Shown here in pieces: positions 1 to 64,000 of a DNA stretch of 64,000 bases. Origin of the DNA: Deltaproteobacteria bacterium (GTDB taxonomy: Bacteria > Myxococcota_A > UBA796 > SXON01); contig CANKTH010000002.1 of assembly GCA_947486185.1 (NCBI GenBank), positions 47,946 through 111,945 of the forward strand. The letters are read 5' to 3'. The notes beneath the pieces are model-generated. The model did not search any database. It had not been told where the DNA came from and worked only from the letters and a program-made list of their open reading frames with translations. The first letter of the stretch is position 1, and each line of letters begins with the position of its first letter. The position numbers and the translations under genes are program-made.

Positions 1-1146
1 ACGGTCAAACGCACGCTTTTCGTAGCCGGCGTCGGCCAGGGCGTCGGCGGCGGCCTCCAGTGTCATCTGCTGGATTGGATCCACATAGGGCACCGAGGAT
101 GGCGGGATGCGAAACCTGCGGGGGTTGAAGCTGAAGTTACGGATGAACGCGCCGATCCGGGTGTAGGTCCGGTCGGGAGCCGACTTGTCCGCGTCGTAGA
201 ACAGGCGCGAATCCCAACGGGACTTGGGCACCTCGCCGATGGCGGACCAGCCGGCGTTGAGGCGCTGCCACAAGAGCTCCGGCCCGTCGACATCTTCCGG
301 AAGCCGACAGCCGAGGCCGACCACCGCGATCAGCTCCCCCGTGGTGACCCCCGCGTCCACCGTCGACTCTTGCGCCGCCGAGCGCAGGCCAGGCCGCGTG
401 TCGGGCCCAGCGAGGCTGACAGTCGCTCGCGCAGGTGCGGGCATCCAAGGGGATAACGCCGTCTCCAGCCGCGGTTCGCGGGCGGCGTGCAGGAGCCCCG
501 CGCCGCCCGGCCAGGCCACGAGGAAGGGATCATCCGCCTCAAACCAACCCGCGCCTACGGTCTCGACCGACTCACCGGCAGCGAGCCGCCGCCAGACGGG
601 CGACGCAGGCGACGCGACCACGTTCTGGCCGCCCACCCGGAGCAGATCGGCGGCGCGGAGCCGCTCCCGACGACGCACGAGGCCCGGAGGCGGAGCGAAG
701 CTGTGAAACAGCACATCCGACAGTAGGATCCCCGCGATCTGGGGTCGGGGCTCATCGGGGCCGTGGGGCCAGTCTGCCAGAACCCGAACGCCCTGCGGCG
801 CCGCCGCGATCAGCTCCCGCAGCTCCCGCTCGCCCGACCACCCGCCACTGCCGAGCCCCCGCAGGACGACGCCCTCGAATCCTTCGAGCTCCGCCGGGGA
901 CTCCGGCCAACTCGCCAGCTCGCGCCAGCAGGACCGCCCCGCCACCGGGGGCCCGCGCCGCACGATCAACGGCCCCGAACCTGGAGCATCCCCGCTGTCG
1001 ACCGCTCGCACCCAAACGCCGTCGGGAAGCTCGGCCCCCCGGGCGCAAGTGCAGTCGATGATGACCTGGGCGCCAGCAGCGCGGGCGCGCTCGCTCAGGT
1101 TTCGTCGCTCGTAAGGGAGAACGACGAAGATCTCGGGTTGCCCCAT
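1..1146 (-). CDS. Type I PKS / PUFA-synthase-like megasynthase, N-terminal part only (runs off the left edge). About 270 aa of unassigned N-terminal region, then the start of a ketosynthase domain.
   Basis: Absent from the ORF track because it has no stop in the window. Hand translation of the minus strand from ATG at 1146 (GAGGAA about 8 nt upstream) is open to base 1, 382 codons. Residues ~273-382 read IAVVGLGCRLPEDVDGPELLWQRLNAGWSAIGEVPKSRWDSRLFYDADKSAPDRTYTRIGAFIRNFSFNPRRFRIPPSSVPYVDPIQQMTLEAAADALADAGY. This is the canonical N-terminal KS pattern and is closest in style to PfaA/HglE-type synthases. Confidence 0.75.
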   Translation of the reverse strand, partial: MGQPEIFVVLPYERRNLSERARAAGAQVIIDCTCARGAELPDGVWVRAVDSGDAPGSGPLIVRRGPPVAGRSCWRELASWPESPAELEGFEGVVLRGLGSGGWSGERELRELIAAAPQGVRVLADWPHGPDEPRPQIAGILLSDVLFHSFAPPPGLVRRRERLRAADLLRVGGQNVVASPASPVWRRLAAGESVETVGAGWFEADDPFLVAWPGGAGLLHAAREPRLETALSPWMPAPARATVSLAGPDTRPGLRSAAQESTVDAGVTTGELIAVVGLGCRLPEDVDGPELLWQRLNAGWSAIGEVPKSRWDSRLFYDADKSAPDRTYTRIGAFIRNFSFNPRRFRIPPSSVPYVDPIQQMTLEAAADALADAGYEKRAFDR

Positions 1147-1269
1147 CCGCTGTTCCTCTGAATCGGGCCTCTCTAACGTGCTCGGGTGCCCGTCGCCCGC
1201 GACGGCTCCCCCTACGTCACCGTCGTGTCACGGCAGACGCCGATTCCGCCAAGATCGCCGCGGTCCAGC

Positions 1270-1587
1270 TCAGCCGGCGCCCTTGTCCCCGCCCGGGTTG
1301 GTGTCGTCCCAACCGTCCTGTTGCCCATCGAGAAACCAGGGCTTCTCCTCACCACGATCCGCGCGCGGCGCGCCGCCGGCCGCCCCGGTGGACGTCGCCC
1401 CTTTGGGCGGCGAAGCCGGCGCCGGTGAGGCCACGGCGCCGCCCGCGCGGTCATCCCGCGACGGGGCCGGATAGAAGGGGCTGTCGTGTTCAAGGTAAGA
1501 AGGAGGTTTTCCGGGGTGTTTCGCCTCGCGCGAGACCGCCTTGACCCCCGACTTCACGCGCGCCGCGATCCGTGACAGCAGACCCAT
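1270..1587 (-). CDS. Small hypothetical protein (105 aa) directly downstream of the radical SAM pair. Basic amphipathic N-terminus, Pro/Ala/Gly-rich centre, acidic Trp-containing C-terminus.
   Basis: ATG at 1587 lies 10 nt after the TAG of the upstream rSAM gene, with a GGGGG run about 6-10 nt upstream. G/C-ending codons dominate. No family motif recognised. Confidence 0.5.
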   Translation of the reverse strand: MGLLSRIAARVKSGVKAVSREAKHPGKPPSYLEHDSPFYPAPSRDDRAGGAVASPAPASPPKGATSTGAAGGAPRADRGEEKPWFLDGQQDGWDDTNPGGDKGAG

Positions 1588-1596
1588 CCGAGCCCC

Positions 1597-3216
1597 CTAC
1601 TGACTGATAAGCTTCCGTAAGGACCCATATTGCCTGACCTTGAACCAGGTGAGCTCACCGCGTTGAAAATACTTGAACGCGACGTGGAACATCCGCACGT
1701 AGTTGGCCGCCCACGCCAGGTAGAAGACCGGCTCGACGTGTTTCTTCCAGTACTCACGCTGCTCCAGCAGGCCCTCGATGAAGCTCTTCGGCACGAAGGC
1801 CTTGGAGGCGAGACAGAAGATCGCCAGGTAGAACTTGTCTTCGTCGCTACGCGGCCAATCCATTGACACCCGAAACTGCTTCCAGGCCTTGGTGCTGCTG
1901 CCCTCGACCTCGTCCGGCTGAATCACCCCCTCGGCGAGCAGCTTCTGGGTCAGCGCAGTGCCGGGAAAGTAGTTGAGCGAGTAGAAATAGATGGAGTACG
2001 GCCGAGGCAGATCGAGGAGGAAGCGCGCGGTCTCCATCTTCATCTCTTCGGTGGCGTGGGGGTTGTCAATGATGACATCGTAGACGATGTCCAGCTTGAG
2101 ATCCTTGTTGAACTCCGAGAACTTCAGGATCGCGGTGTTGCCCGGGGAGCGATTGTGGAGCTCCTTGCTCTCCTTGGCGCTGCCGCTCTCGATCCCGGTC
2201 TGCACACGGATGAGCCCCACGTTCACCAGCTTCCTCAACATCTCTTCCCGCAACATCGGCGGGATCAGCAGACACTCGAACGGGATCCCGACCTCCGGCC
2301 CGTACCGGGCCAGGAACTCGTCCATCCACTCCTGCCCGAAGGCGAACGACGTGTCGTCGTCGATCTTCACCCGCGCGACCCGCGGGAAGTGCTTCTTCAT
2401 ATAGGCCAGCTCGCCGATGATGTGCGACACCGACCGGGCCCGGTAGAAGGCCTTGCCCTTCTCGTCGTAGACGTCCCGGAGGATCGAGACATAACAATAG
2501 GAGCAGTTGTAAGGACAACCCCGAGAGAAGTAGATCCGGTACTCGGCAGTGCGCTTCCACGGCTCCTCGACCGTCACTTTCCCGCCTTCAATGTAGTACT
2601 TGTTGTGGTCCTCCACGTCGGGATAGGGCAGCCAGTCCAGGTCCTGGATCAGCGGCCGAGGGCTGTTCTTGAACACCTCCCCGTTCTTGTTGGCCCATAC
2701 ATTGGGGATGTGAGTCGTATCCTCGCCCTTGGACAGCGCATCACAAAGGTCGATCGCAGCTTGTTCTCCCTCCCCGACACAGAGGTAGTCCACCAGCGGG
2801 ATACACGCGTCGGGCGAAGAGGTGGGGTGAATGCCGCCCCAAACCACCGGGGTCTGGGGGAAGCGCGCCCGGATCCGCCGCGTCACTTCACTGGCGATCG
2901 GAAGCAGGCTCGACATGAAGCCAAAGCCTATCAGATCCGCCTTCTTCTCCGCGATGATGTTGAGGGCGATGTCGATCTCGGCGTCGGAGGGCATCTCCAG
3001 CTCATTGTGCCGCCAGTCGCGCAAGAAGATGATGTAGGTGCGAAAGCCCGCCCGCTGCAACGCGGCGGAGATGTACCGGATCCCGGCATTCTCCACGCTG
3101 TACACCGTCATCAGCACCACGGTGAAGGGCCTCGCGGGCGCCGCCCCCGCCGCCGGCTGACTGACCGTGCGCGACGGCATCGGGGAAGTGGGCTGGGTCT
3201 CAACGGCTCCGTGCAT
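1597..3216 (-). CDS. B12-binding domain-containing (class B) radical SAM protein
   Basis: 539-aa ORF. N-terminal Rossmann-like cobalamin-binding region (VVLMTVYS...DLIGFGFMSS...VVWGGIHPT). CxxxCxxC cluster in FSRGCPYNCSYCYV. Long C-terminal helical extension. Confidence 0.9.
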   Translation of the reverse strand: MHGAVETQPTSPMPSRTVSQPAAGAAPARPFTVVLMTVYSVENAGIRYISAALQRAGFRTYIIFLRDWRHNELEMPSDAEIDIALNIIAEKKADLIGFGFMSSLLPIASEVTRRIRARFPQTPVVWGGIHPTSSPDACIPLVDYLCVGEGEQAAIDLCDALSKGEDTTHIPNVWANKNGEVFKNSPRPLIQDLDWLPYPDVEDHNKYYIEGGKVTVEEPWKRTAEYRIYFSRGCPYNCSYCYVSILRDVYDEKGKAFYRARSVSHIIGELAYMKKHFPRVARVKIDDDTSFAFGQEWMDEFLARYGPEVGIPFECLLIPPMLREEMLRKLVNVGLIRVQTGIESGSAKESKELHNRSPGNTAILKFSEFNKDLKLDIVYDVIIDNPHATEEMKMETARFLLDLPRPYSIYFYSLNYFPGTALTQKLLAEGVIQPDEVEGSSTKAWKQFRVSMDWPRSDEDKFYLAIFCLASKAFVPKSFIEGLLEQREYWKKHVEPVFYLAWAANYVRMFHVAFKYFQRGELTWFKVRQYGSLRKLISQ

Positions 3217-3225
3217 ATCGAACCC

Positions 3226-4668
3226 CTAAGAAACTTGGGTGGGCGGCGCGAGGAGTCGCGGCAGCTTGGGTGTCAACATTCGCACCCCGGCGGTCGCTTT
3301 CCTAAGGAAATCCTGGGGATTCCGAATCTGTGTCAGGTTGCGCGCCACAAACTTGGGCCGCCAATAGAAGCGGCGATAGGCGGTGTTGAGCATCTCGCGC
3401 AGCTCCGCGCGCGTGAAGTGCTCGTCCCAGACCTGCGCCTTGAAGTCGGCGCGGGGCTCCCGCATGAACTTCAGCCACGGATCCAGGTCGAGCACGCCGT
3501 CGCGCAGGCCCTCATCGTAGAGCGTCGTGCCCGGAAATGGGGTGAGCACGTTGAACATGACAAAATCAGGGTCGAGGTTGATGGAGTAGTCGATGGTGTC
3601 CATCACGTCGTCACGGCTACGTTCGGTCGGCGTGCCGATCATGAAGTAAGCCACCGTATTGATGCCCACCTCTCGGCAAAGCCGGAAGGCGCTCTCGATC
3701 TCCCGGACAGTGACGTCCTTCTTGAGCCTGAGCAGGCCCTCCTCCGTCCCTTGCTCCACGCCGAACTGGATACGCTGGCAACCCGCCGCCTTCATCTTCT
3801 GCAGGAGCTCGCGGGTGGCGCCCTTGACCCGGAAGCGCACGGTCCAGGAAAACTTGAGCCCTCGTTTGATGATTTCGTCACACAGCTCGATCACCCGGGC
3901 GTTGGTGATGTTGAAGGTGTCATCGACGAAGTAGATCTCAGAGATACCCAGCTTGATACATGCTTCGATCTCGTCACAAGCTCGCGAGGGCGACATCACC
4001 CGATAGCGGTGGCGAGGCGTGTTGCAGAAGGTACAGCGGTAGGGGCAGCCGCGGGAGCTGATCATCGTGGTGAAGATGCCGCCGCGACCCATGACGTCGT
4101 AGTACCGGCGATAGTCCACAAGCGTCCGGTCCGTCAGCGGGTAGTCGTCCAGGCTGTTGGAGAAGTAGACATCCTGCTCGGGCACCGGGTCGTCCGGGTG
4201 GGCCATGACCCCGGGGAGGCCACGGGGCGACTCCCCACGCTCCCACAGATCGCAGAGGTCGAGCATCGGTTTCTGGCCTTCGCCCTTGACCACCGCGTCC
4301 ACCCCCGGCAACCCCACACATTCACGAGGAAAGTCCGACACATGTGGGCCGCCGACGACCACGTAGCGGGCGCCGGCGCGCCGGGCGGTCTTCACCGTCT
4401 CGTGGACGTCCACCAGCTGCACGGTGAACGCAGTCACTCCGACCACATCCGGCTTCCAATCACGGATCTGCCGCTCGAGATCCTCGTAGGGCGTGTTGTC
4501 GAGCTGCGCATCAATGATGCACACCTCGTGGCGGCTCTTCTCCTTGAGGAAGGTCGCGATCGCCATGAGGGCGAGCGGCGGGTAGGAGAGGTTCTCTGCC
4601 GAAACCGCCTCGGGAACCTCGCTCTCCACCGTATGTTTTGCAGGGGGACGGATGAGCATCACGCGCAT
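3226..4668 (-). CDS. B12-binding domain-containing (class B) radical SAM protein
   Basis: Start set at the internal ATG 4668 (MRVMLIRPP...). B12-binding-like N-terminus (PLALMAIATFLK...DVVGVTAFT...VVVGGPHVS). CxxxCxxC in SSRGCPYRCTFCNTP. A 9-nt gap separates it from the downstream rSAM gene. Confidence 0.9.
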   Translation of the reverse strand: MRVMLIRPPAKHTVESEVPEAVSAENLSYPPLALMAIATFLKEKSRHEVCIIDAQLDNTPYEDLERQIRDWKPDVVGVTAFTVQLVDVHETVKTARRAGARYVVVGGPHVSDFPRECVGLPGVDAVVKGEGQKPMLDLCDLWERGESPRGLPGVMAHPDDPVPEQDVYFSNSLDDYPLTDRTLVDYRRYYDVMGRGGIFTTMISSRGCPYRCTFCNTPRHRYRVMSPSRACDEIEACIKLGISEIYFVDDTFNITNARVIELCDEIIKRGLKFSWTVRFRVKGATRELLQKMKAAGCQRIQFGVEQGTEEGLLRLKKDVTVREIESAFRLCREVGINTVAYFMIGTPTERSRDDVMDTIDYSINLDPDFVMFNVLTPFPGTTLYDEGLRDGVLDLDPWLKFMREPRADFKAQVWDEHFTRAELREMLNTAYRRFYWRPKFVARNLTQIRNPQDFLRKATAGVRMLTPKLPRLLAPPTQVS

Positions 4669-4726
4669 GGTGGCAAGACTCCAAACGCTATTGTCCTGGA
4701 CGCGCCCGGAAGGGTCAACCACGGGT

Positions 4727-4743
4727 GGCCCCGAAGCGGGGCC
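4727..4743 (-). terminator. GC-rich hairpin between the giant lipoprotein gene and the rSAM genes. Possible terminator or attenuator; no U-tract.
   Basis: ggccccg-aag-cggggcc, a perfect 7-bp inverted repeat. It lies 23 nt after the TGA at 4766-4768 and 59 nt before the ATG at 4668. Confidence 0.35.
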
Positions 4744-4765
4744 GGTGTAGTCCAGCCGACCGGTC

Positions 4766-7700
4766 TCACGGCACACAGCTCAATGCGCCGCCGCCCGTAC
4801 ACACGAAGCTCGAGACCCCGTCATAGTCGTCGAGCGTGCCGCCCTGAGCGAAGTCATGGGGCCCGTTGTCGTTCCCGATCGCGCCCAGGTCGCAGCTCGT
4901 GACCGTGAAGCTGCTCGTGGCACCGACGCCGAACTCGGCGGCGCCGCCGAAACCAACCAGCGCATCGTTACGCTCCACCCCGCCGCCGCCCGTACAGCTC
5001 ATGGTCACGACACCGCTCTCCAGGTAGAATGCACCTCCGTAGCTGGCTGCGTTCAATTCGACAGTCGTGTCCACCAGGGCCACCTTCCCCGAGCGCGCCG
5101 CTCCGCTGAGGCCCCCGATCGCGATCGCCCCCCCGTAGCTCGTGCCCGTGGCGCTCAAATCGTTGTCGCTGAGCTCACAGCCCGTGAGCGTGACGTTCGC
5201 GACGCTTGGGTTGGTGAGCGCGGTCACGTAGATCGCGCCGCCCATGTAGGTGCTGGTGCCAACTTCCGTGCCAACCCCTGCCTCCAGCGTCAGGTTCTCG
5301 AGACTGATCGTGTGCGCTGAGGTCTGCGCGATGACCCGCAGGATCGAACCCTGGTTGTTGAGCCCCGACAGCACAGGGTTCGCCCCGGAGCTGAGCCCCA
5401 CGAGCGCGACGTCCACCTCGGCCGTGGCGTCCGGCACGGTCAGGTTGACATAGTAGGTCCCCGCGCAGACGTTGATGGTCACCTCTTCGCCGACCAACGT
5501 GTCGTCGGTTGGCGCCGCCGAATTCGTGCTCCAGCTCATCGTGACGGGCTCGCCGTCGCTGTCGATGCCGGTCACCACGCCCGTCTCGGACTCCGAGGCA
5601 GGATCACAGTCGTTGTCGACGCCGTCGCAATAGATCGGCGCCCCCGGGTAGACCCAGCTGTCGGAGTCGTCGCAGTCGGTGTTGTCGGCCACCGTCGCGG
5701 TCGGCGCATTACACGCCGAAGTGGGCACGTCGGTTTCGTCGCCGAAGCTGTCGCCGTCGGCGTCCGCGTACCAGTCGGTCTCGCCCGTGGCGCCCGGGTC
5801 GGCGTCGTCGGCGAACCCGTCGCAGTCCTCGTCGGTGTCCAACGCGTCGCACACCTCGGTGGCGCCGACGTAGATGGCGGCGTTGTTGTCGTTGCAGTCC
5901 GTGCTGTTGCCGACGTAGCCGGAGGGTTGGTTACAGAGCACCGACGTGGTGGCCGTGGTGCCCTGGGTGTCCCCGTCCTGGTCGCGGTACCAGGTGGTCT
6001 CGCCGGTCGCGCTGGCGTCGGCGTCGTCGGCGAGCCCGTCACAGTCCTCGTCGGTATCCGACGCGTCACACACCTCGGTGGCCCCCGGGCTGATCGCGGC
6101 ATTATTGTTGTTACAATCCGTATTGTTCGCGACATGGGCCGACGGCGCGGTACAGGCCAGCGTCGCGGTGCCGGCGCCGTAGGTGTCCGAGTCGGTGTCC
6201 GCGTACCAGCTCAAACGATCTACGGGCGTCCTCGTGCTGCTGCTACAGTCGTTGTCGGTGCCCTCATTGGCGCAGGTCTCGATTGCGCTCGGATAAACGG
6301 CTGAATCGCTGTCGTTACAGTCGGTTGACGTGGCGTAATAGCGCGTGCCGGGATCGGTACACGCAAGCTGCGTGGTGGCCCCCGCGTAGGTGTCGAGGTC
6401 AGAGTCGTAGTACCAGGTCAGCTCGTCGGTGGCGTCCGTCGTGCTGCCGTCGCAGTCGTTGTCGGTGCCATAGGTGGCACAGAGCTCGGGCGCTCCAGGA
6501 TAGGCGGCGTTGTTGGTGTCACTACAATCAGTCGAGTTGGCAACATAGCCCGACGGCAGGAGGCAGGCGACCCGTGTGTCGGACGCATTTCCGTAGGTGT
6601 CGCTGTCGCTGTCCCGGTAGTAGGTCACGGCGCCGACCGCACCGTCCTCGTTGATGCTGGAGTCACAGTCGTCGTCGTAGGTCGTGTCACACCGCTCGAG
6701 GTCGCCTGGAGAGATCCCAGCGTTTGAATCGTTACAATCGGTGTTGTTGGCGACCCGACCGGCGACTGTCGTGGCGCAGTACCGTATGCCGCCTGTGGCG
6801 GCGCCGTAGCTGTCGCCGTCAATGTCCACGTAGAACAACGTCCCGTCGGCCGTGCCCACGGCGTTCGCGGTGCCGTCACAGTCGTCGTCGTAGGCGGTGG
6901 TACAGGTCTCGGTCTCGCCGGGGTTGGCGTTGACCTGTGCGTCGTCGCAGTCGGTGCTGTCCGTGACATCGCCCGAGACAGCGGTGCAGGAGTAGACGAG
7001 CGCCGTGTCGTCCTCGTCGCCGTAACCGTCGCCGTCGTTGTCGTCGTAGTAGGCCGTCGCATCGGCCGCGCCGTTTTCGTTGATTGAACCGTCGCAGTCA
7101 TCGTCATAAGCGGTCGAGCAGACCTCGTCCTCGTCGGGGTTCACCGCGGCGCGGGTGTCGTCACAGTCGTCGTTGTTGCTGATCTCTCCCGGAATGAGCG
7201 AGCAGCCCTCGGTCGCAGTGAGGTCATCTTCGTCTCCGAAACCGTCACCATCGGCGTCCCGATAGTAGAAGGCGGTGCCGACGGCGCCGGCCTCGTTGAT
7301 CGCGCCGTCACAGTCGTCGTCGTAGGCCGTTGCGCAGCGCTCGGTCGCCCCGGGATACGCGAGGTTGTCCTCGTCGTTACAGTCGCGCGTATCAGTGGTG
7401 TAGCCGCTCGGCACGGTACAGGCGCTGTAGGTGTTGCCCAGGTCGCCGTAGCCGTCGCCGTCAGTGTCGGCATAGAAGGTCGTGGTGCCGAAGGCGTCGT
7501 CTTCGTTGACCGAGCCATCGCAGTCGTCGTCGGCGGCGGTGCTGCAACGCTCGGTCGCTGCGGGGTTGACCGAGGTGACGCTGTCGTCACAGTCCTCGCC
7601 CCGAGACACAAAGTTGCTCGGGGCAATACACGCCACGGTGGTGTCACCGCTGTTGCCATAGCTGTCGTTGTCCCCGTCGAAGTACCAGGTGCTCGCGTCC

Positions 7701-10168
7701 ACCGCGCTGTTCTCGTCGCTCGCCCCGTCGCAGTCATCGTCCCGGAAGTTACAGAACTCCGTCGCACCCGGAAATGCCGAGGCGAACAGATCATTACAGT
7801 CGCCAAAGTCGGCGACATAGCCGACCGGCTGCACGCAGGCGGGCTGGGTCTCGGTGGGGTCTCCATAGCCGTCGCCGTCATTGTCGGCGTACCAGGTGGA
7901 GGCGTCGATCGATGAGGCCTCGTTGGAGTCGCCGTCGCAGTCGTCGTCCGCGCCGGTTGTACAGAGCTCAGGCGCCCCGTCATAGACTTCGTCGTCGCCG
8001 TCGTTACAGTCGAGGTTGTCTGCGCTATAACCCGCGGGACGGTCACACCAGGGCACTACGGCGCCCGCTCCCTGACCGTCACCGTCGGCATCGGCGTAGC
8101 TGTCCAGCTTGCCGTCGGCCTCCGGCGCAGCGTCATCGGCGAGCCCGTCGCAGTCTTCGTCGGTGTTGGCCGCGTCACAGAGCTCGATCGCGTCCGGATG
8201 GATCGCGCTATCGCCGTCGTCACAGTCCGTGCCATCCGCGACCCCGCGAGCGGGAGCATCACACCGATCGGTCTCGGTGGCCGGATCTCCAAAGCTGTCG
8301 CCATCCGCGTCGGTGTACCAGGTGCTCTCGGTGCTGATATCCACCGAGATATCGGCGTCATCGGCGTCATCGTCACAGTCTTCGTCCACGTTGGCGCCGT
8401 CGCAGATCTCCTGCGCGCCAAAGTAGATCGCGGCATCGGCGTCGTCGCAGTCGGTCGAAGTGGAGACCCGTCCTGCTTCGCCGTCGCACAACACCACGCC
8501 GGCATCGGTCTCGTCACCCTGGCCGTCACCGTCATCATCGAGGTAGTAGGTGCTTCCTCCGGTCGCGCCGGTGTCGGCGTCGTCACTCAGGCCGTCGCAG
8601 TCTTCGTCGACGTCCGCAAGATCGCATAGCTCAGGAGCGCCCGGGTAAGTGCCCGCAGCCCCATCATCACAGTCGTCGGCGGCGCTCCCAGCCGCGGTAA
8701 AGCTGGTCACGACCTGCGCTTCACACCAGCACTCGGAGAGCGCGGGATCGCCGTGTCCGTCCCCATCATCGTCCAGGTACCAGTCGACACACCCTACCGC
8801 CTCCTGCTGGTCAAGAGACCCATCACAGTTGTCGTCATCTCCGGTGCTGCAGTCCTCGAGGACGCCCTCACGGATCGCCGCGTCGCGATCATTACAGTCG
8901 GAGCCGCCGTCGCTGTCCCGATCCTGGCCGTCGCCGTCCTGATCGTAGTCGGAGGCGCCATCGCAGTCCTGATCGGTCCCGTCATACCAACTGTCCACGC
9001 TGCCCGGGTAAATCCCCGCCGGTCCGATCGCGCCGGGATCGTCGAAGCTGTCGCCCACTTGATCGTAACAGTCGGTGCCGTAGACGCCGTCACCGTCCGG
9101 TTGGTAGAGCGAGGTGTATCCGTCGCTATCGGCGTCCCAGTCATTGGCGCGATCACAGTTCTGATCCACGCCGTCATACCAGTCCTCGGTCGCCTCCGGG
9201 AAGATGCTGGCGTCTTCATCCGCGCAGTCGGCGCCGCCCCAGGCCTCGGAGTCGGAGTCGTCAAAATCCTGGTCAAAGTCGGAGTGTCCGTCGCAGTTGG
9301 CGTCTACGCCGTCGTACCAGACCTCCGTTACGCTCGGGTCAGGGTACCGTGCCGGATCGGTGTCATCACAATCGCCGAGGCAAGAGCCGGCGCCGTCAGG
9401 CAGCTCCTCGCACTCGTGACCGTCCTGATCCTGATCCCAGTCATCGTCGTTGGCGCAGTCCTGGTCGGAGCCGTCGTACCAGGTCTCGATCGAACCGGGA
9501 TGGGTGTCCAGCTCGCTGAGGCCGGCGGGGTTGTCGTAGCTATCCTCGGGGTGATCAAAACAATCATCCCCAAAGCTGCCATCTCGCCGTTGTTGATACG
9601 CGGAATCGTAACCATCGCCGTCCGCGTCGAACTCCGCCTGAGCCTGGCAGTCCGCGTCACAATCCGCCACCTGCTGGGCGCAGTCTTCGTCCACGCCGTC
9701 GTAGAAGCTATCGGTCCCCGACGGGTTCACCTCGGCCGGCAAGGGCTGGTCAAGGGCGTTGAGCGCTACAAATTCCGGCGGAATGACCTCGGGATCATCC
9801 GAATCCCAGCAGTCCCCGGCAGGCAGCACCGGGAGATCGAAGGGCAGCGTGGTCACGTCCGCATAGGCGTCGGGCACAAACCCGTCGAGATCGGCGTCAA
9901 AATCGTCGTCCCCGGCGCAGTCGGCGTCGATGCCGTCGTACCACGCGTCGGGGGCGCCCGGGAAGATCTCCGCGCCCGTGAGCGTCGTGCCGGTGGCGCT
10001 GGTCGGCCCCACCGGGTTGTCCCAACAGTCTTTGAGCGCGTCTACGCCATCCCCGTCCGCGTCCACCGCCTTCCACTCGGGGGTACAAGCGCCGAGCAGC
10101 AGCGCCGCGCCCAGGAGCCCCTGCAGGCGCCATAGCGCCGGGATCTGGACGAAAGTAGTTGCTGACAC
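4766..10168 (-). CDS. Giant secreted lipoprotein. Three parts: N-terminal WYDG-D-DC acidic repeats, about 16 MopE-type 'putative metal-binding motif' Cys/Asp repeats, and a C-terminal beta-helix/Pmp-like domain.
   Basis: The ORF is open to a TTG at 10240. The likelier start is GTG at 10168, which gives VSATTFVQIPALWRLQGLLGAALLLGAC with an LGAC lipobox. By eye there are 6 copies of (W/F)YDGxDxDC...DxDxDG and 16 copies of DC(D/N)Dx6-7PGAxExCx5-7D(E/D)DCDG, alternating with YxDxDGDGYGD. The last 271 aa carry GGAIYV / YGGAIAI / YGGAFYL repeats. Confidence 0.85.
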   Translation of the reverse strand: MSATTFVQIPALWRLQGLLGAALLLGACTPEWKAVDADGDGVDALKDCWDNPVGPTSATGTTLTGAEIFPGAPDAWYDGIDADCAGDDDFDADLDGFVPDAYADVTTLPFDLPVLPAGDCWDSDDPEVIPPEFVALNALDQPLPAEVNPSGTDSFYDGVDEDCAQQVADCDADCQAQAEFDADGDGYDSAYQQRRDGSFGDDCFDHPEDSYDNPAGLSELDTHPGSIETWYDGSDQDCANDDDWDQDQDGHECEELPDGAGSCLGDCDDTDPARYPDPSVTEVWYDGVDANCDGHSDFDQDFDDSDSEAWGGADCADEDASIFPEATEDWYDGVDQNCDRANDWDADSDGYTSLYQPDGDGVYGTDCYDQVGDSFDDPGAIGPAGIYPGSVDSWYDGTDQDCDGASDYDQDGDGQDRDSDGGSDCNDRDAAIREGVLEDCSTGDDDNCDGSLDQQEAVGCVDWYLDDDGDGHGDPALSECWCEAQVVTSFTAAGSAADDCDDGAAGTYPGAPELCDLADVDEDCDGLSDDADTGATGGSTYYLDDDGDGQGDETDAGVVLCDGEAGRVSTSTDCDDADAAIYFGAQEICDGANVDEDCDDDADDADISVDISTESTWYTDADGDSFGDPATETDRCDAPARGVADGTDCDDGDSAIHPDAIELCDAANTDEDCDGLADDAAPEADGKLDSYADADGDGQGAGAVVPWCDRPAGYSADNLDCNDGDDEVYDGAPELCTTGADDDCDGDSNEASSIDASTWYADNDGDGYGDPTETQPACVQPVGYVADFGDCNDLFASAFPGATEFCNFRDDDCDGASDENSAVDASTWYFDGDNDSYGNSGDTTVACIAPSNFVSRGEDCDDSVTSVNPAATERCSTAADDDCDGSVNEDDAFGTTTFYADTDGDGYGDLGNTYSACTVPSGYTTDTRDCNDEDNLAYPGATERCATAYDDDCDGAINEAGAVGTAFYYRDADGDGFGDEDDLTATEGCSLIPGEISNNDDCDDTRAAVNPDEDEVCSTAYDDDCDGSINENGAADATAYYDDNDGDGYGDEDDTALVYSCTAVSGDVTDSTDCDDAQVNANPGETETCTTAYDDDCDGTANAVGTADGTLFYVDIDGDSYGAATGGIRYCATTVAGRVANNTDCNDSNAGISPGDLERCDTTYDDDCDSSINEDGAVGAVTYYRDSDSDTYGNASDTRVACLLPSGYVANSTDCSDTNNAAYPGAPELCATYGTDNDCDGSTTDATDELTWYYDSDLDTYAGATTQLACTDPGTRYYATSTDCNDSDSAVYPSAIETCANEGTDNDCSSSTRTPVDRLSWYADTDSDTYGAGTATLACTAPSAHVANNTDCNNNNAAISPGATEVCDASDTDEDCDGLADDADASATGETTWYRDQDGDTQGTTATTSVLCNQPSGYVGNSTDCNDNNAAIYVGATEVCDALDTDEDCDGFADDADPGATGETDWYADADGDSFGDETDVPTSACNAPTATVADNTDCDDSDSWVYPGAPIYCDGVDNDCDPASESETGVVTGIDSDGEPVTMSWSTNSAAPTDDTLVGEEVTINVCAGTYYVNLTVPDATAEVDVALVGLSSGANPVLSGLNNQGSILRVIAQTSAHTISLENLTLEAGVGTEVGTSTYMGGAIYVTALTNPSVANVTLTGCELSDNDLSATGTSYGGAIAIGGLSGAARSGKVALVDTTVELNAASYGGAFYLESGVVTMSCTGGGGVERNDALVGFGGAAEFGVGATSSFTVTSCDLGAIGNDNGPHDFAQGGTLDDYDGVSSFVCTGGGALSCVP
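5582..8800 (-). repeat. Tandem in-frame coding repeats of roughly 200-220 nt (MopE-type Cys/Asp modules) inside the giant lipoprotein gene
   Basis: The peptide pattern DCxD...PGAxExC...DDDCDG...YxDxDGDGYG recurs about 16 times. Boundaries are approximate. Confidence 0.7.
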
Positions 10169-10375
10169 GCGGCCTCCATCGCACCCCGCCCGCGGCAGGG
10201 TGGCCGCCGTAGTGTACGGCTGACCGGCCCCCCCCGGCAACCGCCACCTACGAACGCGGCGTTACAGGTCGTGACCGTCCGTCACCCGCCGGGCATTGTA
10301 CGCGTGATCGCGGCGCGTTATCCCCGCGGCCCGCCGGGTGGGTCGAGGTTGACCGGCCCCGGCTCGGACACAAGG

Positions 10376-11272
10376 ATGATCGAAGTCAACGGACTCACAA
10401 AAGTTTATGGCGAGAACATGGCCCTCAACGGGGTCAGCTTCTCCGTGGCCAAGGGCGAGGTCATCGGCTTCCTCGGCCCCAACGGCGCCGGCAAGTCGAC
10501 CACCATGCGCATCATCGCCGGCTCGCTCGGCGCGAGCGCGGGATCGGCCAAGGTCGGCGGCTTCGATGTCGCCGAACACCCCAAGAAGGTGCAGGCGATC
10601 CTCGGATATGCTCCGGAGACCCCGCCGGTCTACGGCAACATGCGGGTGCGCGACTACATCGAGTTTGCGGCGACGCTCAAAGGCGTCGCGCAGGTCTCGG
10701 ACGCCGCGCTGCGTGCGATGAAAATGGTGGGTCTCGAGGATGTGCAGAGCCGAATCATCGAAAACCTGTCCAAGGGCTACCGGCAACGAGTGGGCCTCGC
10801 ACAGGCGCTGGTGCACGACCCGCAGGTGCTGATCCTCGATGAGCCCACCTCCGGCCTTGATCCGGCGCAACGGGTTGAGATTCGGCACCTCATCCAGACC
10901 CTCGCAGAGGGCGACCGCACCGTCGTGCTGTCCACGCACGTGCTCGGCGAGATCGAGGCCTTGTGCAACCGGGTCATGATCATCAACGGCGGCGTGCTGG
11001 TGACGACGGACGCGCAGACCCAGATCGCGGCCCCGGGGCGCGTTGTCCACGTGGAGGTGGCCCGGCCAGAAGACGGTTTTGAGGCCACGCTCAGATCGCT
11101 CGACGGCTTCCGGGATCTGGGCCGCAAAGGGGACGCCTACGTCGTCCGCGGCGAGCGAGACCTGCGGGAGGACGTCGCACGCGCGGCGCTGTCCTACGGC
11201 CTCTTGGAGCTGTCCGGCCGCGAACGTCTCGAAGACATCTATCTACGCCTCACCGCTCGGAGCAGCTCATGA
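10376..11272 (+). CDS. ABC transporter ATP-binding protein (ABC-2 / GldA-type)
   Basis: Start at ATG 10376 (MIEVNGLTKVYG). Walker A GPNGAGKST, signature LSKGYRQR, Walker B LILDEPTSGLD. ATGA overlap with the next gene. Confidence 0.9.
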   Translation: MIEVNGLTKVYGENMALNGVSFSVAKGEVIGFLGPNGAGKSTTMRIIAGSLGASAGSAKVGGFDVAEHPKKVQAILGYAPETPPVYGNMRVRDYIEFAATLKGVAQVSDAALRAMKMVGLEDVQSRIIENLSKGYRQRVGLAQALVHDPQVLILDEPTSGLDPAQRVEIRHLIQTLAEGDRTVVLSTHVLGEIEALCNRVMIINGGVLVTTDAQTQIAAPGRVVHVEVARPEDGFEATLRSLDGFRDLGRKGDAYVVRGERDLREDVARAALSYGLLELSGRERLEDIYLRLTARSSS

Positions 11273-12039
11273 GCGCCGTGTTCGCTATCGCCCGGCGGGA
11301 GACCGCCGCCTATTTCGCCTCCCCGATCGGCTGGATCGTACTCCTCGTGTTTCAGCTCATGACCGGGTGGATGTTCCTCTCCGGCCTGATCTGGTACGCC
11401 GACGCCAGCGCGCAGATGATGATGAACCCCTACGGGGGCGACTCGATGGACGCCAATTCGATGGTGCTCCAGCCGCTTTTCGGGAACATGGCGGTGATCG
11501 TGCTCCTCTTCTCGCCGGCCGTGACGATGCGGCTCCTGGCGGAAGACACCCGGATGAAGAGCTTTGAGCTCCTGCTCACCTCGCCGATCTCCTCCTTCCA
11601 GATCGCGCTCGGCAAGCTGCTCGGCGCGCTGGGCTTCGGGGTGGCGCTCGTGCTCTCTACCGCGCACTTCGTGCTCATCCTGCGGTGGCTCGGCGACATC
11701 GACACCGGCATCTTGATGACCAACTACCTCAACTTCTCGCTGATGCTGGGCATGCTGTTCGCGATCGGGCTGTTCTGCTCCGCGCTCACCGAGAACCAGG
11801 TGGTGGCGCTCGCCCTCGCTTTTTCGGCCAACCTCCTGCTCTTCATCTTCGGCTGGGCCGCCGCGGGTATGGAGGCCGGAACCGCCAAAGAGGTGATCGA
11901 ATACATCTCGATGGTGAGCCACGTGGAGCAGATGGGCAAGGGCCTGATCCACATCAAAGATTTAGCCTATTACCTAACTTTTATTGGCTTCGCCCTGTTT
12001 GCGACTACGCAACGGGTTGAGGCGATGCGGTGGCGTTGA
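11269..12039 (+). CDS. ABC-2 type transporter permease (GldF-like)
   Basis: 256 aa with about 6 hydrophobic spans. Translationally coupled to the ATPase gene (ATGA at 11269-11272). Confidence 0.8.
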   Translation: MSAVFAIARRETAAYFASPIGWIVLLVFQLMTGWMFLSGLIWYADASAQMMMNPYGGDSMDANSMVLQPLFGNMAVIVLLFSPAVTMRLLAEDTRMKSFELLLTSPISSFQIALGKLLGALGFGVALVLSTAHFVLILRWLGDIDTGILMTNYLNFSLMLGMLFAIGLFCSALTENQVVALALAFSANLLLFIFGWAAAGMEAGTAKEVIEYISMVSHVEQMGKGLIHIKDLAYYLTFIGFALFATTQRVEAMRWR

Positions 12040-13664
12040 TGCGTGCGTATGCCTGGATCATCGGATTCATCGGGGGCCTGGGCCTCCTGACCTACGCGGC
12101 GGGCGCTGCGCTGCTCTCCGAAGTGCCCGACGCCCTCAACATCGTCGGTGGCGTGAGCGCGGCCCTCGTCGCCGCCTGGCTCTTCTCCGACTGGAGCTCG
12201 GTGCGCGCGGTGAGCGACAGCCAGGCCTTCGGCCGACGTTGGATCGCCGCCGTGACCGTGCTCCTCGGTGCCGGCATCATGGTGACGCTGAACATCGTCG
12301 CCCATCGCTACAACAAGCGTTGGGACATGACGGCGAACAAGCAGTACACGCTGTCGCAGCAGAGCATCGACATCGCCACGGCGCTGGACCGCCGCGTCGA
12401 GGTGAAGGGCTTCTTCGTCCCCGGGACGCCTGACGCCAGCAACGCCGAGGATCTGCTCAAGCGCTACCAGGAGCACAGCTCACTCATCGAGGTGAGCTGG
12501 ATCGACCCCTTCTCTCAGCCAACGGTGGCGCAGGAGAACAAGGTCAGCTCTGAGAGCGGCGCGCTGATCCTCGTGGCCGCCGACAAGGAGCAGCGGATCG
12601 AGTCGAAGTTCGACGAAGAGAGCGTCACCAACGCCCTGATCCGCCTGACGTCCGACACGACCCACACCGTCTGTATGGTGCAGGGCCACGGCGAGCCCGA
12701 GATGGATGACAGCTCGGGCCAGTTCGGCTTCGGTTTTGTCAACAAGAAGCTTGAGGACCAGGGCTACGCCGTCACGGCCCTCTCGCTGGTGGGCACCCAG
12801 CCCACTCCAGAGACCTGCAAGGTGGTGATCTTCCCCGCGCCACAGAGCGCGTTGGTGCCCGCCGAGCTCGACCGACTCGCCAGCTACGTCGCGGGCGGCG
12901 GGTCGCTGATCGCGCTCATGGATCCCCGGACTCCAGCGAGCGTCGCCGCCGACATGGCCCGTTACGGGGTGGCGGTGGGGAACGACGTCGTCGTGGAGAT
13001 GGACGCCTACCGGGTGTTCAACAACTCGCCGTTCATGCCGCTCCTGAACGAGGACGCCTACGAGGCCCACCCGCTCACCGCCAAGCTCTCGGGCGCGTCG
13101 GTGCTCCTCGAGGCGCGCTCGGCCGGCGCGTCGGCGACGCCCATCTCCGGCATCACCACCACCGTGTTGGCGCGCACCTCGGACTCGAGCTGGGCGGAGA
13201 CGGACTTCAACGCTTCGCCAGACTCTTTTGCCCCCGACGCCGGCAAGGACATCGTCGGCAAGGTCCCGGTGATCGTCGTCGCCGAGATCAGCGACCCCGC
13301 GGCGGTGGTCACCGCGACCCCCCCTGCGCCGCTGCCCGACGGCCTGCCCGCGCCCGCCCTACCGGCCCCATCCGTCACCGTGCCTCCCAAAGCCGGGGGC
13401 AAGGTCGTGGTCTACGGGGACGTCGACTTCGCGTCGAACCTGCTCGTGGGCAACGGTATCAACCAGGACCTCCTGCTCAACACCGTGGCGTGGATGGCGG
13501 GCGAGGAGGAGCAGATCAGCGTCCGGGCCAACGAGGCCGGCAAGGGTCGGCTCACGGTGGATCTGCTGGCCTTGTTCGTCGCCGGGGTGAGCAGCATCGC
13601 GCTCGTGCCGGGACTCACCGGGATGTTGGCGCTCGGGTCGTGGTTGCGGCGACGCCGAGGCTAA
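12030..13664 (+). CDS. GldG-family ABC transporter auxiliary protein
   Basis: N- and C-terminal TM anchors. Contains the motif HRYNKRWDMTANKQYTLSQQS typical of GldG / ABC_transp_aux proteins. The start is either GTG 12030 or ATG 12039. Confidence 0.75.
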   Translation: MALMRAYAWIIGFIGGLGLLTYAAGAALLSEVPDALNIVGGVSAALVAAWLFSDWSSVRAVSDSQAFGRRWIAAVTVLLGAGIMVTLNIVAHRYNKRWDMTANKQYTLSQQSIDIATALDRRVEVKGFFVPGTPDASNAEDLLKRYQEHSSLIEVSWIDPFSQPTVAQENKVSSESGALILVAADKEQRIESKFDEESVTNALIRLTSDTTHTVCMVQGHGEPEMDDSSGQFGFGFVNKKLEDQGYAVTALSLVGTQPTPETCKVVIFPAPQSALVPAELDRLASYVAGGGSLIALMDPRTPASVAADMARYGVAVGNDVVVEMDAYRVFNNSPFMPLLNEDAYEAHPLTAKLSGASVLLEARSAGASATPISGITTTVLARTSDSSWAETDFNASPDSFAPDAGKDIVGKVPVIVVAEISDPAAVVTATPPAPLPDGLPAPALPAPSVTVPPKAGGKVVVYGDVDFASNLLVGNGINQDLLLNTVAWMAGEEEQISVRANEAGKGRLTVDLLALFVAGVSSIALVPGLTGMLALGSWLRRRRG

Positions 13665-13768
13665 GGACTCGGTAAGGCTCGTTACGGAATCGGGCCCTGC
13701 GACGGGGTCGGCCGACACAACTCGCGAGGACGGCCGGTTGAAGGTCGGCCTCTTCCGGATCTCCGCGC

Positions 13769-14290
13769 ATGGACACGAAGGCGCCACAGCGGGTAGGGAT
13801 CGGCGCGGGAGTGAACATGCTGGACACCGAGGGTCTGATTGAGGTCGCGGTCGCGATCGAGCTGGAGTGCGCCGCGCTCTACGAGGTGTTCGCTCGGCGC
13901 TTTTCGGACAACGCCGAGTTTGTGTACTTCTGGAAGCTGTACGCCGAGGCTGAGCGGTACCACGCCGCGAGCATCCGTATCCACCAGGCGACGTTCTCCG
14001 GCGAGGAGCCCCCGGTCGCCCCCGTCGATCTCGCCTCAGCCCGTCAGCTCCTCGCTGAGCTGCGCGCTGAGCGTAGTCACGCGGAGAGAGATCCGCTCAC
14101 CGCGGTGGATGCGCTCCAGATGGCGCGCCGGGTGGAGGAGCACAGCGCCGAGCTCCACGGCCGCACCCAGTTTTTCGCGGGCAAGCCGGAGCTCGTTGAG
14201 ATGTTTGAGCAGATGGCCGCAGAAGACCGCGCGCACCGCGACATGTTGTCGAGCGCCGAGAAACGATTTGGCGCCGCCGAGGCGCACTGA
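13769..14290 (+). CDS. Ferritin-like / rubrerythrin-like four-helix-bundle protein
   Basis: Repeated E...E/H patterns: ELECAALYE, EAERYHA, EEHSAELH, AEDRAHRD. Confidence 0.5.
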   Translation: MDTKAPQRVGIGAGVNMLDTEGLIEVAVAIELECAALYEVFARRFSDNAEFVYFWKLYAEAERYHAASIRIHQATFSGEEPPVAPVDLASARQLLAELRAERSHAERDPLTAVDALQMARRVEEHSAELHGRTQFFAGKPELVEMFEQMAAEDRAHRDMLSSAEKRFGAAEAH

Positions 14291-14338
14291 GCGCTCCGCC
14301 TGTTGACGGCGTGCCGAAAATCTGGATAATCCCGCCGC

Positions 14339-14782
14339 ATGGAAGGCGGTCCGATACTCCGCGTGGTCGAGGGACCCCAGCGCGGTCAGGAGTACCCGAT
14401 CACCGAGCAGGGCCCCTGCATCGGCCGGGACGCAGCAAACGACATCTGTGTCAACGACACAAACGTCAGTCGTCAACACGCGCGGGTCCTGCTCCACAAT
14501 GGCGCGGTCTGGGTGCAGGATAACGGCTCGCGGAATGGGGTCTTCGTCAACGGCAACCGGGTACCTGACCACAAGCAGGTCAAGACGGGCGACAAAATAA
14601 CGGTTGGGCCCTCTGTTTTCGAGGTAGCGGTCGCCGCGAGCGAGCCGACCCCGGCCCCGCCCCCAGCAGAGGCTGCACCGGAGTCCCAGTCGGTGATGCC
14701 GCTGGTCCTCGCGGGTTTTGTCGGCTTGGCGCTCGTCTTGTGCGTTGGAGGAAGCCTGCTCGCGGTGCTGTTCCGTCCCTAA
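14339..14782 (+). CDS. FHA domain protein with C-terminal membrane anchor
   Basis: CIGRDAANDICVNDTNVSRQHARVLLHNGAVWVQDNGSRNGVFVNGNRV is a canonical FHA core. Hydrophobic tail MPLVLAGFVGLALVLCVGGSLLAVLF. Confidence 0.9.
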   Translation: MEGGPILRVVEGPQRGQEYPITEQGPCIGRDAANDICVNDTNVSRQHARVLLHNGAVWVQDNGSRNGVFVNGNRVPDHKQVKTGDKITVGPSVFEVAVAASEPTPAPPPAEAAPESQSVMPLVLAGFVGLALVLCVGGSLLAVLFRP

Positions 14783-14820
14783 AGGGCGAGAGCGCGTTAG
14801 CCTCGTCTCGAGGTGTCCCG

Positions 14821-16719
14821 ATGTACCTGTACGTGTTCGGCAGCGCGCTCGCGCAAGGCGTCGCCGCCGGAGAAATGCCACCGATCAACGCCCAGATGCT
14901 CCATCATAACATCGACGGCGCGTACATGTTTACCGTGGACGACAGCACCGTGCGCCCCGGCACCGGGACCTTGCGTGCGCTCGTACACTACACCCTCGAC
15001 CCGCTCCACTACGAGTACACGCTGACCACCGACGGGCAGAGCACGCTCGTGCGCGACGAGCTGATCAGCTCGCTGACGATGGTGGACGCGGCGGGCGGCT
15101 ATACGCTCGGTCTCGTTCGTTTTGGCGTGAATGTACCCCTCCTGCTGGTCGGCACCGACGACGGCGGGCGGGCAGCATACGGGCTCGGTGAGCTCTCGCT
15201 CGACGCGAAGCTTCAGCTCGCCGACCACAATCAGAAGCGTTTCGGCGTGGCGGTAGACGGCCGGCTGCTGGTGTCGTCGAATACGACGCCTTTCGCGCTC
15301 GGGAGCGACACCGGGGCTGGCTGGGAGACGAGCCTCATCGTCGATCGTGACTACGAGAAGCTCTTTTTGGCGGGTAACGTAGGCTTTCGCCGTAATCAGC
15401 GCGCGGAAGTCACAGTGACCGACAGCAGCGGCGCCGCGGACTCTTTCACCTGGGGCGACCAGCTTCACCTCAGGCTCGGCGGAGCGTGGCGTTTTACGCC
15501 GAAGTATGGCGTATCGGCCGAGCTCTGGGGCTGGCAAGGCGTTAGCACGCTGGATCTACCCGCCACCCGCGGCGCCGAGCTGCTCCTGGGGGGCTGGTAC
15601 CGCCCCAAGGCCAAAGCGCTCGTCCTCCGCGCAGGAATTGGTGCCTCGCCCGCGACGGGCATCGGCGTGGCACCCTTCCGCGCGCTGGTCTCCGCCGGCT
15701 ACGAGCCTCAGGAAGTGCGCGACGCAGACGGCGACGGCATCCGTGATCGCCTCGACAGCTGCCCCTTGGATCCCGAAGACGGGGATGGTTACCTCGACAC
15801 CGACGGCTGCCCCGAACCCGTCAGCGTGACCGTCCTCGTTCGTGGGCCCGCCGGGCCCGTCACGGAGGCACAGCTCAAGGTCGGCGGAAAGAGTCAGACG
15901 ATCAACCAGGCTTTTGAGGTTCCCTTCGGCCGCTATTTCACCGAGGTGCAGGCCGCGGGCTTTGAGCCGGCTGAGCTGGCGCTCGAGGTCAAGGACGGGC
16001 CCCCGATCACCCAGGAAGTCGTGCTGGTGCCCTTCGCCCACCTCGTCGTGAAGGTCACGGACCCGGCTGGCCAACCGGTCGCTGCAAAACTCACCCTGCG
16101 ACGTGGCGCCGCCCCTCCCGCCATCTCGGCCGGTCCGGCGTTCGATCAGCGCCTTCAAGGCGGTGACTACGGCCTCCTGGTCGAAGTTCCTGGCTTCAAG
16201 CCCGTGCGCCGCCCGCTGACCCTCGCGCCCGGCGAACACCAGGTGCTGGAGATCAAGCTTGAGGCCGAGCGTGCGGTGCTCGATGCCGAAAAGAAGCGGA
16301 TCGAAATACGCGAATCGGTCTATTTCGAGACGGGCAAAGCCGCGATCAAGCCAGAGAGCTTCGCGCTTCTCGACGACGTCGCTGCGATCCTGGTAGACCA
16401 CCCCGAAATCACGCGGGTGCGGGTAGAGGGCCACACCGACAGCCGCGGAAACGGCCCGGCCAACCTGAAGCTCTCTAAGGCTCGCGCCGCATCGGTGCGG
16501 GACTACCTCATCCAAAAGGGGGTCGCGACGGACCGGCTTGAGAGTGAGGGCTACGGCGAAGGAAAGCCGTTGGTGCCGGGGGAGAACGAGGCGGCCTGGA
16601 CCCAGAATCCGCGGGTAGACTTCTTTATCGTCGGTGGCGGTGGTCCCGGGCCAACGCCCCCGCCAGGCAGTCCCCCTCCTCCGGGTGAACGCCCGATCCC
16701 ACGGCCAGGCTCGAAGTAA
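14821..16719 (+). CDS. OmpA-family outer-membrane protein with TSP3-type Ca-binding repeat and Ig/PEGA-like middle domains
   Basis: Start set at ATG 14821 (MYLYVFGSALAQG). DADGDGIRDRLDSCPLDPEDGDGYLDTDGCP motif. C-terminal OmpA_C: YFETGKAAIKPES...VEGHTDSRGNGPANLKLSKARAASVRDYL. Confidence 0.85.
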   Translation: MYLYVFGSALAQGVAAGEMPPINAQMLHHNIDGAYMFTVDDSTVRPGTGTLRALVHYTLDPLHYEYTLTTDGQSTLVRDELISSLTMVDAAGGYTLGLVRFGVNVPLLLVGTDDGGRAAYGLGELSLDAKLQLADHNQKRFGVAVDGRLLVSSNTTPFALGSDTGAGWETSLIVDRDYEKLFLAGNVGFRRNQRAEVTVTDSSGAADSFTWGDQLHLRLGGAWRFTPKYGVSAELWGWQGVSTLDLPATRGAELLLGGWYRPKAKALVLRAGIGASPATGIGVAPFRALVSAGYEPQEVRDADGDGIRDRLDSCPLDPEDGDGYLDTDGCPEPVSVTVLVRGPAGPVTEAQLKVGGKSQTINQAFEVPFGRYFTEVQAAGFEPAELALEVKDGPPITQEVVLVPFAHLVVKVTDPAGQPVAAKLTLRRGAAPPAISAGPAFDQRLQGGDYGLLVEVPGFKPVRRPLTLAPGEHQVLEIKLEAERAVLDAEKKRIEIRESVYFETGKAAIKPESFALLDDVAAILVDHPEITRVRVEGHTDSRGNGPANLKLSKARAASVRDYLIQKGVATDRLESEGYGEGKPLVPGENEAAWTQNPRVDFFIVGGGGPGPTPPPGSPPPPGERPIPRPGSK

Positions 16720-17987
16720 TGCTCGGCGTGTGGGGCGCGGGCCTGTTCACGGCCTGCTCCACGCCCCTCGACGCGACCGTCACGCCGAGCAGCCGCGTGC
16801 CCGCGGCCGATCTCCGGTGGACCAGCGAAGAGCCGACGCGCGCCTGGCTGGAGTATTCCTACGAAGGAAGCCCGCTGATCCGGAGTGAGAGCGAGAGCGT
16901 GGCGCGGCGGGAGCATCGTTTTGTGCTCGCCGGGGTGCCCCCGGGGGCCGATGTGGAGTGGCGCGCGGTCTGGGGCGAGGGACGCCGCGAACAGAGCACC
17001 TGGCAGAGTTGGCGCTCCCCACAGATCCCCATACCCGACGACGCCCCGGTGGCGCAGGTGAGCGACAACCCGAATCCGGGATATTATAGCTTACCCGCTG
17101 AGGATGACACGATCTGGGTCGTCGACGCCGCGGGGGCGCCCGTGTGGTGGTGGGAGCTAGGTGCCCCGCGGGCGATCGCGCGGGTGCGTCTCTTGGGCGA
17201 CCGGGTCTGGTTCAGCTACCGCGACGAGCTCACCGACGACGCCTGGCTCAGCTCCGTTGGTCTGGACGGCTCGACACCGACCGAGGAGCTCTTGGACCAC
17301 CACCACGACTTCCTGGTGTTCCCTGACCGCGAGGTGTACCTCCGACGCGTGTCGGGGACCGGCGGCGACGGCGAGCCCTGGGCGGGAGACGAGCTCGTCG
17401 AGCGCGAAAGTGGGGTAGAACGCGTCGTATGGTCTACCTTCGACGACGTGAGCTTTGAGCAGTTCGGCAGCACGTACTACAACGAGGGGCTGGACTGGAC
17501 CCACTGCAACGGGATCCTCTATGAGCCCGAAGAGGAGGTCTACTGGGTGAGCTCCCGCCATCAAGAAGCGTTTTTCGTGGTGGATCGGCAAGGGGAGCTG
17601 ATCAGGGTGGTCGGCGGCCCGCAGAGCACCTTCACCCTGGTGGGTGGCGAGAACTTCGGCAGGATCCATGTACCGGTTCTCGACCAGGACCTGTTGTACC
17701 TCTTTGACAATACGCGGGACGACAACCACCGCCCGCGCGCCGAGGTCTACCGGCTCGACTGGGACGCCCAAACGTACACCCTTCACGAAACCTACGAACG
17801 CCGTGGTTACAACCCAGAGGTGCACGGCAACGTGTCGCCCACACCGGATGGCGGGATGATGGTGGCTTTTGGCATCGCGGGTCTGGTCGACGTGCTCGAC
17901 GCGGATCGGGAGCTCGTGTTGTCGGTTGAGAAAGATGCGTTGCTCTACCCCGACTATCTCCCGACCCTGAGCGCGCCCGTGGAGTAG
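16719..17987 (+). CDS. Arylsulfotransferase (ASST)-like beta-propeller lipoprotein
   Basis: TAATG overlap with the ompA-like gene. Lipobox LFTAC. Motifs DHHHDFLVF and DWTHCNGI resemble ASST-family His motifs. Confidence 0.5.
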   Translation: MLGVWGAGLFTACSTPLDATVTPSSRVPAADLRWTSEEPTRAWLEYSYEGSPLIRSESESVARREHRFVLAGVPPGADVEWRAVWGEGRREQSTWQSWRSPQIPIPDDAPVAQVSDNPNPGYYSLPAEDDTIWVVDAAGAPVWWWELGAPRAIARVRLLGDRVWFSYRDELTDDAWLSSVGLDGSTPTEELLDHHHDFLVFPDREVYLRRVSGTGGDGEPWAGDELVERESGVERVVWSTFDDVSFEQFGSTYYNEGLDWTHCNGILYEPEEEVYWVSSRHQEAFFVVDRQGELIRVVGGPQSTFTLVGGENFGRIHVPVLDQDLLYLFDNTRDDNHRPRAEVYRLDWDAQTYTLHETYERRGYNPEVHGNVSPTPDGGMMVAFGIAGLVDVLDADRELVLSVEKDALLYPDYLPTLSAPVE

Positions 17988-18001
17988 CCGCTCTCGCACC
18001 G

Positions 18002-18016
18002 CCGCGCCCCGCGCGG
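18002..18016. terminator. Short GC hairpin between convergent genes (weak bidirectional terminator candidate)
   Basis: ccgcgc-ccc-gcgcgg, located between the TAG at 17985-17987 and the TAA at 18052-18054. No U-tract. Confidence 0.25.
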
Positions 18017-18051
18017 ACAGCCAGCCCGATCAGAGGGAGCCCGGAGAGCCC

Positions 18052-18612
18052 TTACAACGTGCCGAACACCCGATCCCAGACTCGCGTACTCACCCCAAAA
18101 CGCCGCCGGTCCTGGTTGTGATGGTGGTTCATATGATGAGCCCGAAGCTGCTTCATCCACGATGAACGCGGCTTTCCGTGATGGATATAGTAGTGGGTCA
18201 TGTCGTAGCCGAGGTAGCCCAACACGTGCCCCGCGAAAAACGGGTACACCCAGACCGGCCCCAGCGCGAGGTACCACATCCCAAAAAAGACCACGGCTAA
18301 GGCACCGCTTGCCATCGGGGGCATCACGAGCCGGAACCGGTCGTTGACCCACTCGTGATGGACGCCGTGCAGCAGGAAATGGAAACGCGGACCCCAGCGG
18401 CGATTGGGTACCCAGTGAAAGAGGGTGCGATGAAGCCAGTACTCGGCGAAGGTCCATACAAACAGCCCCGCGGCCGCGGCGAGCACCGATCCAACCGTGC
18501 CGGCGGCGCCGAGCCCGAAGCTGAACAATCCCACGATGACGGGCACGTAGATGATGGGCACCGCCCACCAGGACACACGGGAGAAGGAGTCGACGAAATC
18601 CGACTCGAACAT
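18052..18612 (-). CDS. Fatty acid hydroxylase / sterol desaturase superfamily membrane protein
   Basis: Histidine boxes HRTLFH, HGVHHEW, HYYIHH and HHMNHHH, with hydrophobic spans. Confidence 0.85.
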   Translation of the reverse strand: MFESDFVDSFSRVSWWAVPIIYVPVIVGLFSFGLGAAGTVGSVLAAAAGLFVWTFAEYWLHRTLFHWVPNRRWGPRFHFLLHGVHHEWVNDRFRLVMPPMASGALAVVFFGMWYLALGPVWVYPFFAGHVLGYLGYDMTHYYIHHGKPRSSWMKQLRAHHMNHHHNQDRRRFGVSTRVWDRVFGTL

Positions 18613-18787
18613 CCTCGGGGATTCAGGGCTCGCGCGCAGACCGTCTCCTGAGCCGCGCCAAAAAAATGCGACACGGTGGTGCAGGGCTTATTCGACGCCA
18701 AAGCCTTTGTCGAAGCGGCAAAACTGACGCGTGCGTCGGAATTGGCGTCAAGATGCGCCTGAGGGCACTTTCGGGTAGAGCCTCCGC

Positions 18788-19099
18788 ATGCGCTCGTTGC
18801 TCCTGCTCTTGCTGCTCTCCGGCTGCCCCCGCGCCCCGATAGACGCGCCACCCACCACGGGCTCCGCGGCCGAACAGCAGTATGGTGCGTGTCGGGCCCG
18901 GGTCGAGGGTCGGGAGAGCGCGGGGGAGTGCGCCTCGGACACCGGTTGTGTCCCGGCGGGGTGCTCGAGCGAGGTGTGTTTGCCGGTGGGCCTCGCGGAA
19001 GGTTTTTCGAGCACCTGTGATCGGCTGGATTGTTTTGAGGTGCTGGACCGTTGTGGCTGCCACGATGGGATCTGCACCTGGACCCTCAAAGAAGGTTGA
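18788..19099 (+). CDS. Small cysteine-rich lipoprotein (103 aa)
   Basis: MRSLLLLLLLSGC lipobox. Ten further Cys in about 70 aa (GECASDTGCVPAGCSSEVC...TCDRLDCFEVLDRCGCHDGIC). It ends 9 nt before the S8 protease gene. Confidence 0.7.
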   Translation: MRSLLLLLLLSGCPRAPIDAPPTTGSAAEQQYGACRARVEGRESAGECASDTGCVPAGCSSEVCLPVGLAEGFSSTCDRLDCFEVLDRCGCHDGICTWTLKEG

Positions 19100-19108
19100 A
19101 GGAGGCTC

Positions 19109-20716
19109 ATGCGCAACTTCTGGTGGCTGCTCGTCCTGGGCGCGTCCTTGGCCTGCGGCGCGGGATCCACGGGCACCGACGAGACTCTCCCGGTGGCTCA
19201 GAGCCCCGCAGAGGTCATTCGGTCCAAGGCTGGAAATATCGACTTCGACGCGATGGAGTCGGTTCCCGGCAGGTACATCGTCAAGCTGAAGAACGGCGCG
19301 TCCGTTGACAGCAGCGGCAAGGTATTTGGCGGAAGTGGGGGCCTGAACCGGGACTTTCTCGACGCGAAGCTCAAGAAGGTTCGCACGCTCACGGGCTCGG
19401 GGGACACCATCTCGGTAGAGGCCGAGGGCGATGTCGACGGCCTCGGGAGCTCGGAAGACGTGGAGTGGATCGAGCCGGTCCGGCAGTGGAAGGTCATGGG
19501 CGGGCTCAACGACCCCGACTACCGCTACCAGTGGAATATGCAGGCGCTACGCCTGGATGAAGTCTACGCACGCACTCAAGGCAAGGGGGTCATCGTCGCG
19601 GTGATCGACAGCGGCGTGTCGCCTGGGCCCGACGGTCCCCAAAACATGGTCGCCGGCCGTGATGTGGTGGACAACGACAACGACGCGCGCGACAGCGCGG
19701 CGTCGCAGTCCTCGTCGGGCTCTCACGGCACACACGTCGCGGGCACCATCGCCGAGACTGGCAATAACGGCGTCGGCGTAGCCGGCGTGGCCCCCCAGGC
19801 GTCGATCATGCCGGTGCGGGTTGGCGATTATGGCGGCGTCTATAGCGACGACATCGCCGAGGGCATCACCTGGGCCGTAGATCACGGCGCCCAGGTCCTC
19901 AACATCTCCATCGGCGGCTACAGCAGCTCCCGCGCCGTGCAGGAGGCGTGCAAGAAGGCGTATGACAAAGGTGTGGTGGTCGTCGCTGCCTCGGGGAACG
20001 ACGGCTACGACGACCGGGTGGCCTACCCCGGCGCTTACGACGGCGTGATCGCGGTCGGCGCCCACGACGCCCAAGGGAAGGAGACCTCCTACTCCAACCG
20101 CGGGCCGGAGCTCGCGCTCCTGGCCCCCGGCGGCGACACCCCCGACACCAACGGTGATGGAAAACCCGACGGGATCCTTCAACAAACGGTGGTAGGAAGC
20201 AAACACAGCTACGCGCTGATGAGCGGCACCTCGATGGCCAGCCCGCACGTGGCGGCCGCGGCGGCCCTGCTCATCGCGTCGGGGCTCTCGGGGCCCGAAG
20301 AGGTGCGAAACGCCCTCCTCAATGGCGCCAAGACCGTCAATGGCGTCCGTATGCTGGACATCATGGGCGCGCTCGATCAGGCGGGTCGCGGGGGCGGTCC
20401 CCCGGTCGCCGGAACCACCCCGCGGAAGCCCGGAGCCGGCGGGCCGGGCGGAGGTGGAGGTGCGGCGCCGGGTGGACCGGGCGGTGGCGGTCCCGGGGCC
20501 GGCGGACCGGGGGCGGGCGGACCAGGGGCCGGCGAGGGTCCGAAGGCCGGGGCGCCTGGCGGAGGCGAAGGCCCGCGCGCGGGCAAGTCGGGGCCACCCA
20601 CCACCGGCAAGCCCCCGGGAGCGCCCGGAGCAGGGGCGCCAGGAAAGAAACCGGGCGCGGGCGGGCGGGCGCCCGGGGCCGGCAAAGCGCGGAGCGGTGA
20701 TCAGAAGCAGCCTTGA
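19109..20716 (+). CDS. S8 (subtilisin) family serine peptidase with Gly/Pro-rich C-terminal tail
   Basis: RBS GAAGGAGG. Catalytic motifs VAVIDSGV (Asp), HGTHVAGTIA (His), GTSMASPHVAAAAALL (Ser). The last ~110 aa are low-complexity GPGAGGPGAGG. Confidence 0.92.
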   Translation: MRNFWWLLVLGASLACGAGSTGTDETLPVAQSPAEVIRSKAGNIDFDAMESVPGRYIVKLKNGASVDSSGKVFGGSGGLNRDFLDAKLKKVRTLTGSGDTISVEAEGDVDGLGSSEDVEWIEPVRQWKVMGGLNDPDYRYQWNMQALRLDEVYARTQGKGVIVAVIDSGVSPGPDGPQNMVAGRDVVDNDNDARDSAASQSSSGSHGTHVAGTIAETGNNGVGVAGVAPQASIMPVRVGDYGGVYSDDIAEGITWAVDHGAQVLNISIGGYSSSRAVQEACKKAYDKGVVVVAASGNDGYDDRVAYPGAYDGVIAVGAHDAQGKETSYSNRGPELALLAPGGDTPDTNGDGKPDGILQQTVVGSKHSYALMSGTSMASPHVAAAAALLIASGLSGPEEVRNALLNGAKTVNGVRMLDIMGALDQAGRGGGPPVAGTTPRKPGAGGPGGGGGAAPGGPGGGGPGAGGPGAGGPGAGEGPKAGAPGGGEGPRAGKSGPPTTGKPPGAPGAGAPGKKPGAGGRAPGAGKARSGDQKQP

Positions 20717-20732
20717 TCCTAAGAAAGTCTTG

Positions 20733-21968
20733 ATGACCCCCGGGATCCTGCCGCTGTTGGTGATCATCTTCAGCTGTCAGCACACCTCACGGACGCCGTC
20801 CCCGTCCGGCGCGCGGTTGGCCGCAAGCGAAGGCGCTCGTCAGGATCTTGCGGCAACGCTGGATTTTTTCGCGACCCGCCCTGAGTACGAGCGTGCATTC
20901 GGCACCGGACTCCTGCTCCCGTCCGGGCTGAGCGACCTCTCCGCCGCGACCTGCGCCGCGTGCCACGCGGCGATCGCGGACGATTGGCACCGCTCCGTCC
21001 ACGCCCAGGCCTGGATCGATCCGCAGTTCCAGGCCGAGATCCAGAAGTCAGACAATCGTTGGTTATGCCTGAATTGTCACACGCCACTCTTGACTCAACA
21101 AGAGTACTGGCCACGCGGGCTCGTCGAAAACGATGTCGAACGCCCGGTCCTCACCCCCAACCAGCTCTTCAACCCCAGCCTCCGCGAGGAGGGCATCACC
21201 TGTGTCGCCTGCCACCTGCGCGAGCGGGACGGCGTAGCGACGTTAGCTGGGCCGGGGCTCAGCGATCCGAGCCTGGCGCCGCACGCGGTTGAGGTCGATC
21301 CGGACCTGCGTAGCGGCCGGCACTGCGAGCGCTGCCACGACGTCCAGGCCACCTACGCGGGGAAATCGTTCATCTGCACCTTCGAGACGGGCGCCGAGCT
21401 GCGGGCCGGCCCGTGGGACGATCCGCCAGACAACGCGACGTGCGTCAGCTGCCACATGCCCCCGGTCGAGCGCCCCGCGGCGACCGGCGGCCCGGACCGG
21501 ACCGTCGCTCAGCACTTCTGGCGCGGCGCGGGCATCCCCAAGTTGGAGGGTCGTTATCCACCCGAATCGGCAAATCCGCATGGCCTGAACCTCAGCGCCC
21601 GGTTCGCCGGGGACGATCTGATCCTGGAGCTTGAGAACGTACGGGCCGGCCACAAGCTGCCCACCGGCGATCCCGAGCGCTGGATCCAGGTCGACGTGCT
21701 GCCCTTCGCGGAGGACACCGGCCTGGGTCCTGCGCTCACCACCCGCATCGGTCAGGAGTGGGAGTGGACCACCCCACCCGTACGCCGCTCGGACAACCGA
21801 TTGTCGCCCAAGGAGCGCCGAGAGGTGACCGTGACCCTCCCGCCGGGCACCACGCGGGTCGAGATCGTGGCCGGCTCCTACCGGATCTCCGAGGAGAACG
21901 CTGCGTTCCACCATCTGGGCGATTATCCGCGCGGGGTGGAGACCCACCGTATCCAGCTGGCCCGTTGA
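20733..21968 (+). CDS. Pentaheme c-type cytochrome lipoprotein (cytochrome c554-like multiheme family)
   Basis: Start at ATG 20733 (MTPGILPLLVIIFSCQ, lipobox). Five CXXCH motifs: CAACH, CLNCH, CVACH, CERCH, CVSCH. Confidence 0.8.
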   Translation: MTPGILPLLVIIFSCQHTSRTPSPSGARLAASEGARQDLAATLDFFATRPEYERAFGTGLLLPSGLSDLSAATCAACHAAIADDWHRSVHAQAWIDPQFQAEIQKSDNRWLCLNCHTPLLTQQEYWPRGLVENDVERPVLTPNQLFNPSLREEGITCVACHLRERDGVATLAGPGLSDPSLAPHAVEVDPDLRSGRHCERCHDVQATYAGKSFICTFETGAELRAGPWDDPPDNATCVSCHMPPVERPAATGGPDRTVAQHFWRGAGIPKLEGRYPPESANPHGLNLSARFAGDDLILELENVRAGHKLPTGDPERWIQVDVLPFAEDTGLGPALTTRIGQEWEWTTPPVRRSDNRLSPKERREVTVTLPPGTTRVEIVAGSYRISEENAAFHHLGDYPRGVETHRIQLAR

Positions 21969-21979
21969 GGTCGTTCCAC

Positions 21980-22303
21980 GTGGAACACGCCGACCCCTGG
22001 CCCCCAAACCCCGCCGCCAACGCTCCTGGGCTCGACTGCGCGAGCTGTGGCGCCTGCTGCCGAGAAGCGTTCGACGCAGTGGAGCTCTCGGCGCGCTCCC
22101 GTTTGGCGCGAGAGCACCCCGAGCTCGTCGGCGCAGATGGAAAACGCCTTTTCCTCGCCCGGCCCGGCGGCCGCTGCGTCTGTCTGGCAGGGGAGGCGGG
22201 GAGCTTTCGGTGCCAGCACTACACCATCCGCCCCCGAAGCTGCCGCGACTTCGAGCGCGGAAGCGAAAACTGCCTCGACGCCCGACGCAGAGTGGGCCTC
22301 TAA
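21980..22303 (+). CDS. YkgJ-family (UPF0153) cysteine-cluster protein
   Basis: GTG 21980 with GAGG upstream. CASCGACCREAF...CVCL...CQHYTIRPRSCRDF pattern. Confidence 0.6.
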   Translation: MEHADPWPPNPAANAPGLDCASCGACCREAFDAVELSARSRLAREHPELVGADGKRLFLARPGGRCVCLAGEAGSFRCQHYTIRPRSCRDFERGSENCLDARRRVGL

Positions 22304-22324
22304 GGCGAGCATCTTACGACCCGC

Positions 22325-22341
22325 CGCCGGAACGACCGGCG
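22325..22341. terminator. Short hairpin between convergent ykgJ-like and lspA genes
   Basis: cgccgg-aacga-ccggcg, a 6-bp stem with no U-tract. Confidence 0.25.
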
Positions 22342-22348
22342 TCGCGCC

Positions 22349-22942
22349 TCAGCTCGGCTTGTCGGTCAACACCTGGCCAACCGGATCCCTGCCGCTCGTC
22401 TCAGGCGGCAAAGCTCCTGCTTCATCCTTGATGAACAGGTAACCCACCAGATAGAGCGCCACCCCGACGACGATCGCGGCGTCCGCGATGTTGAAGGTGG
22501 GCCACTCGGACATGCCGAAGTTCTGGATACACCAGGTCTTAAGCTCCGGATCGTCGGTGTACACCCGGATGAAGTCGGTCACCGACTGTTTGTGGACGCG
22601 GTCGATCGCGTTGCCTACCGCGCCGGAGAGGATGAGGCCGAGCGTGGTGGAGTGGAAGCGGTCTTTAGCAGGAAGCTCCATGAACATCTGCACCATCATG
22701 CCCACGGCGATGAGGGTGAAGACGCCGAAGACCAGCAGGCGATACGGCTGCGGCAACGACGCGCCGAGGCCGAACGCCGCGTTGGGGTTCTGGGCGTGGA
22801 TGAACGAGAGCAGGCCCGGGATGATCTGGATCTCGTCGGAGCGATCTATCGAAAGGTTGGTATAAACCAGAATCTTTGTGATCTGGTCGAGCACCAACGA
22901 CACCAGGGTAACCCCCAGGAACACCTTCAGTTTGGTCGTCAC
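22349..22942 (-). CDS. lspA: Lipoprotein signal peptidase (signal peptidase II)
   Basis: GTG start. Motifs NPNAAFGL, GAVGNAIDRV, FNIADAAIVVG. Four TM spans. Confidence 0.92.
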   Translation of the reverse strand: MTTKLKVFLGVTLVSLVLDQITKILVYTNLSIDRSDEIQIIPGLLSFIHAQNPNAAFGLGASLPQPYRLLVFGVFTLIAVGMMVQMFMELPAKDRFHSTTLGLILSGAVGNAIDRVHKQSVTDFIRVYTDDPELKTWCIQNFGMSEWPTFNIADAAIVVGVALYLVGYLFIKDEAGALPPETSGRDPVGQVLTDKPS

Positions 22943-23058
22943 GGGCCCTCCAGACGCGCCACGGGAGTGGCGCAGACCCGCAGGGTTAGCCGATCCCCAT
23001 CCGCAAGTCGACCACCGGGCGACGACGCGTTACAAGCCGTGCCTTTTCGGGAGGCCCG

Positions 23059-24750
23059 ATGGAACGTGAATCGATGCCCGTGGACGTGCTGTTTGTCGGA
23101 GCCGGCCCTGCGGGCCTCTCCGGAGCGATCCACCTGATGGATCTGATCCGCACCCACAACGAGGGCGTGGACGCCGGTACGGTATCGGGGAACAAGCTGG
23201 AAGAGCTCACGATCGCGGTGATGGAGAAGGGCTCCGAGGTCGGCAGCCACGCGATCTCGGGCGCCGTGCTCGACACGCGCTCCCTCGACGAGCTGATCCC
23301 CGACTGGAAGCAGAAGGACCCCAGCTTTGTCGAGCGCCACGTGGAGGAGGAGACCTTCCTGGTCATGACCGAGACCATGGCCGTCCCCGCGCCGATGATG
23401 CCCCCTGGTATGGCCGACCATGGCCTGCCCATCATCTCGATCGCCCGATTCCAGAAGTGGCTCGCGGCGATCGCCGAAGAGAAGGGCGTGATGATGTTCA
23501 ACGGCTTTGCCGGGTGTAACCTCCTCTGGGACGGCGACCGGGTTCGCGGCGTACAGACCGGGGACAAGGGCCTCGACCGGCATGGCAACCCCCGCGACAC
23601 CTTCGAACCGGGCATCCACATCGAGGCCAAGGTCACGGTCCTCAACGAGGGCCCGCGCGGCACGCTGACCGGTCAGCTCATCCGGCGGCTCAACCTCGAC
23701 GCGCAGAGCCAGCCGATGGTCTACGAGGTGGGTGTCAAGGAGGTGCTCGAGATGCCTCCGGGCACGGTCAAGAAAGGGGAGGTGTTCCTCACCTTTGGCT
23801 TCCCGCTCGACCTCGACACCTTTGGCGGTGCGTTCATCTACGCGCTTGAGGGAGACAAGTACGCGATCGGCCTGCTCGTGGAGCTCGGCGCAAAAGATCC
23901 GGCTATGGACGCCCATTATCTGCTTCAGAAGCTCAAGAACCACCCGTGGATGCGCAAGAAGTTCGCGGGCGCCAAGGTCGTCAAGTACGGGGCCAAGGCT
24001 GTCACGGTCGGCGGTTGGGCCTCGATCCCGACCTTGTACGCCGACGGCGTGATGATCGCGGGCGACTCGGCGAGCTTCCTCAACCCGATGCGGATCAAGG
24101 GCATCCACCTGTCGATGAAGTCGGGGATGCTCGCGGCAGAAGCTGCGTTTGAGGCGCTCAAGCGCGGCGACTCCTCCGCCGCTGTGCTCAAGCAGTACAA
24201 AGACCGAATCGACGCGAGCTGGGTGCGCGATGAGATGGAGCCGGCCAAGAACTTCCACGTTGGGTTCAAAAACGGCGTCCTCGGCGGCATGTTCTCCGCC
24301 GGCCTCGGCATGGTCTTCGGGCCCGGGAAGGAGGTCAAACCTTTCGACGCCGACTACGCACACGTCAAGAAAAGCGCCGCCGTCCATGGCAGCAAGGGTC
24401 TCCCCGCGCGGGACGACCTGACCTACGACGGCACCTACCTCGTCGACAAGCTCACCGACGTGTACCACTCGGCCACCAAACACGACGAGCATCAGCCCGC
24501 CCACCTCCACGTGGTCGATACGGAAGTGTGCGCGACCCAGTGCGCCACCGAGTACGGCAATCCGTGCACCCGATTCTGTCCGGCGCAGGTGTACAACATG
24601 GAGTTCAACGAAGAGAAGAAACGAAACGAGCTCCGCATCGACTTCTCGAACTGTGTGCACTGCAAGACGTGTGACATCCGTGATCCCTACCAGATCATCA
24701 CCTGGGTACCTCCGGAGGGAGGCAACGGGCCCGAGTACGGGACGTTGTGA
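23059..24750 (+). CDS. Electron-transfer flavoprotein:ubiquinone oxidoreductase (ETF-QO)
   Basis: FAD fold DVLFVGAGPAGLSGAI. C-terminal 4Fe-4S motif CTRFCPAQVY...CVHCKTCDIRDP...ITWVPPEGGNGPEY. Confidence 0.92.
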   Translation: MERESMPVDVLFVGAGPAGLSGAIHLMDLIRTHNEGVDAGTVSGNKLEELTIAVMEKGSEVGSHAISGAVLDTRSLDELIPDWKQKDPSFVERHVEEETFLVMTETMAVPAPMMPPGMADHGLPIISIARFQKWLAAIAEEKGVMMFNGFAGCNLLWDGDRVRGVQTGDKGLDRHGNPRDTFEPGIHIEAKVTVLNEGPRGTLTGQLIRRLNLDAQSQPMVYEVGVKEVLEMPPGTVKKGEVFLTFGFPLDLDTFGGAFIYALEGDKYAIGLLVELGAKDPAMDAHYLLQKLKNHPWMRKKFAGAKVVKYGAKAVTVGGWASIPTLYADGVMIAGDSASFLNPMRIKGIHLSMKSGMLAAEAAFEALKRGDSSAAVLKQYKDRIDASWVRDEMEPAKNFHVGFKNGVLGGMFSAGLGMVFGPGKEVKPFDADYAHVKKSAAVHGSKGLPARDDLTYDGTYLVDKLTDVYHSATKHDEHQPAHLHVVDTEVCATQCATEYGNPCTRFCPAQVYNMEFNEEKKRNELRIDFSNCVHCKTCDIRDPYQIITWVPPEGGNGPEYGTL

Positions 24751-24774
24751 GCACGCGCTGAGGGAGCAGCGGAG

Positions 24775-25101
24775 ATGGACGAGGAAAAACTGAGGCAGAC
24801 CCGCCTTCTTCGTGAGCCGACGGAGCGGCGCTCTGAGGCCGCCCTCGGTACGGTGCAACAGGAGATCCTGGGTGAGATGGCCGCCTCCCTGGGCCGCGCC
24901 CACGAGAAGGCCCAGCGTGCATTCGACGTTTTTGTGCAATCAGCCCAGGCGTCGGACGGAAGCGAACGCGCCCTGATGCAGCGCGAATCGGCGCGGCAGC
25001 GGGCCGCGGAAGCGGTCTGGGAGCTTCAGGTGCAGCGTGAGGCCGTGGGCATCCGCGACAACTCGGACCTCCAGGTCCGGTTCCCGGTCCCGCCGCGCTG
25101 A
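24775..25101 (+). CDS. Hypothetical helical protein (108 aa)
   Basis: ATG with GGAG upstream and good G/C-ending codon bias. No motif recognised. Confidence 0.45.
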   Translation: MDEEKLRQTRLLREPTERRSEAALGTVQQEILGEMAASLGRAHEKAQRAFDVFVQSAQASDGSERALMQRESARQRAAEAVWELQVQREAVGIRDNSDLQVRFPVPPR

Positions 25102-25143
25102 CGTCGGGTCGTCAGGCCCCGGAGCGATGGTTAGGCACAAGGA

Positions 25144-25476
25144 ATGAACCTCATCCTCTGTTTTTCGTTGCTCGCCTTTGCCGACATCCCACCCTCGGAC
25201 ACGCAGACGTGCCGTAGCGCCAAAGCCGGGGACTCCTGCCGCACCGACGAGGGGAAATCCGGCGCATGCACCGAGCAGACCTGCTCTCGGCTGGACTACA
25301 GCAACGGCACGCCGCCGACGAGCGTCAGCGAGCCTTGCCTCGTCTGCGACGCCGACGCGAAACCCTCCAACGCCAGCAAGAAAGCCGAAAACGGCTGCTC
25401 GACCGTCGGCGCCGCCGGAGCGAGCGCGCTCGGTCTCGCGTTGCTCCTGGCCGCGGGCATCACGCGGCGCGCCTGA
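25144..25476 (+). CDS. Small secreted Cys-containing protein with MYXO-CTERM-type C-terminal sorting signal
   Basis: Signal peptide MNLILCFSLLAFA. C-terminus NGCSTVGAAGASALGLALLLAAGITRRA, i.e. GC followed by a hydrophobic helix and a basic end. Confidence 0.65.
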   Translation: MNLILCFSLLAFADIPPSDTQTCRSAKAGDSCRTDEGKSGACTEQTCSRLDYSNGTPPTSVSEPCLVCDADAKPSNASKKAENGCSTVGAAGASALGLALLLAAGITRRA

Positions 25477-25478
25477 TT

Positions 25479-25721
25479 CTAGCGAACGTCTCCCGGATGA
25501 TCCTGCTCAAACCACGAATCGAGCCGACCATCGCGGAGCTCCGCCAGGGTGTGGTCGGTAAAACGCAGGTAGCTCTCCCACTCTCCGGTCGCCTTACCGA
25601 CGAGACGCCGGCGCGCGATCTCGGCTTCCGCCCAATCCCGACACCGACGCACAAAAGCTTCGCTCGCTTTCAGCGCCGCGGCGGCTGACACCGCCTCTGC
25701 CTCAGCATCAAAAAGCGCCAC
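25479..25721 (-). CDS. Hypothetical protein (80 aa)
   Basis: GTG start. Follows the DUF465 gene by 12 nt on the same strand. No motif recognised. Confidence 0.4.
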   Translation of the reverse strand: MALFDAEAEAVSAAAALKASEAFVRRCRDWAEAEIARRRLVGKATGEWESYLRFTDHTLAELRDGRLDSWFEQDHPGDVR

Positions 25722-25733
25722 GAACCTGCGCTC

Positions 25734-25979
25734 TCAGCTCGGCTCATTCACAAGGATGTTCCGAATCGTGTCCTTGAGGTGCAGCCGCCGGATCTTCAAG
25801 GCCTTCAGCGCGTCGTCGGACATCGGCTCGATATCCTCCTCGGCACGGCAGATCTGCTTGTCGACGTCTTCGTACTCGTGAAAGTACCGGACGGCGTGGT
25901 GGTCAGCGAGCTTCAGGGCGTGAATCTTGGCCCGATGCTCGGGGAACTCGTTGATGAGGGCGTGATGTTCGACGTGCAT
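25734..25979 (-). CDS. YdcH / DUF465 family protein
   Basis: HHALINEFPEHRAKIHALKLADHHAVRYFHEYEDVDKQI matches the DUF465 pattern. Confidence 0.75.
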   Translation of the reverse strand: MHVEHHALINEFPEHRAKIHALKLADHHAVRYFHEYEDVDKQICRAEEDIEPMSDDALKALKIRRLHLKDTIRNILVNEPS

Positions 25980-26126
25980 GCCGCTCCTCTACCTGTAGGA
26001 CCCGCACCCCGCTATCGCAGTAGAGTGCCGTCCGGTGGCATGGTCGCCGCGTTCGACGCGCCTCCGGTACGCATAACGGCGGTGTCGCAGGTGCCGACGC
26101 GCTACGTTGCTGCCCTCGGGGGTGTG

Positions 26127-27542
26127 ATGAGTTATTTTTCGTCCTTCGGCGTCAGCCCGGAGCTGATACGCGGCGCGCTCGGCGTGGCCCTCTCCCGCGG
26201 GGCCGACGACGCGGACCTCTACTTCGAGCACCTGGAGACCAACTCAGTCTCCCTGTCCGACAACAAGGTCAACCGGGCGTCCACCCACGTGGATCTGGGT
26301 GTCGGCGTCCGCGTTCGGGTAGGCGACCAGGTGGGGTACGCCTATTCCGAAGATTTGAGCGCTGCCGCGATCCAACGCGCCGCAGCGATGGCCGCCGAGA
26401 TCGCCGCGTTTGGCAAAGCCAGCCGACCCGTGGAGGAGCCCGGCGCCGCGCGCCGCCTCGCGGACCGGTACCCCGAGCGGGTGCCCTGGGACACCGTGCC
26501 GATGGAGACGCGCGTACAGATGGTCCGCGCGTGGGAGCGGCGTAGTTTTGAGCTTGACCCGCGCATCCGTAAGGTCGAGGTCTCGCTCATCGACGCGGAG
26601 AAGCGCATCCTGATCGCCCGGCCCGACGGGAGGCTGATCGAAGACCACCTCCCCATGACCCGCGCCCACATCGTCTGCACCGCCGAGCAGGCCGGCCGCC
26701 GGGAGACCGGTAGCTACAACCTTGCGAGTCGGCAGGGAATCGACTTCTACAGCCCCGATCGCGTAGAGCGCCTGTGCCAGAGCGCGGTGGAGGGGACGGC
26801 TATCCTGTTTGAAGCAGGTAAAGCGCCGAACGGGGAGATGACGGTGGTGTTGGGCGCCGGCTCCTCGGGCATCCTGCTCCACGAGGCGATCGGCCACGGC
26901 CTGGAAGCCGACTTCAACCGCAAAGGCGTCAGCATCTACGCTGATCGTCTTGGGCAACGTATCGCGCCCCCTGGGGTCACGGTCGTGGACGACGGCACCC
27001 TGCCTTATGCGCGCGGCACGATCAACAACGACGACGAGGGCAACCCCACCGAGCGCACGGTGCTCATCGAAGACGGCATTCTTCGCAGCTACCTCCACGA
27101 CGAGATCTCCGCGCGACATTACGGGGTGAACCCAACCGGCTCGGGCCGACGCGAGAGCTTTCGGCACGTCGTGCTGCCGCGTATGCGCGCCACGTACATG
27201 GAGCGCGGGGGCTATAGCGCCGAGGAGGTGATCGGCTCGGTCAAACGCGGCATCTACTGCAAGACCTTCAGCAACGGTCAGGTGCAGATCGGGGCGGGGG
27301 ATTTCGCCTTCTACGTCAAACAAGGCTTCCTGATCGAGGACGGCAAGCTCACGCAGCCGATCAAGGACGTCAACCTCATCGGGAACGGGCCGGCCGTGCT
27401 CGCCGCGGTGGAGATGGTGGCGGACGATCTGCAGATCGACGAGGGTGGCTGGACCTGCGGCAAGGACGGGCAGAGCGTGCCCGTCTCTCAAGGAATGCCC
27501 ACGGTCAAGGTAGGGAAGCTATCGGTAGGAGGGCAGGGCTGA
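26127..27542 (+). CDS. tldD: Metalloprotease TldD
   Basis: Start at ATG 26127 (MSYFSSFGVSPELI). HEAIGHGLEADF motif. GDFAFYV...GNG C-terminal pattern. Confidence 0.9.
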   Translation: MSYFSSFGVSPELIRGALGVALSRGADDADLYFEHLETNSVSLSDNKVNRASTHVDLGVGVRVRVGDQVGYAYSEDLSAAAIQRAAAMAAEIAAFGKASRPVEEPGAARRLADRYPERVPWDTVPMETRVQMVRAWERRSFELDPRIRKVEVSLIDAEKRILIARPDGRLIEDHLPMTRAHIVCTAEQAGRRETGSYNLASRQGIDFYSPDRVERLCQSAVEGTAILFEAGKAPNGEMTVVLGAGSSGILLHEAIGHGLEADFNRKGVSIYADRLGQRIAPPGVTVVDDGTLPYARGTINNDDEGNPTERTVLIEDGILRSYLHDEISARHYGVNPTGSGRRESFRHVVLPRMRATYMERGGYSAEEVIGSVKRGIYCKTFSNGQVQIGAGDFAFYVKQGFLIEDGKLTQPIKDVNLIGNGPAVLAAVEMVADDLQIDEGGWTCGKDGQSVPVSQGMPTVKVGKLSVGGQG

Positions 27543-28864
27543 TGGACCTCTTCGCGCTCGCAGAACGTGTGCTTGGCGCGGCCCGCGCCGCCGGCGCCGA
27601 CGAGGTCGCCATCGGGGTCGGGCGCTCGTCCGAAGCGTCGTTGATGCGCCGGAATCACCAGATCGAGCAGGCCACCCAGGCGGAGAGCCTGACCCTCGCG
27701 CTCACGCTTCTGGTCGATGACCGCTATTCATCGCATTCTACCTCAGATCTTCGGCCGGATGCCCTGAGTCGCTTCGTGGAGCGGGCGATCGCCGCGACCC
27801 GGGTCCTGGAGCCCGAACCCGAGCGGCGGCAGCCCGACCTCGCCCTTTGCGGGCGGGGAGTCGACGAGGCCACCCTCGACCAGTACGATCCGGCGAGCAC
27901 GACCATCACGGGCAGCGAGCGTCGGGAGCTCACCGAGCAGATCGAGGCCGCGGTAGACGCGCTGCCGGACCGGAGCCGCGTCAAGAGCGCGACGATCCAC
28001 CTGGGAGACAGCTTCGGCGAGTCGGTGCGACTGATGAGCAACGGCTTTTCGGGCAGCCACACGTGGTCGGGCTTTGGCCTGGGGGTCGAGATGACCCTCG
28101 AAGAGCCCGGCGGGCGCCGCCCCGAAGCGATGTCCTGGGCATCGGCCATCCACCGCGCCGACCTCCCACCCTTGCCCTGGTTTGCCACCGAGGCCTGGCG
28201 CAAAGCTGAACGCCGCATCGGGAGCGGGCCGGCACCTTCAGGGCGTTACACCATGATCCTCGAGGCGAACGCGGCGCCGAGGATCCTCTCCGTGCTCGGC
28301 GGCCCGCTGTCGGGGTCAGAGCTCCACCAGGGCCGGAGCTGCCTCGCGGGCCGGCTCGACCAGGTAATCGGGTCCTCACAATTCACGCTCCTGGACGAGC
28401 CTTTTATTCCCCGGGGCCTGGGATCCCGCCCCTACGACGGGGAGGGTCTACGCGCCGCGCCGATGCCGGTGGTCGCCGGTGGCGTGCTCAAGAACTACTA
28501 CATCAGCACCTACTACGGTCGAAAGCTGGGAATGGCGCCGACCAGCGGCAGTCGCTCCAACTGGGTCGTGCCCCCGGGCACGCGTGACCTCGAGGCGCTG
28601 ATCGCCGGCGTGGATCGTGGCATTCTGGTGGCCGGCTTCCTCGGCGGAAACTCCAACGGGCTCAGCGGCGACTTCAGCTTCGGGGTGCACGGGCAGCTCA
28701 TCGAAGGCGGGAAGATCGTGGGGCGAGTGTCAGAGATGAACGTCTCCGGCAATATCACCGACATCTTCCAGCACTTTGTTGAGGCTGGCAGCGACGTCTG
28801 GCGCTACTCGGGTGTGCGGACGCCGTCGTTGGTGTTCGCCGACGTCAACTTCTCGGGGAGCTGA
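27542..28864 (+). CDS. pmbA: Metalloprotease PmbA/TldE
   Basis: ATGA-type overlap with tldD. PmbA_TldD fold with GDFSFGVHGQLIEGGK near the C-terminus. Confidence 0.85.
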   Translation: MDLFALAERVLGAARAAGADEVAIGVGRSSEASLMRRNHQIEQATQAESLTLALTLLVDDRYSSHSTSDLRPDALSRFVERAIAATRVLEPEPERRQPDLALCGRGVDEATLDQYDPASTTITGSERRELTEQIEAAVDALPDRSRVKSATIHLGDSFGESVRLMSNGFSGSHTWSGFGLGVEMTLEEPGGRRPEAMSWASAIHRADLPPLPWFATEAWRKAERRIGSGPAPSGRYTMILEANAAPRILSVLGGPLSGSELHQGRSCLAGRLDQVIGSSQFTLLDEPFIPRGLGSRPYDGEGLRAAPMPVVAGGVLKNYYISTYYGRKLGMAPTSGSRSNWVVPPGTRDLEALIAGVDRGILVAGFLGGNSNGLSGDFSFGVHGQLIEGGKIVGRVSEMNVSGNITDIFQHFVEAGSDVWRYSGVRTPSLVFADVNFSGS

Positions 28865-28872
28865 GCGCGGGG

Positions 28873-29964
28873 GTGCGGCTGCTCCCGCTCATGCTCCTGG
28901 CCTGCCAGGCCCCGGACCCCCTCGCTGCGGTGCCTCCCGGGCTCCACGTAGTCGTCAAACCGAGCGCCTTCGCGCCGGTGCTCGACGGGCTGGCGCGTTT
29001 GTCCGGCACGCGCATCGGGGCCGCCGTCGAGGAACAACGCCCGGCGATCCTGCGCTGCCCCGAGCTGGCTTGGCTATCGGTCACCGCTGGCAACGCGGCG
29101 GTCTCATGCACCCCGTCGCCTGAGCTCGCGCCGCTGGTCGCCGAGACGCGCACCCATGATCTGGCCTTCATCCTGCCTGACCCCGGCATCGGCCGACTCT
29201 GGGGCTATGGCGACGTAGACGACGCGGGCGGGCTTCAGGTGGTGGCCTCGATGCCCGAGGTCGCTCAGGCGAGCGCCTACGACCTCATCCTCCCGTCGGG
29301 GGAAGATCCTGGCCCCGACGTGCTCCCGCGGGCGGGCGCGCTCGTTCACGCGCGGGTCGCCCAGGCTCGGATCGCGGATGTAGCGGCGCTGGCCAGCGAC
29401 AGCGCCCACGAGAACGACATATTCGGGTTTCAGAATCAGCTCTTTGCCGCGACGATGCTCTCGGGCAAGTGGGAGGTTGCCCTCTGGGGTGTGCCCGAAG
29501 GCGGCAAGGTGCCGCGGATCGCGCTCGCGGTCGGGGTCCGCTCACCTGAGCTCGCCCGCGCGGCCGCTGAGCAGTACGTCGGGGTCCTCGCCGAGCGCTG
29601 GCACGTTCAACCCCGCGACACTACGGTGGCGGGCGCTGCAGCAAGCTGTCTTGAGGGGCTCAACCTGTTGCCCGAGCTCGCGCCCTGCTGGACCGTTCGT
29701 GGCGACCATTTCGTGGCGGGCTGGAACGCCGCTACGCTCGAGCACGGGTTGTCGCCGAGCCAGCACCACGAGACGCGCTCCCGAATCACCATCAACCTCC
29801 ACGAATTTGCGGCAGCGGATGCGGCGCTGACCCACGCCTTCGCCCCGGGCGCGCCGCCGCCGGCCGTCGTGTGGCCCTGGCGTCAGGTGACGCTCACGGG
29901 CACCCAGAAGGATGGCCGCCTCTGGCTGGAGCTGCACGCGCCCGCTTCGGGTTCGCCTCCGTGA
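28873..29964 (+). CDS. Hypothetical lipoprotein (363 aa)
   Basis: GTG start 8 nt after pmbA. MRLLPLMLLAC lipobox. No motif recognised. Confidence 0.6.
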   Translation: MRLLPLMLLACQAPDPLAAVPPGLHVVVKPSAFAPVLDGLARLSGTRIGAAVEEQRPAILRCPELAWLSVTAGNAAVSCTPSPELAPLVAETRTHDLAFILPDPGIGRLWGYGDVDDAGGLQVVASMPEVAQASAYDLILPSGEDPGPDVLPRAGALVHARVAQARIADVAALASDSAHENDIFGFQNQLFAATMLSGKWEVALWGVPEGGKVPRIALAVGVRSPELARAAAEQYVGVLAERWHVQPRDTTVAGAAASCLEGLNLLPELAPCWTVRGDHFVAGWNAATLEHGLSPSQHHETRSRITINLHEFAAADAALTHAFAPGAPPPAVVWPWRQVTLTGTQKDGRLWLELHAPASGSPP

Positions 29965-32231
29965 AACTCTCGTTTCTCAGGGTCGTCGGGCTCGCCGTCC
30001 TGTCGGGGGCCCTGCTGTACAGCACCCAGCGTGCGTGGCAGCAGGTGAGCGCCCATCGTGCCGTGGAGGCGACCTGCACCTTGGCGAGCACGCAGGCCGA
30101 AGACGCGCTCCTGGCCTCGGAGGGGGTTTTTGAGGGACTCGCGCCCGCCGATCCGCTCCGCGGCCTCCTCGTAGACTGCCGATGCGAAGCGCTGAGCCGA
30201 GTCGGCCGCCCGGAAGCGTGCGCGGCCCTCGTCGACCTCGCCTTGGCGGACAACGATTCCAGCTGGATCGACCCGAACGGATTGCCTCAGCTGGCCCACA
30301 CCCTCGCCGCCGGGGACGCCGAGTCGACCCTCTCGCGCCTGCTTCCGATCGCCGCCAAACAAGTACGCCTTGATCACGAGGTGCTCCGGGCGTGGTTCCT
30401 GGTGATGGCGACCCACCGTACCCCGGAGGAGATCGCCGAGGCGCTCCTTCCCCACATCGCGCAGCTACCCCCTGCGGACTCGACCGATCTTCGCCTCGCG
30501 GTGGCGACGCTCCTGGCGGAACAGGACCTCGAAGCTTCACTTCGTTACATGGATCCGGCCCCGGCGTCCGCGGACCCCCTGCGGGACAGCTGGTACGCTG
30601 CCCGCGCTCAGCGGCTCGGTCAGCTCGGTCGGCAGCCCGACGTGGTCCGGACGATGGCTGCGTGGGTGGATGCCGGGGGAAACCCGGATATCGCCTACCT
30701 TTACTATGGAATCGTGCTCTCCACCAACCTCCTGACCGACGCCGATCGCCCGTCGGCCGAGATCCTCGAAACTGGCCTCGAACGCGCGCCTCCTGAGACA
30801 CCGACCAACTACCTGGAGACCGCGTACATCCGCCTGATCATCGAAGCCGCCAACGCCGGCCAGCCCAAGCGGGCCGCCGACCTGGCGAGCGAGGCTGCAC
30901 GGCGAGGGCTTAGGATCGACCCTGATTTTGTGGACGACGCGACTCGTGGGCAACCGACGGAGAAGCGGGTGCTGGAGCTGAGGGTTCAACTCGCGGATCC
31001 CGCGCCCGGTGACCGGCTGTGGTTCATCCCAGGAGCACCGTCGGCGCCCGACGCTCCGCCCGGTGTCGGCGAGGAGACCGGTGAGGGAACGTGGCGTTGG
31101 CGCACGACTTTACTCGATAGAGCGACCCGGTGGGTCGCTGCGGACGCCGCGGGGCAGGTCCTCGCGTCGGGATCGGTGCTGGCCACAGCGATCGATCGGC
31201 CCGTGATGGTCGGGCCGGTGCCACGTAAGCCCAGACCGCCATTACCATTGGCAAACCTTGATTTGCGACGACAGGCCGACGGCCGACGCCAGGTGTTCGT
31301 GGTGGTCGTCGATTGTGCCGATTGGAACATGGTGCGGTACCTCGGCGCGCGCGGCGACCTGCCATGGATCCGCGCGCTCGAGGAGGGCGGCGTTGCGGGC
31401 GTGCTCCAGAGCGAACCACCGTTCACCGGAGTCGCGATGGAGAAGCTCGCGCACCCCTCCGTGACCAAGGGGCTGACCGTCACACAGTATCTATTCCAGC
31501 TAGGTGTGGAGCTTCAAGGTCTTGAATCGGTGGGATTCAACCCGCTGGAGCCGCTCGGCTGGGTGCTGCCCGAGAGCCCCTACCTGGTCGACCTCGTCGG
31601 CGAGGGCGATCGTCGTGCAATGAACCTACTTTTTTCTCATGGCGGCATCAACGTCGGCCGGAACGCCGAGATCGTCGGGCCCGCAGGCAAACGTGAGACC
31701 GTCGAAGTCGCGGTGCGCCGAGCGCTCCGCCCGAACGAGCTGAGCGTGCTCCAGGAGCACACCCCGTCCCCTACGGGCGCGCGTTTTCTGGAAGAGATGG
31801 CCGCCGAGCTGGATACAGCGGTCGCGCATGTACGAAGCGGGGAGGTCGACCTCCTGCTGCTCCGCATCGAACAGACCGATCTGCTGACCCACGCCACCTA
31901 CGCGGCGATCAACCGCACACAGGTTGACGACGCTCGAGGCGACCTCTTTGCCGCCTACCGGTACGCAGACCGCCGAATCGGTGACATTTTCTCTGCCTCT
32001 GACGCCGATGATGTCCTGATTGTGATGTCCGATCACGGCATCCACAACGCGCTCGTGCACGCGCCGGAGGCCGTCTTCATCGCCTACGGCTTGGGCCGAG
32101 GGACTCGGCTCGTCGGTCAGCCCGAGCTCGGCGGAATGCCGCGCCTGCTCACCGCGCTCCTTGGCGTCGCCGGCGATCCCCGCTGGCCAGAGACCCCCTT
32201 GCTCGAACAGGTGCTCGGCGCCTCACCCTGA
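29961..32231 (+). CDS. Membrane-anchored protein with helical-repeat N-half and alkaline-phosphatase-superfamily (phosphodiesterase/nucleotide pyrophosphatase-like) C-half
   Basis: GTGA overlap with the upstream gene. TM VKLSFLRVVGLAVLSGALLY. VFVVVVDCADWNMV...PPFTGVAMEKL and VLIVMSDHGIHN resemble AlkP-fold metal and nucleophile motifs. Confidence 0.5.
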   Translation: MKLSFLRVVGLAVLSGALLYSTQRAWQQVSAHRAVEATCTLASTQAEDALLASEGVFEGLAPADPLRGLLVDCRCEALSRVGRPEACAALVDLALADNDSSWIDPNGLPQLAHTLAAGDAESTLSRLLPIAAKQVRLDHEVLRAWFLVMATHRTPEEIAEALLPHIAQLPPADSTDLRLAVATLLAEQDLEASLRYMDPAPASADPLRDSWYAARAQRLGQLGRQPDVVRTMAAWVDAGGNPDIAYLYYGIVLSTNLLTDADRPSAEILETGLERAPPETPTNYLETAYIRLIIEAANAGQPKRAADLASEAARRGLRIDPDFVDDATRGQPTEKRVLELRVQLADPAPGDRLWFIPGAPSAPDAPPGVGEETGEGTWRWRTTLLDRATRWVAADAAGQVLASGSVLATAIDRPVMVGPVPRKPRPPLPLANLDLRRQADGRRQVFVVVVDCADWNMVRYLGARGDLPWIRALEEGGVAGVLQSEPPFTGVAMEKLAHPSVTKGLTVTQYLFQLGVELQGLESVGFNPLEPLGWVLPESPYLVDLVGEGDRRAMNLLFSHGGINVGRNAEIVGPAGKRETVEVAVRRALRPNELSVLQEHTPSPTGARFLEEMAAELDTAVAHVRSGEVDLLLLRIEQTDLLTHATYAAINRTQVDDARGDLFAAYRYADRRIGDIFSASDADDVLIVMSDHGIHNALVHAPEAVFIAYGLGRGTRLVGQPELGGMPRLLTALLGVAGDPRWPETPLLEQVLGASP

Positions 32232-32238
32232 GGAGACG

Positions 32239-33648
32239 ATGACTCAATCCGCCTTACACGTCGACCTTTATCAGCTCACCTCGCTTGTGGCCCATCACAG
32301 GGCGGGCCGCGACCGGATGCCCGTCACGATGGCGTTCTTCTCCCGGCGACTCCCCGGCGGGGACACGCCAGTGCGCAGCTTCGTGCTTCAAGCCGCGCTG
32401 AAGCGGTGCCTGAGCTGGCTGCAAGAAGCCCGGTTTGACGAAGATCAGCTCGCGGCTCTTCAGGCTCAGCCGGCGCTCCACGGGCGCATCCCGCCCGAGC
32501 TCCTGATGCGCCTGGCCAACTGGCGCTTCGCGGGCATCATCGACGGTGCGCTGGACGGCACGCTGATCCACGCCGGTCGGGCCCTGGCCGACGGCGGGCC
32601 GATCGACGCGTCGGGGGTGAAGCCGACGGCCTATGTGCCGTATCTTCAAGTTCAAACCGATCTTCTCTCGGCCAAGCTCATCGAGACCCCCCTCCTTTCT
32701 TTGCTGAACTACATGAACATGGTCGCGAGCAAGGCAACGCGTGTAGTGGCCGCTGCCGGTCATCGCCCCGTGTACGAGTTCGGCACGCGGCGTACCCATC
32801 CCCACGCGGCGGTGGACGCTGCGCTCGCGGCGTTTATTGGCGGTTGCGCCGGAACTTCCAACGTGGAGGCCTTCCGGCGCTACGGGGTGCCGGCGCTCGG
32901 CACGATGGACCACTTCGCCGTACAGGCATGGGAGGAACCCAGTCGCCCGCTTTGGGAGACCGAACGCGCCTTTTTTCGGGAGTTTTCCGAGATCTGGCCG
33001 GGTGGAGGCGTGCTGCTGGTCGACACCTACGACACCTTTGGCCGGCGAACGGGCATCCGAAACGCGGTGGCCGCGGTCGGTCCGGGCCTCAACGGGATCC
33101 GGATCGACTCCGGGATCAGCCGTGAGAGCCTTCAACGTGCCCGCGTCCTGCTCAACGAGCTTGGCGCCACCAACGCGCGAATCGTGGTGTCGGGGGGCAT
33201 GGACGAGCACACGATCGCCGCGCTGGGAGACGCCCCGTGCGACGCATTTGGCGTAGGAGAGCGCATCGTATGCAGCCCGGACGCCCCGGTGGGCGTGGGG
33301 GCGGTGGCGAAACTCGTGGAGGTGAACGGGCGACCGACCATGAAGCTCTCCCGCGGCTCGGGGAAAGCGACACTACCAGGCCGACTCCAGGCGTGGATCA
33401 CCGAGGCGGGTCTCGTGGTGGGTCTGGCCTCCGAGCGCCTCCCCGGTCGCCCCTTGCTGCTCAGGGTATGGGAGGGCGACGGGCCGTGTATCGAAGACGA
33501 CGCCCTCGGGGCACGGGCCCGCGCACGCGCCGCGATCGGTTCCTTGACCGAGGCAGATCGCCAACCGCACGCCGAGGGGGTGAGGGTGACGCCGACCCTC
33601 GAGTCCCTGATCCGTTCGCTCGCGGCCAGAGCGGATGACGACCTCTGA
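32239..33648 (+). CDS. pncB: Nicotinate phosphoribosyltransferase
   Basis: AGGAG RBS. LHVDLYQLTSLVAHH N-terminus and the overall NAPRTase pattern (EFGTRRTH, GTSNV, DTYDT). Confidence 0.85.
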   Translation: MTQSALHVDLYQLTSLVAHHRAGRDRMPVTMAFFSRRLPGGDTPVRSFVLQAALKRCLSWLQEARFDEDQLAALQAQPALHGRIPPELLMRLANWRFAGIIDGALDGTLIHAGRALADGGPIDASGVKPTAYVPYLQVQTDLLSAKLIETPLLSLLNYMNMVASKATRVVAAAGHRPVYEFGTRRTHPHAAVDAALAAFIGGCAGTSNVEAFRRYGVPALGTMDHFAVQAWEEPSRPLWETERAFFREFSEIWPGGGVLLVDTYDTFGRRTGIRNAVAAVGPGLNGIRIDSGISRESLQRARVLLNELGATNARIVVSGGMDEHTIAALGDAPCDAFGVGERIVCSPDAPVGVGAVAKLVEVNGRPTMKLSRGSGKATLPGRLQAWITEAGLVVGLASERLPGRPLLLRVWEGDGPCIEDDALGARARARAAIGSLTEADRQPHAEGVRVTPTLESLIRSLAARADDDL

Positions 33649-33702
33649 AATCGAGGCCATGACGTACGCGAGACAGATCCAGGTTATCCATCACGTGGAG
33701 GT

Positions 33703-34482
33703 GTGATGGTCCAGAGCGCCGCGCGCCGGTGGATCGTGGTGTTCGCGGCGAGCTGCCTGGCGACGATGCCGGCACACGCCTCCGCGGAGACCCTGGACTA
33801 CGACCTCGGTGTAGAGCTCCCGCTCACGTTGGGCGCCGGCGGTCTCTGGCTGGGCCTCTACCTCGCGGACCTGCCGGCGACGCCGTCCCCCGTGCACGGC
33901 CGGCCGGAGGGCATCGACGCGATGAGCCCTTTTCGGCAGGTCGACGGCCCGGTCTTGGTGAGCGACGTGCTGCTCTACGGCACCCTGGCAGGCACGGCGG
34001 CGGCCACGACCGTCTTCGCCGGAAAAGGCTCAAGAGCGACCGCTTTTGGGGTCTGGGCAGAGGTGTTCGTCATCAATGGCACGATGACCGACATCACCAA
34101 ACGGGCCGTGGATCGCCCGCGGCCGTACGTCTACGGCGGTATGCGCACCGGCGAGGCCGACGATTACCAAAGCTTCTACTCCGGTCATACCTCCTTCGTC
34201 GCCTCTTCCGCTTTCGCGACGGCGCGCACGCTGGACGTGCTCCGGGCGCCGACAACACCCGTTCGCGTAGCGCTTTATGCCGGCGCCGGCGCCCTGACCG
34301 TAGCCGCCGGCACCAGCCGGGTCCTGGCAGGGAAACACTTCGTGTCGGACGTGCTGGTGGGGGGGGTGATCGGCGCCTCGACCGGCTGGCTGATCCCCGA
34401 GCTTCACCGGAACACCGAGCTTCAAGTCCGACTCGGTGCAGGGTCTCAGCGGGTGTCGCTGTCGGTGAGCTCCCCGCTGTGA
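33703..34482 (+). CDS. PAP2-family phosphatase (membrane)
   Basis: KRAVDRPRP, SFYSGHTS and SRVLAGKHFVSDVLVG are the three PAP2 motifs. Confidence 0.88.
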   Translation: MMVQSAARRWIVVFAASCLATMPAHASAETLDYDLGVELPLTLGAGGLWLGLYLADLPATPSPVHGRPEGIDAMSPFRQVDGPVLVSDVLLYGTLAGTAAATTVFAGKGSRATAFGVWAEVFVINGTMTDITKRAVDRPRPYVYGGMRTGEADDYQSFYSGHTSFVASSAFATARTLDVLRAPTTPVRVALYAGAGALTVAAGTSRVLAGKHFVSDVLVGGVIGASTGWLIPELHRNTELQVRLGAGSQRVSLSVSSPL

Positions 34483-35222
34483 CCGCACTCTCGGCGTGGC
34501 TGTGGTGGGCTGGGCTCGGTTGTGCGCCCGAGGCGCTTCCGCCGGCCGGAACGCCGGCAGCGGACACCGAGCCGGAGCCCGAGGTGCCTCGAGGCGCCCT
34601 GTCCTTTCGTTTTCCCCTGGTTGAACGAGAGCTGTTTATCCAAGTGACTGGCGTGGACCACGACCCCGAGGTGCACGAGTGGGGCCCGGAGTCGCTCCTG
34701 TGTACCAACTACCTCGGGGAAGGTTTTCCAGGTTGTTACGACGAACACGACGGCAGTGACTTCCTCCTCGACGGTGGTTTCGACCAGATGGACAACGGTT
34801 CGGCCACCATCGTCGCCGCCTACGACGGCGTCGTGGTGGACACCGAAGACGGCCACTATGACCGCTGCCATGGCACTCTTGACGGCGTGGACTGCGATGG
34901 CTACCCCAAAGAGGCCAACTACGTGATCGTCGAGCACGAAGGCGGATTCCGCACCCGATACTGGCACATGAAGACGGACAGCGTCGCGGTGGCCGTCGGC
35001 GACGATGTCGTTTGCGGCGACGCGCTCGGGATCGTGGGCTCAAGCGGGAACTCGTCGATGCCGCACCTCCACTTCGAGGTGGAAGACGCCGACGGCATCG
35101 TCTTCGACCCCTACGCCGGCCCCTGGTCCCAAGCCGAGACCTGGTGGGTGGAGCAGGGCGATCCGGACAGCATGCCGGGCTCCGACTGCGCCGACGACCT
35201 CCAGGCGCCTACCGGATCCTGA
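34479..35222 (+). CDS. M23-family metallopeptidase lipoprotein
   Basis: GTGA overlap with the PAP2 gene. LGC lipobox. HDGSDF...YWHM...GSSGNSSMPHLHFEV. Confidence 0.85.
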   Translation: MTALSAWLWWAGLGCAPEALPPAGTPAADTEPEPEVPRGALSFRFPLVERELFIQVTGVDHDPEVHEWGPESLLCTNYLGEGFPGCYDEHDGSDFLLDGGFDQMDNGSATIVAAYDGVVVDTEDGHYDRCHGTLDGVDCDGYPKEANYVIVEHEGGFRTRYWHMKTDSVAVAVGDDVVCGDALGIVGSSGNSSMPHLHFEVEDADGIVFDPYAGPWSQAETWWVEQGDPDSMPGSDCADDLQAPTGS

Positions 35223-35233
35223 GGGCGGCGGGG

Positions 35234-36157
35234 CTAACGCCGACGACCGTTGACGGCGCGCCCTCGGGACCCGATTGCCGGCCGCCAACCCGCACGAATC
35301 TGACGAAGAATGAGCGCGGCGCTCTCATCCATCTCTTCCGGGTGGCTGGCATAGAAACACGCGAGGTGCGCGAGCACCCGCACCACGCGGGCGGCCTTTA
35401 CCGCGGACGTGTCGAGCCCCGCCACTTCGTCCAAGGCGGCGATCATCGGCCGCGCGAGCTGGAGCGAGGGCCACGCGCCCGGCACCCGCGCGATGCCCGC
35501 ATTGAGCAGCTGTTCGGCCCAGCGCGGCTCTTCGCGCGCCGCCAGCGCATGTTCAAACAGGCGATCGGCCAGGAGGAGCTGCCGCTCCTCGACCGCCTCG
35601 AGCCACGCCTCCAGAAGCTCCAGCGCATCCTCCGGGAACGCACGGGGAACGACGCTGGGGCCTGGACCCGGGAAAAGCCAGACTTTTCCAATGCTCTCGC
35701 CGCGTTCGATCTCAGCCCAGAGGGGGCGCAACGACTCCGGGAGCGGCCCGCGCACCGCGCCGAGCAGGCTCCGCGCCTCGGCGATCCGGCCTACCGCGAC
35801 GCAGGCCAACACCGCCGCGCGCAAGATGCTGGGATCCAGGCGGCCACAGCCCCCGACCCGGCCAAGCCAGTCGCGACAGATGACCAGCGCCAACCACGGA
35901 AATCGTAAGGCCACGAGAGCGCGCGCGTGCTGGCGCGCGCAGCCAAGGTCCAGAGGCGCCCGCGCGTGACAGCGCCGGACCCAGTCGAGCCAGGCCACCC
36001 GATCCGCGGGCGCCGCGAGCGGCCACTCCCGTAGAAACCGACCTTCGTCCCATGGTGCCAGGTCGGGAGCCAGCGCGTCTAGCAGCGGCTCAATACGCGC
36101 CCGCTCGGCCGCGAGGGCCGTCGTGGGAATCAGGATTCGGACTACCGCCCGAGGCAT
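35234..36157 (-). CDS. Hypothetical protein (307 aa)
   Basis: Start set at ATG 36157 (MPRAVVRIL). Helical, Arg/Leu/Ala-rich. No motif recognised. Confidence 0.5.
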   Translation of the reverse strand: MPRAVVRILIPTTALAAERARIEPLLDALAPDLAPWDEGRFLREWPLAAPADRVAWLDWVRRCHARAPLDLGCARQHARALVALRFPWLALVICRDWLGRVGGCGRLDPSILRAAVLACVAVGRIAEARSLLGAVRGPLPESLRPLWAEIERGESIGKVWLFPGPGPSVVPRAFPEDALELLEAWLEAVEERQLLLADRLFEHALAAREEPRWAEQLLNAGIARVPGAWPSLQLARPMIAALDEVAGLDTSAVKAARVVRVLAHLACFYASHPEEMDESAALILRQIRAGWRPAIGSRGRAVNGRRR

Positions 36158-36372
36158 TCCCGTACTGTAGCAGAGCCCCACGCGCGCGGACGCGCCGCGC
36201 CTGCGCCGAGAAATAGGATTGTTTGCCTGCTTGGGATCGGCGGCCACGTCCCAGACGAGGCGCGACCGCGTTCAGCCGAGGTGGCGCGCGGCCGCGACGG
36301 CGACGAGCGCCTACCGGTAGAGGCACTGTCCCGGCGCGACCCGCTACCCGGGCTGCTGGCCCTAGCACCTGC

Positions 36373-37680
36373 TCACTCGCCTACCAGGAGCCGCAGGTAC
36401 AGCGCGGCGAGATCGCGCCGCATCCGTTCGGTGAGCAGGGCCACCCGCGACGCCGAGACGCCCAGCCGGGCGTCCTCGACGTCGAGAAACGCGATGCTTC
36501 CGGCCGCAAAGGCAGTCTCTGCCAACCGCTGATTCTCCTCCGCGAGCCGGAGCTCGTGCTCGACCGCCGCGAGAGCTGCGGTCGCGCCACGCCAGCTCTC
36601 CCACGCCACCCGGACCTGCTCGCGGGTCTCGTCCCGCGTCTTCTCCAGGTAGATATCGGCCGAACGCGCCATCGACGCCATCTTCTCCTGCTCGGCCACC
36701 CGCAACCCGCCGTCCCAGATCGTCCACTGTGCGTTGAGGATCACTCTCCAGCGGGTCTTCTCGTCGGTGAATCCGGTGCTCTCGCTGAAGCTGTAGCGCC
36801 CGACGAGGTTGACCCCCGGCACCCATCCGAGGTGGGTGGCGTTTCGCGCCGCACGCGCTGCCTCCCGCCGAATCTCGGCGGCGCGAATCTCGGGTCTTGC
36901 CGATAGCGCAGCCTCGATAGCCGCTTCTTCGGTGGCCCACGGCAGCTCGCGCGGCGGGGGCATCTCGAGCGGGGTGTCGGCGTCGAGCTCGGTGAGGCGG
37001 GCGAAAGCCTCCTCCGCGGTGCGCCGCTGCTCGACCGCGCGGGCGAGGTCCCTCTCCGCCCGGCTCACCGCAATCTCAGCCTGTAACCTTGAACTGGGCG
37101 GGGCCGATCCCACCCCAACCATCGCCTCCGCCATCCCCATGTGCCGCCGCGCGCTGGCTACCGCGTCCTCGGCGAGCTTGACGCCGTCTCGCGCGACCAC
37201 CACCCCGTAGTAGACCCGCGCGACGCCAAAGCGCACCTGCGCCCGCCCCGCAACGATGTCCTGGTCATAAGCATCCGCCGTCCGGCGTGCCGCCCGAAGG
37301 CCGGGCACCGCCTGACCCGAGATCAGCGGCTGCACCACCTGTGCCTCCCACGCGAGGTAGCGCTGTTTCTCGATGACCAGCGGCGGCACATCCGAGAACT
37401 CGTCGATCATCGGTTGGGCGAAGGCGAACTCTTCGGGCAGCTCGACCGCGAACATCTCGCCGAAACTGAGCTCCGTCGCGTGGTCGTTGAAGAAGTAGTT
37501 CGCCGTGAAAGTGAGCTGAGGCGACACGTAGGCCCAGGCCTGATGGCGAATGGTGTTGGTCTGGACCTCCTGCTCGCTGAGGAGCGCGAGCTCGTCGTTG
37601 TCCCGTTCGGCCGCCGCCCACGCCTCTTCGAGCGTCAGGGCGTAGCCAGAGGAAAGCAACAACATCCACGACAATGGCAC
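36373..37680 (-). CDS. TolC-family outer membrane efflux protein
   Basis: Two-repeat OEP pattern (LTLEEAWAAAERDN...; RPEIRAAEIRREAARAA...). Start uncertain: GTG 37680 or ATG 37665. The ORF-track start at 37821 would overlap the divergent gene. Confidence 0.8.
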   Translation of the reverse strand: MPLSWMLLLSSGYALTLEEAWAAAERDNDELALLSEQEVQTNTIRHQAWAYVSPQLTFTANYFFNDHATELSFGEMFAVELPEEFAFAQPMIDEFSDVPPLVIEKQRYLAWEAQVVQPLISGQAVPGLRAARRTADAYDQDIVAGRAQVRFGVARVYYGVVVARDGVKLAEDAVASARRHMGMAEAMVGVGSAPPSSRLQAEIAVSRAERDLARAVEQRRTAEEAFARLTELDADTPLEMPPPRELPWATEEAAIEAALSARPEIRAAEIRREAARAARNATHLGWVPGVNLVGRYSFSESTGFTDEKTRWRVILNAQWTIWDGGLRVAEQEKMASMARSADIYLEKTRDETREQVRVAWESWRGATAALAAVEHELRLAEENQRLAETAFAAGSIAFLDVEDARLGVSASRVALLTERMRRDLAALYLRLLVGE

Positions 37681-37795
37681 TCCGATACACCGGTTCCGGG
37701 GCCTACGGAGCGCTCCGTTCCAGCGACATGGGCCCCGCCGCCTAACCGTTCCAGCGCGCAGCGTCGCGCCAGGGCCACGAGCGGGGGGACGGGCT

Positions 37796-39034
37796 ATGTC
37801 CGCCAGGATGGACTGGCTCATCCTCGAAGGCGCGCTTCAGGTCACGGTGTCGCTCGTGCCCGTGGTCGTCGCGTGGTCCGGGGTCCTGATCTCTGCCCTC
37901 GCGGCCCTCGTGCTGGTGCTCCGCCCCGCGGGCCCCTCGGCGGCCGACGGGCTGCTTTCCTTCAGTTTCTGCACCTTGCTCGCCCTCTGTTGCCCGGCCG
38001 CGCTCCTTTTGTCGATCCGGGCGTTCGACCCGGGACGCGGGCTCTGGCTGCCGGAGACCGATCGGGGCTACCTGCTCATGGTCGTGGATGGTGCCGCGCC
38101 GGCGGCGGCCCTCCTCGTGGTCGGTCTCGGCCTCCTGGGCCACCACACGCGTGAGGGCGAGGCATCGGCCTGGTGGCGGCTCGTCGCCCTGCCCGGGCCC
38201 CTCGTGGGCCTCCTGGGCCTCGCCCACGGGCTCTATCTGGCCTTTGCCGGCCATATCCCGACCCTGCAGGCGCGAGTGCCGGGGCGGGTCCACGTCGGGC
38301 CGCCGATCCAATTTGAGGTGACCGTGCGGGAGGGCTGGGAAGGTGAGCCCCTGGCCGTAGACCGGGAGAGCCCGGGCGCCCAGTGTGCCGATGCGCGCGC
38401 CTTCCGCTGGGGGCTGGAGGCGCGCCGCGAATGGTGCTGGGAGGTCGGCCGAGATGTGGGCCCGAGCTGGCTGGAGCTCGCGGAGGGCAACCGATGGACC
38501 TGGGTCCCCACCAATGACCGGAAAGATCACCTCCTGTGGATCGTACCTTCGCGCCAGAAGGTGGAGGGGCCCCCCGTCAGCGTCGAGATCGGCGCCGCCG
38601 AGGAGAGCGATGGCGCGACCACTCACAAGGCACGCCTGGTGGGGGATACGGGCGCCGAGGACTGGCAGTTATACGCCTGGAACGGCGATGTGTACCAACA
38701 GGCGCCGCCCAAGCCCGCGGGCGAGCGCCCCCGCATGGCGGACCTGCGGTGGGCGTGGACCGAAGGGCCAACCAGCACGCTTGCGGGGCCTGTGCCGCTC
38801 AGCGACTGCCGGCTCGCCTGGTTCGCCGGTGCGCCTTGCGGCTGCGCCTCCACCGCCGCGCCCGGTATGGCCATCGCCGGCCCGCTCCTGTGTTTTGACG
38901 CTCCCGGCGCCACCACCGCCAGCACGGTCACGTCCCTACTGACCACCGTGCTCACCGGCGGCCTCGTGATCCTCGACCCCGCCGTCGAGACCACATGGCA
39001 GCTCCGCTCGGCCGTCTCGGGGAGCCGCCTCTGA
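37796..39034 (+). CDS. Hypothetical polytopic membrane protein with extracytoplasmic C-terminal domain
   Basis: About 6 N-terminal hydrophobic spans and one C-terminal span. No motif recognised. Confidence 0.55.
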   Translation: MSARMDWLILEGALQVTVSLVPVVVAWSGVLISALAALVLVLRPAGPSAADGLLSFSFCTLLALCCPAALLLSIRAFDPGRGLWLPETDRGYLLMVVDGAAPAAALLVVGLGLLGHHTREGEASAWWRLVALPGPLVGLLGLAHGLYLAFAGHIPTLQARVPGRVHVGPPIQFEVTVREGWEGEPLAVDRESPGAQCADARAFRWGLEARREWCWEVGRDVGPSWLELAEGNRWTWVPTNDRKDHLLWIVPSRQKVEGPPVSVEIGAAEESDGATTHKARLVGDTGAEDWQLYAWNGDVYQQAPPKPAGERPRMADLRWAWTEGPTSTLAGPVPLSDCRLAWFAGAPCGCASTAAPGMAIAGPLLCFDAPGATTASTVTSLLTTVLTGGLVILDPAVETTWQLRSAVSGSRL

Positions 39035-40662
39035 GCCGCGAAACGCTGGCGCGTCTTGTCCCTTTTGCAGGTTGGACCGTCGCGCTCGGAACATCGATGT
39101 GGCTCTGCGGGGTGCTCATCGCCGCCCGGCGCCTGCCCGCGGGCGACGCCGCCCACTTCATCGCCACCGAGTCGCGCCTCGCCGGCCTGGTGGCGGAGGG
39201 GGAGCTGCTACGAGCACTCACCCTATTCTTTTCTCTACTCGCACCCCATCCGCCGCTCGGCTACCTGCCGGGCGTGGTGGCCCAGCTCCTGTGGCCCGAT
39301 GCGATCGCCGCCGCGGTCATCGCCCAGGGACTCGTGCTGCTCTTGGGTTGGGACGGCCTGCGCCGACTGTTCCCGCAACAACCTCCGATGGGCGCATGGA
39401 TGATGATCCTCGGCAGCCCGATGGTCTGGCTCGCGGTGGACCAGCATGGCCGAGACCTCGTCGTCGCGGTGGTGGCGCTCCAGGCCCTCTCCCACCTGCT
39501 CGCGAGCGATGGGCTACGCGTTCGCACCTCCTCCCTCGCATTTGGCGCATGGATGGGAGTGGGGTTCATGGTGAAGTACACCTTCCCGATGTTCTTGTTT
39601 GTACCCTGCCTCTTGTCCGTAGGGGCCCTGATCTCGGCGGAGCGCAGGCGAAACCTCAGCGCAGCCGTCCTGACCTTCGTGGCGGTCGCCGGCCCCTGGT
39701 ACGCCGTCTTTGGAAGCGGCGTGCGCCGCTACCTTTTTCACTCGACCGGCGCGCACACGTCCTTCGGCAATTACCGCACGGACCTCTGGGCCACCGAGTC
39801 CATCGTGTTCTACCCGCTGGCCCTCAAGGACAGCCTGGGCTGGCCGGGTGTGACGCTCCTCGGAGTCTCCGCGGTAGTCCTTGTTTTTCAGCGGCAGGTC
39901 CGCACAGGTCTCCTCCTGATCGGGGCGAGCGCGGGCGGGCTCGCGGTGCTCTCGACGATCAACCAGGCTCAGGACCGGTACGCGGCGCCCGCCCTGCTGC
40001 TCCTCGCTGCGCTGGCTGGAGCTTTCCGTGGTTGGACCATGGTCATTCCGCTGGCCCTCGGGCTCATCCAGACCTGGTACACCGCGCGCGCCTTCGCGCC
40101 CGGCGCGCGCACCGGCGAGGCGATCCACCTCCACCCCCTCAGAAGCTGGACGGAAGCTTCGTGGCCCCGCTCGGCCTGGTACCGACCTACCGACATCGAG
40201 CTCGGCTCCTGGAAGCTCGACGAGGCCTTCACGGCGATGGCGGGCGAGCAGGGCGAGCAGGGCGAGCAGGGTACCGTGGGGCTCCTTCTCGGCGACCAGC
40301 CCTTTCTTCCAGCCTTTGGCTCGGTCGTACTCGCGGCTCAGGGTCGCGGCTATCGCTGGGACTACGGCGTGGTCAAGGTGCAGGGCCAGGACTGGACCCT
40401 CTTTCGCGGACCGCTTTTCGACGGCGCCTGGCCGCCCGGTGAGTTCCGCACCCTGCTCTCCATCCTGTGCCCAAGCGACAGCCTGGCCGGGGCGTGGCGC
40501 AGCTCCCGGGTGCGTCAGACGCTGCTCGAGAGCCCGGTCAACGGAGGTTGTACCTTGAGGGTCGATGTCGTGGCGCTGGGACCCCTGCCCGCGCTCGACG
40601 GGCCGGTCAGCTCGGAGCGGGCGGACGGAGGTCTCCCGCCCCCTCCTGAGGCCGCCCCTTGA
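38995..40662 (+). CDS. Large polytopic membrane protein, possibly ArnT/PMT-like (GT-C fold) glycosyltransferase
   Basis: More than 10 hydrophobic spans followed by a soluble C-terminal domain. The assignment rests on architecture only. Confidence 0.4.
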   Translation: MAAPLGRLGEPPLSRETLARLVPFAGWTVALGTSMWLCGVLIAARRLPAGDAAHFIATESRLAGLVAEGELLRALTLFFSLLAPHPPLGYLPGVVAQLLWPDAIAAAVIAQGLVLLLGWDGLRRLFPQQPPMGAWMMILGSPMVWLAVDQHGRDLVVAVVALQALSHLLASDGLRVRTSSLAFGAWMGVGFMVKYTFPMFLFVPCLLSVGALISAERRRNLSAAVLTFVAVAGPWYAVFGSGVRRYLFHSTGAHTSFGNYRTDLWATESIVFYPLALKDSLGWPGVTLLGVSAVVLVFQRQVRTGLLLIGASAGGLAVLSTINQAQDRYAAPALLLLAALAGAFRGWTMVIPLALGLIQTWYTARAFAPGARTGEAIHLHPLRSWTEASWPRSAWYRPTDIELGSWKLDEAFTAMAGEQGEQGEQGTVGLLLGDQPFLPAFGSVVLAAQGRGYRWDYGVVKVQGQDWTLFRGPLFDGAWPPGEFRTLLSILCPSDSLAGAWRSSRVRQTLLESPVNGGCTLRVDVVALGPLPALDGPVSSERADGGLPPPPEAAP

Positions 40663-40762
40663 ACGACCGGGGAAGCGCCGTCACCCGTCGGCCACCGAGG
40701 CTCGGCGTCGTGATTTCGGCGTAGAGCTCCCTACATCCGCGCATGCCAGTCACCCCGTCCGC

Positions 40763-42139
40763 TCAGTGCGGCACCCGGTCCAGATCGTCGCGGCGACAGA
40801 CCGTCCCGTCCACCGCCTCGACGTCCACCACCAGCGCGTCCAAGGCGGCCGCGAGCGTGCCGGCGTCCGGGACCTGATCGACGGGGAGCGGCTCGCGCTC
40901 GCCCGGGTCATTCGCCAGGTCGAAACCAACCGCGGAGCCTCCCTCACACCGGAGCTCCATCCGGCCAGACGCCGTGCTCGCGCTCACGCTCCGGAGCTCC
41001 TCCTGGGCCCAATGCTCCGCCGTCACCGCCGAACGGCAGGTAGAACGAAGGCTCTGCCCGACGGCCTGAGGAAGCGGCGGCGCGCCGAGCAGGTCGAGCA
41101 CCGTAGGGGCGAGGTCCTCTGCGGCGGTCAGGCAGAGCGCGCGGCCGGGCTCCAGATCCGGGTGAAGCAGGGCGAGGGGCACCTCGCCTACCGCCCGATG
41201 AAGGAAACCCGCGTGGCCGTATTCGTCATCGGCCCCGTCAAACAGGAGCTCGCCGTGATCGGCGGTGAGCACGACCAGCGTGTCTTCAAGCCGGCCGCGC
41301 GCGTCCAGGCCCAGGATCAGGCGTTCTACCATACGATCCAGCTCCAGGAGCTGCTCATCGTACACCGCCGAGACGGCCTCCCGGATCGGCGCGGGGTCGG
41401 AGGTCGCGGTGAGCGCCTCCCCGAGATCGGCTTGCTGCACCTCACTCATGTCATCGATGTTGAAGGGAACCAGCGCCGGATCGGACCAGCGGCCGAAGTC
41501 CTCGGGCTGCGGATCCCAAGGATCGTGGGCGTCCATCGGCTGGAACCACAGGAAGAAGGGTTGGTCCACGTCCACGCTCTCCACCCAGGTGAGCGCGGCC
41601 GAGGCCAGGGTGCCGGCATTGCTCTCCGCACCATCGTCGGGGAACAGGGTGAGCTCGGCGCTGGCGGGGAAGTCCCCCACACGCCCGAAAAACGGATTGC
41701 CCGTGTAAATCCTGGTCTCCCAGCCGAGACCGCCGAGATGCTCGGTGAGAAAGACGCCATCGAGCGCCCCGGAGTCGCCCGGCATGTCGGCGTCGCGCAC
41801 CCGGTGTTGGTGTACGGGCCGGCCCGAGAGCTGGGTGGCGGTCGCCGGCACGGTCCACGAGCTGGCCGACCACGCGCCATCGACGACCAGCCACGGCCGT
41901 CGCGTGGTGAGGGGCATCGACGCCGGCGCGTCCGAGTAAAAGGAGCTCCGGTCCTTACGAAAGGTGTCGATGTTGAGCACGACCACACTCGCTCCACCGA
42001 CCTGCCCGACCTCGAGAGCCGGCGCCGGCGGCTTCGCCTCGGTGCAAGCGCCGAGCGCCGCCGCGACCAGACCAAGTGACGAGTTTCCCCAGCTCACCGG
42101 CCACCTCGCACGGACTCGACATATCCCGCGTTCACGCAC
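40763..42139 (-). CDS. Sulfatase-like hydrolase/transferase (alkaline phosphatase superfamily) lipoprotein
   Basis: LGAC lipobox. VVLNIDTFRKD, SSWTVPATATQLSG (Thr/Ser in place of the Cys nucleophile motif), DAHDPW, LTADHGE. Confidence 0.75.
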   Translation of the reverse strand: MRERGICRVRARWPVSWGNSSLGLVAAALGACTEAKPPAPALEVGQVGGASVVVLNIDTFRKDRSSFYSDAPASMPLTTRRPWLVVDGAWSASSWTVPATATQLSGRPVHQHRVRDADMPGDSGALDGVFLTEHLGGLGWETRIYTGNPFFGRVGDFPASAELTLFPDDGAESNAGTLASAALTWVESVDVDQPFFLWFQPMDAHDPWDPQPEDFGRWSDPALVPFNIDDMSEVQQADLGEALTATSDPAPIREAVSAVYDEQLLELDRMVERLILGLDARGRLEDTLVVLTADHGELLFDGADDEYGHAGFLHRAVGEVPLALLHPDLEPGRALCLTAAEDLAPTVLDLLGAPPLPQAVGQSLRSTCRSAVTAEHWAQEELRSVSASTASGRMELRCEGGSAVGFDLANDPGEREPLPVDQVPDAGTLAAALDALVVDVEAVDGTVCRRDDLDRVPH

Positions 42140-42219
42140 CCCCGGCGCCCGCGCGCCCCTGGCGGAGGCCCGGCGGCAACTACGGCGCGGCCCACCCGTG
42201 CGGAGTATGCTGCTGGTGA

Positions 42220-43845
42220 ATGCTGAGTGCCGGCCAGACCGTCGAACGATACCGCGTAGTCCGTTTTATCGGCGAAGGCGGAATGGGTCAGGTCTTCCTG
42301 GTCGAGCATGAGCACCTTCATCAGTATTTTGCCCTCAAGCTGATCAACCGTAGCCACCCCGAGATCGTCCGGCGCGCCCGACTCGAGGCACAGACCCAGG
42401 CCAGCCTCAAACACCCCAACATCGTCGGCCTGAGTGACTTCCTGATGCTGGGCCCTTCGCCCTGTATGATCATGGAGTACGTCGAGGGGGTGACCCTGCA
42501 CGAGTGGATCAGCCACCACTTTGGCGCGCCTCCGCTGGATCAGGCCGAGCTCCTCTTTCGCGGGATCCTGGCTGGCGTCGAGACCGCCCACCAACGCGGG
42601 CTGGTGCACCGCGATCTCAAACCCGGCAACGTGCTGCTCGATCGGGAAGGTACGGCGAAAGTCGCCGATTTCGGCCTGGTGAAGGTGATGGGGGAGCTGG
42701 CGCGGTACACCACGGACGGCACGGTGGTTGGAACGCCCGGCTACATGGCGCCCGAGCAGGGTAGGGGCGCGACAACCGTGGACAAACGTACCGATGTCTA
42801 CGCGCTGGGCTGCATCTTCTACGAGATGCTCACGGGCCAGCCGCTCTTTTCGTCGTCCAGCCTGAAGTCGGCGCTCGCCGAGCAGCAGGCGCCGCTCGCA
42901 GCAGTTGCGGAGGCGCTTCCCCTTCACTTGAGCGAGGCGGTCCTGCGTTGCCTCGAGCAGGATCCCGCCGACCGTCCGGCCGACGCGACGGCGCTGCGTG
43001 AGATCCTGGGCTGGAGCCCGGGGCCCGTGATCGGCGGCGTGCCGATTCGGGAGCCAGAAGCTACCCGATCACACATCTCCAACGAGACTTATGCGCCTCC
43101 GCGGGGGGGCGGCACCGTCGCGGGGGGCACCGGGGTACCCCCCGACTCCCAAGTCAACAAAGGGGCGGATGTTCGGTTTATCTGGGCGGTGTCGGGCGCC
43201 TTCGTGGCGACCCTCGGGCTGCTCGCCGGAGCCTGGTTCGTATCGGCGCGGCTCTCCGTCGCGCCCCCACTCCCCGCCCCGGTGGTCGCCTCCCCAAACG
43301 TTACACCACTCCTCGGTTATCGCCCGATCGCGGACGAGCTCGTGTACGCGTTTGGCGCCGCGCCAGGGGGCCCCTGGGGCGAAGGTGTCGCCGTCGGTTG
43401 GGCGCCCGGGCCGGCGCGGAGCGTCGCGCTCCAGCCCGGCCTGGAGCTGGTGTCCGGCTACGAGGTCGAGTGGTTCACCGTGGTGGAACGCCATGACGTT
43501 CCGGAGGTCCTCCTGCCGTTGGCCGAGCCTCCCGTGATCGACGCCCCGGACCGCTTCGCCTGCGGCTTCGACGGGCTCCCGGCTTGCACCCGCGGCCGCC
43601 CTCCGCCGCCACCGACGCCACAGGGGGCCGGCACGCTCGACCTGCGAACCTGGCCCTACGCCCGAATCAGCGTTAATGGCAGGGAGATCGGGAGAAAAAC
43701 CCCCGCTGCCTTCGAGGTGCCCTCCGGGGTGCGACGGGTGCGCCTCACGGACAAGGACGGGGCGGTCCGCGAGCTCGACCTCAAGGTCCTGCCCAACACA
43801 ACAACGCGTTATTGTTGGAGCTTCGAGGACAACGACGAATGCTGA
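42220..43845 (+). CDS. Ser/Thr protein kinase with TM segment and C-terminal PEGA domain
   Basis: IGEGGMGQVF, ALK, HRDLKPGNVLL, DFGLVK, GTPGYMAPEQ. C-terminal ARISVNGREIGRKTPAAFEVPSGVRRVRL. Confidence 0.92.
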   Translation: MLSAGQTVERYRVVRFIGEGGMGQVFLVEHEHLHQYFALKLINRSHPEIVRRARLEAQTQASLKHPNIVGLSDFLMLGPSPCMIMEYVEGVTLHEWISHHFGAPPLDQAELLFRGILAGVETAHQRGLVHRDLKPGNVLLDREGTAKVADFGLVKVMGELARYTTDGTVVGTPGYMAPEQGRGATTVDKRTDVYALGCIFYEMLTGQPLFSSSSLKSALAEQQAPLAAVAEALPLHLSEAVLRCLEQDPADRPADATALREILGWSPGPVIGGVPIREPEATRSHISNETYAPPRGGGTVAGGTGVPPDSQVNKGADVRFIWAVSGAFVATLGLLAGAWFVSARLSVAPPLPAPVVASPNVTPLLGYRPIADELVYAFGAAPGGPWGEGVAVGWAPGPARSVALQPGLELVSGYEVEWFTVVERHDVPEVLLPLAEPPVIDAPDRFACGFDGLPACTRGRPPPPPTPQGAGTLDLRTWPYARISVNGREIGRKTPAAFEVPSGVRRVRLTDKDGAVRELDLKVLPNTTTRYCWSFEDNDEC

Positions 43846-44972
43846 CCCTGTGTGCCGCGGGCTGGGCCCTGACCCCGGTCCTGCTGTCAAATCCGACGGA
43901 GGAGGCGATGCCTCGGGTCGCGCTGGACAGCGGTACGCCAAGCTGGGAGCTGACGCCGCTCGTTCTGCCGGTCGCGTTGCCTGAGGTGACCCTGCTCGGA
44001 GCTGCCGACGCGGCGTGCGCGGCGCAGGTGCCCTCGCTGGACGCGCTCCGAGAGGCCACACGCGCCGCCGAGAACCGACTGCGTGAAGGCCGCTTCTCGG
44101 TGATGCGGGACGTGTTGGGGCCACAGCTCCGTTGGCTCCCCTGTCTTCAGGTGCCCGCCGAAGTGTCGTTGGTGAGCCGGGCGCTGTTCCTGTACGGATA
44201 TGCCTCGTTTGAGATGGGTGATGCTGCGACGGCCACCACGGCCTGGAGGCGCGCGCGCGATTTCTATCCAGAGCTCAAGTGGGATGATCGGATCGATCCC
44301 GAGCGCGGCCGCCTGTTCCGGGAGGTCCTGGCCGAGCCCGTCGTGCTCAACTTCAGCCTTTTTGTCGGGCCAGGACTGGTGCCGCCGCTCGTCGATGGCC
44401 GCCCGGTCACCGTAGAAGAGCAGCGTGTCCGCCTTCGGGCCGGCCCCCACATCGTCCAGACTCTGAGCCCGGCGCGTACGTGGCTGGTTGAGGCTGAGCC
44501 CGGCGGAGCGGCGGTGCTGATCCACGGCGCTGCTTTCACGGCGGAGAGCCTCGCAGATCCGGCCATTCAGCCGGTGCTCACCGCGCTGATCAACCTGGAG
44601 CAACAAGGACAATCCAACGCGCTGGCCTGGGATGGCATACAGACCTGGCGGCTCGACGGCGCCTCCTGGGCCGCGCTGCCGGCCTCAGATACGCTGGAGG
44701 CGCGCGCGCGCCAACGGCCCGCCCAGGTGCTCCTCGGCGCGGGCATCGCGACGACGGGCGTCGGGGCCGCCCTCGTCGCGACCGAGCTGATCCAGATGCG
44801 GCAGATGCGGACTCGCGAACCGGAGGGCTACGGCGCGGTGGGCATCAAGGACTATGAGTGGCGGCAGCGGACGGCGGACCGCTACGCGACAGGGGCGTGG
44901 GTAGCCGGGGGCGTCACCACCCTCGGGTTGGCGCTGGGCACCGTCGGATGGGTGATCGGCGGCGAGTTCTGA
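43839..44972 (+). CDS. Hypothetical secreted/membrane protein translationally coupled to the kinase
   Basis: ATGCTGA overlap with the kinase stop. N-terminal signal-like segment and two C-terminal hydrophobic spans. Confidence 0.6.
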   Translation: MLTLCAAGWALTPVLLSNPTEEAMPRVALDSGTPSWELTPLVLPVALPEVTLLGAADAACAAQVPSLDALREATRAAENRLREGRFSVMRDVLGPQLRWLPCLQVPAEVSLVSRALFLYGYASFEMGDAATATTAWRRARDFYPELKWDDRIDPERGRLFREVLAEPVVLNFSLFVGPGLVPPLVDGRPVTVEEQRVRLRAGPHIVQTLSPARTWLVEAEPGGAAVLIHGAAFTAESLADPAIQPVLTALINLEQQGQSNALAWDGIQTWRLDGASWAALPASDTLEARARQRPAQVLLGAGIATTGVGAALVATELIQMRQMRTREPEGYGAVGIKDYEWRQRTADRYATGAWVAGGVTTLGLALGTVGWVIGGEF

Positions 44973-45351
44973 AGGTCTCGAGCTGACGAACGGCCGAGCG
45001 GGGACCGCGCAGTCACTTGACGTACCCGAGTCAGGACGCTATCGCCGCCACAAGACCGCGCCCGCGGTCGCGCCGCCGATCTCCGGCAGGTGAATCACGG
45101 GATGGAGGGCACCATGACCATTGTTCTTCCTGGATCCTCTCCCGCCGCGCCGCTGGTCTCCGTCCCGGGTTGCCCCGCCCGGCGCTGAACACCGGCCCGC
45201 GCAGCCGCGTTGAGGATCGGGGGCCCACCCCCCAAACACCCGGATCTTCGGGCCTTCGGGTCCGAGTCTTGCCCACGCTCACCCGCGCGTGGGCGCCCCT
45301 CTGTGTCCGCTCTCGAGCGGCACCTGGAATGCTGTGCTCACTCTTCACTCC

Positions 45352-46458
45352 ATGGGCTTCGGCCCCGATCTGCTCGCTCAAACCGACATCTCTCTCCTCC
45401 ACCCCGAGACCCGTGTCGCGCGTGTCGCTTTTCGCTCCCACGACCAGGTGTCCCTACTTCTTCCTCCTGAAAGCCCCAATCTGCCCCATGCGCCGGACTG
45501 CCCACGCGCGCGTCTCGCTCCCCGGATCCCCAACCTCGCAGACCCCCACGATCCCGACGCCGAGAGCGCCCACTCCGTCGTCGTTGGCGACTGGGTGCTC
45601 TGTCGGCTCGACCACGATCCTCCGTCGGTCAGCCACCGCTTCGGCCGCCGGAGCCTGCTTCGACGCCGAGATCCCGGCGGCACCGTGCAGCCGGTGGGCG
45701 CGAACCTCGACCTGGCCGTGGTCTGCATGGCGATGGGGCACGACCTCAACCTCCGGCGTTTTGAGCGTTGGTTGGCGGTGATCCGCGACGCGGGGGTGCC
45801 GGCGATGCTCCTCTTGACCAAAGCGGACGCGGGCGTCGATGTGGCGCCGACCATAGCCGCGTTCGAGGCCGTGAGCCAGGGCGTGCCCGTCCTGCCGGTG
45901 AGCGCAGCGGAGAACCGCGGCCGCGACGCGCTGATCTCCGCGCTGAAACCAGGGAGCACGATCGCGCTCCTCGGCGCCTCGGGGGTCGGAAAGTCCACCT
46001 TGATCAACTGGATTGCCGGGAGGGCGATCCAGGAGGTGGGCGAGGTCCGCTCGGGGGATGACCGCGGCCGGCACACGACCACCGCGCGCGAGCTGATCGC
46101 GGTCAACGTGCCGGGAGGGTTCGCCTGGATCCTTGACAATCCCGGCGTGCGACAAGTCGGCCCGGTAGATGCCACGAGCGTGGACGACACCTACCCCGAG
46201 GTGGTCACCGTGCTCCGGGCCTGCCGCTTCCGGGATTGCCGCCACAGCGGGGACCAGGGGTGCGCCGTGCCCCAGGCGCTGGACGACGGCCGCCTGGAGC
46301 CCGCGCGATGGCGCTCCTACCAGAAGCTCCAGCGCGAGCTCGCCTGGGCCGAAGATCGCGACGATCCTTCGGCGATGGCGACACGGCGCGCAGGATGGAA
46401 GAGGATCCATCAACAGGCGGCGGCCAGGAACCAGCTCCTGGGAAAGGGTCGCCGTTGA
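45352..46458 (+). CDS. rsgA: Ribosome small-subunit-dependent GTPase A
   Basis: Circularly permuted GTPase: LLTKAD, GASGVGKSTLIN, GRHTTT, DNPGVRQ. Zn knuckle CRFRDCRHSGDQGCAV. Confidence 0.9.
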   Translation: MGFGPDLLAQTDISLLHPETRVARVAFRSHDQVSLLLPPESPNLPHAPDCPRARLAPRIPNLADPHDPDAESAHSVVVGDWVLCRLDHDPPSVSHRFGRRSLLRRRDPGGTVQPVGANLDLAVVCMAMGHDLNLRRFERWLAVIRDAGVPAMLLLTKADAGVDVAPTIAAFEAVSQGVPVLPVSAAENRGRDALISALKPGSTIALLGASGVGKSTLINWIAGRAIQEVGEVRSGDDRGRHTTTARELIAVNVPGGFAWILDNPGVRQVGPVDATSVDDTYPEVVTVLRACRFRDCRHSGDQGCAVPQALDDGRLEPARWRSYQKLQRELAWAEDRDDPSAMATRRAGWKRIHQQAAARNQLLGKGRR

Positions 46459-46487
46459 CGGAGCGGTCGCGGCGTTAGACGGTAGAT

Positions 46488-47363
46488 ATGGAACTCCGCC
46501 ACACCTGCTTGTCCTGCGGCGGTAGCTGCCGCGGGGCGCGCGTCACGCTTTTGGCGGAGGAGCGCGCCCGCATCGAGGATCTCGCGGCCCGGCTCGGCGT
46601 CCCGGAGCCCGTCGTGGACGGCCGGCTCCGGGTGGTGGACGACGCCTGCGTTTTCGCGACCGCTGAAGGATTATGTGCGATTCACCGAGAGTTTGGCGCG
46701 AGCGCCAAGCCGGCGATCTGCGCGCAGTATCCTCTGGTGGCCCTCCGGGTGGGGGAGCAGCGTCGTATCGGCATCGATCCAGGATGTTACACCGCATTTC
46801 GCACCTGGCGCACGGGTGAGCGCCTGGAGCCCGCCCATATGTTGATGAGCTCGGGCTCACCCGATCCGGGGCTGGTACAGCTGGAGGCAATGCTCCTCGG
46901 GCTTCTGGCGGCGCAGGGCTGGCGAGGCCTCCTGGTGGGTCTCGTCCGTCCCGGCTTCGAGTCTCGATGGATCGCCGCCCTGAACACCCTGCGCCTCTCA
47001 GAGCTCCTGGCGCGTCCGGGCACCTCCCGTGACCAATCCGCGGGCCTGGCCGCGCTCGCGACCGCCTTACCCGGTTGGACCGAGCCCCCGAGCTCCACGC
47101 CCCTGGACCCCGAGCTCGACGCCTGGGTTACCGAGGTAGTACGCCGAATGATCCACCTTCGGCTTGCCGCGGGGGTGCCCACGCCCGCCGCCGTTGCGCT
47201 GCTTGTCGCGGGCGGAGCCCTGGCGCTGTCCTGGGTGGATCCACGGCCCGAATGTTTTGCGCCCGCGCTGGCGGCGTGGGCCAGGGCGGTGAGGACGCCT
47301 CAGGTTTGGGCGAAGCTCCTCCCTTCACCCGAAGCGCTCAAGGCTCTGGCGGCGGGAGGCTGA
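46488..47363 (+). CDS. Cysteine-cluster (YkgJ-like / Fe-S or Zn binding) protein
   Basis: CLSCGGSCRGARV...CVFATAEGLCAIH...ICAQYP N-terminal pattern. The C-terminal half is unassigned. Confidence 0.5.
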   Translation: MELRHTCLSCGGSCRGARVTLLAEERARIEDLAARLGVPEPVVDGRLRVVDDACVFATAEGLCAIHREFGASAKPAICAQYPLVALRVGEQRRIGIDPGCYTAFRTWRTGERLEPAHMLMSSGSPDPGLVQLEAMLLGLLAAQGWRGLLVGLVRPGFESRWIAALNTLRLSELLARPGTSRDQSAGLAALATALPGWTEPPSSTPLDPELDAWVTEVVRRMIHLRLAAGVPTPAAVALLVAGGALALSWVDPRPECFAPALAAWARAVRTPQVWAKLLPSPEALKALAAGG

Positions 47364-47685
47364 GACCCGCCCCCACGGGGGCCTCGGGATTCAAAAGCAC
47401 GGCCAACAAGGCCGCCTCTTCGTCTGGCCCGACGACGCCCCACGCGTGGTCGGGCAGGAGCCCCACCATCACGCCTTCGGCCGGACACACCCCCAGGCAG
47501 CTCGTGCCGATCACCTGAACGGCACCCCGTTTTCCACCCTCCTTCACCGCGCGCTTCAGGCGTTCCCGCAGCTCCACCCCGCCGTGCCGGCCGCAAGAGG
47601 GTTTTCCCGTCTCGGGGGCGCGTTGGTTGGTACAAATCTGGAGCTGCCGGTGCGTAAAAGGCGTGGGTACGGGTCGAAAGGCCAT
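47338..47685 (-). CDS. Thioredoxin-like [2Fe-2S] ferredoxin domain protein
   Basis: Start at ATG 47685. ICTNQRAPETGKPSCGRHGG...GTSCLGVCPAEGVMV. Confidence 0.7.
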   Translation of the reverse strand: MAFRPVPTPFTHRQLQICTNQRAPETGKPSCGRHGGVELRERLKRAVKEGGKRGAVQVIGTSCLGVCPAEGVMVGLLPDHAWGVVGPDEEAALLAVLLNPEAPVGAGLSLPPPEP

Positions 47686-47731
47686 CACGCTGTCTACCCT
47701 CACCCGGGGTGTTCGCGCTACGTTGGCGGGG

Positions 47732-49381
47732 ATGAACGACACCTTCGACATCCTCATCATCGGCGGCGGGATCGTAGGCGCGGGCGCCGCACGTGACGCC
47801 GCGATGCGTGGCCTTCAAACCTGCCTTGTCGAGCAACGCGATATCGCCTTCGGCACTTCGTCCCGCTCTTCGAAGCTGGTCCACGGCGGGCTCCGTTACC
47901 TCGAGCAGGGAGAGCTCTCGCTGGTCTTCGAAGCGGTGTCGGAGCGGCGCGTGCTCATGGACATCGCCCCGCACCTGGTGGTGCCGCTGGGCTTCCTTTT
48001 CCCGGTCTACAAACACTCCCGGCGCGGCGTCTTCACGGTCAACATCGGCATGTGGCTCTACGACGGCCTCTCGCTGTTCCGTTCGCCCAAGATTCACCGA
48101 AACCTGTCCCCTGACGAGGTCCGCCGCGAGGAACCGACCCTTCGCAGCCAGGATCTCCGGGGCGCACCGCTCTACTACGACTGCGCCACCGACGACGCCC
48201 GCCTCACCTTGGAGAACGCGATCGACGCCACCGCCAACGGCGCGGTCCTCCACACGTGGACCCGCGTGATCGGTATGAGCCATGACGCGGGTGGGCGCGT
48301 CCACGGGGTGCGCGTGCGCGACGCCCACAGCGGCGAGGAGCGGGAGATCTCCGCAAAGGTCGTCCTCAACTGCACCGGCGCCTGGACCGACATGACGCGT
48401 GCGCTGGCCGGTCAGGCCCAGCCTCTCTTACGACCGACCAAGGGGGTACACATCGTGGTCGACCGCCGGCGGTTGCCGGTCAACACCGCCGTCGTGTGTT
48501 TCCATCCGGAAGACGGCAGGGTGCTCTTCGCGATTCCCTGGGGAGATCACACCTATATCGGCACGACAGACACCGACGAACCGGTAGATCCGGCGCTGGT
48601 GGCCGCCAGCTCGACCGACGTCGCCTACCTGCTCAACGCGGGGAATCACTACTTTCCCGGCGCCAATCTCACCGCGGAGGACGTGTTGTCCACCTGGGCC
48701 GGCTTACGCCCGCTCATCGCCCACACCGGGAGCGCCTCCTCGGTGAGCCGTGAGCACGAGATCGTGGTCGAGCCAGACGGCATGTTGACGATCGCCGGCG
48801 GAAAACTCACCACCTACCGTCGTATGGCGGCGGAGCTGGTGGACCGGGCGGTGAGCCTGCTCAAACTGTCCGGCCAGGTGCGGGCCACTCGGGACGCGCG
48901 TACCGACCAACGGGCGCTGCCGGGTGGCGTCGGTTGGCCGGAGGACGACGACCGCGGCCGCGTAGTGAAGCTCATTCAGGAGGCCGGCCCCGTAGATGAG
49001 CCGACAGCGAGGCTCTTTTGTGACACCTACGGGATGCGCGGCATCGAAGTCGCCGCGCGGATCCAGGAAAACGCCGCGTTGGGCGCCGCCCTGGTCGAGG
49101 GGAGGCCGGAGCGCCTGGCCCAGGTGGACTGGGGTGTGGAGAAGGAGCTGGCGCGGACCGTGTGCGACGTCCTGATCCGAAGGACGCAGCTCTACTATCG
49201 AGACACGGAGCAGGGCCTTGGGGCGGTCGACCGGGTAGCCGACCGGATGGCCGGGCTCCTGGGCTGGAGCGCGGACCGTCGCCTGCAAGAGGTGATGGCT
49301 TACCAGGAGGAGGTCGCACGAAGCCGGAGCTGGCGGGCGACAAGCGGGTCGGGCCCCTCGTTCACCCGCCCGGCGGATTGA
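47732..49381 (+). CDS. glpD: FAD-dependent glycerol-3-phosphate dehydrogenase
   Basis: Start at ATG 47732. FDILIIGGGIVGAGAARDAAMRG...GTSSRSSKLVHGGLRYLEQGE. Confidence 0.88.
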   Translation: MNDTFDILIIGGGIVGAGAARDAAMRGLQTCLVEQRDIAFGTSSRSSKLVHGGLRYLEQGELSLVFEAVSERRVLMDIAPHLVVPLGFLFPVYKHSRRGVFTVNIGMWLYDGLSLFRSPKIHRNLSPDEVRREEPTLRSQDLRGAPLYYDCATDDARLTLENAIDATANGAVLHTWTRVIGMSHDAGGRVHGVRVRDAHSGEEREISAKVVLNCTGAWTDMTRALAGQAQPLLRPTKGVHIVVDRRRLPVNTAVVCFHPEDGRVLFAIPWGDHTYIGTTDTDEPVDPALVAASSTDVAYLLNAGNHYFPGANLTAEDVLSTWAGLRPLIAHTGSASSVSREHEIVVEPDGMLTIAGGKLTTYRRMAAELVDRAVSLLKLSGQVRATRDARTDQRALPGGVGWPEDDDRGRVVKLIQEAGPVDEPTARLFCDTYGMRGIEVAARIQENAALGAALVEGRPERLAQVDWGVEKELARTVCDVLIRRTQLYYRDTEQGLGAVDRVADRMAGLLGWSADRRLQEVMAYQEEVARSRSWRATSGSGPSFTRPAD

Positions 49382-49437
49382 GCCTGAAAGCAACGAGGCC
49401 CTTGCAGGAGGCCCGCGTGACGCTACGTTGTCACGAG

Positions 49438-49995
49438 ATGTCTCAGACTCATCGCCTCGACCGTCTTCGAGCGGCCCTGCTCGCGTTCAGGGCGGCTGAC
49501 GCCGTGGAGTCCGGTCATCGGCACAAGATGCTGGCCCTCACCGCGGTGGAGGGAGATCCCTTCACGCGCAGCCACCTTGTACCTGGACACTTCACGGCGA
49601 GCGCCTTCCTGCTCTCTCCCGACGAAAAAGCGGTGCTCCTCATCCTGCACCGGAAGCTCCGACGATGGCTGCAACCGGGCGGGCACATCGAGAGGCACGA
49701 CGCCGACATCCTCGCCGCCGCTCGGCGAGAGCTCCTTGAAGAGGCGTCCGTAGCGAAGGCCGATCCGATCGGCCTCGAGCCCTTCGATGTCGACGTCCAT
49801 CAGATCCCGGCGCTGGGAAGTGAGCCCTCCCACCACCATTTCGACGTGAGGGTGTTGCTGCGGGCGCGTTCCTGGGCGATCCGCGCGGGCGCGGAGGTCG
49901 AGGACGCCCGCTGGGTGCCGCTGAACGCGATCGAAGAGGTCGGGACCGACGAGTCAGTGTTGCGGGCCACTCGTAAGCTCGTGGCGCGAGGCTGA
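49438..49995 (+). CDS. NUDIX hydrolase
   Basis: Start at ATG 49438. Nudix box GGHIERHDADILAAARRELLEEASV. Confidence 0.85.
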   Translation: MSQTHRLDRLRAALLAFRAADAVESGHRHKMLALTAVEGDPFTRSHLVPGHFTASAFLLSPDEKAVLLILHRKLRRWLQPGGHIERHDADILAAARRELLEEASVAKADPIGLEPFDVDVHQIPALGSEPSHHHFDVRVLLRARSWAIRAGAEVEDARWVPLNAIEEVGTDESVLRATRKLVARG

Positions 49996-50034
49996 CGCCG
50001 CCTCTACCGGCGCCCGCGGACCAGCATCACACGA

Positions 50035-50319
50035 TCAAGCCGGAATCCCGCTGTCGGCGGTCGCCTCGATCGGGAGGTCTTCCACCTCGGCCTCTTCGAG
50101 TCCGGCTGAGTCCGGAACGAGCAAAAAGGTAACTCCGCGGTCCATGTCGCGGACCACCACCCGACCTGACGCCCCCCGCTCACACGCGAGGTGGCGCGGT
50201 AATCCACCGGGCCCGGCGGGCAGGACATAACCAAGGGCCTCGAGCCAGTTGAACGCAAAGACAAACTGGCGGTCTTGTTCACCGTAAAACCAAAACAGGC
50301 ATCGTGTCCGTCCGGCCAA
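50035..50319 (-). CDS. Hypothetical small protein (94 aa, TTG start). Weak call.
   Basis: This is the only protein-like frame in the interval. Codon usage is less GC-biased than in neighbours. An in-frame TGA separates it from ORF 50320..50526. Confidence 0.3.
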   Translation of the reverse strand: MAGRTRCLFWFYGEQDRQFVFAFNWLEALGYVLPAGPGGLPRHLACERGASGRVVVRDMDRGVTFLLVPDSAGLEEAEVEDLPIEATADSGIPA

Positions 50320-50478
50320 TCAACCTCCAGGTCGATCGTATACCTCAACCTGCCCGCCGACCGCTTTGGACTTTTGGCGCTCTGGTCCAGGTGAGCGGAG
50401 CAGAGACCTTTCGTGACAGTAGGGCTTCGACGGACGACGGATAGCGACAGCCCGGCAAAGCTCGGATACAGCGAGGCG

Positions 50479-50838
50479 GTGCGACTTCTCGTGCTCCTCC
50501 TGGCTCTCCACCTCGGCTGCGCCCACCGGGTGCGGGTGGTGAGCGTGCCGCCGGGAGCGTTCATCTACCGCGACGATGCGCGGATCGGCACGGCGCCGAT
50601 GGACCTGCGGGTGCGGATGTTCAGCAACCCGGAGCTGTCATTACGGTTGCCCGGCTACCGTCAGCTGACCTTCGAGCCGGGGCGGAGGATCAGTGGTCCG
50701 CGCAGCTTCTGGCTGGACCTCCGTCGCCTTCGGTGGGGTCGGGCCCTGGGGTTGAGCACATCCACAACGCTCCGGGTGCTGCTGGTGCCCGACCACGCAA
50801 CCGTCGCGCGGGAAGGCGCACGGGCCGCCGCGCCGTGA
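50479..50838 (+). CDS. PEGA-domain lipoprotein
   Basis: GTG 50479 with GAGG upstream. VRLLVLLLALHLGC lipobox. VRVVSVPPGAFIYRDDARIGTAPMDLRV...LRLPGYRQLTFEP. Confidence 0.7.
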   Translation: MRLLVLLLALHLGCAHRVRVVSVPPGAFIYRDDARIGTAPMDLRVRMFSNPELSLRLPGYRQLTFEPGRRISGPRSFWLDLRRLRWGRALGLSTSTTLRVLLVPDHATVAREGARAAAP

Positions 50839-50968
50839 TCGGCGGCCCGGTCGGGCGGGAAAATTCTGAACCGCCAACGTGCGGCCCGGGAGAACTTTGG
50901 GGGCGCGGGGCGGGAAGGTCGGTTAGCAACGGCGCGCACGGAGGCCAGGCGGCTTCCCAGGAGGCCCG

Positions 50969-51328
50969 ATGGCGAAGAAGCACGAAGACGAGCCGGAAGC
51001 AGCCGAGCACAACCACGAACATGACCACGATGACGAAGAAGAAGACGAAGAAGGCGACGATATCGTCGTGCTGGCCGATGAGGACGGCACCGAGGCCAGC
51101 TATCGTTTCCTGGGCATCGTGGAGTTGGACGACCAGCAGTTCGCGCTCCTGACGACCTTGGAGGAGTCCGAGGACGAAGAGGAGCCGATGGAGGTGTTCA
51201 TCCTCCGCTATTCGCAAGATGAAGACGGTGGGGAGACCTACAGCCCGCTTGACGACGACGCGCTGTTCGCGCGTGTCCAGGCCGAAGCCGAGCGGCTCTT
51301 CAACGAGGCGCCCGAGCTCGAGAACTGA
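50969..51328 (+). CDS. DUF1292 family protein with acidic His/Asp/Glu-rich N-terminus
   Basis: IVVLADEDGTEASYRFLGIVELDDQQFALL...MEVFILRY fits the DUF1292 pattern. Confidence 0.7.
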   Translation: MAKKHEDEPEAAEHNHEHDHDDEEEDEEGDDIVVLADEDGTEASYRFLGIVELDDQQFALLTTLEESEDEEEPMEVFILRYSQDEDGGETYSPLDDDALFARVQAEAERLFNEAPELEN

Positions 51329-51440
51329 GGCCTGGGCGGTCCGCCGAAGATCGGCGATCAAGCTTGTCCCGCCCGACTCTGCAGTCAGGCGGGCACCGTG
51401 GCCCGATGCCCGAGCGGCTCGGGATACTGAACCGTGATAG

Positions 51441-53240
51441 ATGCCCCGGTCGGAGAGGCCTGTGAACACCTGGTGCTACACCCGAGAGCCCGGCACCGAG
51501 GGCAACATCATCACCGGGGAGGGTGACGGCCCCGGCGCCACCGTCGAAGCGCTCCTCGAACGTGAGCGCCCACCGCTCAAGGCCGCCTTCGAGATCGGCT
51601 CGGCGGTGGCAGATCTCTTGTGTATCTCGCTCGAAGACGGCCAGGTCCACGGCGACATCCAGCCCGTCTCCATCCGTGTCGACCAGCGCGGCGCGGTCTC
51701 TGTAGACGGCTGGGGCGTCCTCCGGCGTACCAACAGCTTCCCCGAAGGGGTGGGAGATCGCCCCGAAGCCGACGTCTACGGGCTCGGGCTCCTGCTGCAT
51801 GCCGTGCTCTCGGAGCGCCCGCCCGGTCCGCTCCCACGCGACCCCGACGCCCACGACGAGACGGTGGTGGATCGCGCAGTGGCACTGGAGCTCGGGGCCG
51901 TAGCCGGAAAGCGGTGGGTGGACGAGCTTCGCAGCTTCTTGTGCGCCTGCCTGGCGTGGAACCCCAAGGAGCGGCCCGCGCCCCTGGATGTCGCCAACGT
52001 GTTGGCGCTCGCGGCCAGCCAGACCCCGGGGGAGGGCCTGGCCTCCTGGGCGCGCCGCGCGTCGAGCGACGCCCCCCGCAGCAGGCCCGCCGCGCCGGTC
52101 GCGCCTCCGCCGGTCCGCGACGACCGCGAACAGCTCGGTGGCGCGGTCAGCATCTCCGTCCCGATCAAACGGGGCGCCGCCCGGCAGGCGCCTTCGAGCA
52201 AGGGCGCGAGCACGGCGGCCTGGACCAAAGAGAAGCTCGCCGCGATGTACGCAGATGAGGACCAGGAGTTCCTCGAAGAGATGGAAGCGCGCAAGCGCCA
52301 GTCTCCCCCAGAAATCCGGCGCGTCGCGATCCCGTCGCCGCCCGATCCACCGCCCCCGCGCGTCGCCCCTCCCGTCAGCCCCCCTCGCGCCGAAACTCGG
52401 CCCCAGCGCACCGACGTCGCGACCGTGGATATCCGCGGGCCCAGCGCAGCGGCCGAGCCCGCGGAGCCGGCGGGCCGGAGCAACATCGGGCTGATCGTCG
52501 GCGGCATCATCGCTGCGATCGTGCTCTGTAGCGGCGTGGTCACCCTGTTGGGCGGCGCCGGCTACATCTACAGCCTCGCGGGGGGCACCCCGTCCGAGAC
52601 CACCGACGAAAAAGCCAAGACCGACGAGCCCAAGACCGACGAGCCCAAGACCGACGAGACCAAGACTGGCGAGACCAAGACCGACGAGCCCAAGACCGGC
52701 GAGGCCAAGACCGGCGAGACCAAGACCGACGAGACCAAGACCGACGAGACCAAAACCAGCGGCACTACGAGCGTATCCTCGGCCGCTTCGGCCTCGCCTT
52801 CAAGCAGCTCCTCCGCCAGTAAATCCGGTAGCACCTCCTCGGGGAGCACCGGAAGCACGTCCTCCGGAAGCACCAGCAGCGCGTCGAAGAGCAGCACCGG
52901 CTCGAGCAGCGCCAAGACCTCCTCGTCCACCGCCGCGCCCCCCGCAACGAAGACAACCACGACAACCACGACGACCACGGCCACCACGAGCAAGACCAGC
53001 ACCGGCGAGCCGAACTTTTCGTCCTACCAGGTGCGCTTCTCCGCCAACGGCGGGGAGGCCAAGGTCCAGTGCGGGGACGGTCAGACCGCTGAATTTGCCG
53101 GTAGCACCTCGCTCACCTTCGTGGGTACGCAGACCTGTCGGGTGCGTATCGGTCGCGGCCAGGGCGCTGTGCAGGTGAGCCGAGGCGGCACGGTGACATG
53201 TAGCGACGACAACGGCAAAGTGACCTGTACGGGGCCCTGA
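51441..53240 (+). CDS. Membrane-anchored pseudokinase-like protein: kinase C-lobe remnant, Pro-rich linker, TM, KT(D/G)E(P/T) repeats, Ser/Thr-rich tract, Cys-containing C-terminal domain
   Basis: [17 protein letters not shown] (compare HRDLKP..DFG), [28 protein letters not shown]. No Gly-loop or VAIK lobe: an in-frame TAG sits immediately upstream of the ATG at 51441. [26 protein letters not shown]. Confidence 0.7.
52617..52751 (+). repeat. Nine tandem 15-nt in-frame repeats (aagaccgacgagccc and variants) encoding [10 protein letters not shown]
   Basis: Read directly: [45 protein letters not shown]. Confidence 0.9.
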
Positions 53241-53671
53241 TGCGCGTCGTGGTTCAGCGCGTCCGGCGCGCCTCGGTGACCGTCGCGGACGAGGTAGTGA
53301 CCCGTATCGGCCCTGGCCTCCTGGTGCTCCTGGGCATCGCCCCCGAGGACGGCACCGAACAGGTGCGGTGGATGGCCGATAAACTCAAGAACCTGGGGAT
53401 CTTCGAAGACGCCGCCGGCAAGATGAACCTCTCGGTCACCGACGTCGCGGGTAGCGTGCTGCTCGTGTCGCAGTTCACCCTCCACGGCGACTGTAGTCGA
53501 GGTAGAAGGCCAAGTTTCATCGGCGCAGCCCGACCTGAACTGGCCGAGCCGCTCTACCTCGGATTGGCCGCCGCCCTCGGCGCCGTCACCGGCCGTTTCG
53601 GCGCCCACATGCAGGTCGAGCTCGTCAATGATGGTCCGGTGACCTTGCTGATCGACTCACCGGCCACATGA
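53240..53671 (+). CDS. dtd: D-aminoacyl-tRNA deacylase
   Basis: MRVVVQRV...[10 protein letters not shown]...VSQFTLHGD...GRRPSF pattern. TGATG junction with the upstream gene. Confidence 0.9.
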
Positions 53672-54474
53672 GCACCGTCGACCCCGACCGCCTGCTCCGC
53701 CACCGGAATGACGGCGTCCTCGCGGCGCGCGCCGCGGGGGAGCTCCTCAAGCGGCGCCCAGAGCGTGTCCACCACAAAGGAGCCATCGACCTTGTCACCG
53801 AGATCGATCTGGCCTCGGAGCGGACAATCCGCGAGGTGCTCGGACGGCTCGACCCCGCCGTGCCCGTACAGGGCGAGGAGGGCGGGGGCCAGGAGGGCGG
53901 CCTCCGCTGGGTGGTCGATCCCTTGGACGGCACAACGAATTTCGTCCATGGTTTTCCCTTCTACTGCGTGTCCATCGGGCTTTGCGACGGGCCGCGTCCC
54001 CTCGTCGGCGTGATCTACGACCCGGTGCGTGACCAGTGTTTCTCCGGTGCTCTCGGGGGAGGCGCCACCGTACAGGTCGGCGCCGCGCCCCCTACGCCGC
54101 TCGCTGTGTCAAACACCCGGGTGCTCTCAGACGCCCTGGTGATCACGGGCTTCCCTTACGATCGCGTCAAAAACTCGGTGTTTTACCTAAGTTATGTTCA
54201 GCGCGTTTTGGAGGGCACGCAGGGGGTGCGGCGAAGCGGCAGCGCGGCGATGGACATGACCTGTGTCGCCAACGGCTCCGCGGACGCCTTCTGGGAGTTT
54301 GGCCTTCATGCTTGGGATACCGCCGCGGGCGCCGTGCTGGTCGCGGAAGCCGGCGGGGAGATCACCCGGCTCGACGGAAGCGCCTGGGCACCAGAGATTC
54401 CGGAGCTCCTGGTCAGTAACCGGTGGTTACACGAGGCTTTTGTTCGGCTCTTCGAAGATCTGCCGCGGCAATGA
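53668..54474 (+). CDS. suhB: Inositol monophosphatase family protein
   Basis: [49 protein letters not shown] overlap with dtd. Confidence 0.85.
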
Positions 54475-54515
54475 CTCGCCGCGCCCAACGGCAGGCCTCC
54501 GGCATCACGAAGCGG

Positions 54516-55529
54516 TCAGTAGCAGGTCTGTAGCTCCAGGTTGCAGCTCTGCCCAGCTGGGCAGTCCGGGTCCGCTATACACGGCGTATGACCGACCACA
54601 TCGACGGACACGGTTCTCGGCTCGCTCACCTTGAGGTCGAAACAGCCCGCCGACACCTCTACCCGGTCGCCGGTCAGGCGCTCGATGCTCCCAGTGGGAA
54701 ATCCAGTGACCCCTACGTCCACCAGGAGGGACATCATCGCCGCCGGCACGCTGCCGCTCCCATCGTCGTCGAACCGGCACGAGAGCGCGCTCGGAGACAC
54801 GCCGTGCTGGTCGATCGACAGGCTCACCCGGACCTCTGAACGTTGAATCGGACCCGTAGGCGCCGGCCAGGTCAGGTCGAGCGCGACGCCCGACTCGATC
54901 TTCCATGACACACCCGCCATATCGAGCGGCTCCACCCCCACGCCGTAGAGAGAGACGGGTCCGTAGATCCCGCCCGCCATTTCGAGGCTGAGCAGGCTGC
55001 CAGGTACAAAGCCAGGATGTGGCAGCGTGGTGTCGTAGTAGCTGTTGCCGGGGAACAGTGGCTCCATCGTCACGGGCTGCACCATGCCGGTGAGCGTCAC
55101 GGTGCCCAGGTCCTGATTCGCCGGATAGGGCAGGCAGGTCCCGTCAAAGTCGCAGACCTCTCCCGGATCGCACGTGGGGGAGCAGTAGGGGTTGTTCCGC
55201 CGCAGCACCCGGCAGTCGCCCTCCGCGCCGATCTCCTCGAGCACGCTCGCCGGGATCACGCCGTCGGCGACGGTGCCCTCCACCGTCGTCTCGTCCACCA
55301 CCGACTTGACCAGAAATCCGCCCAAATCGTCCTCCATCTCGCACGTTCCCGAGAGAGGCACCGTCGCGGGGTCGGGGCTCTCAGGCGGCCCGGAGTCGGT
55401 CCCGGCAGTGTCATCGCCGGCCGGTACCTTGCTCTCGACGGGCGGGCCGTCCGAGGTGGCGGTGCACGCGTGGAGCAAGGGGCTCTGGGCGAGGAGGAAG
55501 ACGAGGGGGGGCAGGGGGGGCAGCTTCAC
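54516..55529 (-). CDS. Hypothetical Cys-rich secreted lipoprotein
   Basis: GTG 55529 gives VKLPPLPPLVFLLAQSPLLHAC with a lipobox. No family motif recognised. Confidence 0.55.
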   Translation of the reverse strand: MKLPPLPPLVFLLAQSPLLHACTATSDGPPVESKVPAGDDTAGTDSGPPESPDPATVPLSGTCEMEDDLGGFLVKSVVDETTVEGTVADGVIPASVLEEIGAEGDCRVLRRNNPYCSPTCDPGEVCDFDGTCLPYPANQDLGTVTLTGMVQPVTMEPLFPGNSYYDTTLPHPGFVPGSLLSLEMAGGIYGPVSLYGVGVEPLDMAGVSWKIESGVALDLTWPAPTGPIQRSEVRVSLSIDQHGVSPSALSCRFDDDGSGSVPAAMMSLLVDVGVTGFPTGSIERLTGDRVEVSAGCFDLKVSEPRTVSVDVVGHTPCIADPDCPAGQSCNLELQTCY

Positions 55530-55602
55530 CCCAGCAGCGTAGCAGCACCTCGTTGGGGCCGCCGCCCTCGCCGAAACGTGGGGCGGAGGGGTAGGATAGG
55601 CC

Positions 55603-55962
55603 ATGGCCGCAGCGCTCCGGATCACTGCCCTCTCCGCTTCCGGTGTGGGGCCCTTTCAGGCCGTCGAGTGGCGTGACGGGGACGACTTCGATCGGGGCCT
55701 CCCTCGCCGGATGCTCGTCTTTGGCGAGATCGGCGTAGGAAAGAGCCGGTTGATGGAGTGGATCCTCGCGGGCCTCGAGATCCTGCTGGATGGGCCCGAA
55801 CTTCACCTCGATGGGGAGAGTCAGGTGCGCCTGCGCGGCTTCCTGTGCGGTATGGAAGCCACGCGGAGCGGCCAGATCTGGGCCTTCTCGCGTTCGGTGG
55901 ACCTCTATGAGGCGACGCCGCGCTCGGAGCGCCGGCGCCTCAGCTTTCCCCCGTTAGCCTGA
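55603..55962 (+). CDS. Walker-A-containing fragment resembling the N-terminus of an SMC/RecF/AAA_23-type ATPase (119 aa)
   Basis: LRITALSASGVGPFQAVEW...MLVFGEIGVGKSRLMEWI. No Walker B or signature motif follows. In frame with the next ORF across a single TGA. Confidence 0.45.
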   Translation: MAAALRITALSASGVGPFQAVEWRDGDDFDRGLPRRMLVFGEIGVGKSRLMEWILAGLEILLDGPELHLDGESQVRLRGFLCGMEATRSGQIWAFSRSVDLYEATPRSERRRLSFPPLA

Positions 55963-55968
55963 GCCGCG

Positions 55969-56391
55969 ATGCGACCCGGCCCTGCGCTGGTGGCCTTCGG
56001 CAGCTACCTCTCGGCGGCCCTCCTGGTGGGGGGGCACGTACCCCTCGTTGAACGCCGGATGTTCGAGTTTCCGAGCGGCGCCGAGCCGATGGTGGCGCCC
56101 CTGTTCCGCGCCGACGGCGTCTGGGCGTCGCCTTGGTCGTACACGGGCTTTGGGGGCGTCCGGCCAGAAGATGTTGACGTGGCGCACCAGGGCTACCGCT
56201 GTACGGTCCAGCAACACTTCTCCGAACAACAGGCCTGGATCGCAGCGCATCCGGCCGCCGCTGACTCGGGCCCCGGTCCGGTGGTCATCGAGGTCGGCGT
56301 GGTGATCCTGAGCGTCGGGCCCGAAGGGAAGGTGTACGCCGAGGATCGGGTGGACGCGCGGGGCACGGCGTGGCCGGTGGGGGGCCGATGA
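55969..56391 (+). CDS. Hypothetical protein (140 aa)
   Basis: Same frame as 55603..55962, separated by TGA plus two codons. ATGA overlap with the downstream membrane-protein gene. Confidence 0.4.
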   Translation: MRPGPALVAFGSYLSAALLVGGHVPLVERRMFEFPSGAEPMVAPLFRADGVWASPWSYTGFGGVRPEDVDVAHQGYRCTVQQHFSEQQAWIAAHPAAADSGPGPVVIEVGVVILSVGPEGKVYAEDRVDARGTAWPVGGR

Positions 56392-57251
56392 GCGCCGCGC
56401 CCGCGACCCGTCGCGGCGGAGGCCTGAGCCTCGCGACGAGGGTGCCTCGGATATTGATGGGTCTCTCCCTACTCTTTGCGTGGGCGTCACTCTCCAGCGT
56501 CACCCGGGTCAGCGGGCTCCCCCACGCCTACGGGCCTTCGGCCTGGCTGCCGCTGGCCCCGCTCACCAGCGGGCCAGGCTTCGCTCTGGTGAGCGTGGTT
56601 TTTGCCGGCGCCTGCCTCGCCTTCGTGCTGGGACGGCGCGCGCCGGTCGCTGCCGCGCTCATCGTTGCGCTGCTCGTGCTCATGAGCCACCTGCAAAGCG
56701 CACAATGGGCGCCGGACGCTCACCACGCCAACCGCGCGGTGGTGTTGCCCGGCGCTGCGATGGTGGCCTGGTGGCTCGCGCGTTGGCGCAGCCGGGGCCA
56801 GGGCGTCGGCGCCGCCGATGCCGCGGGGGTCGAGGCGGCCTGTGGCATCACCGCGGCGTGCTACAGCTTCGCGGGCTGGTCAAAGGTGAGCGGCAGCGGC
56901 TTGGAGTGGGCCAGCGGCCCCAACCTCGCGATGCACCTGATGGTGCACAGCTACGGCAGCGTCGAGCCGCTCCGCGCACTTCGGCAGGGGCTCGCGGAGC
57001 TGCCTGCCTTGTGCGCCTTCTTCGGACACGGCACCCTGCTCATCGAGTGCAGCTTCGGGCTTTTCCTGGTGCCACGGCTCCGGCGTCTCTACGCGACTGC
57101 GGCGGTCCTCATGCACCTCGGGATCGCCCTGGTGATGGGCCTCCACCACTACGACTGGATGCTCATGGTCGCGGGGCTCGGCTTCAGCTCGCCATCCACC
57201 CGCGGAGCTGCTTCTGCATCCGGCTCACCGCCTGGCCCCGGAGCTGGCTGA
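56388..57251 (+). CDS. Hypothetical polytopic membrane protein
   Basis: Start at ATG 56388 (ATGA overlap). About 7 hydrophobic spans. The 3' end overlaps the convergent fliA by 68 nt. Confidence 0.55.
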   Translation: MSAAPATRRGGGLSLATRVPRILMGLSLLFAWASLSSVTRVSGLPHAYGPSAWLPLAPLTSGPGFALVSVVFAGACLAFVLGRRAPVAAALIVALLVLMSHLQSAQWAPDAHHANRAVVLPGAAMVAWWLARWRSRGQGVGAADAAGVEAACGITAACYSFAGWSKVSGSGLEWASGPNLAMHLMVHSYGSVEPLRALRQGLAELPALCAFFGHGTLLIECSFGLFLVPRLRRLYATAAVLMHLGIALVMGLHHYDWMLMVAGLGFSSPSTRGAASASGSPPGPGAG

Positions 57252-57966
57252 CGCGGCTCTCGCACACGTTCAGGCGCTCACAGATCTGGGTGTACTTCAG
57301 GCCCTGCTGAAAATAAAGCACGATGACATCGCGCTCGGTCGGGGGGAGCCGGGTGATGGCGTGGCCCATGTCGTCGTCCCGCTCACGCTCCAGCCAACGA
57401 TCCACCGCGTTGGCCTCATCCGCCGCGAGGACCTCCGCGGCGCTTCGGGCGTCGTGTACGCTGGCCGGCGCATCGAGCGCGACCGGGCGGTTCACCACGG
57501 CGCCCGTCACCATCTCGTCGTAGGCGGTAGGGCTGAGCTTCAACGCAGTGACCATTTCGGCGCGGTCGGGGTCACGACCGAGGCGGTCGCGGAGGCGGGC
57601 GCGGGTACGCTCCAAGAGCGCGTTGCGTTGACGCACCGCGCGCGGCACCCAGTCCGCCGAACGGAGGCTGTCCACCATCGCGCCACGAATTCGGATCTCA
57701 GCGAACGCGCCGAACGGCACGCCGCGGTCTGGATCGAAACGATCCACCGCTTCAATGAGCCCGACGTACCCAGCGCTCACCAGCTCATCGAGCTCCGCTC
57801 GCCCGGAAAACTGGCGGACCAAGCGACTCGCGATGATGCGGACCAGGGGCATGTGGGCGACGATCAACGCCTCCCGCTCCGTCGTTGTCGGCCTACGCCG
57901 CCCAGCCCGCCGCTCGGAGAGCGGGACTAAACGAACGCAGTTACTCCCTTCGGAATATGTCGCCAT
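57184..57966 (-). CDS. fliA: Flagellar sigma factor FliA (sigma-28, FliA/WhiG family)
   Basis: ATG 57966 with GGAGGG RBS. Region 2 LVSAGYVGLIEAVDRFDPDRGVPFGAFAEIRIRGAMVD. Region 4 LKYTQICERLNVCESRVSQLRGQAVSRM. Confidence 0.88.
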   Translation of the reverse strand: MATYSEGSNCVRLVPLSERRAGRRRPTTTEREALIVAHMPLVRIIASRLVRQFSGRAELDELVSAGYVGLIEAVDRFDPDRGVPFGAFAEIRIRGAMVDSLRSADWVPRAVRQRNALLERTRARLRDRLGRDPDRAEMVTALKLSPTAYDEMVTGAVVNRPVALDAPASVHDARSAAEVLAADEANAVDRWLERERDDDMGHAITRLPPTERDVIVLYFQQGLKYTQICERLNVCESRVSQLRGQAVSRMQKQLRGWMAS

Positions 57967-58028
57967 CTCGACCCTCCGATCCTGCACACAACCCAACGGA
58001 CCATCAGAAGCGTGTTCTGTCGGGGTTG

Positions 58029-58057
58029 ATATTACGTCGGTCGGGCGGCGGGATCAA
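58029..58057 (-). promoter_or_regulatory. Candidate sigma-70-type promoter for fliA in the relatively AT-rich flhB-fliA spacer
   Basis: On the minus strand, TTGATC (58057-58052), 17-nt spacer, TAATAT (58034-58029). About 60 nt upstream of the fliA ATG. Confidence 0.35.
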
Positions 58058-58099
58058 TCTTTGAGAGAAAGTTTCCAGAAATTCTCGCTGTACAGCGTC

Positions 58100-59173
58100 T
58101 CAGGTCGAACGTAGCTTCTTACGCCGGTAAACCGCTGCCAGGACCCTGGCGACCGCTCCGTAGAACTCCGGCGGCACGGCTCCGCCCACCCGCCCCTTGA
58201 CCGCAAGCGCGCGCGCAAGCGCCCGATTCTCAACGATGGGCACGTCATTTCGAGCCGCAATGGTACGAATCTGAAGGGCAACGAGATCAAATCCGCGCGC
58301 GAGGATCACCGGCGCCGCGTTCTCGGCCTTCCGATACCTGAGGGCAACCGCGTAGTGGGTCGGGTTGGTGACCACCACGTCCGCGCGAGCCACGTCCTCT
58401 ATGCGGCGCCGGCTCGTGAACAGGCGAGCCATCTGACGACGACGCTGCTTGATCAGCGGGTCGCCTTCCGTATCTTTGTGCTCCTCCTTCACCTCTTGAC
58501 GTGTCATCATCAACTGTTGGTTCATGCGCCAGATCTGGTACAGATAATCGCCAATCCCCAGGAGCACTGTCATGGGGATTGCGCGCTCGAAGACGAGGCG
58601 AATCAGGCGGCCCAGAAAAATGAGCTGGGAGCCCGCCGGCCAGGAAGATGACGCCGGGAGGAGGTGAAGCTCGCTCTCAATCGCCGAATACACCGCCCAG
58701 GCCACGACGACGCCGACCATGACGCTCTTGAGGAGCCCCACCCACGGTTGCGCCGAGAGCATCTGGCCCTGGAGGTTCTTGATCGGATCGATACGTTCGA
58801 ACTTGGGTTCGAGCGCGTCTGTGGTGTAGTTGAACTGCGTCATCGCGAGGCCGAGGATCACAGCGGCGACGCTGCCGGGCAGGAGGAAGGCCAACAGTCC
58901 CGGCCCCACGGCCCACATGCCGGTGTACATCAAGCTCGGCAGGTCCCCCGCCTCGATCTCGCCGCTGATGCCACGCTGAAAACAAAAGCGGCTGAAACCG
59001 ACCATGTTCTCCAGCATCGACGGCGCCACCAGCGCGCCGACGATCACCGCCGACGCCATCGCTACCGACGCGGTGAGCTCGCGAGAGCCGGCGACGCGGC
59101 CCTCTTTCCGCGACTTCTCGATCTTCCGTTCTGAAGCCGGCTCGGTCTTTTCAGCGCCGTCGTTCTCCGCCAT
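58100..59173 (-). CDS. flhB: Flagellar export switch protein FlhB
   Basis: EKTEPASERKIEKSRKEGRVAGSRELT N-terminus, four TM spans, and the autocleavage motif VVTNPTHYAVALRY. Confidence 0.92.
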   Translation of the reverse strand: MAENDGAEKTEPASERKIEKSRKEGRVAGSRELTASVAMASAVIVGALVAPSMLENMVGFSRFCFQRGISGEIEAGDLPSLMYTGMWAVGPGLLAFLLPGSVAAVILGLAMTQFNYTTDALEPKFERIDPIKNLQGQMLSAQPWVGLLKSVMVGVVVAWAVYSAIESELHLLPASSSWPAGSQLIFLGRLIRLVFERAIPMTVLLGIGDYLYQIWRMNQQLMMTRQEVKEEHKDTEGDPLIKQRRRQMARLFTSRRRIEDVARADVVVTNPTHYAVALRYRKAENAAPVILARGFDLVALQIRTIAARNDVPIVENRALARALAVKGRVGGAVPPEFYGAVARVLAAVYRRKKLRST

Positions 59174-59175
59174 CG

Positions 59176-59934
59176 TCAGCGCGCAAGATCGGCGAGGACC
59201 AGGATAGCGGCGACCGACTCAGGCAGGCTGTAGAGCCAGGCCGCGAGCATCGGCTGTAGCGCGATGAGTAGGAGTGCGAGGGATGCGACGACCGTAAATG
59301 AAGGTCCTACCGCAAAAAAGAGCTGAAGACCGGGTGCCATGCGGCTCAGGATGGAGAGCCCCAGGTTCACCAGGAACACAAAGATTACCAGCGGCCCCGC
59401 CAGCGTGATGCCGAGCGCCACCGCCACGCCCGTCGCGGGCACCAACACCTCGCCCGCCGATGCGACGTTGTGAATGGTGCCAGGGGGGAGGATCGCAAAA
59501 GACTCGGCGAGCGCCTGAATGCACTGGAGGTGGAGGCCGGCCCCAAAAAAAACGCCGGTGCCCAGCCAGCTCGCCAGGAGGCCAAGCGCCCCAGGCTGAG
59601 AGAGGGTGAGGGGATCGAGCATCGACCCGATGTGCAGGCCCCCCTGGGTCGACAGGAGCTCCGCCGCCGAGCCCAGCGAGCCGAAGGCGATCGAGACCAC
59701 CGTGCCCATCGCGATGCCCAAGATGAACTCGCTGCCCACCCCCGCCACCAGCTGGCCCAGCGTCTCGGGTACACGGGTGTCCGCGCCCGCGGGCAGGAGC
59801 ACGAGCGTCAACGGCGCGGCGGCGCCCAGGCGCGCGAGGCGCGGCACGATGCCCGAGCCCAACGCAGGCATGGTCATCAGGAGGCCGCTCACCCGTGCAA
59901 ACATGAAGATCCCGGCCGCTACCGTGGCGATCAC
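59176..59934 (-). CDS. fliR: Flagellar export apparatus protein FliR
   Basis: GTG 59934 overlaps the fliQ stop (GTGA). Polytopic: FARVSGLLMTMPALGS..., typical of FliR/SctT. Confidence 0.85.
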   Translation of the reverse strand: MIATVAAGIFMFARVSGLLMTMPALGSGIVPRLARLGAAAPLTLVLLPAGADTRVPETLGQLVAGVGSEFILGIAMGTVVSIAFGSLGSAAELLSTQGGLHIGSMLDPLTLSQPGALGLLASWLGTGVFFGAGLHLQCIQALAESFAILPPGTIHNVASAGEVLVPATGVAVALGITLAGPLVIFVFLVNLGLSILSRMAPGLQLFFAVGPSFTVVASLALLLIALQPMLAAWLYSLPESVAAILVLADLAR

Positions 59935-60200
59935 CGCGATGCCTCCGGGATCTGCCTGAAACAACGTTCGCCGAAATTCACGAGCTCGCGCGCCATCCAC
60001 CCCGAAGCGAGCGCCAGCACGAGGCTGATGACCAGGAGTTTGGGCAAGAAGGTGAGCGTCGCCTCGTGCACCTGGGTCACGGCCTGAAACAGGGAGACCA
60101 CGGTTCCGACCACCATGATCGCGATGAGCGCCGGGCCGCCGACCATGAGCGTCACCAGCAGGGCCTCTCGCCCGAGCCGCGTCGCCTCCATCACCGTCAT
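59931..60200 (-). CDS. fliQ: Flagellar export apparatus protein FliQ
   Basis: 89 aa. GREALLVTLMVGGPALIAIMVVGTVVSLFQAVTQVHEATLTFLPKL. Confidence 0.9.
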   Translation of the reverse strand: MTVMEATRLGREALLVTLMVGGPALIAIMVVGTVVSLFQAVTQVHEATLTFLPKLLVISLVLALASGWMARELVNFGERCFRQIPEASR

Positions 60201-60955
60201 CGGGCGATACCCGCGGCCAGGTCACGGATCAGGAGCCCCCACCCGTCCATCAGCACGAAAACCAGGAGCTTGAACGGCAACGACACCACCACCGGGGGCA
60301 GCATCATCATGCCCATCCCCAAGAGGATGCTGCTGATGACGATATCGACGACCAGGAACGGGATGAACACATAGATGCTGATGACAAATGCTGTTTCGAG
60401 CTCGGACAACACGTAGGCGCTCACCACCACGGCCGTAGGTAGCTCGTCGAGCGTGTCGGGGCGCTCGATGTTGCCGACGTCCATGATCGTGGCCATGTCG
60501 GCGCGTCGGGTGTTCGCCAGCATGAACTCCCGCATCGGTGCGAGCGTCGTCGTCAGCGCCTCCTTCGCTTCGGTCTGCCCGTCGAGGAAGGGCACCACCC
60601 CATCGCTCCAGGCCGTGTCGAGCACCGGCTGCATCACCAGGAGGGTGAGGAAGAGGGAGACCCCGACGATCACTTGGTTGGGCGGCGATTGTTGAAGCCC
60701 GAGCGCCTGGCGGAGGAGCGAGAGCACCACCACGAAGCGGACGAACGGGGTCATCACCACGAGGAGCGCGGGCAAGAAGGAGAGCCCGGTGAGGAACAGG
60801 ATCAACCGCACCGCGGAGTTCACGCCCACGGGGGTGTCGCCGCCGACCACCTCGGTCAGCAACGCCGCCGCGTCGCCACCTGCCGCGACGGCGGCGGCCG
60901 GGTCTGGGGCGACGTCCTGTGCGAACGCCAGGAAGATGAACAACAAAAACGCCAT
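60197..60955 (-). CDS. fliP: Flagellar export apparatus protein FliP
   Basis: Signal-like N-terminus. LSLLRQALGLQQSPPNQV and LGMGMMMLPPVVVSLPFKLLVFVLMDGW motifs. Confidence 0.92.
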   Translation of the reverse strand: MAFLLFIFLAFAQDVAPDPAAAVAAGGDAAALLTEVVGGDTPVGVNSAVRLILFLTGLSFLPALLVVMTPFVRFVVVLSLLRQALGLQQSPPNQVIVGVSLFLTLLVMQPVLDTAWSDGVVPFLDGQTEAKEALTTTLAPMREFMLANTRRADMATIMDVGNIERPDTLDELPTAVVVSAYVLSELETAFVISIYVFIPFLVVDIVISSILLGMGMMMLPPVVVSLPFKLLVFVLMDGWGLLIRDLAAGIAR

Positions 60956-61404
60956 CAGTGACCCTGAGCCTCCGGCGAGGGGTCCCGCTCGGCAAGCGCT
61001 TCTTCGAGCACCCCAGCGGTCAGCCGAAGGCCAAGGTCGGCGACCAGGGTCGGCGCCGAGCCGCCGGTCCCGATGAGCAGGCGCCGACGTTCCCCATCCG
61101 ACTCCACCACCTCCACGAGCACCAGCGCGCTCCGATCCCCGAGCGACTCACGCCCGAGCACCACAATGGGCCGCGCCTCATCGGCGATCTTCGGTTGTTG
61201 GCGTTTGAGGCGCCAGGCCGCGTACAGGCCCAACGCACCCAGCAGGGCCGGCGGGATCAGGCGCCAGCCGCCCAGGGTGGCGGTAGGCTCGGCAGGCGCC
61301 GCAGCGACGCTCTCGGAGCCGCCCAGATCGTCCGCGGGAAAAAGCCGCTCGTAGGTGCCGTCGGCGGCGAATGCCATCCCGACCGCCAGGAGCAGACCGC
61401 TCAC
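60955..61404 (-). CDS. fliO: FliO-like flagellar biosynthesis protein
   Basis: Position between fliN and fliP. Single TM (LIPPALLGALGLYAAWRLKRQ) followed by a small soluble domain. GTGA and ATGA overlaps with both neighbours. Confidence 0.6.
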   Translation of the reverse strand: MSGLLLAVGMAFAADGTYERLFPADDLGGSESVAAAPAEPTATLGGWRLIPPALLGALGLYAAWRLKRQQPKIADEARPIVVLGRESLGDRSALVLVEVVESDGERRRLLIGTGGSAPTLVADLGLRLTAGVLEEALAERDPSPEAQGH

Positions 61405-61664
61405 CCGGCGTGCCGCGCGGGTCGGCCTCCGACCACCTCAATGATCCGCAGCGCAACACGATCCTTCACGACGATCATCTCACCCCGCGCGAGCACCTGC
61501 CCGCCGACCACGAGGTTGACCGGCTCCGACTGGCCGTGATCCAGCTCCACGACGTCATCCGGTTCGAGGCTCGCCAAGCGACGAATCGTCATCTTGGCTC
61601 GCCCAAGCTCCACGACTACCGATACCGGGATATCCTGGAGGAAGCTCACGCCCGAGTCCGACAT
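61401..61664 (-). CDS. fliN: Flagellar motor switch protein FliN (short, SpoA domain only)
   Basis: IPVSVVVELGRAKMTIRRLASLEPDDVVELDHGQSEPVNLVVGGQVLARGEMIVVKDRVALRIIEV. Confidence 0.9.
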   Translation of the reverse strand: MSDSGVSFLQDIPVSVVVELGRAKMTIRRLASLEPDDVVELDHGQSEPVNLVVGGQVLARGEMIVVKDRVALRIIEVVGGRPARHAG

Positions 61665-61686
61665 TCAGTTCACCGCTCCCGTGGGC

Positions 61687-62568
61687 CTATCGGTCGGGCG
61701 CCCGCGAACTTGAGTCCGAATTTGCGCGGCGCTCAACGCGGAAGGAGCGCTGGCCCCCGGTAATTCCTGGACGTCCGATAAAAGCCGGCTTGCCGCCCAC
61801 TCTTCCTTCGACCTCGCCGATCACACCCAGCGGGATTTCGTCTCCCGGGGCAAGGCGTTCCAGCGTACCAAAGGGCAGATCGAGCCGCGCGAGCTCCACC
61901 ACCAGCTCCAGCTCTACCGGCATCACGCGGTCGAACTTGGGCACCCGCGACGTCGGGTTGGCGGTCTCGGTCGCGCTGACATCTGGGGTGACCACCACCG
62001 CTGGTAGCGCGACGAACAAACGGCAGGTGCCCGTCTCCTCGGAGACCGCCAAGGTCGCGCAAAGGACAATCTGCTGCAGGTCCATGCCCGCCAGGATCCG
62101 CGGTCCCGAGCCCGATTTCCCCTCAAGGAACCGCGGCGGAGGCCCGAGGACCCAGGCCCCGGCCAGCGCGTCCATCAACTCCCGGCAGAGGCGCTGGCTC
62201 ACCGTCTTCTCCACCGTAGTCGGCGCCCGGGGGGTCCAGAGCGCAGGCGCCGCATCCCCCTCGCCAAAAAGACGGCCCATGAGGAAGGCGATCAGGTTGC
62301 CTTCGATCGCGATCACCCCGACGTGCCCGCCCTGGGCCATCGGCCAGGTGCTCCAGATCACGGCATCGGCGGCTTCGGTGTTCACCAGGGACTCGAGCTC
62401 GACAGCCCGCACTCCGACCAGCTCGATCGGCGCGTCTGCGCCCGTACGCGTCGCAAGCTGGGCCCGCACCCGGCGCAAGGCGAGCTCGAAACACTCCGCC
62501 ATTGGCGGCACGCTGACCCGCCCGTGACGTTCGAGATCGGCGCTACGGCTGGCGGCCGCGCGGTTCAC
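61687..62568 (-). CDS. fliM: Flagellar motor switch protein FliM (no recognisable N-terminal CheY-P binding peptide)
   Basis: GTG 62568 overlaps the fliL stop (GTGA). Middle domain LIAFLMGRLFGEG. C-terminal SpoA-like VELELVVELARLDLPFGTLERLAPGDEIPLG. Confidence 0.8.
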   Translation of the reverse strand: MNRAAASRSADLERHGRVSVPPMAECFELALRRVRAQLATRTGADAPIELVGVRAVELESLVNTEAADAVIWSTWPMAQGGHVGVIAIEGNLIAFLMGRLFGEGDAAPALWTPRAPTTVEKTVSQRLCRELMDALAGAWVLGPPPRFLEGKSGSGPRILAGMDLQQIVLCATLAVSEETGTCRLFVALPAVVVTPDVSATETANPTSRVPKFDRVMPVELELVVELARLDLPFGTLERLAPGDEIPLGVIGEVEGRVGGKPAFIGRPGITGGQRSFRVERRANSDSSSRAPDR

Positions 62569-63143
62569 TGGACGACGAACTGCGTGAAGTAGATGTGCAT
62601 CACCGTGTTCGGCGCCACGGCACCGTTGACGCGGGCGAGCAACTCGTCGCGGAGGCGGGTCTTGCCGTCGGTACCCTCGATCTCGCTCCAAGTGTAGTCA
62701 CTCGCCGCGGTGATCACCGCGTCACGCACCTGCGCCATGCGCGCGTTGAGCGCGTCGGCCACCTTTCCGGCCGCCTCCACCTGAACTTCGAGCCGGAGCA
62801 CCCGGCCTCCGCCGCTGCCTCTGAGGTTCACCGTGAAGGTGCCCAGGTTGACCACGCTCGGACCCTCGGCGACCGCCTTGCCTCCCGCTGCCGGGGCCGC
62901 CGCCCCATGGGCACCGCCCGCCGCAGCCTCGCCGCCCTCAGGGGCCGCCGCGGCCTCCTCCGCCGCGCCTTCTTCGACCGCCGGAGCCGCGTCTTCATCG
63001 GCCGCCTCAGTGCCGCCGCCGCCAAAACCCAGGAACCAGGCGCCCGCGAAACCGCCGCCCAACCCCAGGAGTACTGCGATGACCGGAAGGATCACCGAAA
63101 TCGCGCGGCGCCCGCCGGCCCCCCCATCTGCCTGTTCGCTCAT
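62565..63143 (-). CDS. fliL: Flagellar basal-body-associated protein FliL with Ala/Glu/Gly-rich linker
   Basis: ATG 63143. TM ISVILPVIAVLLGLGGGFAGAWF. C-terminus LGTFTVNLRG...LRLEVQVEA...MAQVRDAVI...LRDELLARVN...IYFTQFVVQ. Confidence 0.85.
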   Translation of the reverse strand: MSEQADGGAGGRRAISVILPVIAVLLGLGGGFAGAWFLGFGGGGTEAADEDAAPAVEEGAAEEAAAAPEGGEAAAGGAHGAAAPAAGGKAVAEGPSVVNLGTFTVNLRGSGGGRVLRLEVQVEAAGKVADALNARMAQVRDAVITAASDYTWSEIEGTDGKTRLRDELLARVNGAVAPNTVMHIYFTQFVVQ

Positions 63144-63172
63144 GAAACCTGCTCCGGCGGTCCGCGACCGTG

Positions 63173-63200
63173 TTCTCGGTCGCCACCCCACAAAGGTTTA
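63173..63200 (-). promoter_or_regulatory. Candidate sigma-28 (FliA)-type promoter upstream of fliL
   Basis: On the minus strand, TAAA (63200-63197), 16-nt spacer, ACCGAGAA (63180-63173). The enteric consensus is TAAA-N15-GCCGATAA. The -10 element matches 6 of 8 positions. Confidence 0.3.
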
Positions 63201-63236
63201 ATCGGATCTCGCGGCTCCGGCCCGCGACCCCCTGCT

Positions 63237-64000
63237 CTAGACCATGTTGAGCAGGGCCTGGAGGGACTCATCCGCCGTCGTGACCACCTTGGCGCTCGCC
63301 TGGTAGGAGCGCTGGGCGGTGATCATGTTGATGAATTGATCCTCGAGATCCACGTTGCTCTTCTCCAGCGCGTTCCCCACGATGTCCCCGCGGCCATCCG
63401 TGCCCGCGACGTCCACCGCAGGCTCGCCCGACGCGATCGACTTCTCGAACAAGGTACCCCCCGCACGGATCAGCCCCGACTCCGACTTGAAGGTGGCGAG
63501 CAGGACCTGACCGATCGTCAGGTCTTCGCCATTGGTGTAAGAGGCGATAAGGATGCCGTTGTCGCCAATAGCCACGCTCGAAAGATTACCGGTAGACCGG
63601 CCATCTTGACCGATCGCCGAGACCGAGGACTCCGAGCCGCCCATGATCAGCGCGCCGTCGGTAGCGACGCCGGCGATGTCGATGCCGAAGTCGAAGACTA
63701 CCGCGGGCGGGGCAGCGGCCTGGAAGGTCCAGCCCGCGGTGTCCGTCTGGGTGAAGGCGGTGAGCTCGCCCGCGGTGTCGAAGGTGACCGTGCCGGTGGC
63801 GATCTCGAAGGCGTCCCCGGCCGTGGCGCTGAAGGCGACGCCGGCGGGGTCGAAGGCCTCGGTCGCGTCGACGAGGGAGCGCCAGGTCCAGTCAGTGTTA
63901 TTGACCCGTTCGAACAGGATCGTGACCTCGTGGCCCAAGCCGAGGCTGTCGTAGACCGTGGTGCTCGTGCTGAAGTCGGCCGCGTCACCCGCCTCAATCA
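63237..64000 (-). CDS. flgE: Flagellar hook protein FlgE, C-terminal part (5' end lies beyond the window)
   Basis: The frame stays open upstream of the track's TTG at 63938 through to base 64000 (…TTVYDSLGLGHEVTILFERVN). C-terminus GNALEKSNVDLEDQFINMITAQRSYQASAKVVTTADESLQALLNMV. Its position upstream of fliL fits flgE rather than flgG. Confidence 0.7.
   Translation of the reverse strand, partial: IEAGDAADFSTSTTVYDSLGLGHEVTILFERVNNTDWTWRSLVDATEAFDPAGVAFSATAGDAFEIATGTVTFDTAGELTAFTQTDTAGWTFQAAAPPAVVFDFGIDIAGVATDGALIMGGSESSVSAIGQDGRSTGNLSSVAIGDNGILIASYTNGEDLTIGQVLLATFKSESGLIRAGGTLFEKSIASGEPAVDVAGTDGRGDIVGNALEKSNVDLEDQFINMITAQRSYQASAKVVTTADESLQALLNMV

Follow-up and report, generated by a model that had tools for sequence, protein, structure and literature searches.

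Two B12-binding radical SAM (rSAM) enzymes, rSAM-A and rSAM-B, and a disordered protein of 105 residues encoded directly behind them probably form one functional unit, joined by a ferredoxin in many relatives, in which the enzymes act on or together with the small protein and the neighboring megasynthase is no partner. Comparative genomics favors this reading, on balance, over the main proposal of a first-pass annotation of the same DNA, a stretch of 64,000 nucleotides (the window), in which the enzymes tailored the megasynthase product within a four-gene operon; action of the enzymes on the small ORF product had been listed there as an alternative.

Gene organization of the locus

The ORF listing and the translations confirm four co-directional minus-strand genes in the order and at the coordinates first annotated. 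The gene for rSAM-A (the earlier rSAM1; 3226..4668, 480 aa, motif CPYRCTFC) opens the conserved cassette and is followed by that for rSAM-B (the earlier rSAM2; 1597..3216, 539 aa, motif CPYNCSYC), which shows the highest conservation within the cassette, by the small ORF (1270..1587) and, outside the cassette, by the 5′ end of a PfaA-like megasynthase gene (1..1146), which begins at 1146 and extends beyond the window after 382 codons. The longest ORF of rSAM-A reaches a GTG at 4776; the alignments of its orthologues begin at the Met at 4668. The annotated gaps of 9 nt between the two rSAM genes and of 123 nt between the small ORF and the megasynthase ORF are correct, whereas the gap before the small ORF, given as 10 nt, is actually 9 nt. 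GC3 is even across the genes (0.78–0.86), and the lower G+C content of the rSAM genes therefore lies in codon positions 1–2 and does not indicate a foreign origin.

A sigma-70-like promoter match (TTGACC-17-GACAAT, 4690..4718, minus strand) is located 22 nt 5′ of the rSAM-A start codon, but it comes from a consensus scan only, which returned 2 sites in 5.2 kb vs. 0.6 expected and carries no functional weight. No terminator-like site was found in the 123-nt gap between the small ORF and the megasynthase in this genome, so that co-transcription with the megasynthase may occur in this one genome. The protein encoded upstream of the cassette is a MopE-type repeat protein of 1824 aa with 18 PF11617 repeats.

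The two B12-binding radical SAM enzymes

Both enzymes contain a B12-binding domain and a radical SAM domain (PF02310 and PF04055, with 81 and 75 bits for rSAM-A and 59 and 47 bits for rSAM-B). By these domains and their motifs, and for rSAM-B also by its predicted fold, they are class-B-type rSAM enzymes, as annotated. The AlphaFold2 (AF2) model of rSAM-B (pLDDT 77, pTM 0.79) has as its top PDB folds TsrM, CysS, MgmA, TokK, OxsB and AprD4, with 15–18% identity, TM-scores of 0.5–0.6 and a Foldseek probability of 1.0 for all. Like these solved class B enzymes, rSAM-B is predicted to start with a B12-binding domain of the Rossmann type and to continue into a radical SAM barrel with the CX3CX2C motif. 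None of them is clearly the nearest; cobalamin binding and chemistry are predicted from sequence and model. The conserved C-terminal helical region of rSAM-B (approximately residues 440–539), in contrast, has no assigned counterpart in the solved enzymes.

The claim that the enzymes fall outside the characterized families also stood, since no NCBIfam model reaches its cut-off with either of them, and they represent an uncharacterized family. The top curated matches of rSAM-A, all near full length, are BchE (171 bits vs. a cut-off of 481), HpnJ (142 bits), PhpK (141 bits) and HpnR (132 bits), scores that amount to about one quarter to one third of the cut-offs (481–650 bits); the remaining models are likewise below cut-off, and every model scores at most 85 bits with rSAM-B. 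In contrast to the BchE, HpnJ, HpnR and PhpK systems, the neighbors examined include no genes for chlorophyll, hopanoids or phosphonates. The rSAM-B family shows 65–79% identity across MAGs of several phyla, with a mean column identity of 71%.

Conservation of the cassette and the small protein

The cassette was compared across 68 related loci, mostly labeled Myxococcota or Deltaproteobacteria, with informative loci as the denominators. An rSAM-A orthologue of 70–84% identity lies directly upstream of rSAM-B in 52/63 loci. The small protein, traced by a family HMM, is present in 52/62 and encoded directly after rSAM-B in 47/62, and its start abuts or often overlaps the rSAM-B stop codon. A megasynthase, on the other hand, is found no more than 10 kb from the cassette in only one of 49 loci and there on the opposite strand, in convergent orientation. 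Thus, conservation of the rSAM–rSAM–small ORF–KS order holds for the first three genes and fails for the KS gene. A gene for a 7Fe-type ferredoxin is found within 10 kb downstream of the cassette in 24/59 loci, and in the closest cassette relatives (78–80% identity) it occupies the place taken by the megasynthase in this genome.

These sequence comparisons mark the small ORF as a real gene, its family being kept in the 52 related loci and in 73 database clusters at 50% identity (95 at 90%) among 1.84 billion proteins. It is kept with rSAM-B even where rSAM-A is missing (L088). The matches listed are almost all stand-alone proteins of 57–144 aa, with no fusion to an rSAM enzyme or a ferredoxin among them, and the few contexts sampled all adjoin rSAM-B, suggesting that the family is restricted to the cassette context. 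In five of the related loci, the small ORF lies 3.6–4.9 kb away from rSAM-B, and in two of these (L022 and L038) it stands beside the ferredoxin gene instead; this separation counts against the proposed unit.

The small protein carries a helix at its N-terminus (MGLLSRI...), the box EAKHPGKPP, a variable linker rich in Pro and Ala and, at the C-terminus, an invariant motif whose core, W84-F-L-D-G-Q-Q-D-G-W-D-D-T96, is encoded at 1300..1338 (minus strand). In both alignments used, A2 and A3, residues W84, D87, G88, G92 and W93 are invariant and L86 is nearly invariant, while T96 is nearly invariant in A2 only; the family consensus reads (K)P-W-[FY]-L-D-G-x(2-6)-G-W-[DE]-x-T-[ND]. No Pfam match was obtained. 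The AF2 model shows a helix at residues 3–23 with the rest disordered (pTM 0.20). With a helix followed by disorder, a conserved N-terminal box and a conserved C-terminal motif, the protein appears precursor-like in shape.

Relatives of the enzymes in other phyla

Orthologues of rSAM-B (59–66% identical) and rSAM-A (37–43% identical) also occur in a six-gene cluster in Armatimonadota, UBP9, Riflebacteria, Xenobia and gut/rumen MAGs. This cluster encodes an FAD oxidoreductase, a DegT aminotransferase, a SPASM-like rSAM, rSAM-A, a MoaA-like rSAM and rSAM-B, and its order is fixed in 12/80 genome loci, plus L007 and L003. No conserved small ORF was found in the six-gene-cluster loci, which points to a small-molecule substrate common across phyla and counts against the small protein as the substrate. 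It is possible, though rather doubtful, that rSAM-A and rSAM-B are the retained core of a pathway for a sugar, cofactor or lipid whose full form is the six-gene cluster, with the small protein as a Myxococcota-specific accessory, e.g., a ferredoxin adaptor or membrane tether. For the DegT protein, the top matches are sugar aminotransferases (DesI, PseC and ArnB types); for the FAD protein, the similarity is to PRK07208 and UDP-galactopyranose mutase, with every score below cut-off. The absence of large indels from rSAM-B at this identity between phyla, as well as the occasional company of the small ORF with the ferredoxin rather than rSAM-B, would also fit such a pathway. However, the four extra genes occur within 10 kb in 0/68 Myxococcota-type loci and are absent from the 64-kb window, no substrate can be named, and the retention of the small ORF in most Myxococcota-type loci, with no copy found elsewhere, would be unusual for a dispensable accessory.

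The megasynthase

The ketoacyl-synt domain begins at residue 273 of the megasynthase ORF according to Pfam, and searches of Pfam and PDB with residues 1–270 gave no match, including at lenient thresholds, in agreement with the unassigned N-terminus of about 270 aa annotated earlier; the KS motifs quoted at that time are found verbatim in the translation. An identical contig (L001) provided the suggested leftward extension and brings the protein to 2049 aa, over which the domains read N-domain-KS-AT-ACP-KS2. In homologues, the further domains are ACPs-KR-DH-PPTase, and the next gene encodes a GNAT protein. The full protein is a stand-alone, PfaA-like megasynthase of roughly 3300–3460 aa. PfaA (TIGR02813) is the top model, as the PfaA-like designation implied, although a full-length homologue scores 923 bits vs. 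the NCBIfam cut-off of 1010. The core order KS-AT-tandem ACPs-KR-DH is common to both, whereas the megasynthase differs in its additional domain at the N-terminus, a second KS behind its first ACP and a PPTase fused to its C-terminus, and most of its ACPs read LG[IV]DTVK, with Thr in place of the expected Ser. Unlike in PUFA synthases, the GNAT gene comes next; a second KS- or AT-containing gene is absent from the flanks of all homologue loci, and a scan of the flanks of two of these loci, L098 and L099, returned no PfaB/C/D-like genes.

That the rSAM enzymes methylate, cyclize or cross-link the acyl chain of this megasynthase, the four genes being one operon, is improbable. Precedents for rSAM enzymes paired with an iterative PKS or FAS exist (PMC13459092): the ladderane cluster includes a B12-rSAM, and Jaw5, which is HemN-like and belongs to class C, works with Jaw4. 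The co-directional genes and the short gap would agree with such a pairing. The missing terminator-like site and the proximity of a megasynthase in L058 and L101 (less than 5 kb from the cassette, though convergent) do so too, and they count against the proposed rSAM–small protein unit. However, in contrast to the precedents, the rSAM and PKS genes here are not co-conserved. Among 11 megasynthase loci found independently, six were informative; the cassette was upstream in none of the six and downstream and convergent in one (L101). The megasynthase is thus independent, with its own conserved GNAT partner. In addition, the nearest cassette relatives carry the ferredoxin gene in its place, the six-gene cluster of other phyla contains no PKS, and the ladderane-type model TIGR04072 gives 138 bits for rSAM-A, a moderate match, and 56 bits for rSAM-B vs. 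a cut-off of 360. The missing co-conservation, which the first-pass annotation had itself named as a refutation, leaves the tailoring proposal largely refuted, and the megasynthase is best seen as a neighbor gained in this lineage, with an adjacency peculiar to this genome.

Still less credible is the other suggested substrate, the upstream MopE-repeat lipoprotein or other WYxDxDGDGYG-type repeat proteins with the small protein as a single look-alike copy. The motif WYLDGxNDGWDD is spaced as WYADNDGDGYGD in the giant protein, and the small-protein profile also matches a repeat protein with KTWYLKGSNSDGWGDV units, but the likeness is short and the small protein gives no match to PF11617. Several loci do encode a giant-protein homologue within 10 kb, but these amount to only about 8/68, with varying distance and strand. 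Moreover, these repeat proteins are exported, while rSAM enzymes are located in the cytoplasm.

Proposed role of the cassette

If rSAM-A and rSAM-B do act on or with the small protein, each would cleave SAM reductively at its CX3CX2C [4Fe–4S] cluster, with electrons likely from the 7Fe-type ferredoxin, and the cobalamin domain would be used to transfer a methyl group to an unactivated carbon or for another radical rearrangement there. The small protein would be the substrate, or a needed substrate-presenting partner, of rSAM-B at least, with its N-terminal helix as the putative recognition element and the W-[FY]-L-D-G...G-W-[DE]-x-T segment as the candidate site of chemistry.

The RiPP-tailoring B12-rSAMs (TIGR03975 C-methyltransferases; ApyD, NF050148) are alike in that the B12-rSAM gene stands beside a short, disordered, co-conserved peptide, which likewise combines conservation of its N-terminal part with a short conserved motif. 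However, the two rSAM enzymes score 74 and 76 bits with TIGR03975 (cut-off 282) and 119 and 51 bits with NF050148 (cut-off 750), and, unlike RiPP systems, the conserved cassette lacks an RRE domain, a leader peptidase and an exporter. Moreover, the small-protein motif is invariant rather than variable, and the enzymes are conserved far above typical RiPP tailoring enzymes and have orthologues elsewhere without any such peptide; the missing RiPP functions and this high conservation count against a RiPP-like product. Should the enzymes nevertheless act on the small protein, they would yield a modified peptide of a RiPP-like or cofactor-like kind.

Gene arrangement and sequence surroundings

The ORF map and translations place four co-directional genes on the minus strand at the left edge of the window, in agreement with the first-pass annotation: rSAM-A (rSAM1, 480 aa) at 3226–4668, rSAM-B (rSAM2, 539 aa) at 1597–3216, a 105-aa ORF for a small protein at 1270–1587, and the 5′ end of a megasynthase gene, which starts at 1146 and runs out of the window. 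The gaps of 9 nt between the two rSAM genes and of 123 nt between the small ORF and the megasynthase were reproduced, whereas the gap between rSAM-B and the small ORF, earlier given as 10 nt, measures 9 nt. The longest mechanical ORF of rSAM-A reaches a GTG at 4776; orthologue alignments begin at the Met at 4668, and a promoter-like site lies upstream of this start, at 4718–4690. A foreign origin of the rSAM genes, suggested by their low G+C, was ruled out, since their GC3 (0.83–0.86) is the same as that of the megasynthase and the upstream gene (0.82); the lower G+C is due to amino-acid composition. An Rfam scan of positions 1–11000 gave no hit, either to a cobalamin riboswitch or to any other RNA element, and the rest of the 64-kb window showed neither the 7Fe-type ferredoxin gene met in relatives (see below) nor a further rSAM gene.

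The upstream gene (4766–10240, minus strand) encodes a giant predicted lipoprotein of 1824 aa with 18 MopE-type "putative metal-binding" repeats (PF11617), including several WYxDxDGDGYGD units. Divergent from it is an ABC-2-type transporter set (ATPase, permease and an "ABC_transp_aux" protein; 10271–13664, plus strand). Further along the plus strand, a multihaem cytochrome-like ORF with weak MtrC/cytochrome c7 matches (20322–21968), an ETF-ubiquinone oxidoreductase (23059–24750) and a TldD/PmbA metallopeptidase pair (25779–28864) seem to be ordinary housekeeping genes, and no tie to the rSAM genes is evident.

The two radical SAM enzymes

Both enzymes carry an N-terminal cobalamin-binding Rossmann domain (PF02310; 81.5 bits for rSAM-A and 58.8 bits for rSAM-B, cut-off 32.1) followed by a radical SAM core (PF04055; 75.2 and 47.3 bits, respectively), with the CX3CX2C motifs CPYRCTFC in rSAM-A and CPYNCSYC in rSAM-B. 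The cysteines C234, C238 and C241 of rSAM-B are invariant in an alignment of 15 sequences. An AlphaFold2 model of rSAM-B (pLDDT 77, pTM 0.79) adopts the class-B fold: the 16 best PDB matches all fall on TsrM, CysS, MgmA, TokK, OxsB or AprD4, which match about equally well, at 15–18% identity and TM 0.5–0.6. These features bear out the earlier assignment of both enzymes to class B. PDB sequence searches with the rSAM enzymes gave weak matches, the best being AprD4.

The best NCBIfam score of rSAM-A is 171.5 bits for BchE (cut-off 481), followed by HpnJ, PhpK, the ladderane-type TIGR04072 (138 bits, cut-off 360) and HpnR, while rSAM-B reaches at most 84.9 bits, for HpnJ (cut-off 578), with no model above 85. 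Membership of the BchE, HpnJ, HpnR, PhpK, BzaD, AprD4 and ApyD families was rejected on scores far under the cut-offs for both enzymes, and so was that of the ladderane type (TIGR04072), the RiPP methyltransferases (TIGR03975) and the TsrM type. Their domains, the sub-cut-off NCBIfam scores and the fold of rSAM-B thus place the two in an uncharacterised family of class-B-type rSAM enzymes. Cobalamin use is predicted from the domains of both and from the modelled fold of rSAM-B, in a class whose fold alone does not guarantee it, as AprD4 illustrates; by these features the pair would be class-B enzymes lying outside every characterised family. SAM would be cleaved at the CX3CX2C cluster, and a cobalamin-assisted methyl transfer or another radical step may follow, but the chemistry of the pair cannot be read from homology.

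The relatives of rSAM-B form a large set at 65–79% identity, and an rSAM-B alignment across several phyla has a mean column identity of 71%. At one homologous locus (L027, 6601–8010), a further B12-rSAM paralogue, the third, lies just upstream of the rSAM pair and shares 36% identity with rSAM-A.

A conserved cassette

A scan with one genome per species gave 80 loci, which were tabulated by tblastn, with an HMM added for the small ORF; 68 of the 80 belong to MAGs that for the most part carry the label Myxococcota or Deltaproteobacteria, and the counts below refer to informative loci. An rSAM-A orthologue (70–84% identity) lies within 10 kb upstream of rSAM-B in 58 of 63 loci and is adjacent to it in 52. 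The small ORF is present in 52 of 62 loci, directly after rSAM-B in 47 of them, and a 7Fe-type ferredoxin (Fer4 + DUF3470) is present in 24 of 59. Clustering of the neighbours brought out no recurrent same-strand genes besides rSAM-A, rSAM-B, the small ORF and the ferredoxin. A megasynthase occurs within 10 kb of the cassette at 1 of 49 loci (L058), where it is on the opposite strand with a GNAT gene between. In the nearest relatives of the cassette (78–80% identity), a ferredoxin gene takes the place held here by the megasynthase. Thus, the three genes for rSAM-A, rSAM-B and the small protein, joined in some loci by the ferredoxin gene, form a conserved cassette that is independent of the megasynthase. 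The ferredoxin may supply electrons to the rSAM enzymes.

Genes that split the rSAM pair, or that separate rSAM-B from a displaced small ORF, vary by lineage and are not informative. In 19 Myxococcota-type loci (e.g., L056, 4289–6631), rSAM-A is preceded at about 1.8 kb, in the same orientation, by an MMPL-family transporter gene; in about 27 loci (e.g., L006, 6769–8511, minus strand), the immediate upstream gene is divergent and codes for a polytopic membrane protein of 580 aa without a Pfam match. Both probably reflect lineage synteny rather than membership of the operon. Several MAG records holding the cassette (L018, L020, L022, L024, L026, L032 and others) bear implausible names such as Klebsiella pneumoniae, Bifidobacterium breve or "Enterobacterales", probably through mislabelling in public databases, since the G+C and gene content of these records fit the Myxococcota-type loci. 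A literature search on the cassette and on the six-gene cluster described below found nothing relevant; a paper on brGDGT was checked against the cassette question and was not pertinent.

The small protein

The small ORF is a real, conserved protein. An N-terminal helix (MGLLSRIKxKVKxGL) is followed by an EEAxHPGRPPxH box, by a Pro/Ala linker of variable make-up and, towards the C-terminus, by the motif (K)PW[FY]LDG-x(2-6)-GW[DE]xT[ND], in which W84, D87, G88, G92 and W93 are invariant in family alignments. AlphaFold2 predicts a single helix (residues 3–23) and disorder for the rest. The family is very small and narrowly confined: it comprises 95 clusters at 90% identity, and its 73 representatives among 1.84 billion proteins are almost all stand-alone proteins of 57–144 aa, none of them fused to an rSAM enzyme or a ferredoxin. 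In the contexts sampled, the family was met only beside rSAM-B; its start often overlaps the rSAM-B stop, and it is kept beside rSAM-B where rSAM-A is absent.

As in RiPP systems, a dedicated peptide is encoded next to a modifying enzyme (adjacent in 47/62 loci). However, the RRE, leader peptidase and exporter of such systems are absent from the conserved set: no such domain appeared in Pfam/NCBIfam scans of the rSAM enzymes, and none recurred among the same-strand neighbours. In further contrast to RiPP systems, the peptide core is invariant. On balance, we lean towards a cassette that acts on or with the small protein, which may be the substrate of rSAM-B or a partner presenting the substrate to it.

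The six-gene cluster in other phyla

Orthologues of both rSAM enzymes also occur in a six-gene cluster, found in 12 of the 80 genome loci and in two further loci, L003 (1740–9751) and L007; the loci include L072, L074, L075, L077–L082 and L086. The hosts are Armatimonadota, UBP9, Riflebacteria and Xenobia ("Ca. Bruticola"), together with MAGs from gut or rumen. The order is fixed: an FAD oxidoreductase (PRK07208/UGM-like), a DegT aminotransferase, a SPASM-like rSAM, an rSAM-A-type B12-rSAM, a MoaA-like rSAM and an rSAM-B-type B12-rSAM, the rSAM-B orthologue being 59–66% and the rSAM-A orthologue 37–43% identical to those of the cassette. No six-gene cluster protein reaches a curated family cut-off, and the four extra genes are found neither in the window nor in the Myxococcota-type loci.

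No small ORF of the cassette kind, or of any conserved kind, was found in these clusters, which speaks for the two enzymes being able to use a target besides the small protein. This is the main evidence for a small-molecule pathway in which the small protein is an accessory, a reading set against the frequent company of the small protein and rSAM-B in the cassette; we regard it as rather unlikely, yet to be taken seriously.

The neighbouring megasynthase

The KS motifs quoted in the first-pass annotation are present in the ORF starting at 1146, where the ketosynthase domain begins at residue 273 (Pfam). The first ~270 residues proved unassigned, as described there, with no Pfam match at E ≤ 10 and no PDB-sequence match at E ≤ 1, and a homologue search with this region returned only four partial PKS proteins. 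L058 had come to light via rSAM-B, and metagenome contigs were hence searched with the second-KS region of the megasynthase, which gave eleven homologue loci at 57–60% identity. The homologues (3270–3460 aa) have the architecture N-domain-KS-AT-ACP-KS2-ACPs-KR-DH-PPTase; they contain the PfaA order KS-AT-(ACP)n-KR-DH but differ from PfaA in the added N-domain, the second KS and the C-terminal PPTase. Against the PfaA model TIGR02813 (cut-off 1010.1 bits), a 2049-aa fragment encoded by this genome's gene scores 621 bits, the L058 homologue without its N-terminus 803 bits and the full-length homologue of L099 923 bits. The earlier description as a PfaA-like synthase thus holds for the core domain order, but the family cut-off is not reached.

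A GNAT-family acetyltransferase gene lies directly 3′ of the megasynthase in 7/7 homologue loci that reach the 3′ end (L092, L093, L097–L099, L101 and L102), as well as at L058 (11971–12999, minus strand), and may be its acyl-transfer partner. A tblastn search of the flanks found no second KS or AT gene at any of the 11 homologue loci, and an NCBIfam scan of the L098 and L099 flanks found no PfaB/C/D-like gene. Thus, by its shared architecture, the GNAT gene and these flank results, the megasynthase stands alone as a PfaA-like enzyme and has a partner gene of its own. Its annotation is corrected accordingly, from member of an rSAM operon to a synthase that has a second KS and, as judged from the homologues, a C-terminally fused PPTase and a GNAT gene as partner. 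Across the family loci (L058, 12696–21521, minus strand; L001, an identical contig extending this gene, 2918–9064; and L092–L102), the second KS sits after the first ACP and the PPTase domain is fused at the C-terminus. The tandem ACPs mostly read ELEADLG[IV]DTVKQAE, with Thr at the expected phosphopantetheine-bearing Ser; LGIDSVK occurs only in the first ACP of this genome's megasynthase. A DesA-like desaturase gene scoring under its cut-off lies just upstream at L098.

The first-pass annotation had proposed a four-gene operon forming a new lipid or polyketide tailoring system, in which the rSAM enzymes act on the megasynthase product, and had itself named co-conservation in relatives as the criterion. 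Beyond the single case among the 49 cassette loci, none of the six megasynthase loci covered for 3.5 kb or more on their upstream side has the cassette there, and one of six (L101) has it downstream and convergent; among about 60 loci examined from either side, the tandem arrangement is found in the window alone. Comparative genomics does not bear out the model, which fails because the rSAM and megasynthase genes are not co-conserved. For the same reason, the precedents for rSAM enzymes working with a PKS or FAS, namely Jaw5/Jaw4 and the ladderane B12-rSAM (PMC13459092), are not applicable here. The 123-nt gap holds no terminator-like site (hairpin fold not significant, z = −1.57), so that co-transcription in this genome would be possible, and the proximity of cassette and megasynthase in three cases (the window, L058 and L101) leaves a small residual probability of a link; we consider tailoring of the megasynthase product improbable.

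Implications

In its spacing, the motif of the small protein (WFLDGQQDGWDD) agrees with the WYxDxDGDGYGD units of the giant MopE-repeat protein and of an unrelated repeat protein, a likeness in sequence that is a lead only, and action of the rSAM enzymes on the giant protein is very improbable.

Returning to the small protein as the favoured partner, a tentative and bolder proposal is that the product of the cassette is derived from a peptide and of a new kind. Both rSAM enzymes would act on the W-[FY]-L-D-G...G-W-[DE]-x-T segment of a dedicated, disordered protein of 60–140 aa, e.g., by C-methylation or a Trp-centred cross-link, to yield a cofactor-like or signalling molecule, a type of product suggested by the invariance of the core. 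In at least four other phyla, the pair would have been drawn into a pathway of six genes, four of them for rSAM enzymes.

Class-B rSAM enzymes carry out chemically hard reactions, and most of them are uncharacterised. The cassette of three or four genes is a well-delimited target in this respect, with two class-B enzymes outside all curated families that are very strongly conserved in uncultured Myxococcota-type MAGs, many of lake origin, and also, amid other genes, in Armatimonadota, Riflebacteria/UBP9 and gut Xenobia. The rSAM pair and its dedicated, invariant small-protein partner can be tested directly by co-expression and mass spectrometry. Whether the pair works with the small protein or in a small-molecule pathway, an enzyme family with strong conservation (about 60–80% identity across phyla) and no known chemistry would be defined.

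Follow-up and report, generated by a model that had tools for sequence, protein, structure and literature searches.

We consider it likely that the flagellar genes at one end of the window (the whole 64,000-nucleotide stretch of DNA analyzed here) are the last two-fifths of a single large flagellar operon, which runs from fliF through flhB and is followed by a short spacer and fliA. The host is an uncultured bacterium of high G+C content, probably deeply related to the Myxococcota, and its chromosome has most likely carried the operon by vertical descent since ancient times. The one unusual feature of the cluster is a FliM protein that lacks its customary docking site for the chemotaxis signal.

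Extent and identity of the flagellar operon

The original prediction of ten uninterrupted genes on one strand was confirmed by the list of open reading frames and by Pfam and NCBIfam matches. Positions 57184 to 64000 (minus strand) carry flgE (3′ part), fliL, fliM, fliN, fliO, fliP, fliQ, fliR, flhB, and fliA, all ten of them intact (Table 1). Adjacent genes overlap by 1 to 4 nt or are separated by gaps of 2 to 22 nt, the one exception being the junction between flhB and fliA. There, a spacer of 133 nt to the preferred ATG of fliA (57966), or of 103 nt to an upstream TTG (57996), possibly includes a promoter that serves fliA itself. No sigma-70-like site was found in this spacer, and its comparison with relatives revealed no conserved motif.

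Table 1. Flagellar genes and spacer of the window, listed in the order of transcription
Feature	Positions	Strand	Remarks
flgE, 3′ part (C-terminal 253 of 443 codons)	63237-64000	-	gene runs past window end
fliL, 192 aa	62565-63143	-	ATG at 63143; ORF extendable to 63191
fliM, short form, 293 aa	61687-62568	-	GTG start; 4-nt overlap with fliL stop
fliN, 87 aa, SpoA domain only	61401-61664	-	Pfam FliMN_C E = 9e-23
fliO, 149 aa, one transmembrane helix, divergent	60955-61404	-	position between fliN and fliP
fliP, 252 aa	60197-60955	-	Pfam FliP E = 2e-70
fliQ, 89 aa	59931-60200	-	TIGR01402 fliQ
fliR, 252 aa, GTG start	59176-59934	-	Pfam Bac_export_1 E = 5e-40; 252 aa also called on contig L002
flhB, 357 aa, with NPTH autocleavage site	58100-59173	-	Pfam E = 1e-100
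flhB-fliA spacer, locally A+T-richer	57967-58099	-	sequence read
fliA, sigma-28, 260 aa	57184-57966	-	ATG at 57966 preceded by GGAGG; extendable to TTG at 57996

The operon continues beyond the window. An independent contig (L001) matches window positions 60287 to 64000 (3.7 kb) at 100% identity and extends the operon upstream in the order fliF-fliG-fliH-fliI-fliJ, a flbB-like gene, an open reading frame at the fliK position, flgD, a TIGR02530 gene, and flgE. Across the window and L001, each of the 19 readable operon genes is intact and translationally coupled. Five independent assemblies carry the sequence with 100% identity, and among the independent contigs none links fliA with the window's non-flagellar portion. 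On L001, FliI/YscN reaches 529.9 bits (cut-off 379.5) and FliG reaches 227.3 bits (TIGR00207, cut-off 226.7). FlgD and FliF domains were also detected, and weak matches to FliH and FliJ lie at the expected positions. FliG retains the EHPQ motif, as well as the torque-helix charges in its C-terminal helix RAAADVREELELGGPTRR.

Individual gene assignments are supported to differing degrees. The window portion of FlgE matches Pfam FlgE_D2 (E = 1e-14) and Flg_bbr_C (E = 4e-17), and the full protein (443 aa on L001) scores 263 bits with an NCBIfam FlgE/FlgEFG subfamily model whose cut-off is 70. FliL is recognized by Pfam FliL (E = 9e-22) and by NCBIfam FliL models, and was called with the same 192 aa on both L001 and L002. 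FliP carries a GMGMMMLPP loop. FliA exceeds the cut-off of the TIGR02479 FliA/WhiG model (196.6 bits; cut-off 189.6) and matches Pfam sigma-70 regions r2, r3, and r4. Both profile matches of FliO are weak and fall below their cut-offs (Pfam FliO, E = 1.3e-3; TIGR03500, E = 5e-4). FlhB was said to keep its NPTH autocleavage site, and rightly so. The window protein contains VVTNPTHYAVAL, and NPTH is present in it and in all 38 of the closest homologs examined (P0122–P0159), with a clade tally of 41 of 41. In sum, curated cut-offs are passed by FliP, FliQ, FliA, FliG, and FlgE; FliM, FliO, FliR, and FlhB fall below the NCBIfam equivalog cut-offs and are therefore divergent.

Proteins of the window also match the SctQ, SctR, SctS, SctT, and SctU models, and Myxococcus xanthus possesses two non-flagellar type III secretion systems, FliO homologs included (PMC12248157). 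These systems resemble the window locus in having an export gate of the FliP/Q/R/FlhB/FliO type and in occurring in Myxococcota. However, every shared component scores higher with its flagellar model: FliP with TIGR01103 fliP (244 bits, passing the cut-off of 217.45; SctR, 164.8), FliQ with TIGR01402 fliQ (90.7 bits, passing the cut-off of 88.9; SctS, 77.2), FliR with TIGR01400 fliR (120.6 bits; SctT, 79.0; both below cut-off), FlhB with TIGR00328 flhB (309.8 bits; SctU, 256), and FliN with TIGR02480 fliN (74 bits; SctQ, 62.5). Unlike the M. xanthus systems, the operon encodes the FlgE hook, the FlgD hook cap, FliL, FliG, the TIGR02530 protein, and the sigma-28 factor FliA, and it includes no secretin, needle, or translocon gene. 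This gene content refutes the idea that the locus is a non-flagellar secretion system of the M. xanthus kind, to which we assign virtually no probability.

A short FliM without the docking peptide

In FliM, the LSQxEIDALL peptide is the docking site for CheY-P and FlhG, and it is present in 23 of 27 FliM proteins from named reference operons. The window protein belongs to a rare short subfamily that lacks this N-terminal peptide, and its GGXG motif reads GEGD. It matches Pfam FliMN_C (E = 3e-12) and FliM (E = 1e-3). Its alignment with TIGR01397 (E = 5e-17; 61.9 bits; cut-off 219.6) starts at profile position 58. An EIDAL-like motif is absent from FliM and from all reading frames of the window, L001, and three further contigs (L088, L090, and L100). 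At a 50% identity threshold, the short subfamily comprises about 60 clusters.

From fliF to fliA, the operon is devoid of flhA, flhF, flhG, cheY, and motAB. The missing EIDAL motif, the reduction of FliN to a bare SpoA domain, and the lack of cheY, flhF, and flhG in the operon together suggest that the motor is probably not switched through CheY-P docking on FliM, nor subject to the classical counting and placement by FlhG. Judged from these sequence features, the motor would rotate one way only or would obey another input. Loss of the EIDAL peptide is nevertheless no proof that chemotactic control is missing.

Lineage and inheritance of the operon

The original prediction offered three meanings for a flagellar module beside myxobacterial traits: a flagellated lineage related to Myxococcota, horizontal acquisition, or a repurposed export apparatus. 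Our analysis favors the first over the other two, with the phylum itself being only probable, since its assignment depends on the labels that submitters gave to metagenomic genomes, together with soft domain hallmarks. Among these hallmarks, the MopE repeats proved solid (PF11617, 17 stretches, E = 8e-111, in an 1824-aa open reading frame at 4766 to 10240), whereas the MYXO-CTERM tail and the PEGA domains are below threshold. The sole MYXO-CTERM-like tail is found on a 113-codon open reading frame (25135 to 25476) with a weak MXAN_6652-family match (E = 0.0016; 18 bits, cut-off 200). PEGA scores 15.3 bits in the kinase at 42220 to 43845 and 20.0 bits in the open reading frame at 50395 to 50838 (threshold 20.8), and a TIGR04201 match in the window is likewise below its cut-off. 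None of the MYXO-CTERM, Myxo Cys-rich repeat, PEGA, or MopE features is exclusive to Myxococcota.

It is therefore conceivable, if rather unlikely, that the organism lies outside Myxococcota, in a neighboring, normally flagellated lineage of the former Deltaproteobacteria (such as Bdellovibrionota/Oligoflexia or an unnamed phylum), where the operon would be ordinary and the hallmarks would be shared or convergent features of secreted proteins. The window holds no rRNA, tRNA, or ribosomal-protein genes. Its RsgA has no match labeled Myxococcota, and the only named full-length matches, at 36 to 37% identity, are from Bdellovibrio; taken by itself, this gene is uninformative as to the phylum. NCBI labels are also mixed: the two soil genomes with the closest named ETF-QO and FlhB are called "Pseudomonadota bacterium", other close relatives are called "Deltaproteobacteria bacterium" or "Oligoflexia bacterium", and the ETF-QO matches include unclassified Pseudomonadota, Deltaproteobacteria, Oligoflexia, and Alphaproteobacteria. 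Yet "Myxococcota bacterium" is the commonest label among the named ETF-QO matches (75%, 67%, 63%, and 63% identity) and is joint-best at 75%. No other organism label turned up for the short FliM subfamily, one cluster of which carries this name at NCBI. The 17-repeat MopE protein of the window, the MopE-repeat genes that two relatives have next to the operon, and the G+C content of about 67% likewise argue for the bacterium being, as we think probable from these sequences, a deep relative of Myxococcota.

The operon was most likely inherited vertically for a long time within its lineage and is not a recent import. The flagellar genes have a GC3 of 0.834, compared with 0.829 for the rest of the window, and their synonymous-codon usage correlates with that of the window's remaining 28 genes at r = 0.98, with 33% of random gene sets being at least as distant. 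The comparison of GC3 and codon usage proposed in the original prediction, as run against the rest of the window, hence exposed no difference. Of the phylogenies proposed with it, we built the FlhB tree, using as references 27 named sequences that represent about a dozen phyla. In this tree, the window FlhB belongs to a deep, separate clade of 41 sequences that excludes all named references in 200 of 200 neighbor-joining bootstraps, and it is at most 38% identical to every match among named genomes. This gene order recurs in at least four related metagenomic genomes or contigs: GCA_975651895.1 (FlhB 60% identical), GCA_030685065.1 (46%), JGI 3300044611 (45%), and GCA_041447075.1 (45%).

A recent horizontal transfer of the module from a flagellated donor could be argued from the genes downstream of fliA, which differ among relatives, and from a transposase-fragment open reading frame that one relative has between flhB and fliA. 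We regard such a transfer as highly improbable. Horizontal acquisition is disfavored by the window-like codon usage and GC3, by the deep, lineage-specific, and fully bootstrap-supported FlhB clade with its low identity to named genomes, and by the conserved synteny, and the borders of the operon show neither tRNA nor mobile-element genes. The relatives nearest in their flagellar genes rank near the top for a housekeeping gene as well, and cave run ERR10479404 contains both the 60% FlhB relative and a 76% ETF-QO relative.

Predicted function and comparison with known systems

Gene content suggests that the operon serves the assembly of a working flagellum. In the mechanism we propose, FliPQR, FlhB, and FliO would make up the export gate, housed within the FliF ring, together with an FlhA necessarily encoded elsewhere in the genome, and FliH, FliI, and FliJ would energize and load this gate. 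FlgE hook subunits would be exported under the FlgD cap up to completion of the hook, whereupon FlhB autocleaved at NPTH would switch substrate specificity and sigma-28 (FliA) would activate the late genes. FliG, FliM, and FliN would form the rotor and switch ring, with torque passing from stators encoded elsewhere to the conserved charges of FliG.

Some endosymbionts keep a flagellar export apparatus without filament or stators. By analogy, the operon could be a relic or a repurposed apparatus, whose export machinery, C-ring, and hook are kept for secretion or another role in a cell lacking filament and stators. The search for the remaining flagellar genes that had been suggested gave a divided result: fliF, fliG, fliH, fliI, and fliJ were recovered on L001, but the 71.6 kb covered by the window and L001 include no flhA, motA or motB, rod, ring, filament (flagellin, flgK/L), or chemotaxis genes, and flhA is not located between flhB and fliA in any relative seen. 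The FliM devoid of the CheY/FlhG docking peptide and the several components below equivalog cut-offs could be read in the same way. Against this stand the intact, coupled state of all 19 readable genes, the presence of the hook, hook cap, and sigma-28 genes, and the retention of FliL and of the FliG torque-helix charges, which make sense only with stators. The sigma-28 gene stays next to the operon across the clade, and in one relative (L100) the P-ring gene flgI is near the operon, 9 kb from flhB. The conservation of the short FliM over about 60 clusters implies long purifying selection. Flagellins are, moreover, among the most highly expressed genes over 35 seamount predator MAGs taken jointly (23 Myxococcota and 12 Bdellovibrionota; PMC11937823). 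We therefore judge a relic or repurposed apparatus improbable and favor a working flagellum.

The surprise originally attached to finding a flagellar module beside myxobacterial traits is weaker than stated, because uncultured Myxococcota genomes from Zodletone spring (bioRxiv 10.1101/2021.07.06.451402) and from the Zhenbei seamount (PMC11937823) were already reported to encode flagellar assembly. Flagellar genes in uncultured Myxococcota have been in print since 2021, and the idea is not new. Those papers treat the trait in passing and give no account of the anatomy of an operon, of a peculiar FliM, or of phylogeny.

The closest counterparts in layout are the fla/che main operon of Bacillus subtilis and, in Borrelia burgdorferi, the flgB operon, which run fliF-G-H-I-J, ylxF/flbA, fliK, flgD, flgE, (flbD, motAB), fliL-M-N/Y, fliO/Z, fliP-Q-R, flhB, flhA, flhF, flhG, and onward to sigD. 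The order from fliF to flhB is identical, a flbB/ylxF-like open reading frame follows fliJ, a Pro-rich one occupies the fliK position, TIGR02530 adjoins flgD/flgE, and a sigma-28 gene stands at the end. In operons of the fla/che type, flhA, flhF, and flhG occupy the place of the flhB-fliA spacer; the window operon lacks these three genes there, as well as motAB, cheY, and other chemotaxis genes. It also differs in that FliN is a bare 87-aa SpoA protein rather than FliY, and in that FliM has no EIDAL motif. For FliM, the closest parallel is the CheY-insensitive FliM of secondary, lateral flagellar systems, such as FliM2 of Shewanella putrefaciens. Both proteins are without the N-terminal CheY-P-binding peptide but keep the middle and SpoA domains, and both would be expected to support rotation that is not switched by chemotaxis. 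In contrast to FliM2, however, the short FliM of the window occurs throughout a clade, as part of its main operon of ancestral type, and does not belong to a second, laterally acquired system of a gammaproteobacterium.

Anatomy and identity of the flagellar operon

The intact run of flagellar genes described in the original prediction is borne out by ORF structure and by Pfam and NCBIfam identities. Ten consecutive uninterrupted ORFs lie on the minus strand at 57184 to 64000 (ORF list), from the 3′ part of flgE to fliA (Table). Neighboring genes overlap by 1 to 4 nt or are separated by gaps of 2 to 22 nt, the flhB–fliA spacer excepted. The locus is not an assembly accident, since other assemblies supply five contigs that are 100% identical to the window sequence. 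Positions 60287 to 64000 of the window recur without a mismatch in the independent contig L001 (Logan ERR4405442), which continues for 7,664 nt more upstream and carries the genes from fliF to full-length flgE. The FliG protein encoded there retains EHPQ as well as the charges of its torque helix.

Coordinates and identities of the operon genes, their counterparts in related contigs, and other loci of the window
Feature	Location (strand)	Evidence or remark
flgE, C-terminal part	window (-)	Pfam FlgE_D2 E=1e-14, Flg_bbr_C E=4e-17
fliL	window (-)	Pfam FliL E=9e-22
fliM (short)	window 61687-62568 (-)	Pfam FliMN_C E=3e-12; weak FliM E=1e-3
fliN	window (-)	Pfam FliMN_C E=9e-23
fliO	window (-)	Pfam FliO, weak, E=1.3e-3
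fliP	window (-)	Pfam FliP E=2e-70
fliQ	window (-)	Pfam Bac_export_3 E=2e-26
fliR	window (-)	Pfam Bac_export_1 E=5e-40
flhB	window (-)	Pfam Bac_export_2 E=1e-100
flhB-fliA spacer	window 57967-58099	133 nt, empty
fliA	window (-)	Pfam Sigma-70 r2 2.4e-15; r3 1.1e-5; r4 1.6e-10
fliF, 3′ end	L001, gene 1	
fliG	L001, gene 2	TIGR00207, 227.3 bits vs cut-off 226.7
fliH	L001, gene 3	
fliI	L001, gene 4	529.9 bits
fliJ	L001, gene 5	
208-aa ORF	L001, gene 6	signal or transmembrane segment, coiled coil, weak MgtE_N and FlbB similarity
463-aa ORF	L001, gene 7	rich in Pro/Ala/Ser, at fliK position
flgD	L001, gene 8	
flg_new	L001, gene 9	TIGR02530
flgE, full length	L001, gene 10	
Short fliM of relatives	L088 6644-7528; L090 907-1755; L100 5497-6375	
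Interval beside flhB or fliA in relatives	L088 11063-11645; L098 1529-4959	
fliO of a relative	L100 6718-8208	496 aa
Syntenic relative	GCA_975651895.1, cave genome	FlhB 60% identical
Syntenic relative	GCA_030685065.1, soil genome	FlhB 46% identical
Syntenic relative	JGI 3300044611	FlhB 45% identical; fliA not adjacent
Syntenic relative	GCA_041447075.1	FlhB 45% identical
Beta-ketoacyl synthase N-terminal domain	window 2-1227 (-)	ORF passes window start; N-terminal 408 residues in window
Two B12-binding radical SAM genes	window 1597-4776 (-)	directly downstream of giant MopE gene
Giant secreted MopE protein	window 4766-10240 (-)	1824 aa; metal-binding repeats
Three-gene ABC system	window 10271-13664 (+)	ATPase, ABC-2 permease, GldG-like ABC_transp_aux with DUF7088 domain
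S8 subtilase	window 19109-20716 (+)	
Multihaem cytochrome	window 20322-21968 (+)	MtrC/MtrF-like domain
ETF-QO	window 23059-24750	relatives at 82%
ORF with sorting tail	window 25135-25476 (+)	113 codons
TldD/PmbA metallopeptidase pair	window 25779-28864 (+)	TldD N-terminal extension of ~140 residues
RsgA	window 45352-46458 (+)	unusually divergent; best database match only 48% identical

Flagellar NCBIfam models outscore those of the injectisome paralogues for FliP (244 versus 165 bits), FliQ (90.7 versus 77.2), FliR (120.6 versus 79), and FlhB (309.8 versus 256), and a nonflagellar type III secretion system was rejected on this basis and on the gene content, which includes the hook protein, the hook cap, FliL, FliG, and sigma-28 and no secretin, needle, or translocon genes. 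FliP, FliQ, and FliA/WhiG (196.6 bits versus 189.6) lie above the curated NCBIfam cut-offs. FliN consists of a bare SpoA domain of 87 aa. The predicted NPTH site of FlhB is likewise present, reading VVTNPTHYAVAL. Pseudogene decay was rejected because all 19 readable genes are intact and translationally coupled. A relic, or an export apparatus repurposed for some other task, fits poorly with the conservation of FliL, of the FliG torque residues, and of sigma-28, and with the conservation seen across the whole clade.

Inheritance of the operon and identity of its host

The proposal that the operon was acquired horizontally is unlikely given its composition and the placement of its FlhB. The flagellar genes resemble the 28 other window genes in GC3 (0.834 versus 0.829) and in synonymous-codon fractions (r=0.98), and 33% of random nonflagellar gene sets are at least as distant from the remainder as the flagellar set is. 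Pfam scans found no mobile-element domains in the ORFs adjoining fliA, and a tRNA scan found no tRNA genes in the window. About 40 FlhB homologues share 40 to 60% identity with the window protein, after which identity falls to ≤40%. In a neighbor-joining tree (numpy implementation, 200 bootstraps), the window FlhB and its 38 closest homologues form one clade in 200/200 bootstraps, throughout which NPTH is invariant. This clade is separate from all 27 named reference sequences, which represent Firmicutes, Spirochaetes, Desulfobacterota, SAR324/Lambdaproteobacteria, Alphaproteobacteria, Acidobacteriota, Nitrospinota, and others. With FlhB as a single query, a scan of the named genome collection that rests on exact peptide words returned only distant matches (≤38% identity), from Firmicutes, Spirochaetes, Desulfobacterota, Alphaproteobacteria, and others. 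Recent transfer was rejected in view of the matching codon usage, the separate FlhB clade, and the lack of mobile-element domains beside fliA. The flagellar operon is very probably no recent import.

The order flgE-fliL-M-N-O-P-Q-R-flhB recurs in four relatives, and fliA follows in all except the JGI contig, in which flgI, encoding the P ring, is found 9 kb downstream. MopE-repeat genes directly adjoin the operon in two of the four which, along with the MopE protein of the window itself, links it to a single type of genome. Proteins of the MopE, FG-GAP, and LTD types flank the operon in the related contigs L090 and L100, and L100 also has a multihaem cytochrome, similar to that of the window, near its flagellar genes. 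The cave run ERR10479404, a cave metagenome (PMC12675795), contains both the 60% FlhB and a 76% match to ETF-QO, and the best NCBI matches for ETF-QO (77%) and RsgA (48%) are both in assembly GCA_036676765.1. Thus, flagellar and housekeeping genes indicate overlapping sets of relatives.

The window has no rRNA, tRNA, or ribosomal-protein genes, and Rfam and tRNA scans of it returned nothing. We used ETF-QO and RsgA as taxonomic markers. The commonest label among named ETF-QO neighbors is “Myxococcota bacterium” (75%, 67%, 63%, and 63% identity), and others are “Pseudomonadota bacterium” (75%), “Deltaproteobacteria bacterium” (71%), “Oligoflexia bacterium” (66%), and two “Alphaproteobacteria.” A divergent lspA–ETF-QO gene pair is common to the window and to genomes labeled Myxococcota and Pseudomonadota. 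The named matches of RsgA (Phenylobacterium and Bdellovibrio) are uninformative, those of full length being from Bdellovibrio only, at 36 to 37%. The source lineage appears deep and thinly sampled. Among the myxobacterial hallmarks claimed for the window, MopE is solid, with 17 repeats, and two are soft, namely the MYXO-CTERM-like tail of the ORF at 25135 to 25476 (18 bits versus a cut-off of 200) and PEGA (below threshold). A Myxo Cys-rich repeat match is also below threshold, and myxobacteria-specific NCBIfam families gave only sub-threshold matches in the window. The ORF at 25135 to 25476 ends in ...NGCSTVGAAGASALGLALLLAAGITRRA, a cysteine, hydrophobic, and basic sorting tail of MYXO-CTERM type, and its sole support is a weak MXAN_6652-family match (E=0.0016). 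On balance, the host probably belongs to Myxococcota in the broad sense that includes GTDB Myxococcota_A.

Several other window loci are listed in the Table. The ABC system resembles the gliding-associated transporter GldA/F/G of Bacteroidota. The cytochrome ORF follows that of the subtilase and overlaps it by about 400 nt in another frame; one of their start codons therefore needs refining. The ORF that passes the window start probably belongs to a gene for a polyketide or fatty-acid synthase.

The short FliM and control of the motor

FliM comprises 293 aa, and its alignment to TIGR01397 begins only at profile position 58, scoring 61.9 bits versus a cut-off of 219.6. When 1.84 billion representative proteins were scanned in full with HMMER, relatives numbered only 192 at E≤1e-3, 60 at E≤1e-10, and 15 at E≤1e-30. 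The best ~60 matches are mostly near full length (about 260–310 aa, with some fragments) and align from their own N termini, and none carries the LSQxEIDALL motif. Canonical FliM proteins (320–350 aa, the majority with the motif) enter only at E>1e-8 and are offset by 30 to 40 residues. As a control, the motif is present in 23 of the 27 FliM proteins from named reference operons; it is missing from every frame of the window, L001, L088, L090, and L100. At the GGXG position, the short subfamily has GEGD or GDG. Comprising about 60 clusters at 50% identity among the 1.84 billion representatives, the subfamily is rare, and the sole organism label obtained for it is “Myxococcota bacterium” (HNC94501.1 and two others).

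The EIDAL peptide of FliM is the docking site for CheY-P. FlhG also docks on this peptide, according to a review. In the window and in every relative examined, flhA, flhF, and flhG are absent between flhB and fliA, the interval that they would occupy in operons of the fla/che type. Since EIDAL is lost and the operon has no cheY, flhF, or flhG, the motor is probably neither switched nor counted by the classical route. A precedent for such a FliM is reportedly FliM2 of the lateral flagellar system in Shewanella putrefaciens.

The likeliest start of fliA is the ATG at 57966, behind GGAGG. A consensus scan and alignment with relatives revealed no conserved promoter 5′ of fliA, and a loose sigma-28-like match within the spacer is too weak to count as one. 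Beside flhB or fliA in relatives are a transposase-fragment ORF, HDOD-domain genes, and a PilZ gene. HDOD and PilZ genes adjoin flhB or fliA in two relatives, a hint of c-di-GMP input to the motor that we regard as a lead only.

One possible, if doubtful, reading of these sequences is that an uncultured Myxococcota-related clade kept an ancestral single-operon flagellum and rewired its control, shedding flhF, flhG, and cheY along with the CheY-P/FlhG peptide of FliM. The resulting “chemotaxis-blind” motor would perhaps be steered by other inputs. If so, flagella would be ancestral in the phylum and secondarily lost in cultured myxobacteria, and the clade would represent a surviving intermediate stage between life as swimmers and life as gliders. 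The short FliM, a rarely noticed subfamily, could define a class of primary flagella without switching by chemotaxis.

Flagella among myxobacterial relatives

Myxobacteria as textbooks describe them lack flagella and move by gliding, with a motor that uses Mot/Tol-like stator homologues. Well-resolved flagellar operons of deep relatives can reveal the machine of a swimming ancestor and the time of its loss. Of the three meanings first proposed for this locus, a flagellated lineage related to Myxococcota has the most support. Flagellar genes have been on record in genomes of uncultured Myxococcota since 2021 (bioRxiv 10.1101/2021.07.06.451402), and thus flagella in uncultured relatives of myxobacteria are not a new idea. 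A seamount study covered 23 Myxococcota MAGs (classes UBA796, UBA9160, XYA-12, and others) and 12 Bdellovibrionota MAGs, and flagellin genes ranked with the most strongly expressed genes of the whole set (PMC11937823). A 2026 preprint surveying flagella counts Myxococcota as a motile phylum. A survey of FliO lists AMIN-domain FliO for Myxococcota and other phyla and shows that nonflagellar type III secretion in M. xanthus employs FliO (PMC12248157). In L100, from a relative within the clade, FliO reaches 496 aa, against 149 aa in the window, and so has a large extra domain, consistent with the domain-expanded Myxococcota FliO proteins (PMC12248157).

We found no paper that dissects an operon of this kind. 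The locus is a well-resolved further example, reassembled independently and clean, with complete operon anatomy, and its FliM variant is modestly interesting. Its gene order is that of the Bacillus fla/che and spirochaete flgB operons, from which it differs in having no flhA, flhF, flhG, motAB, or cheY.
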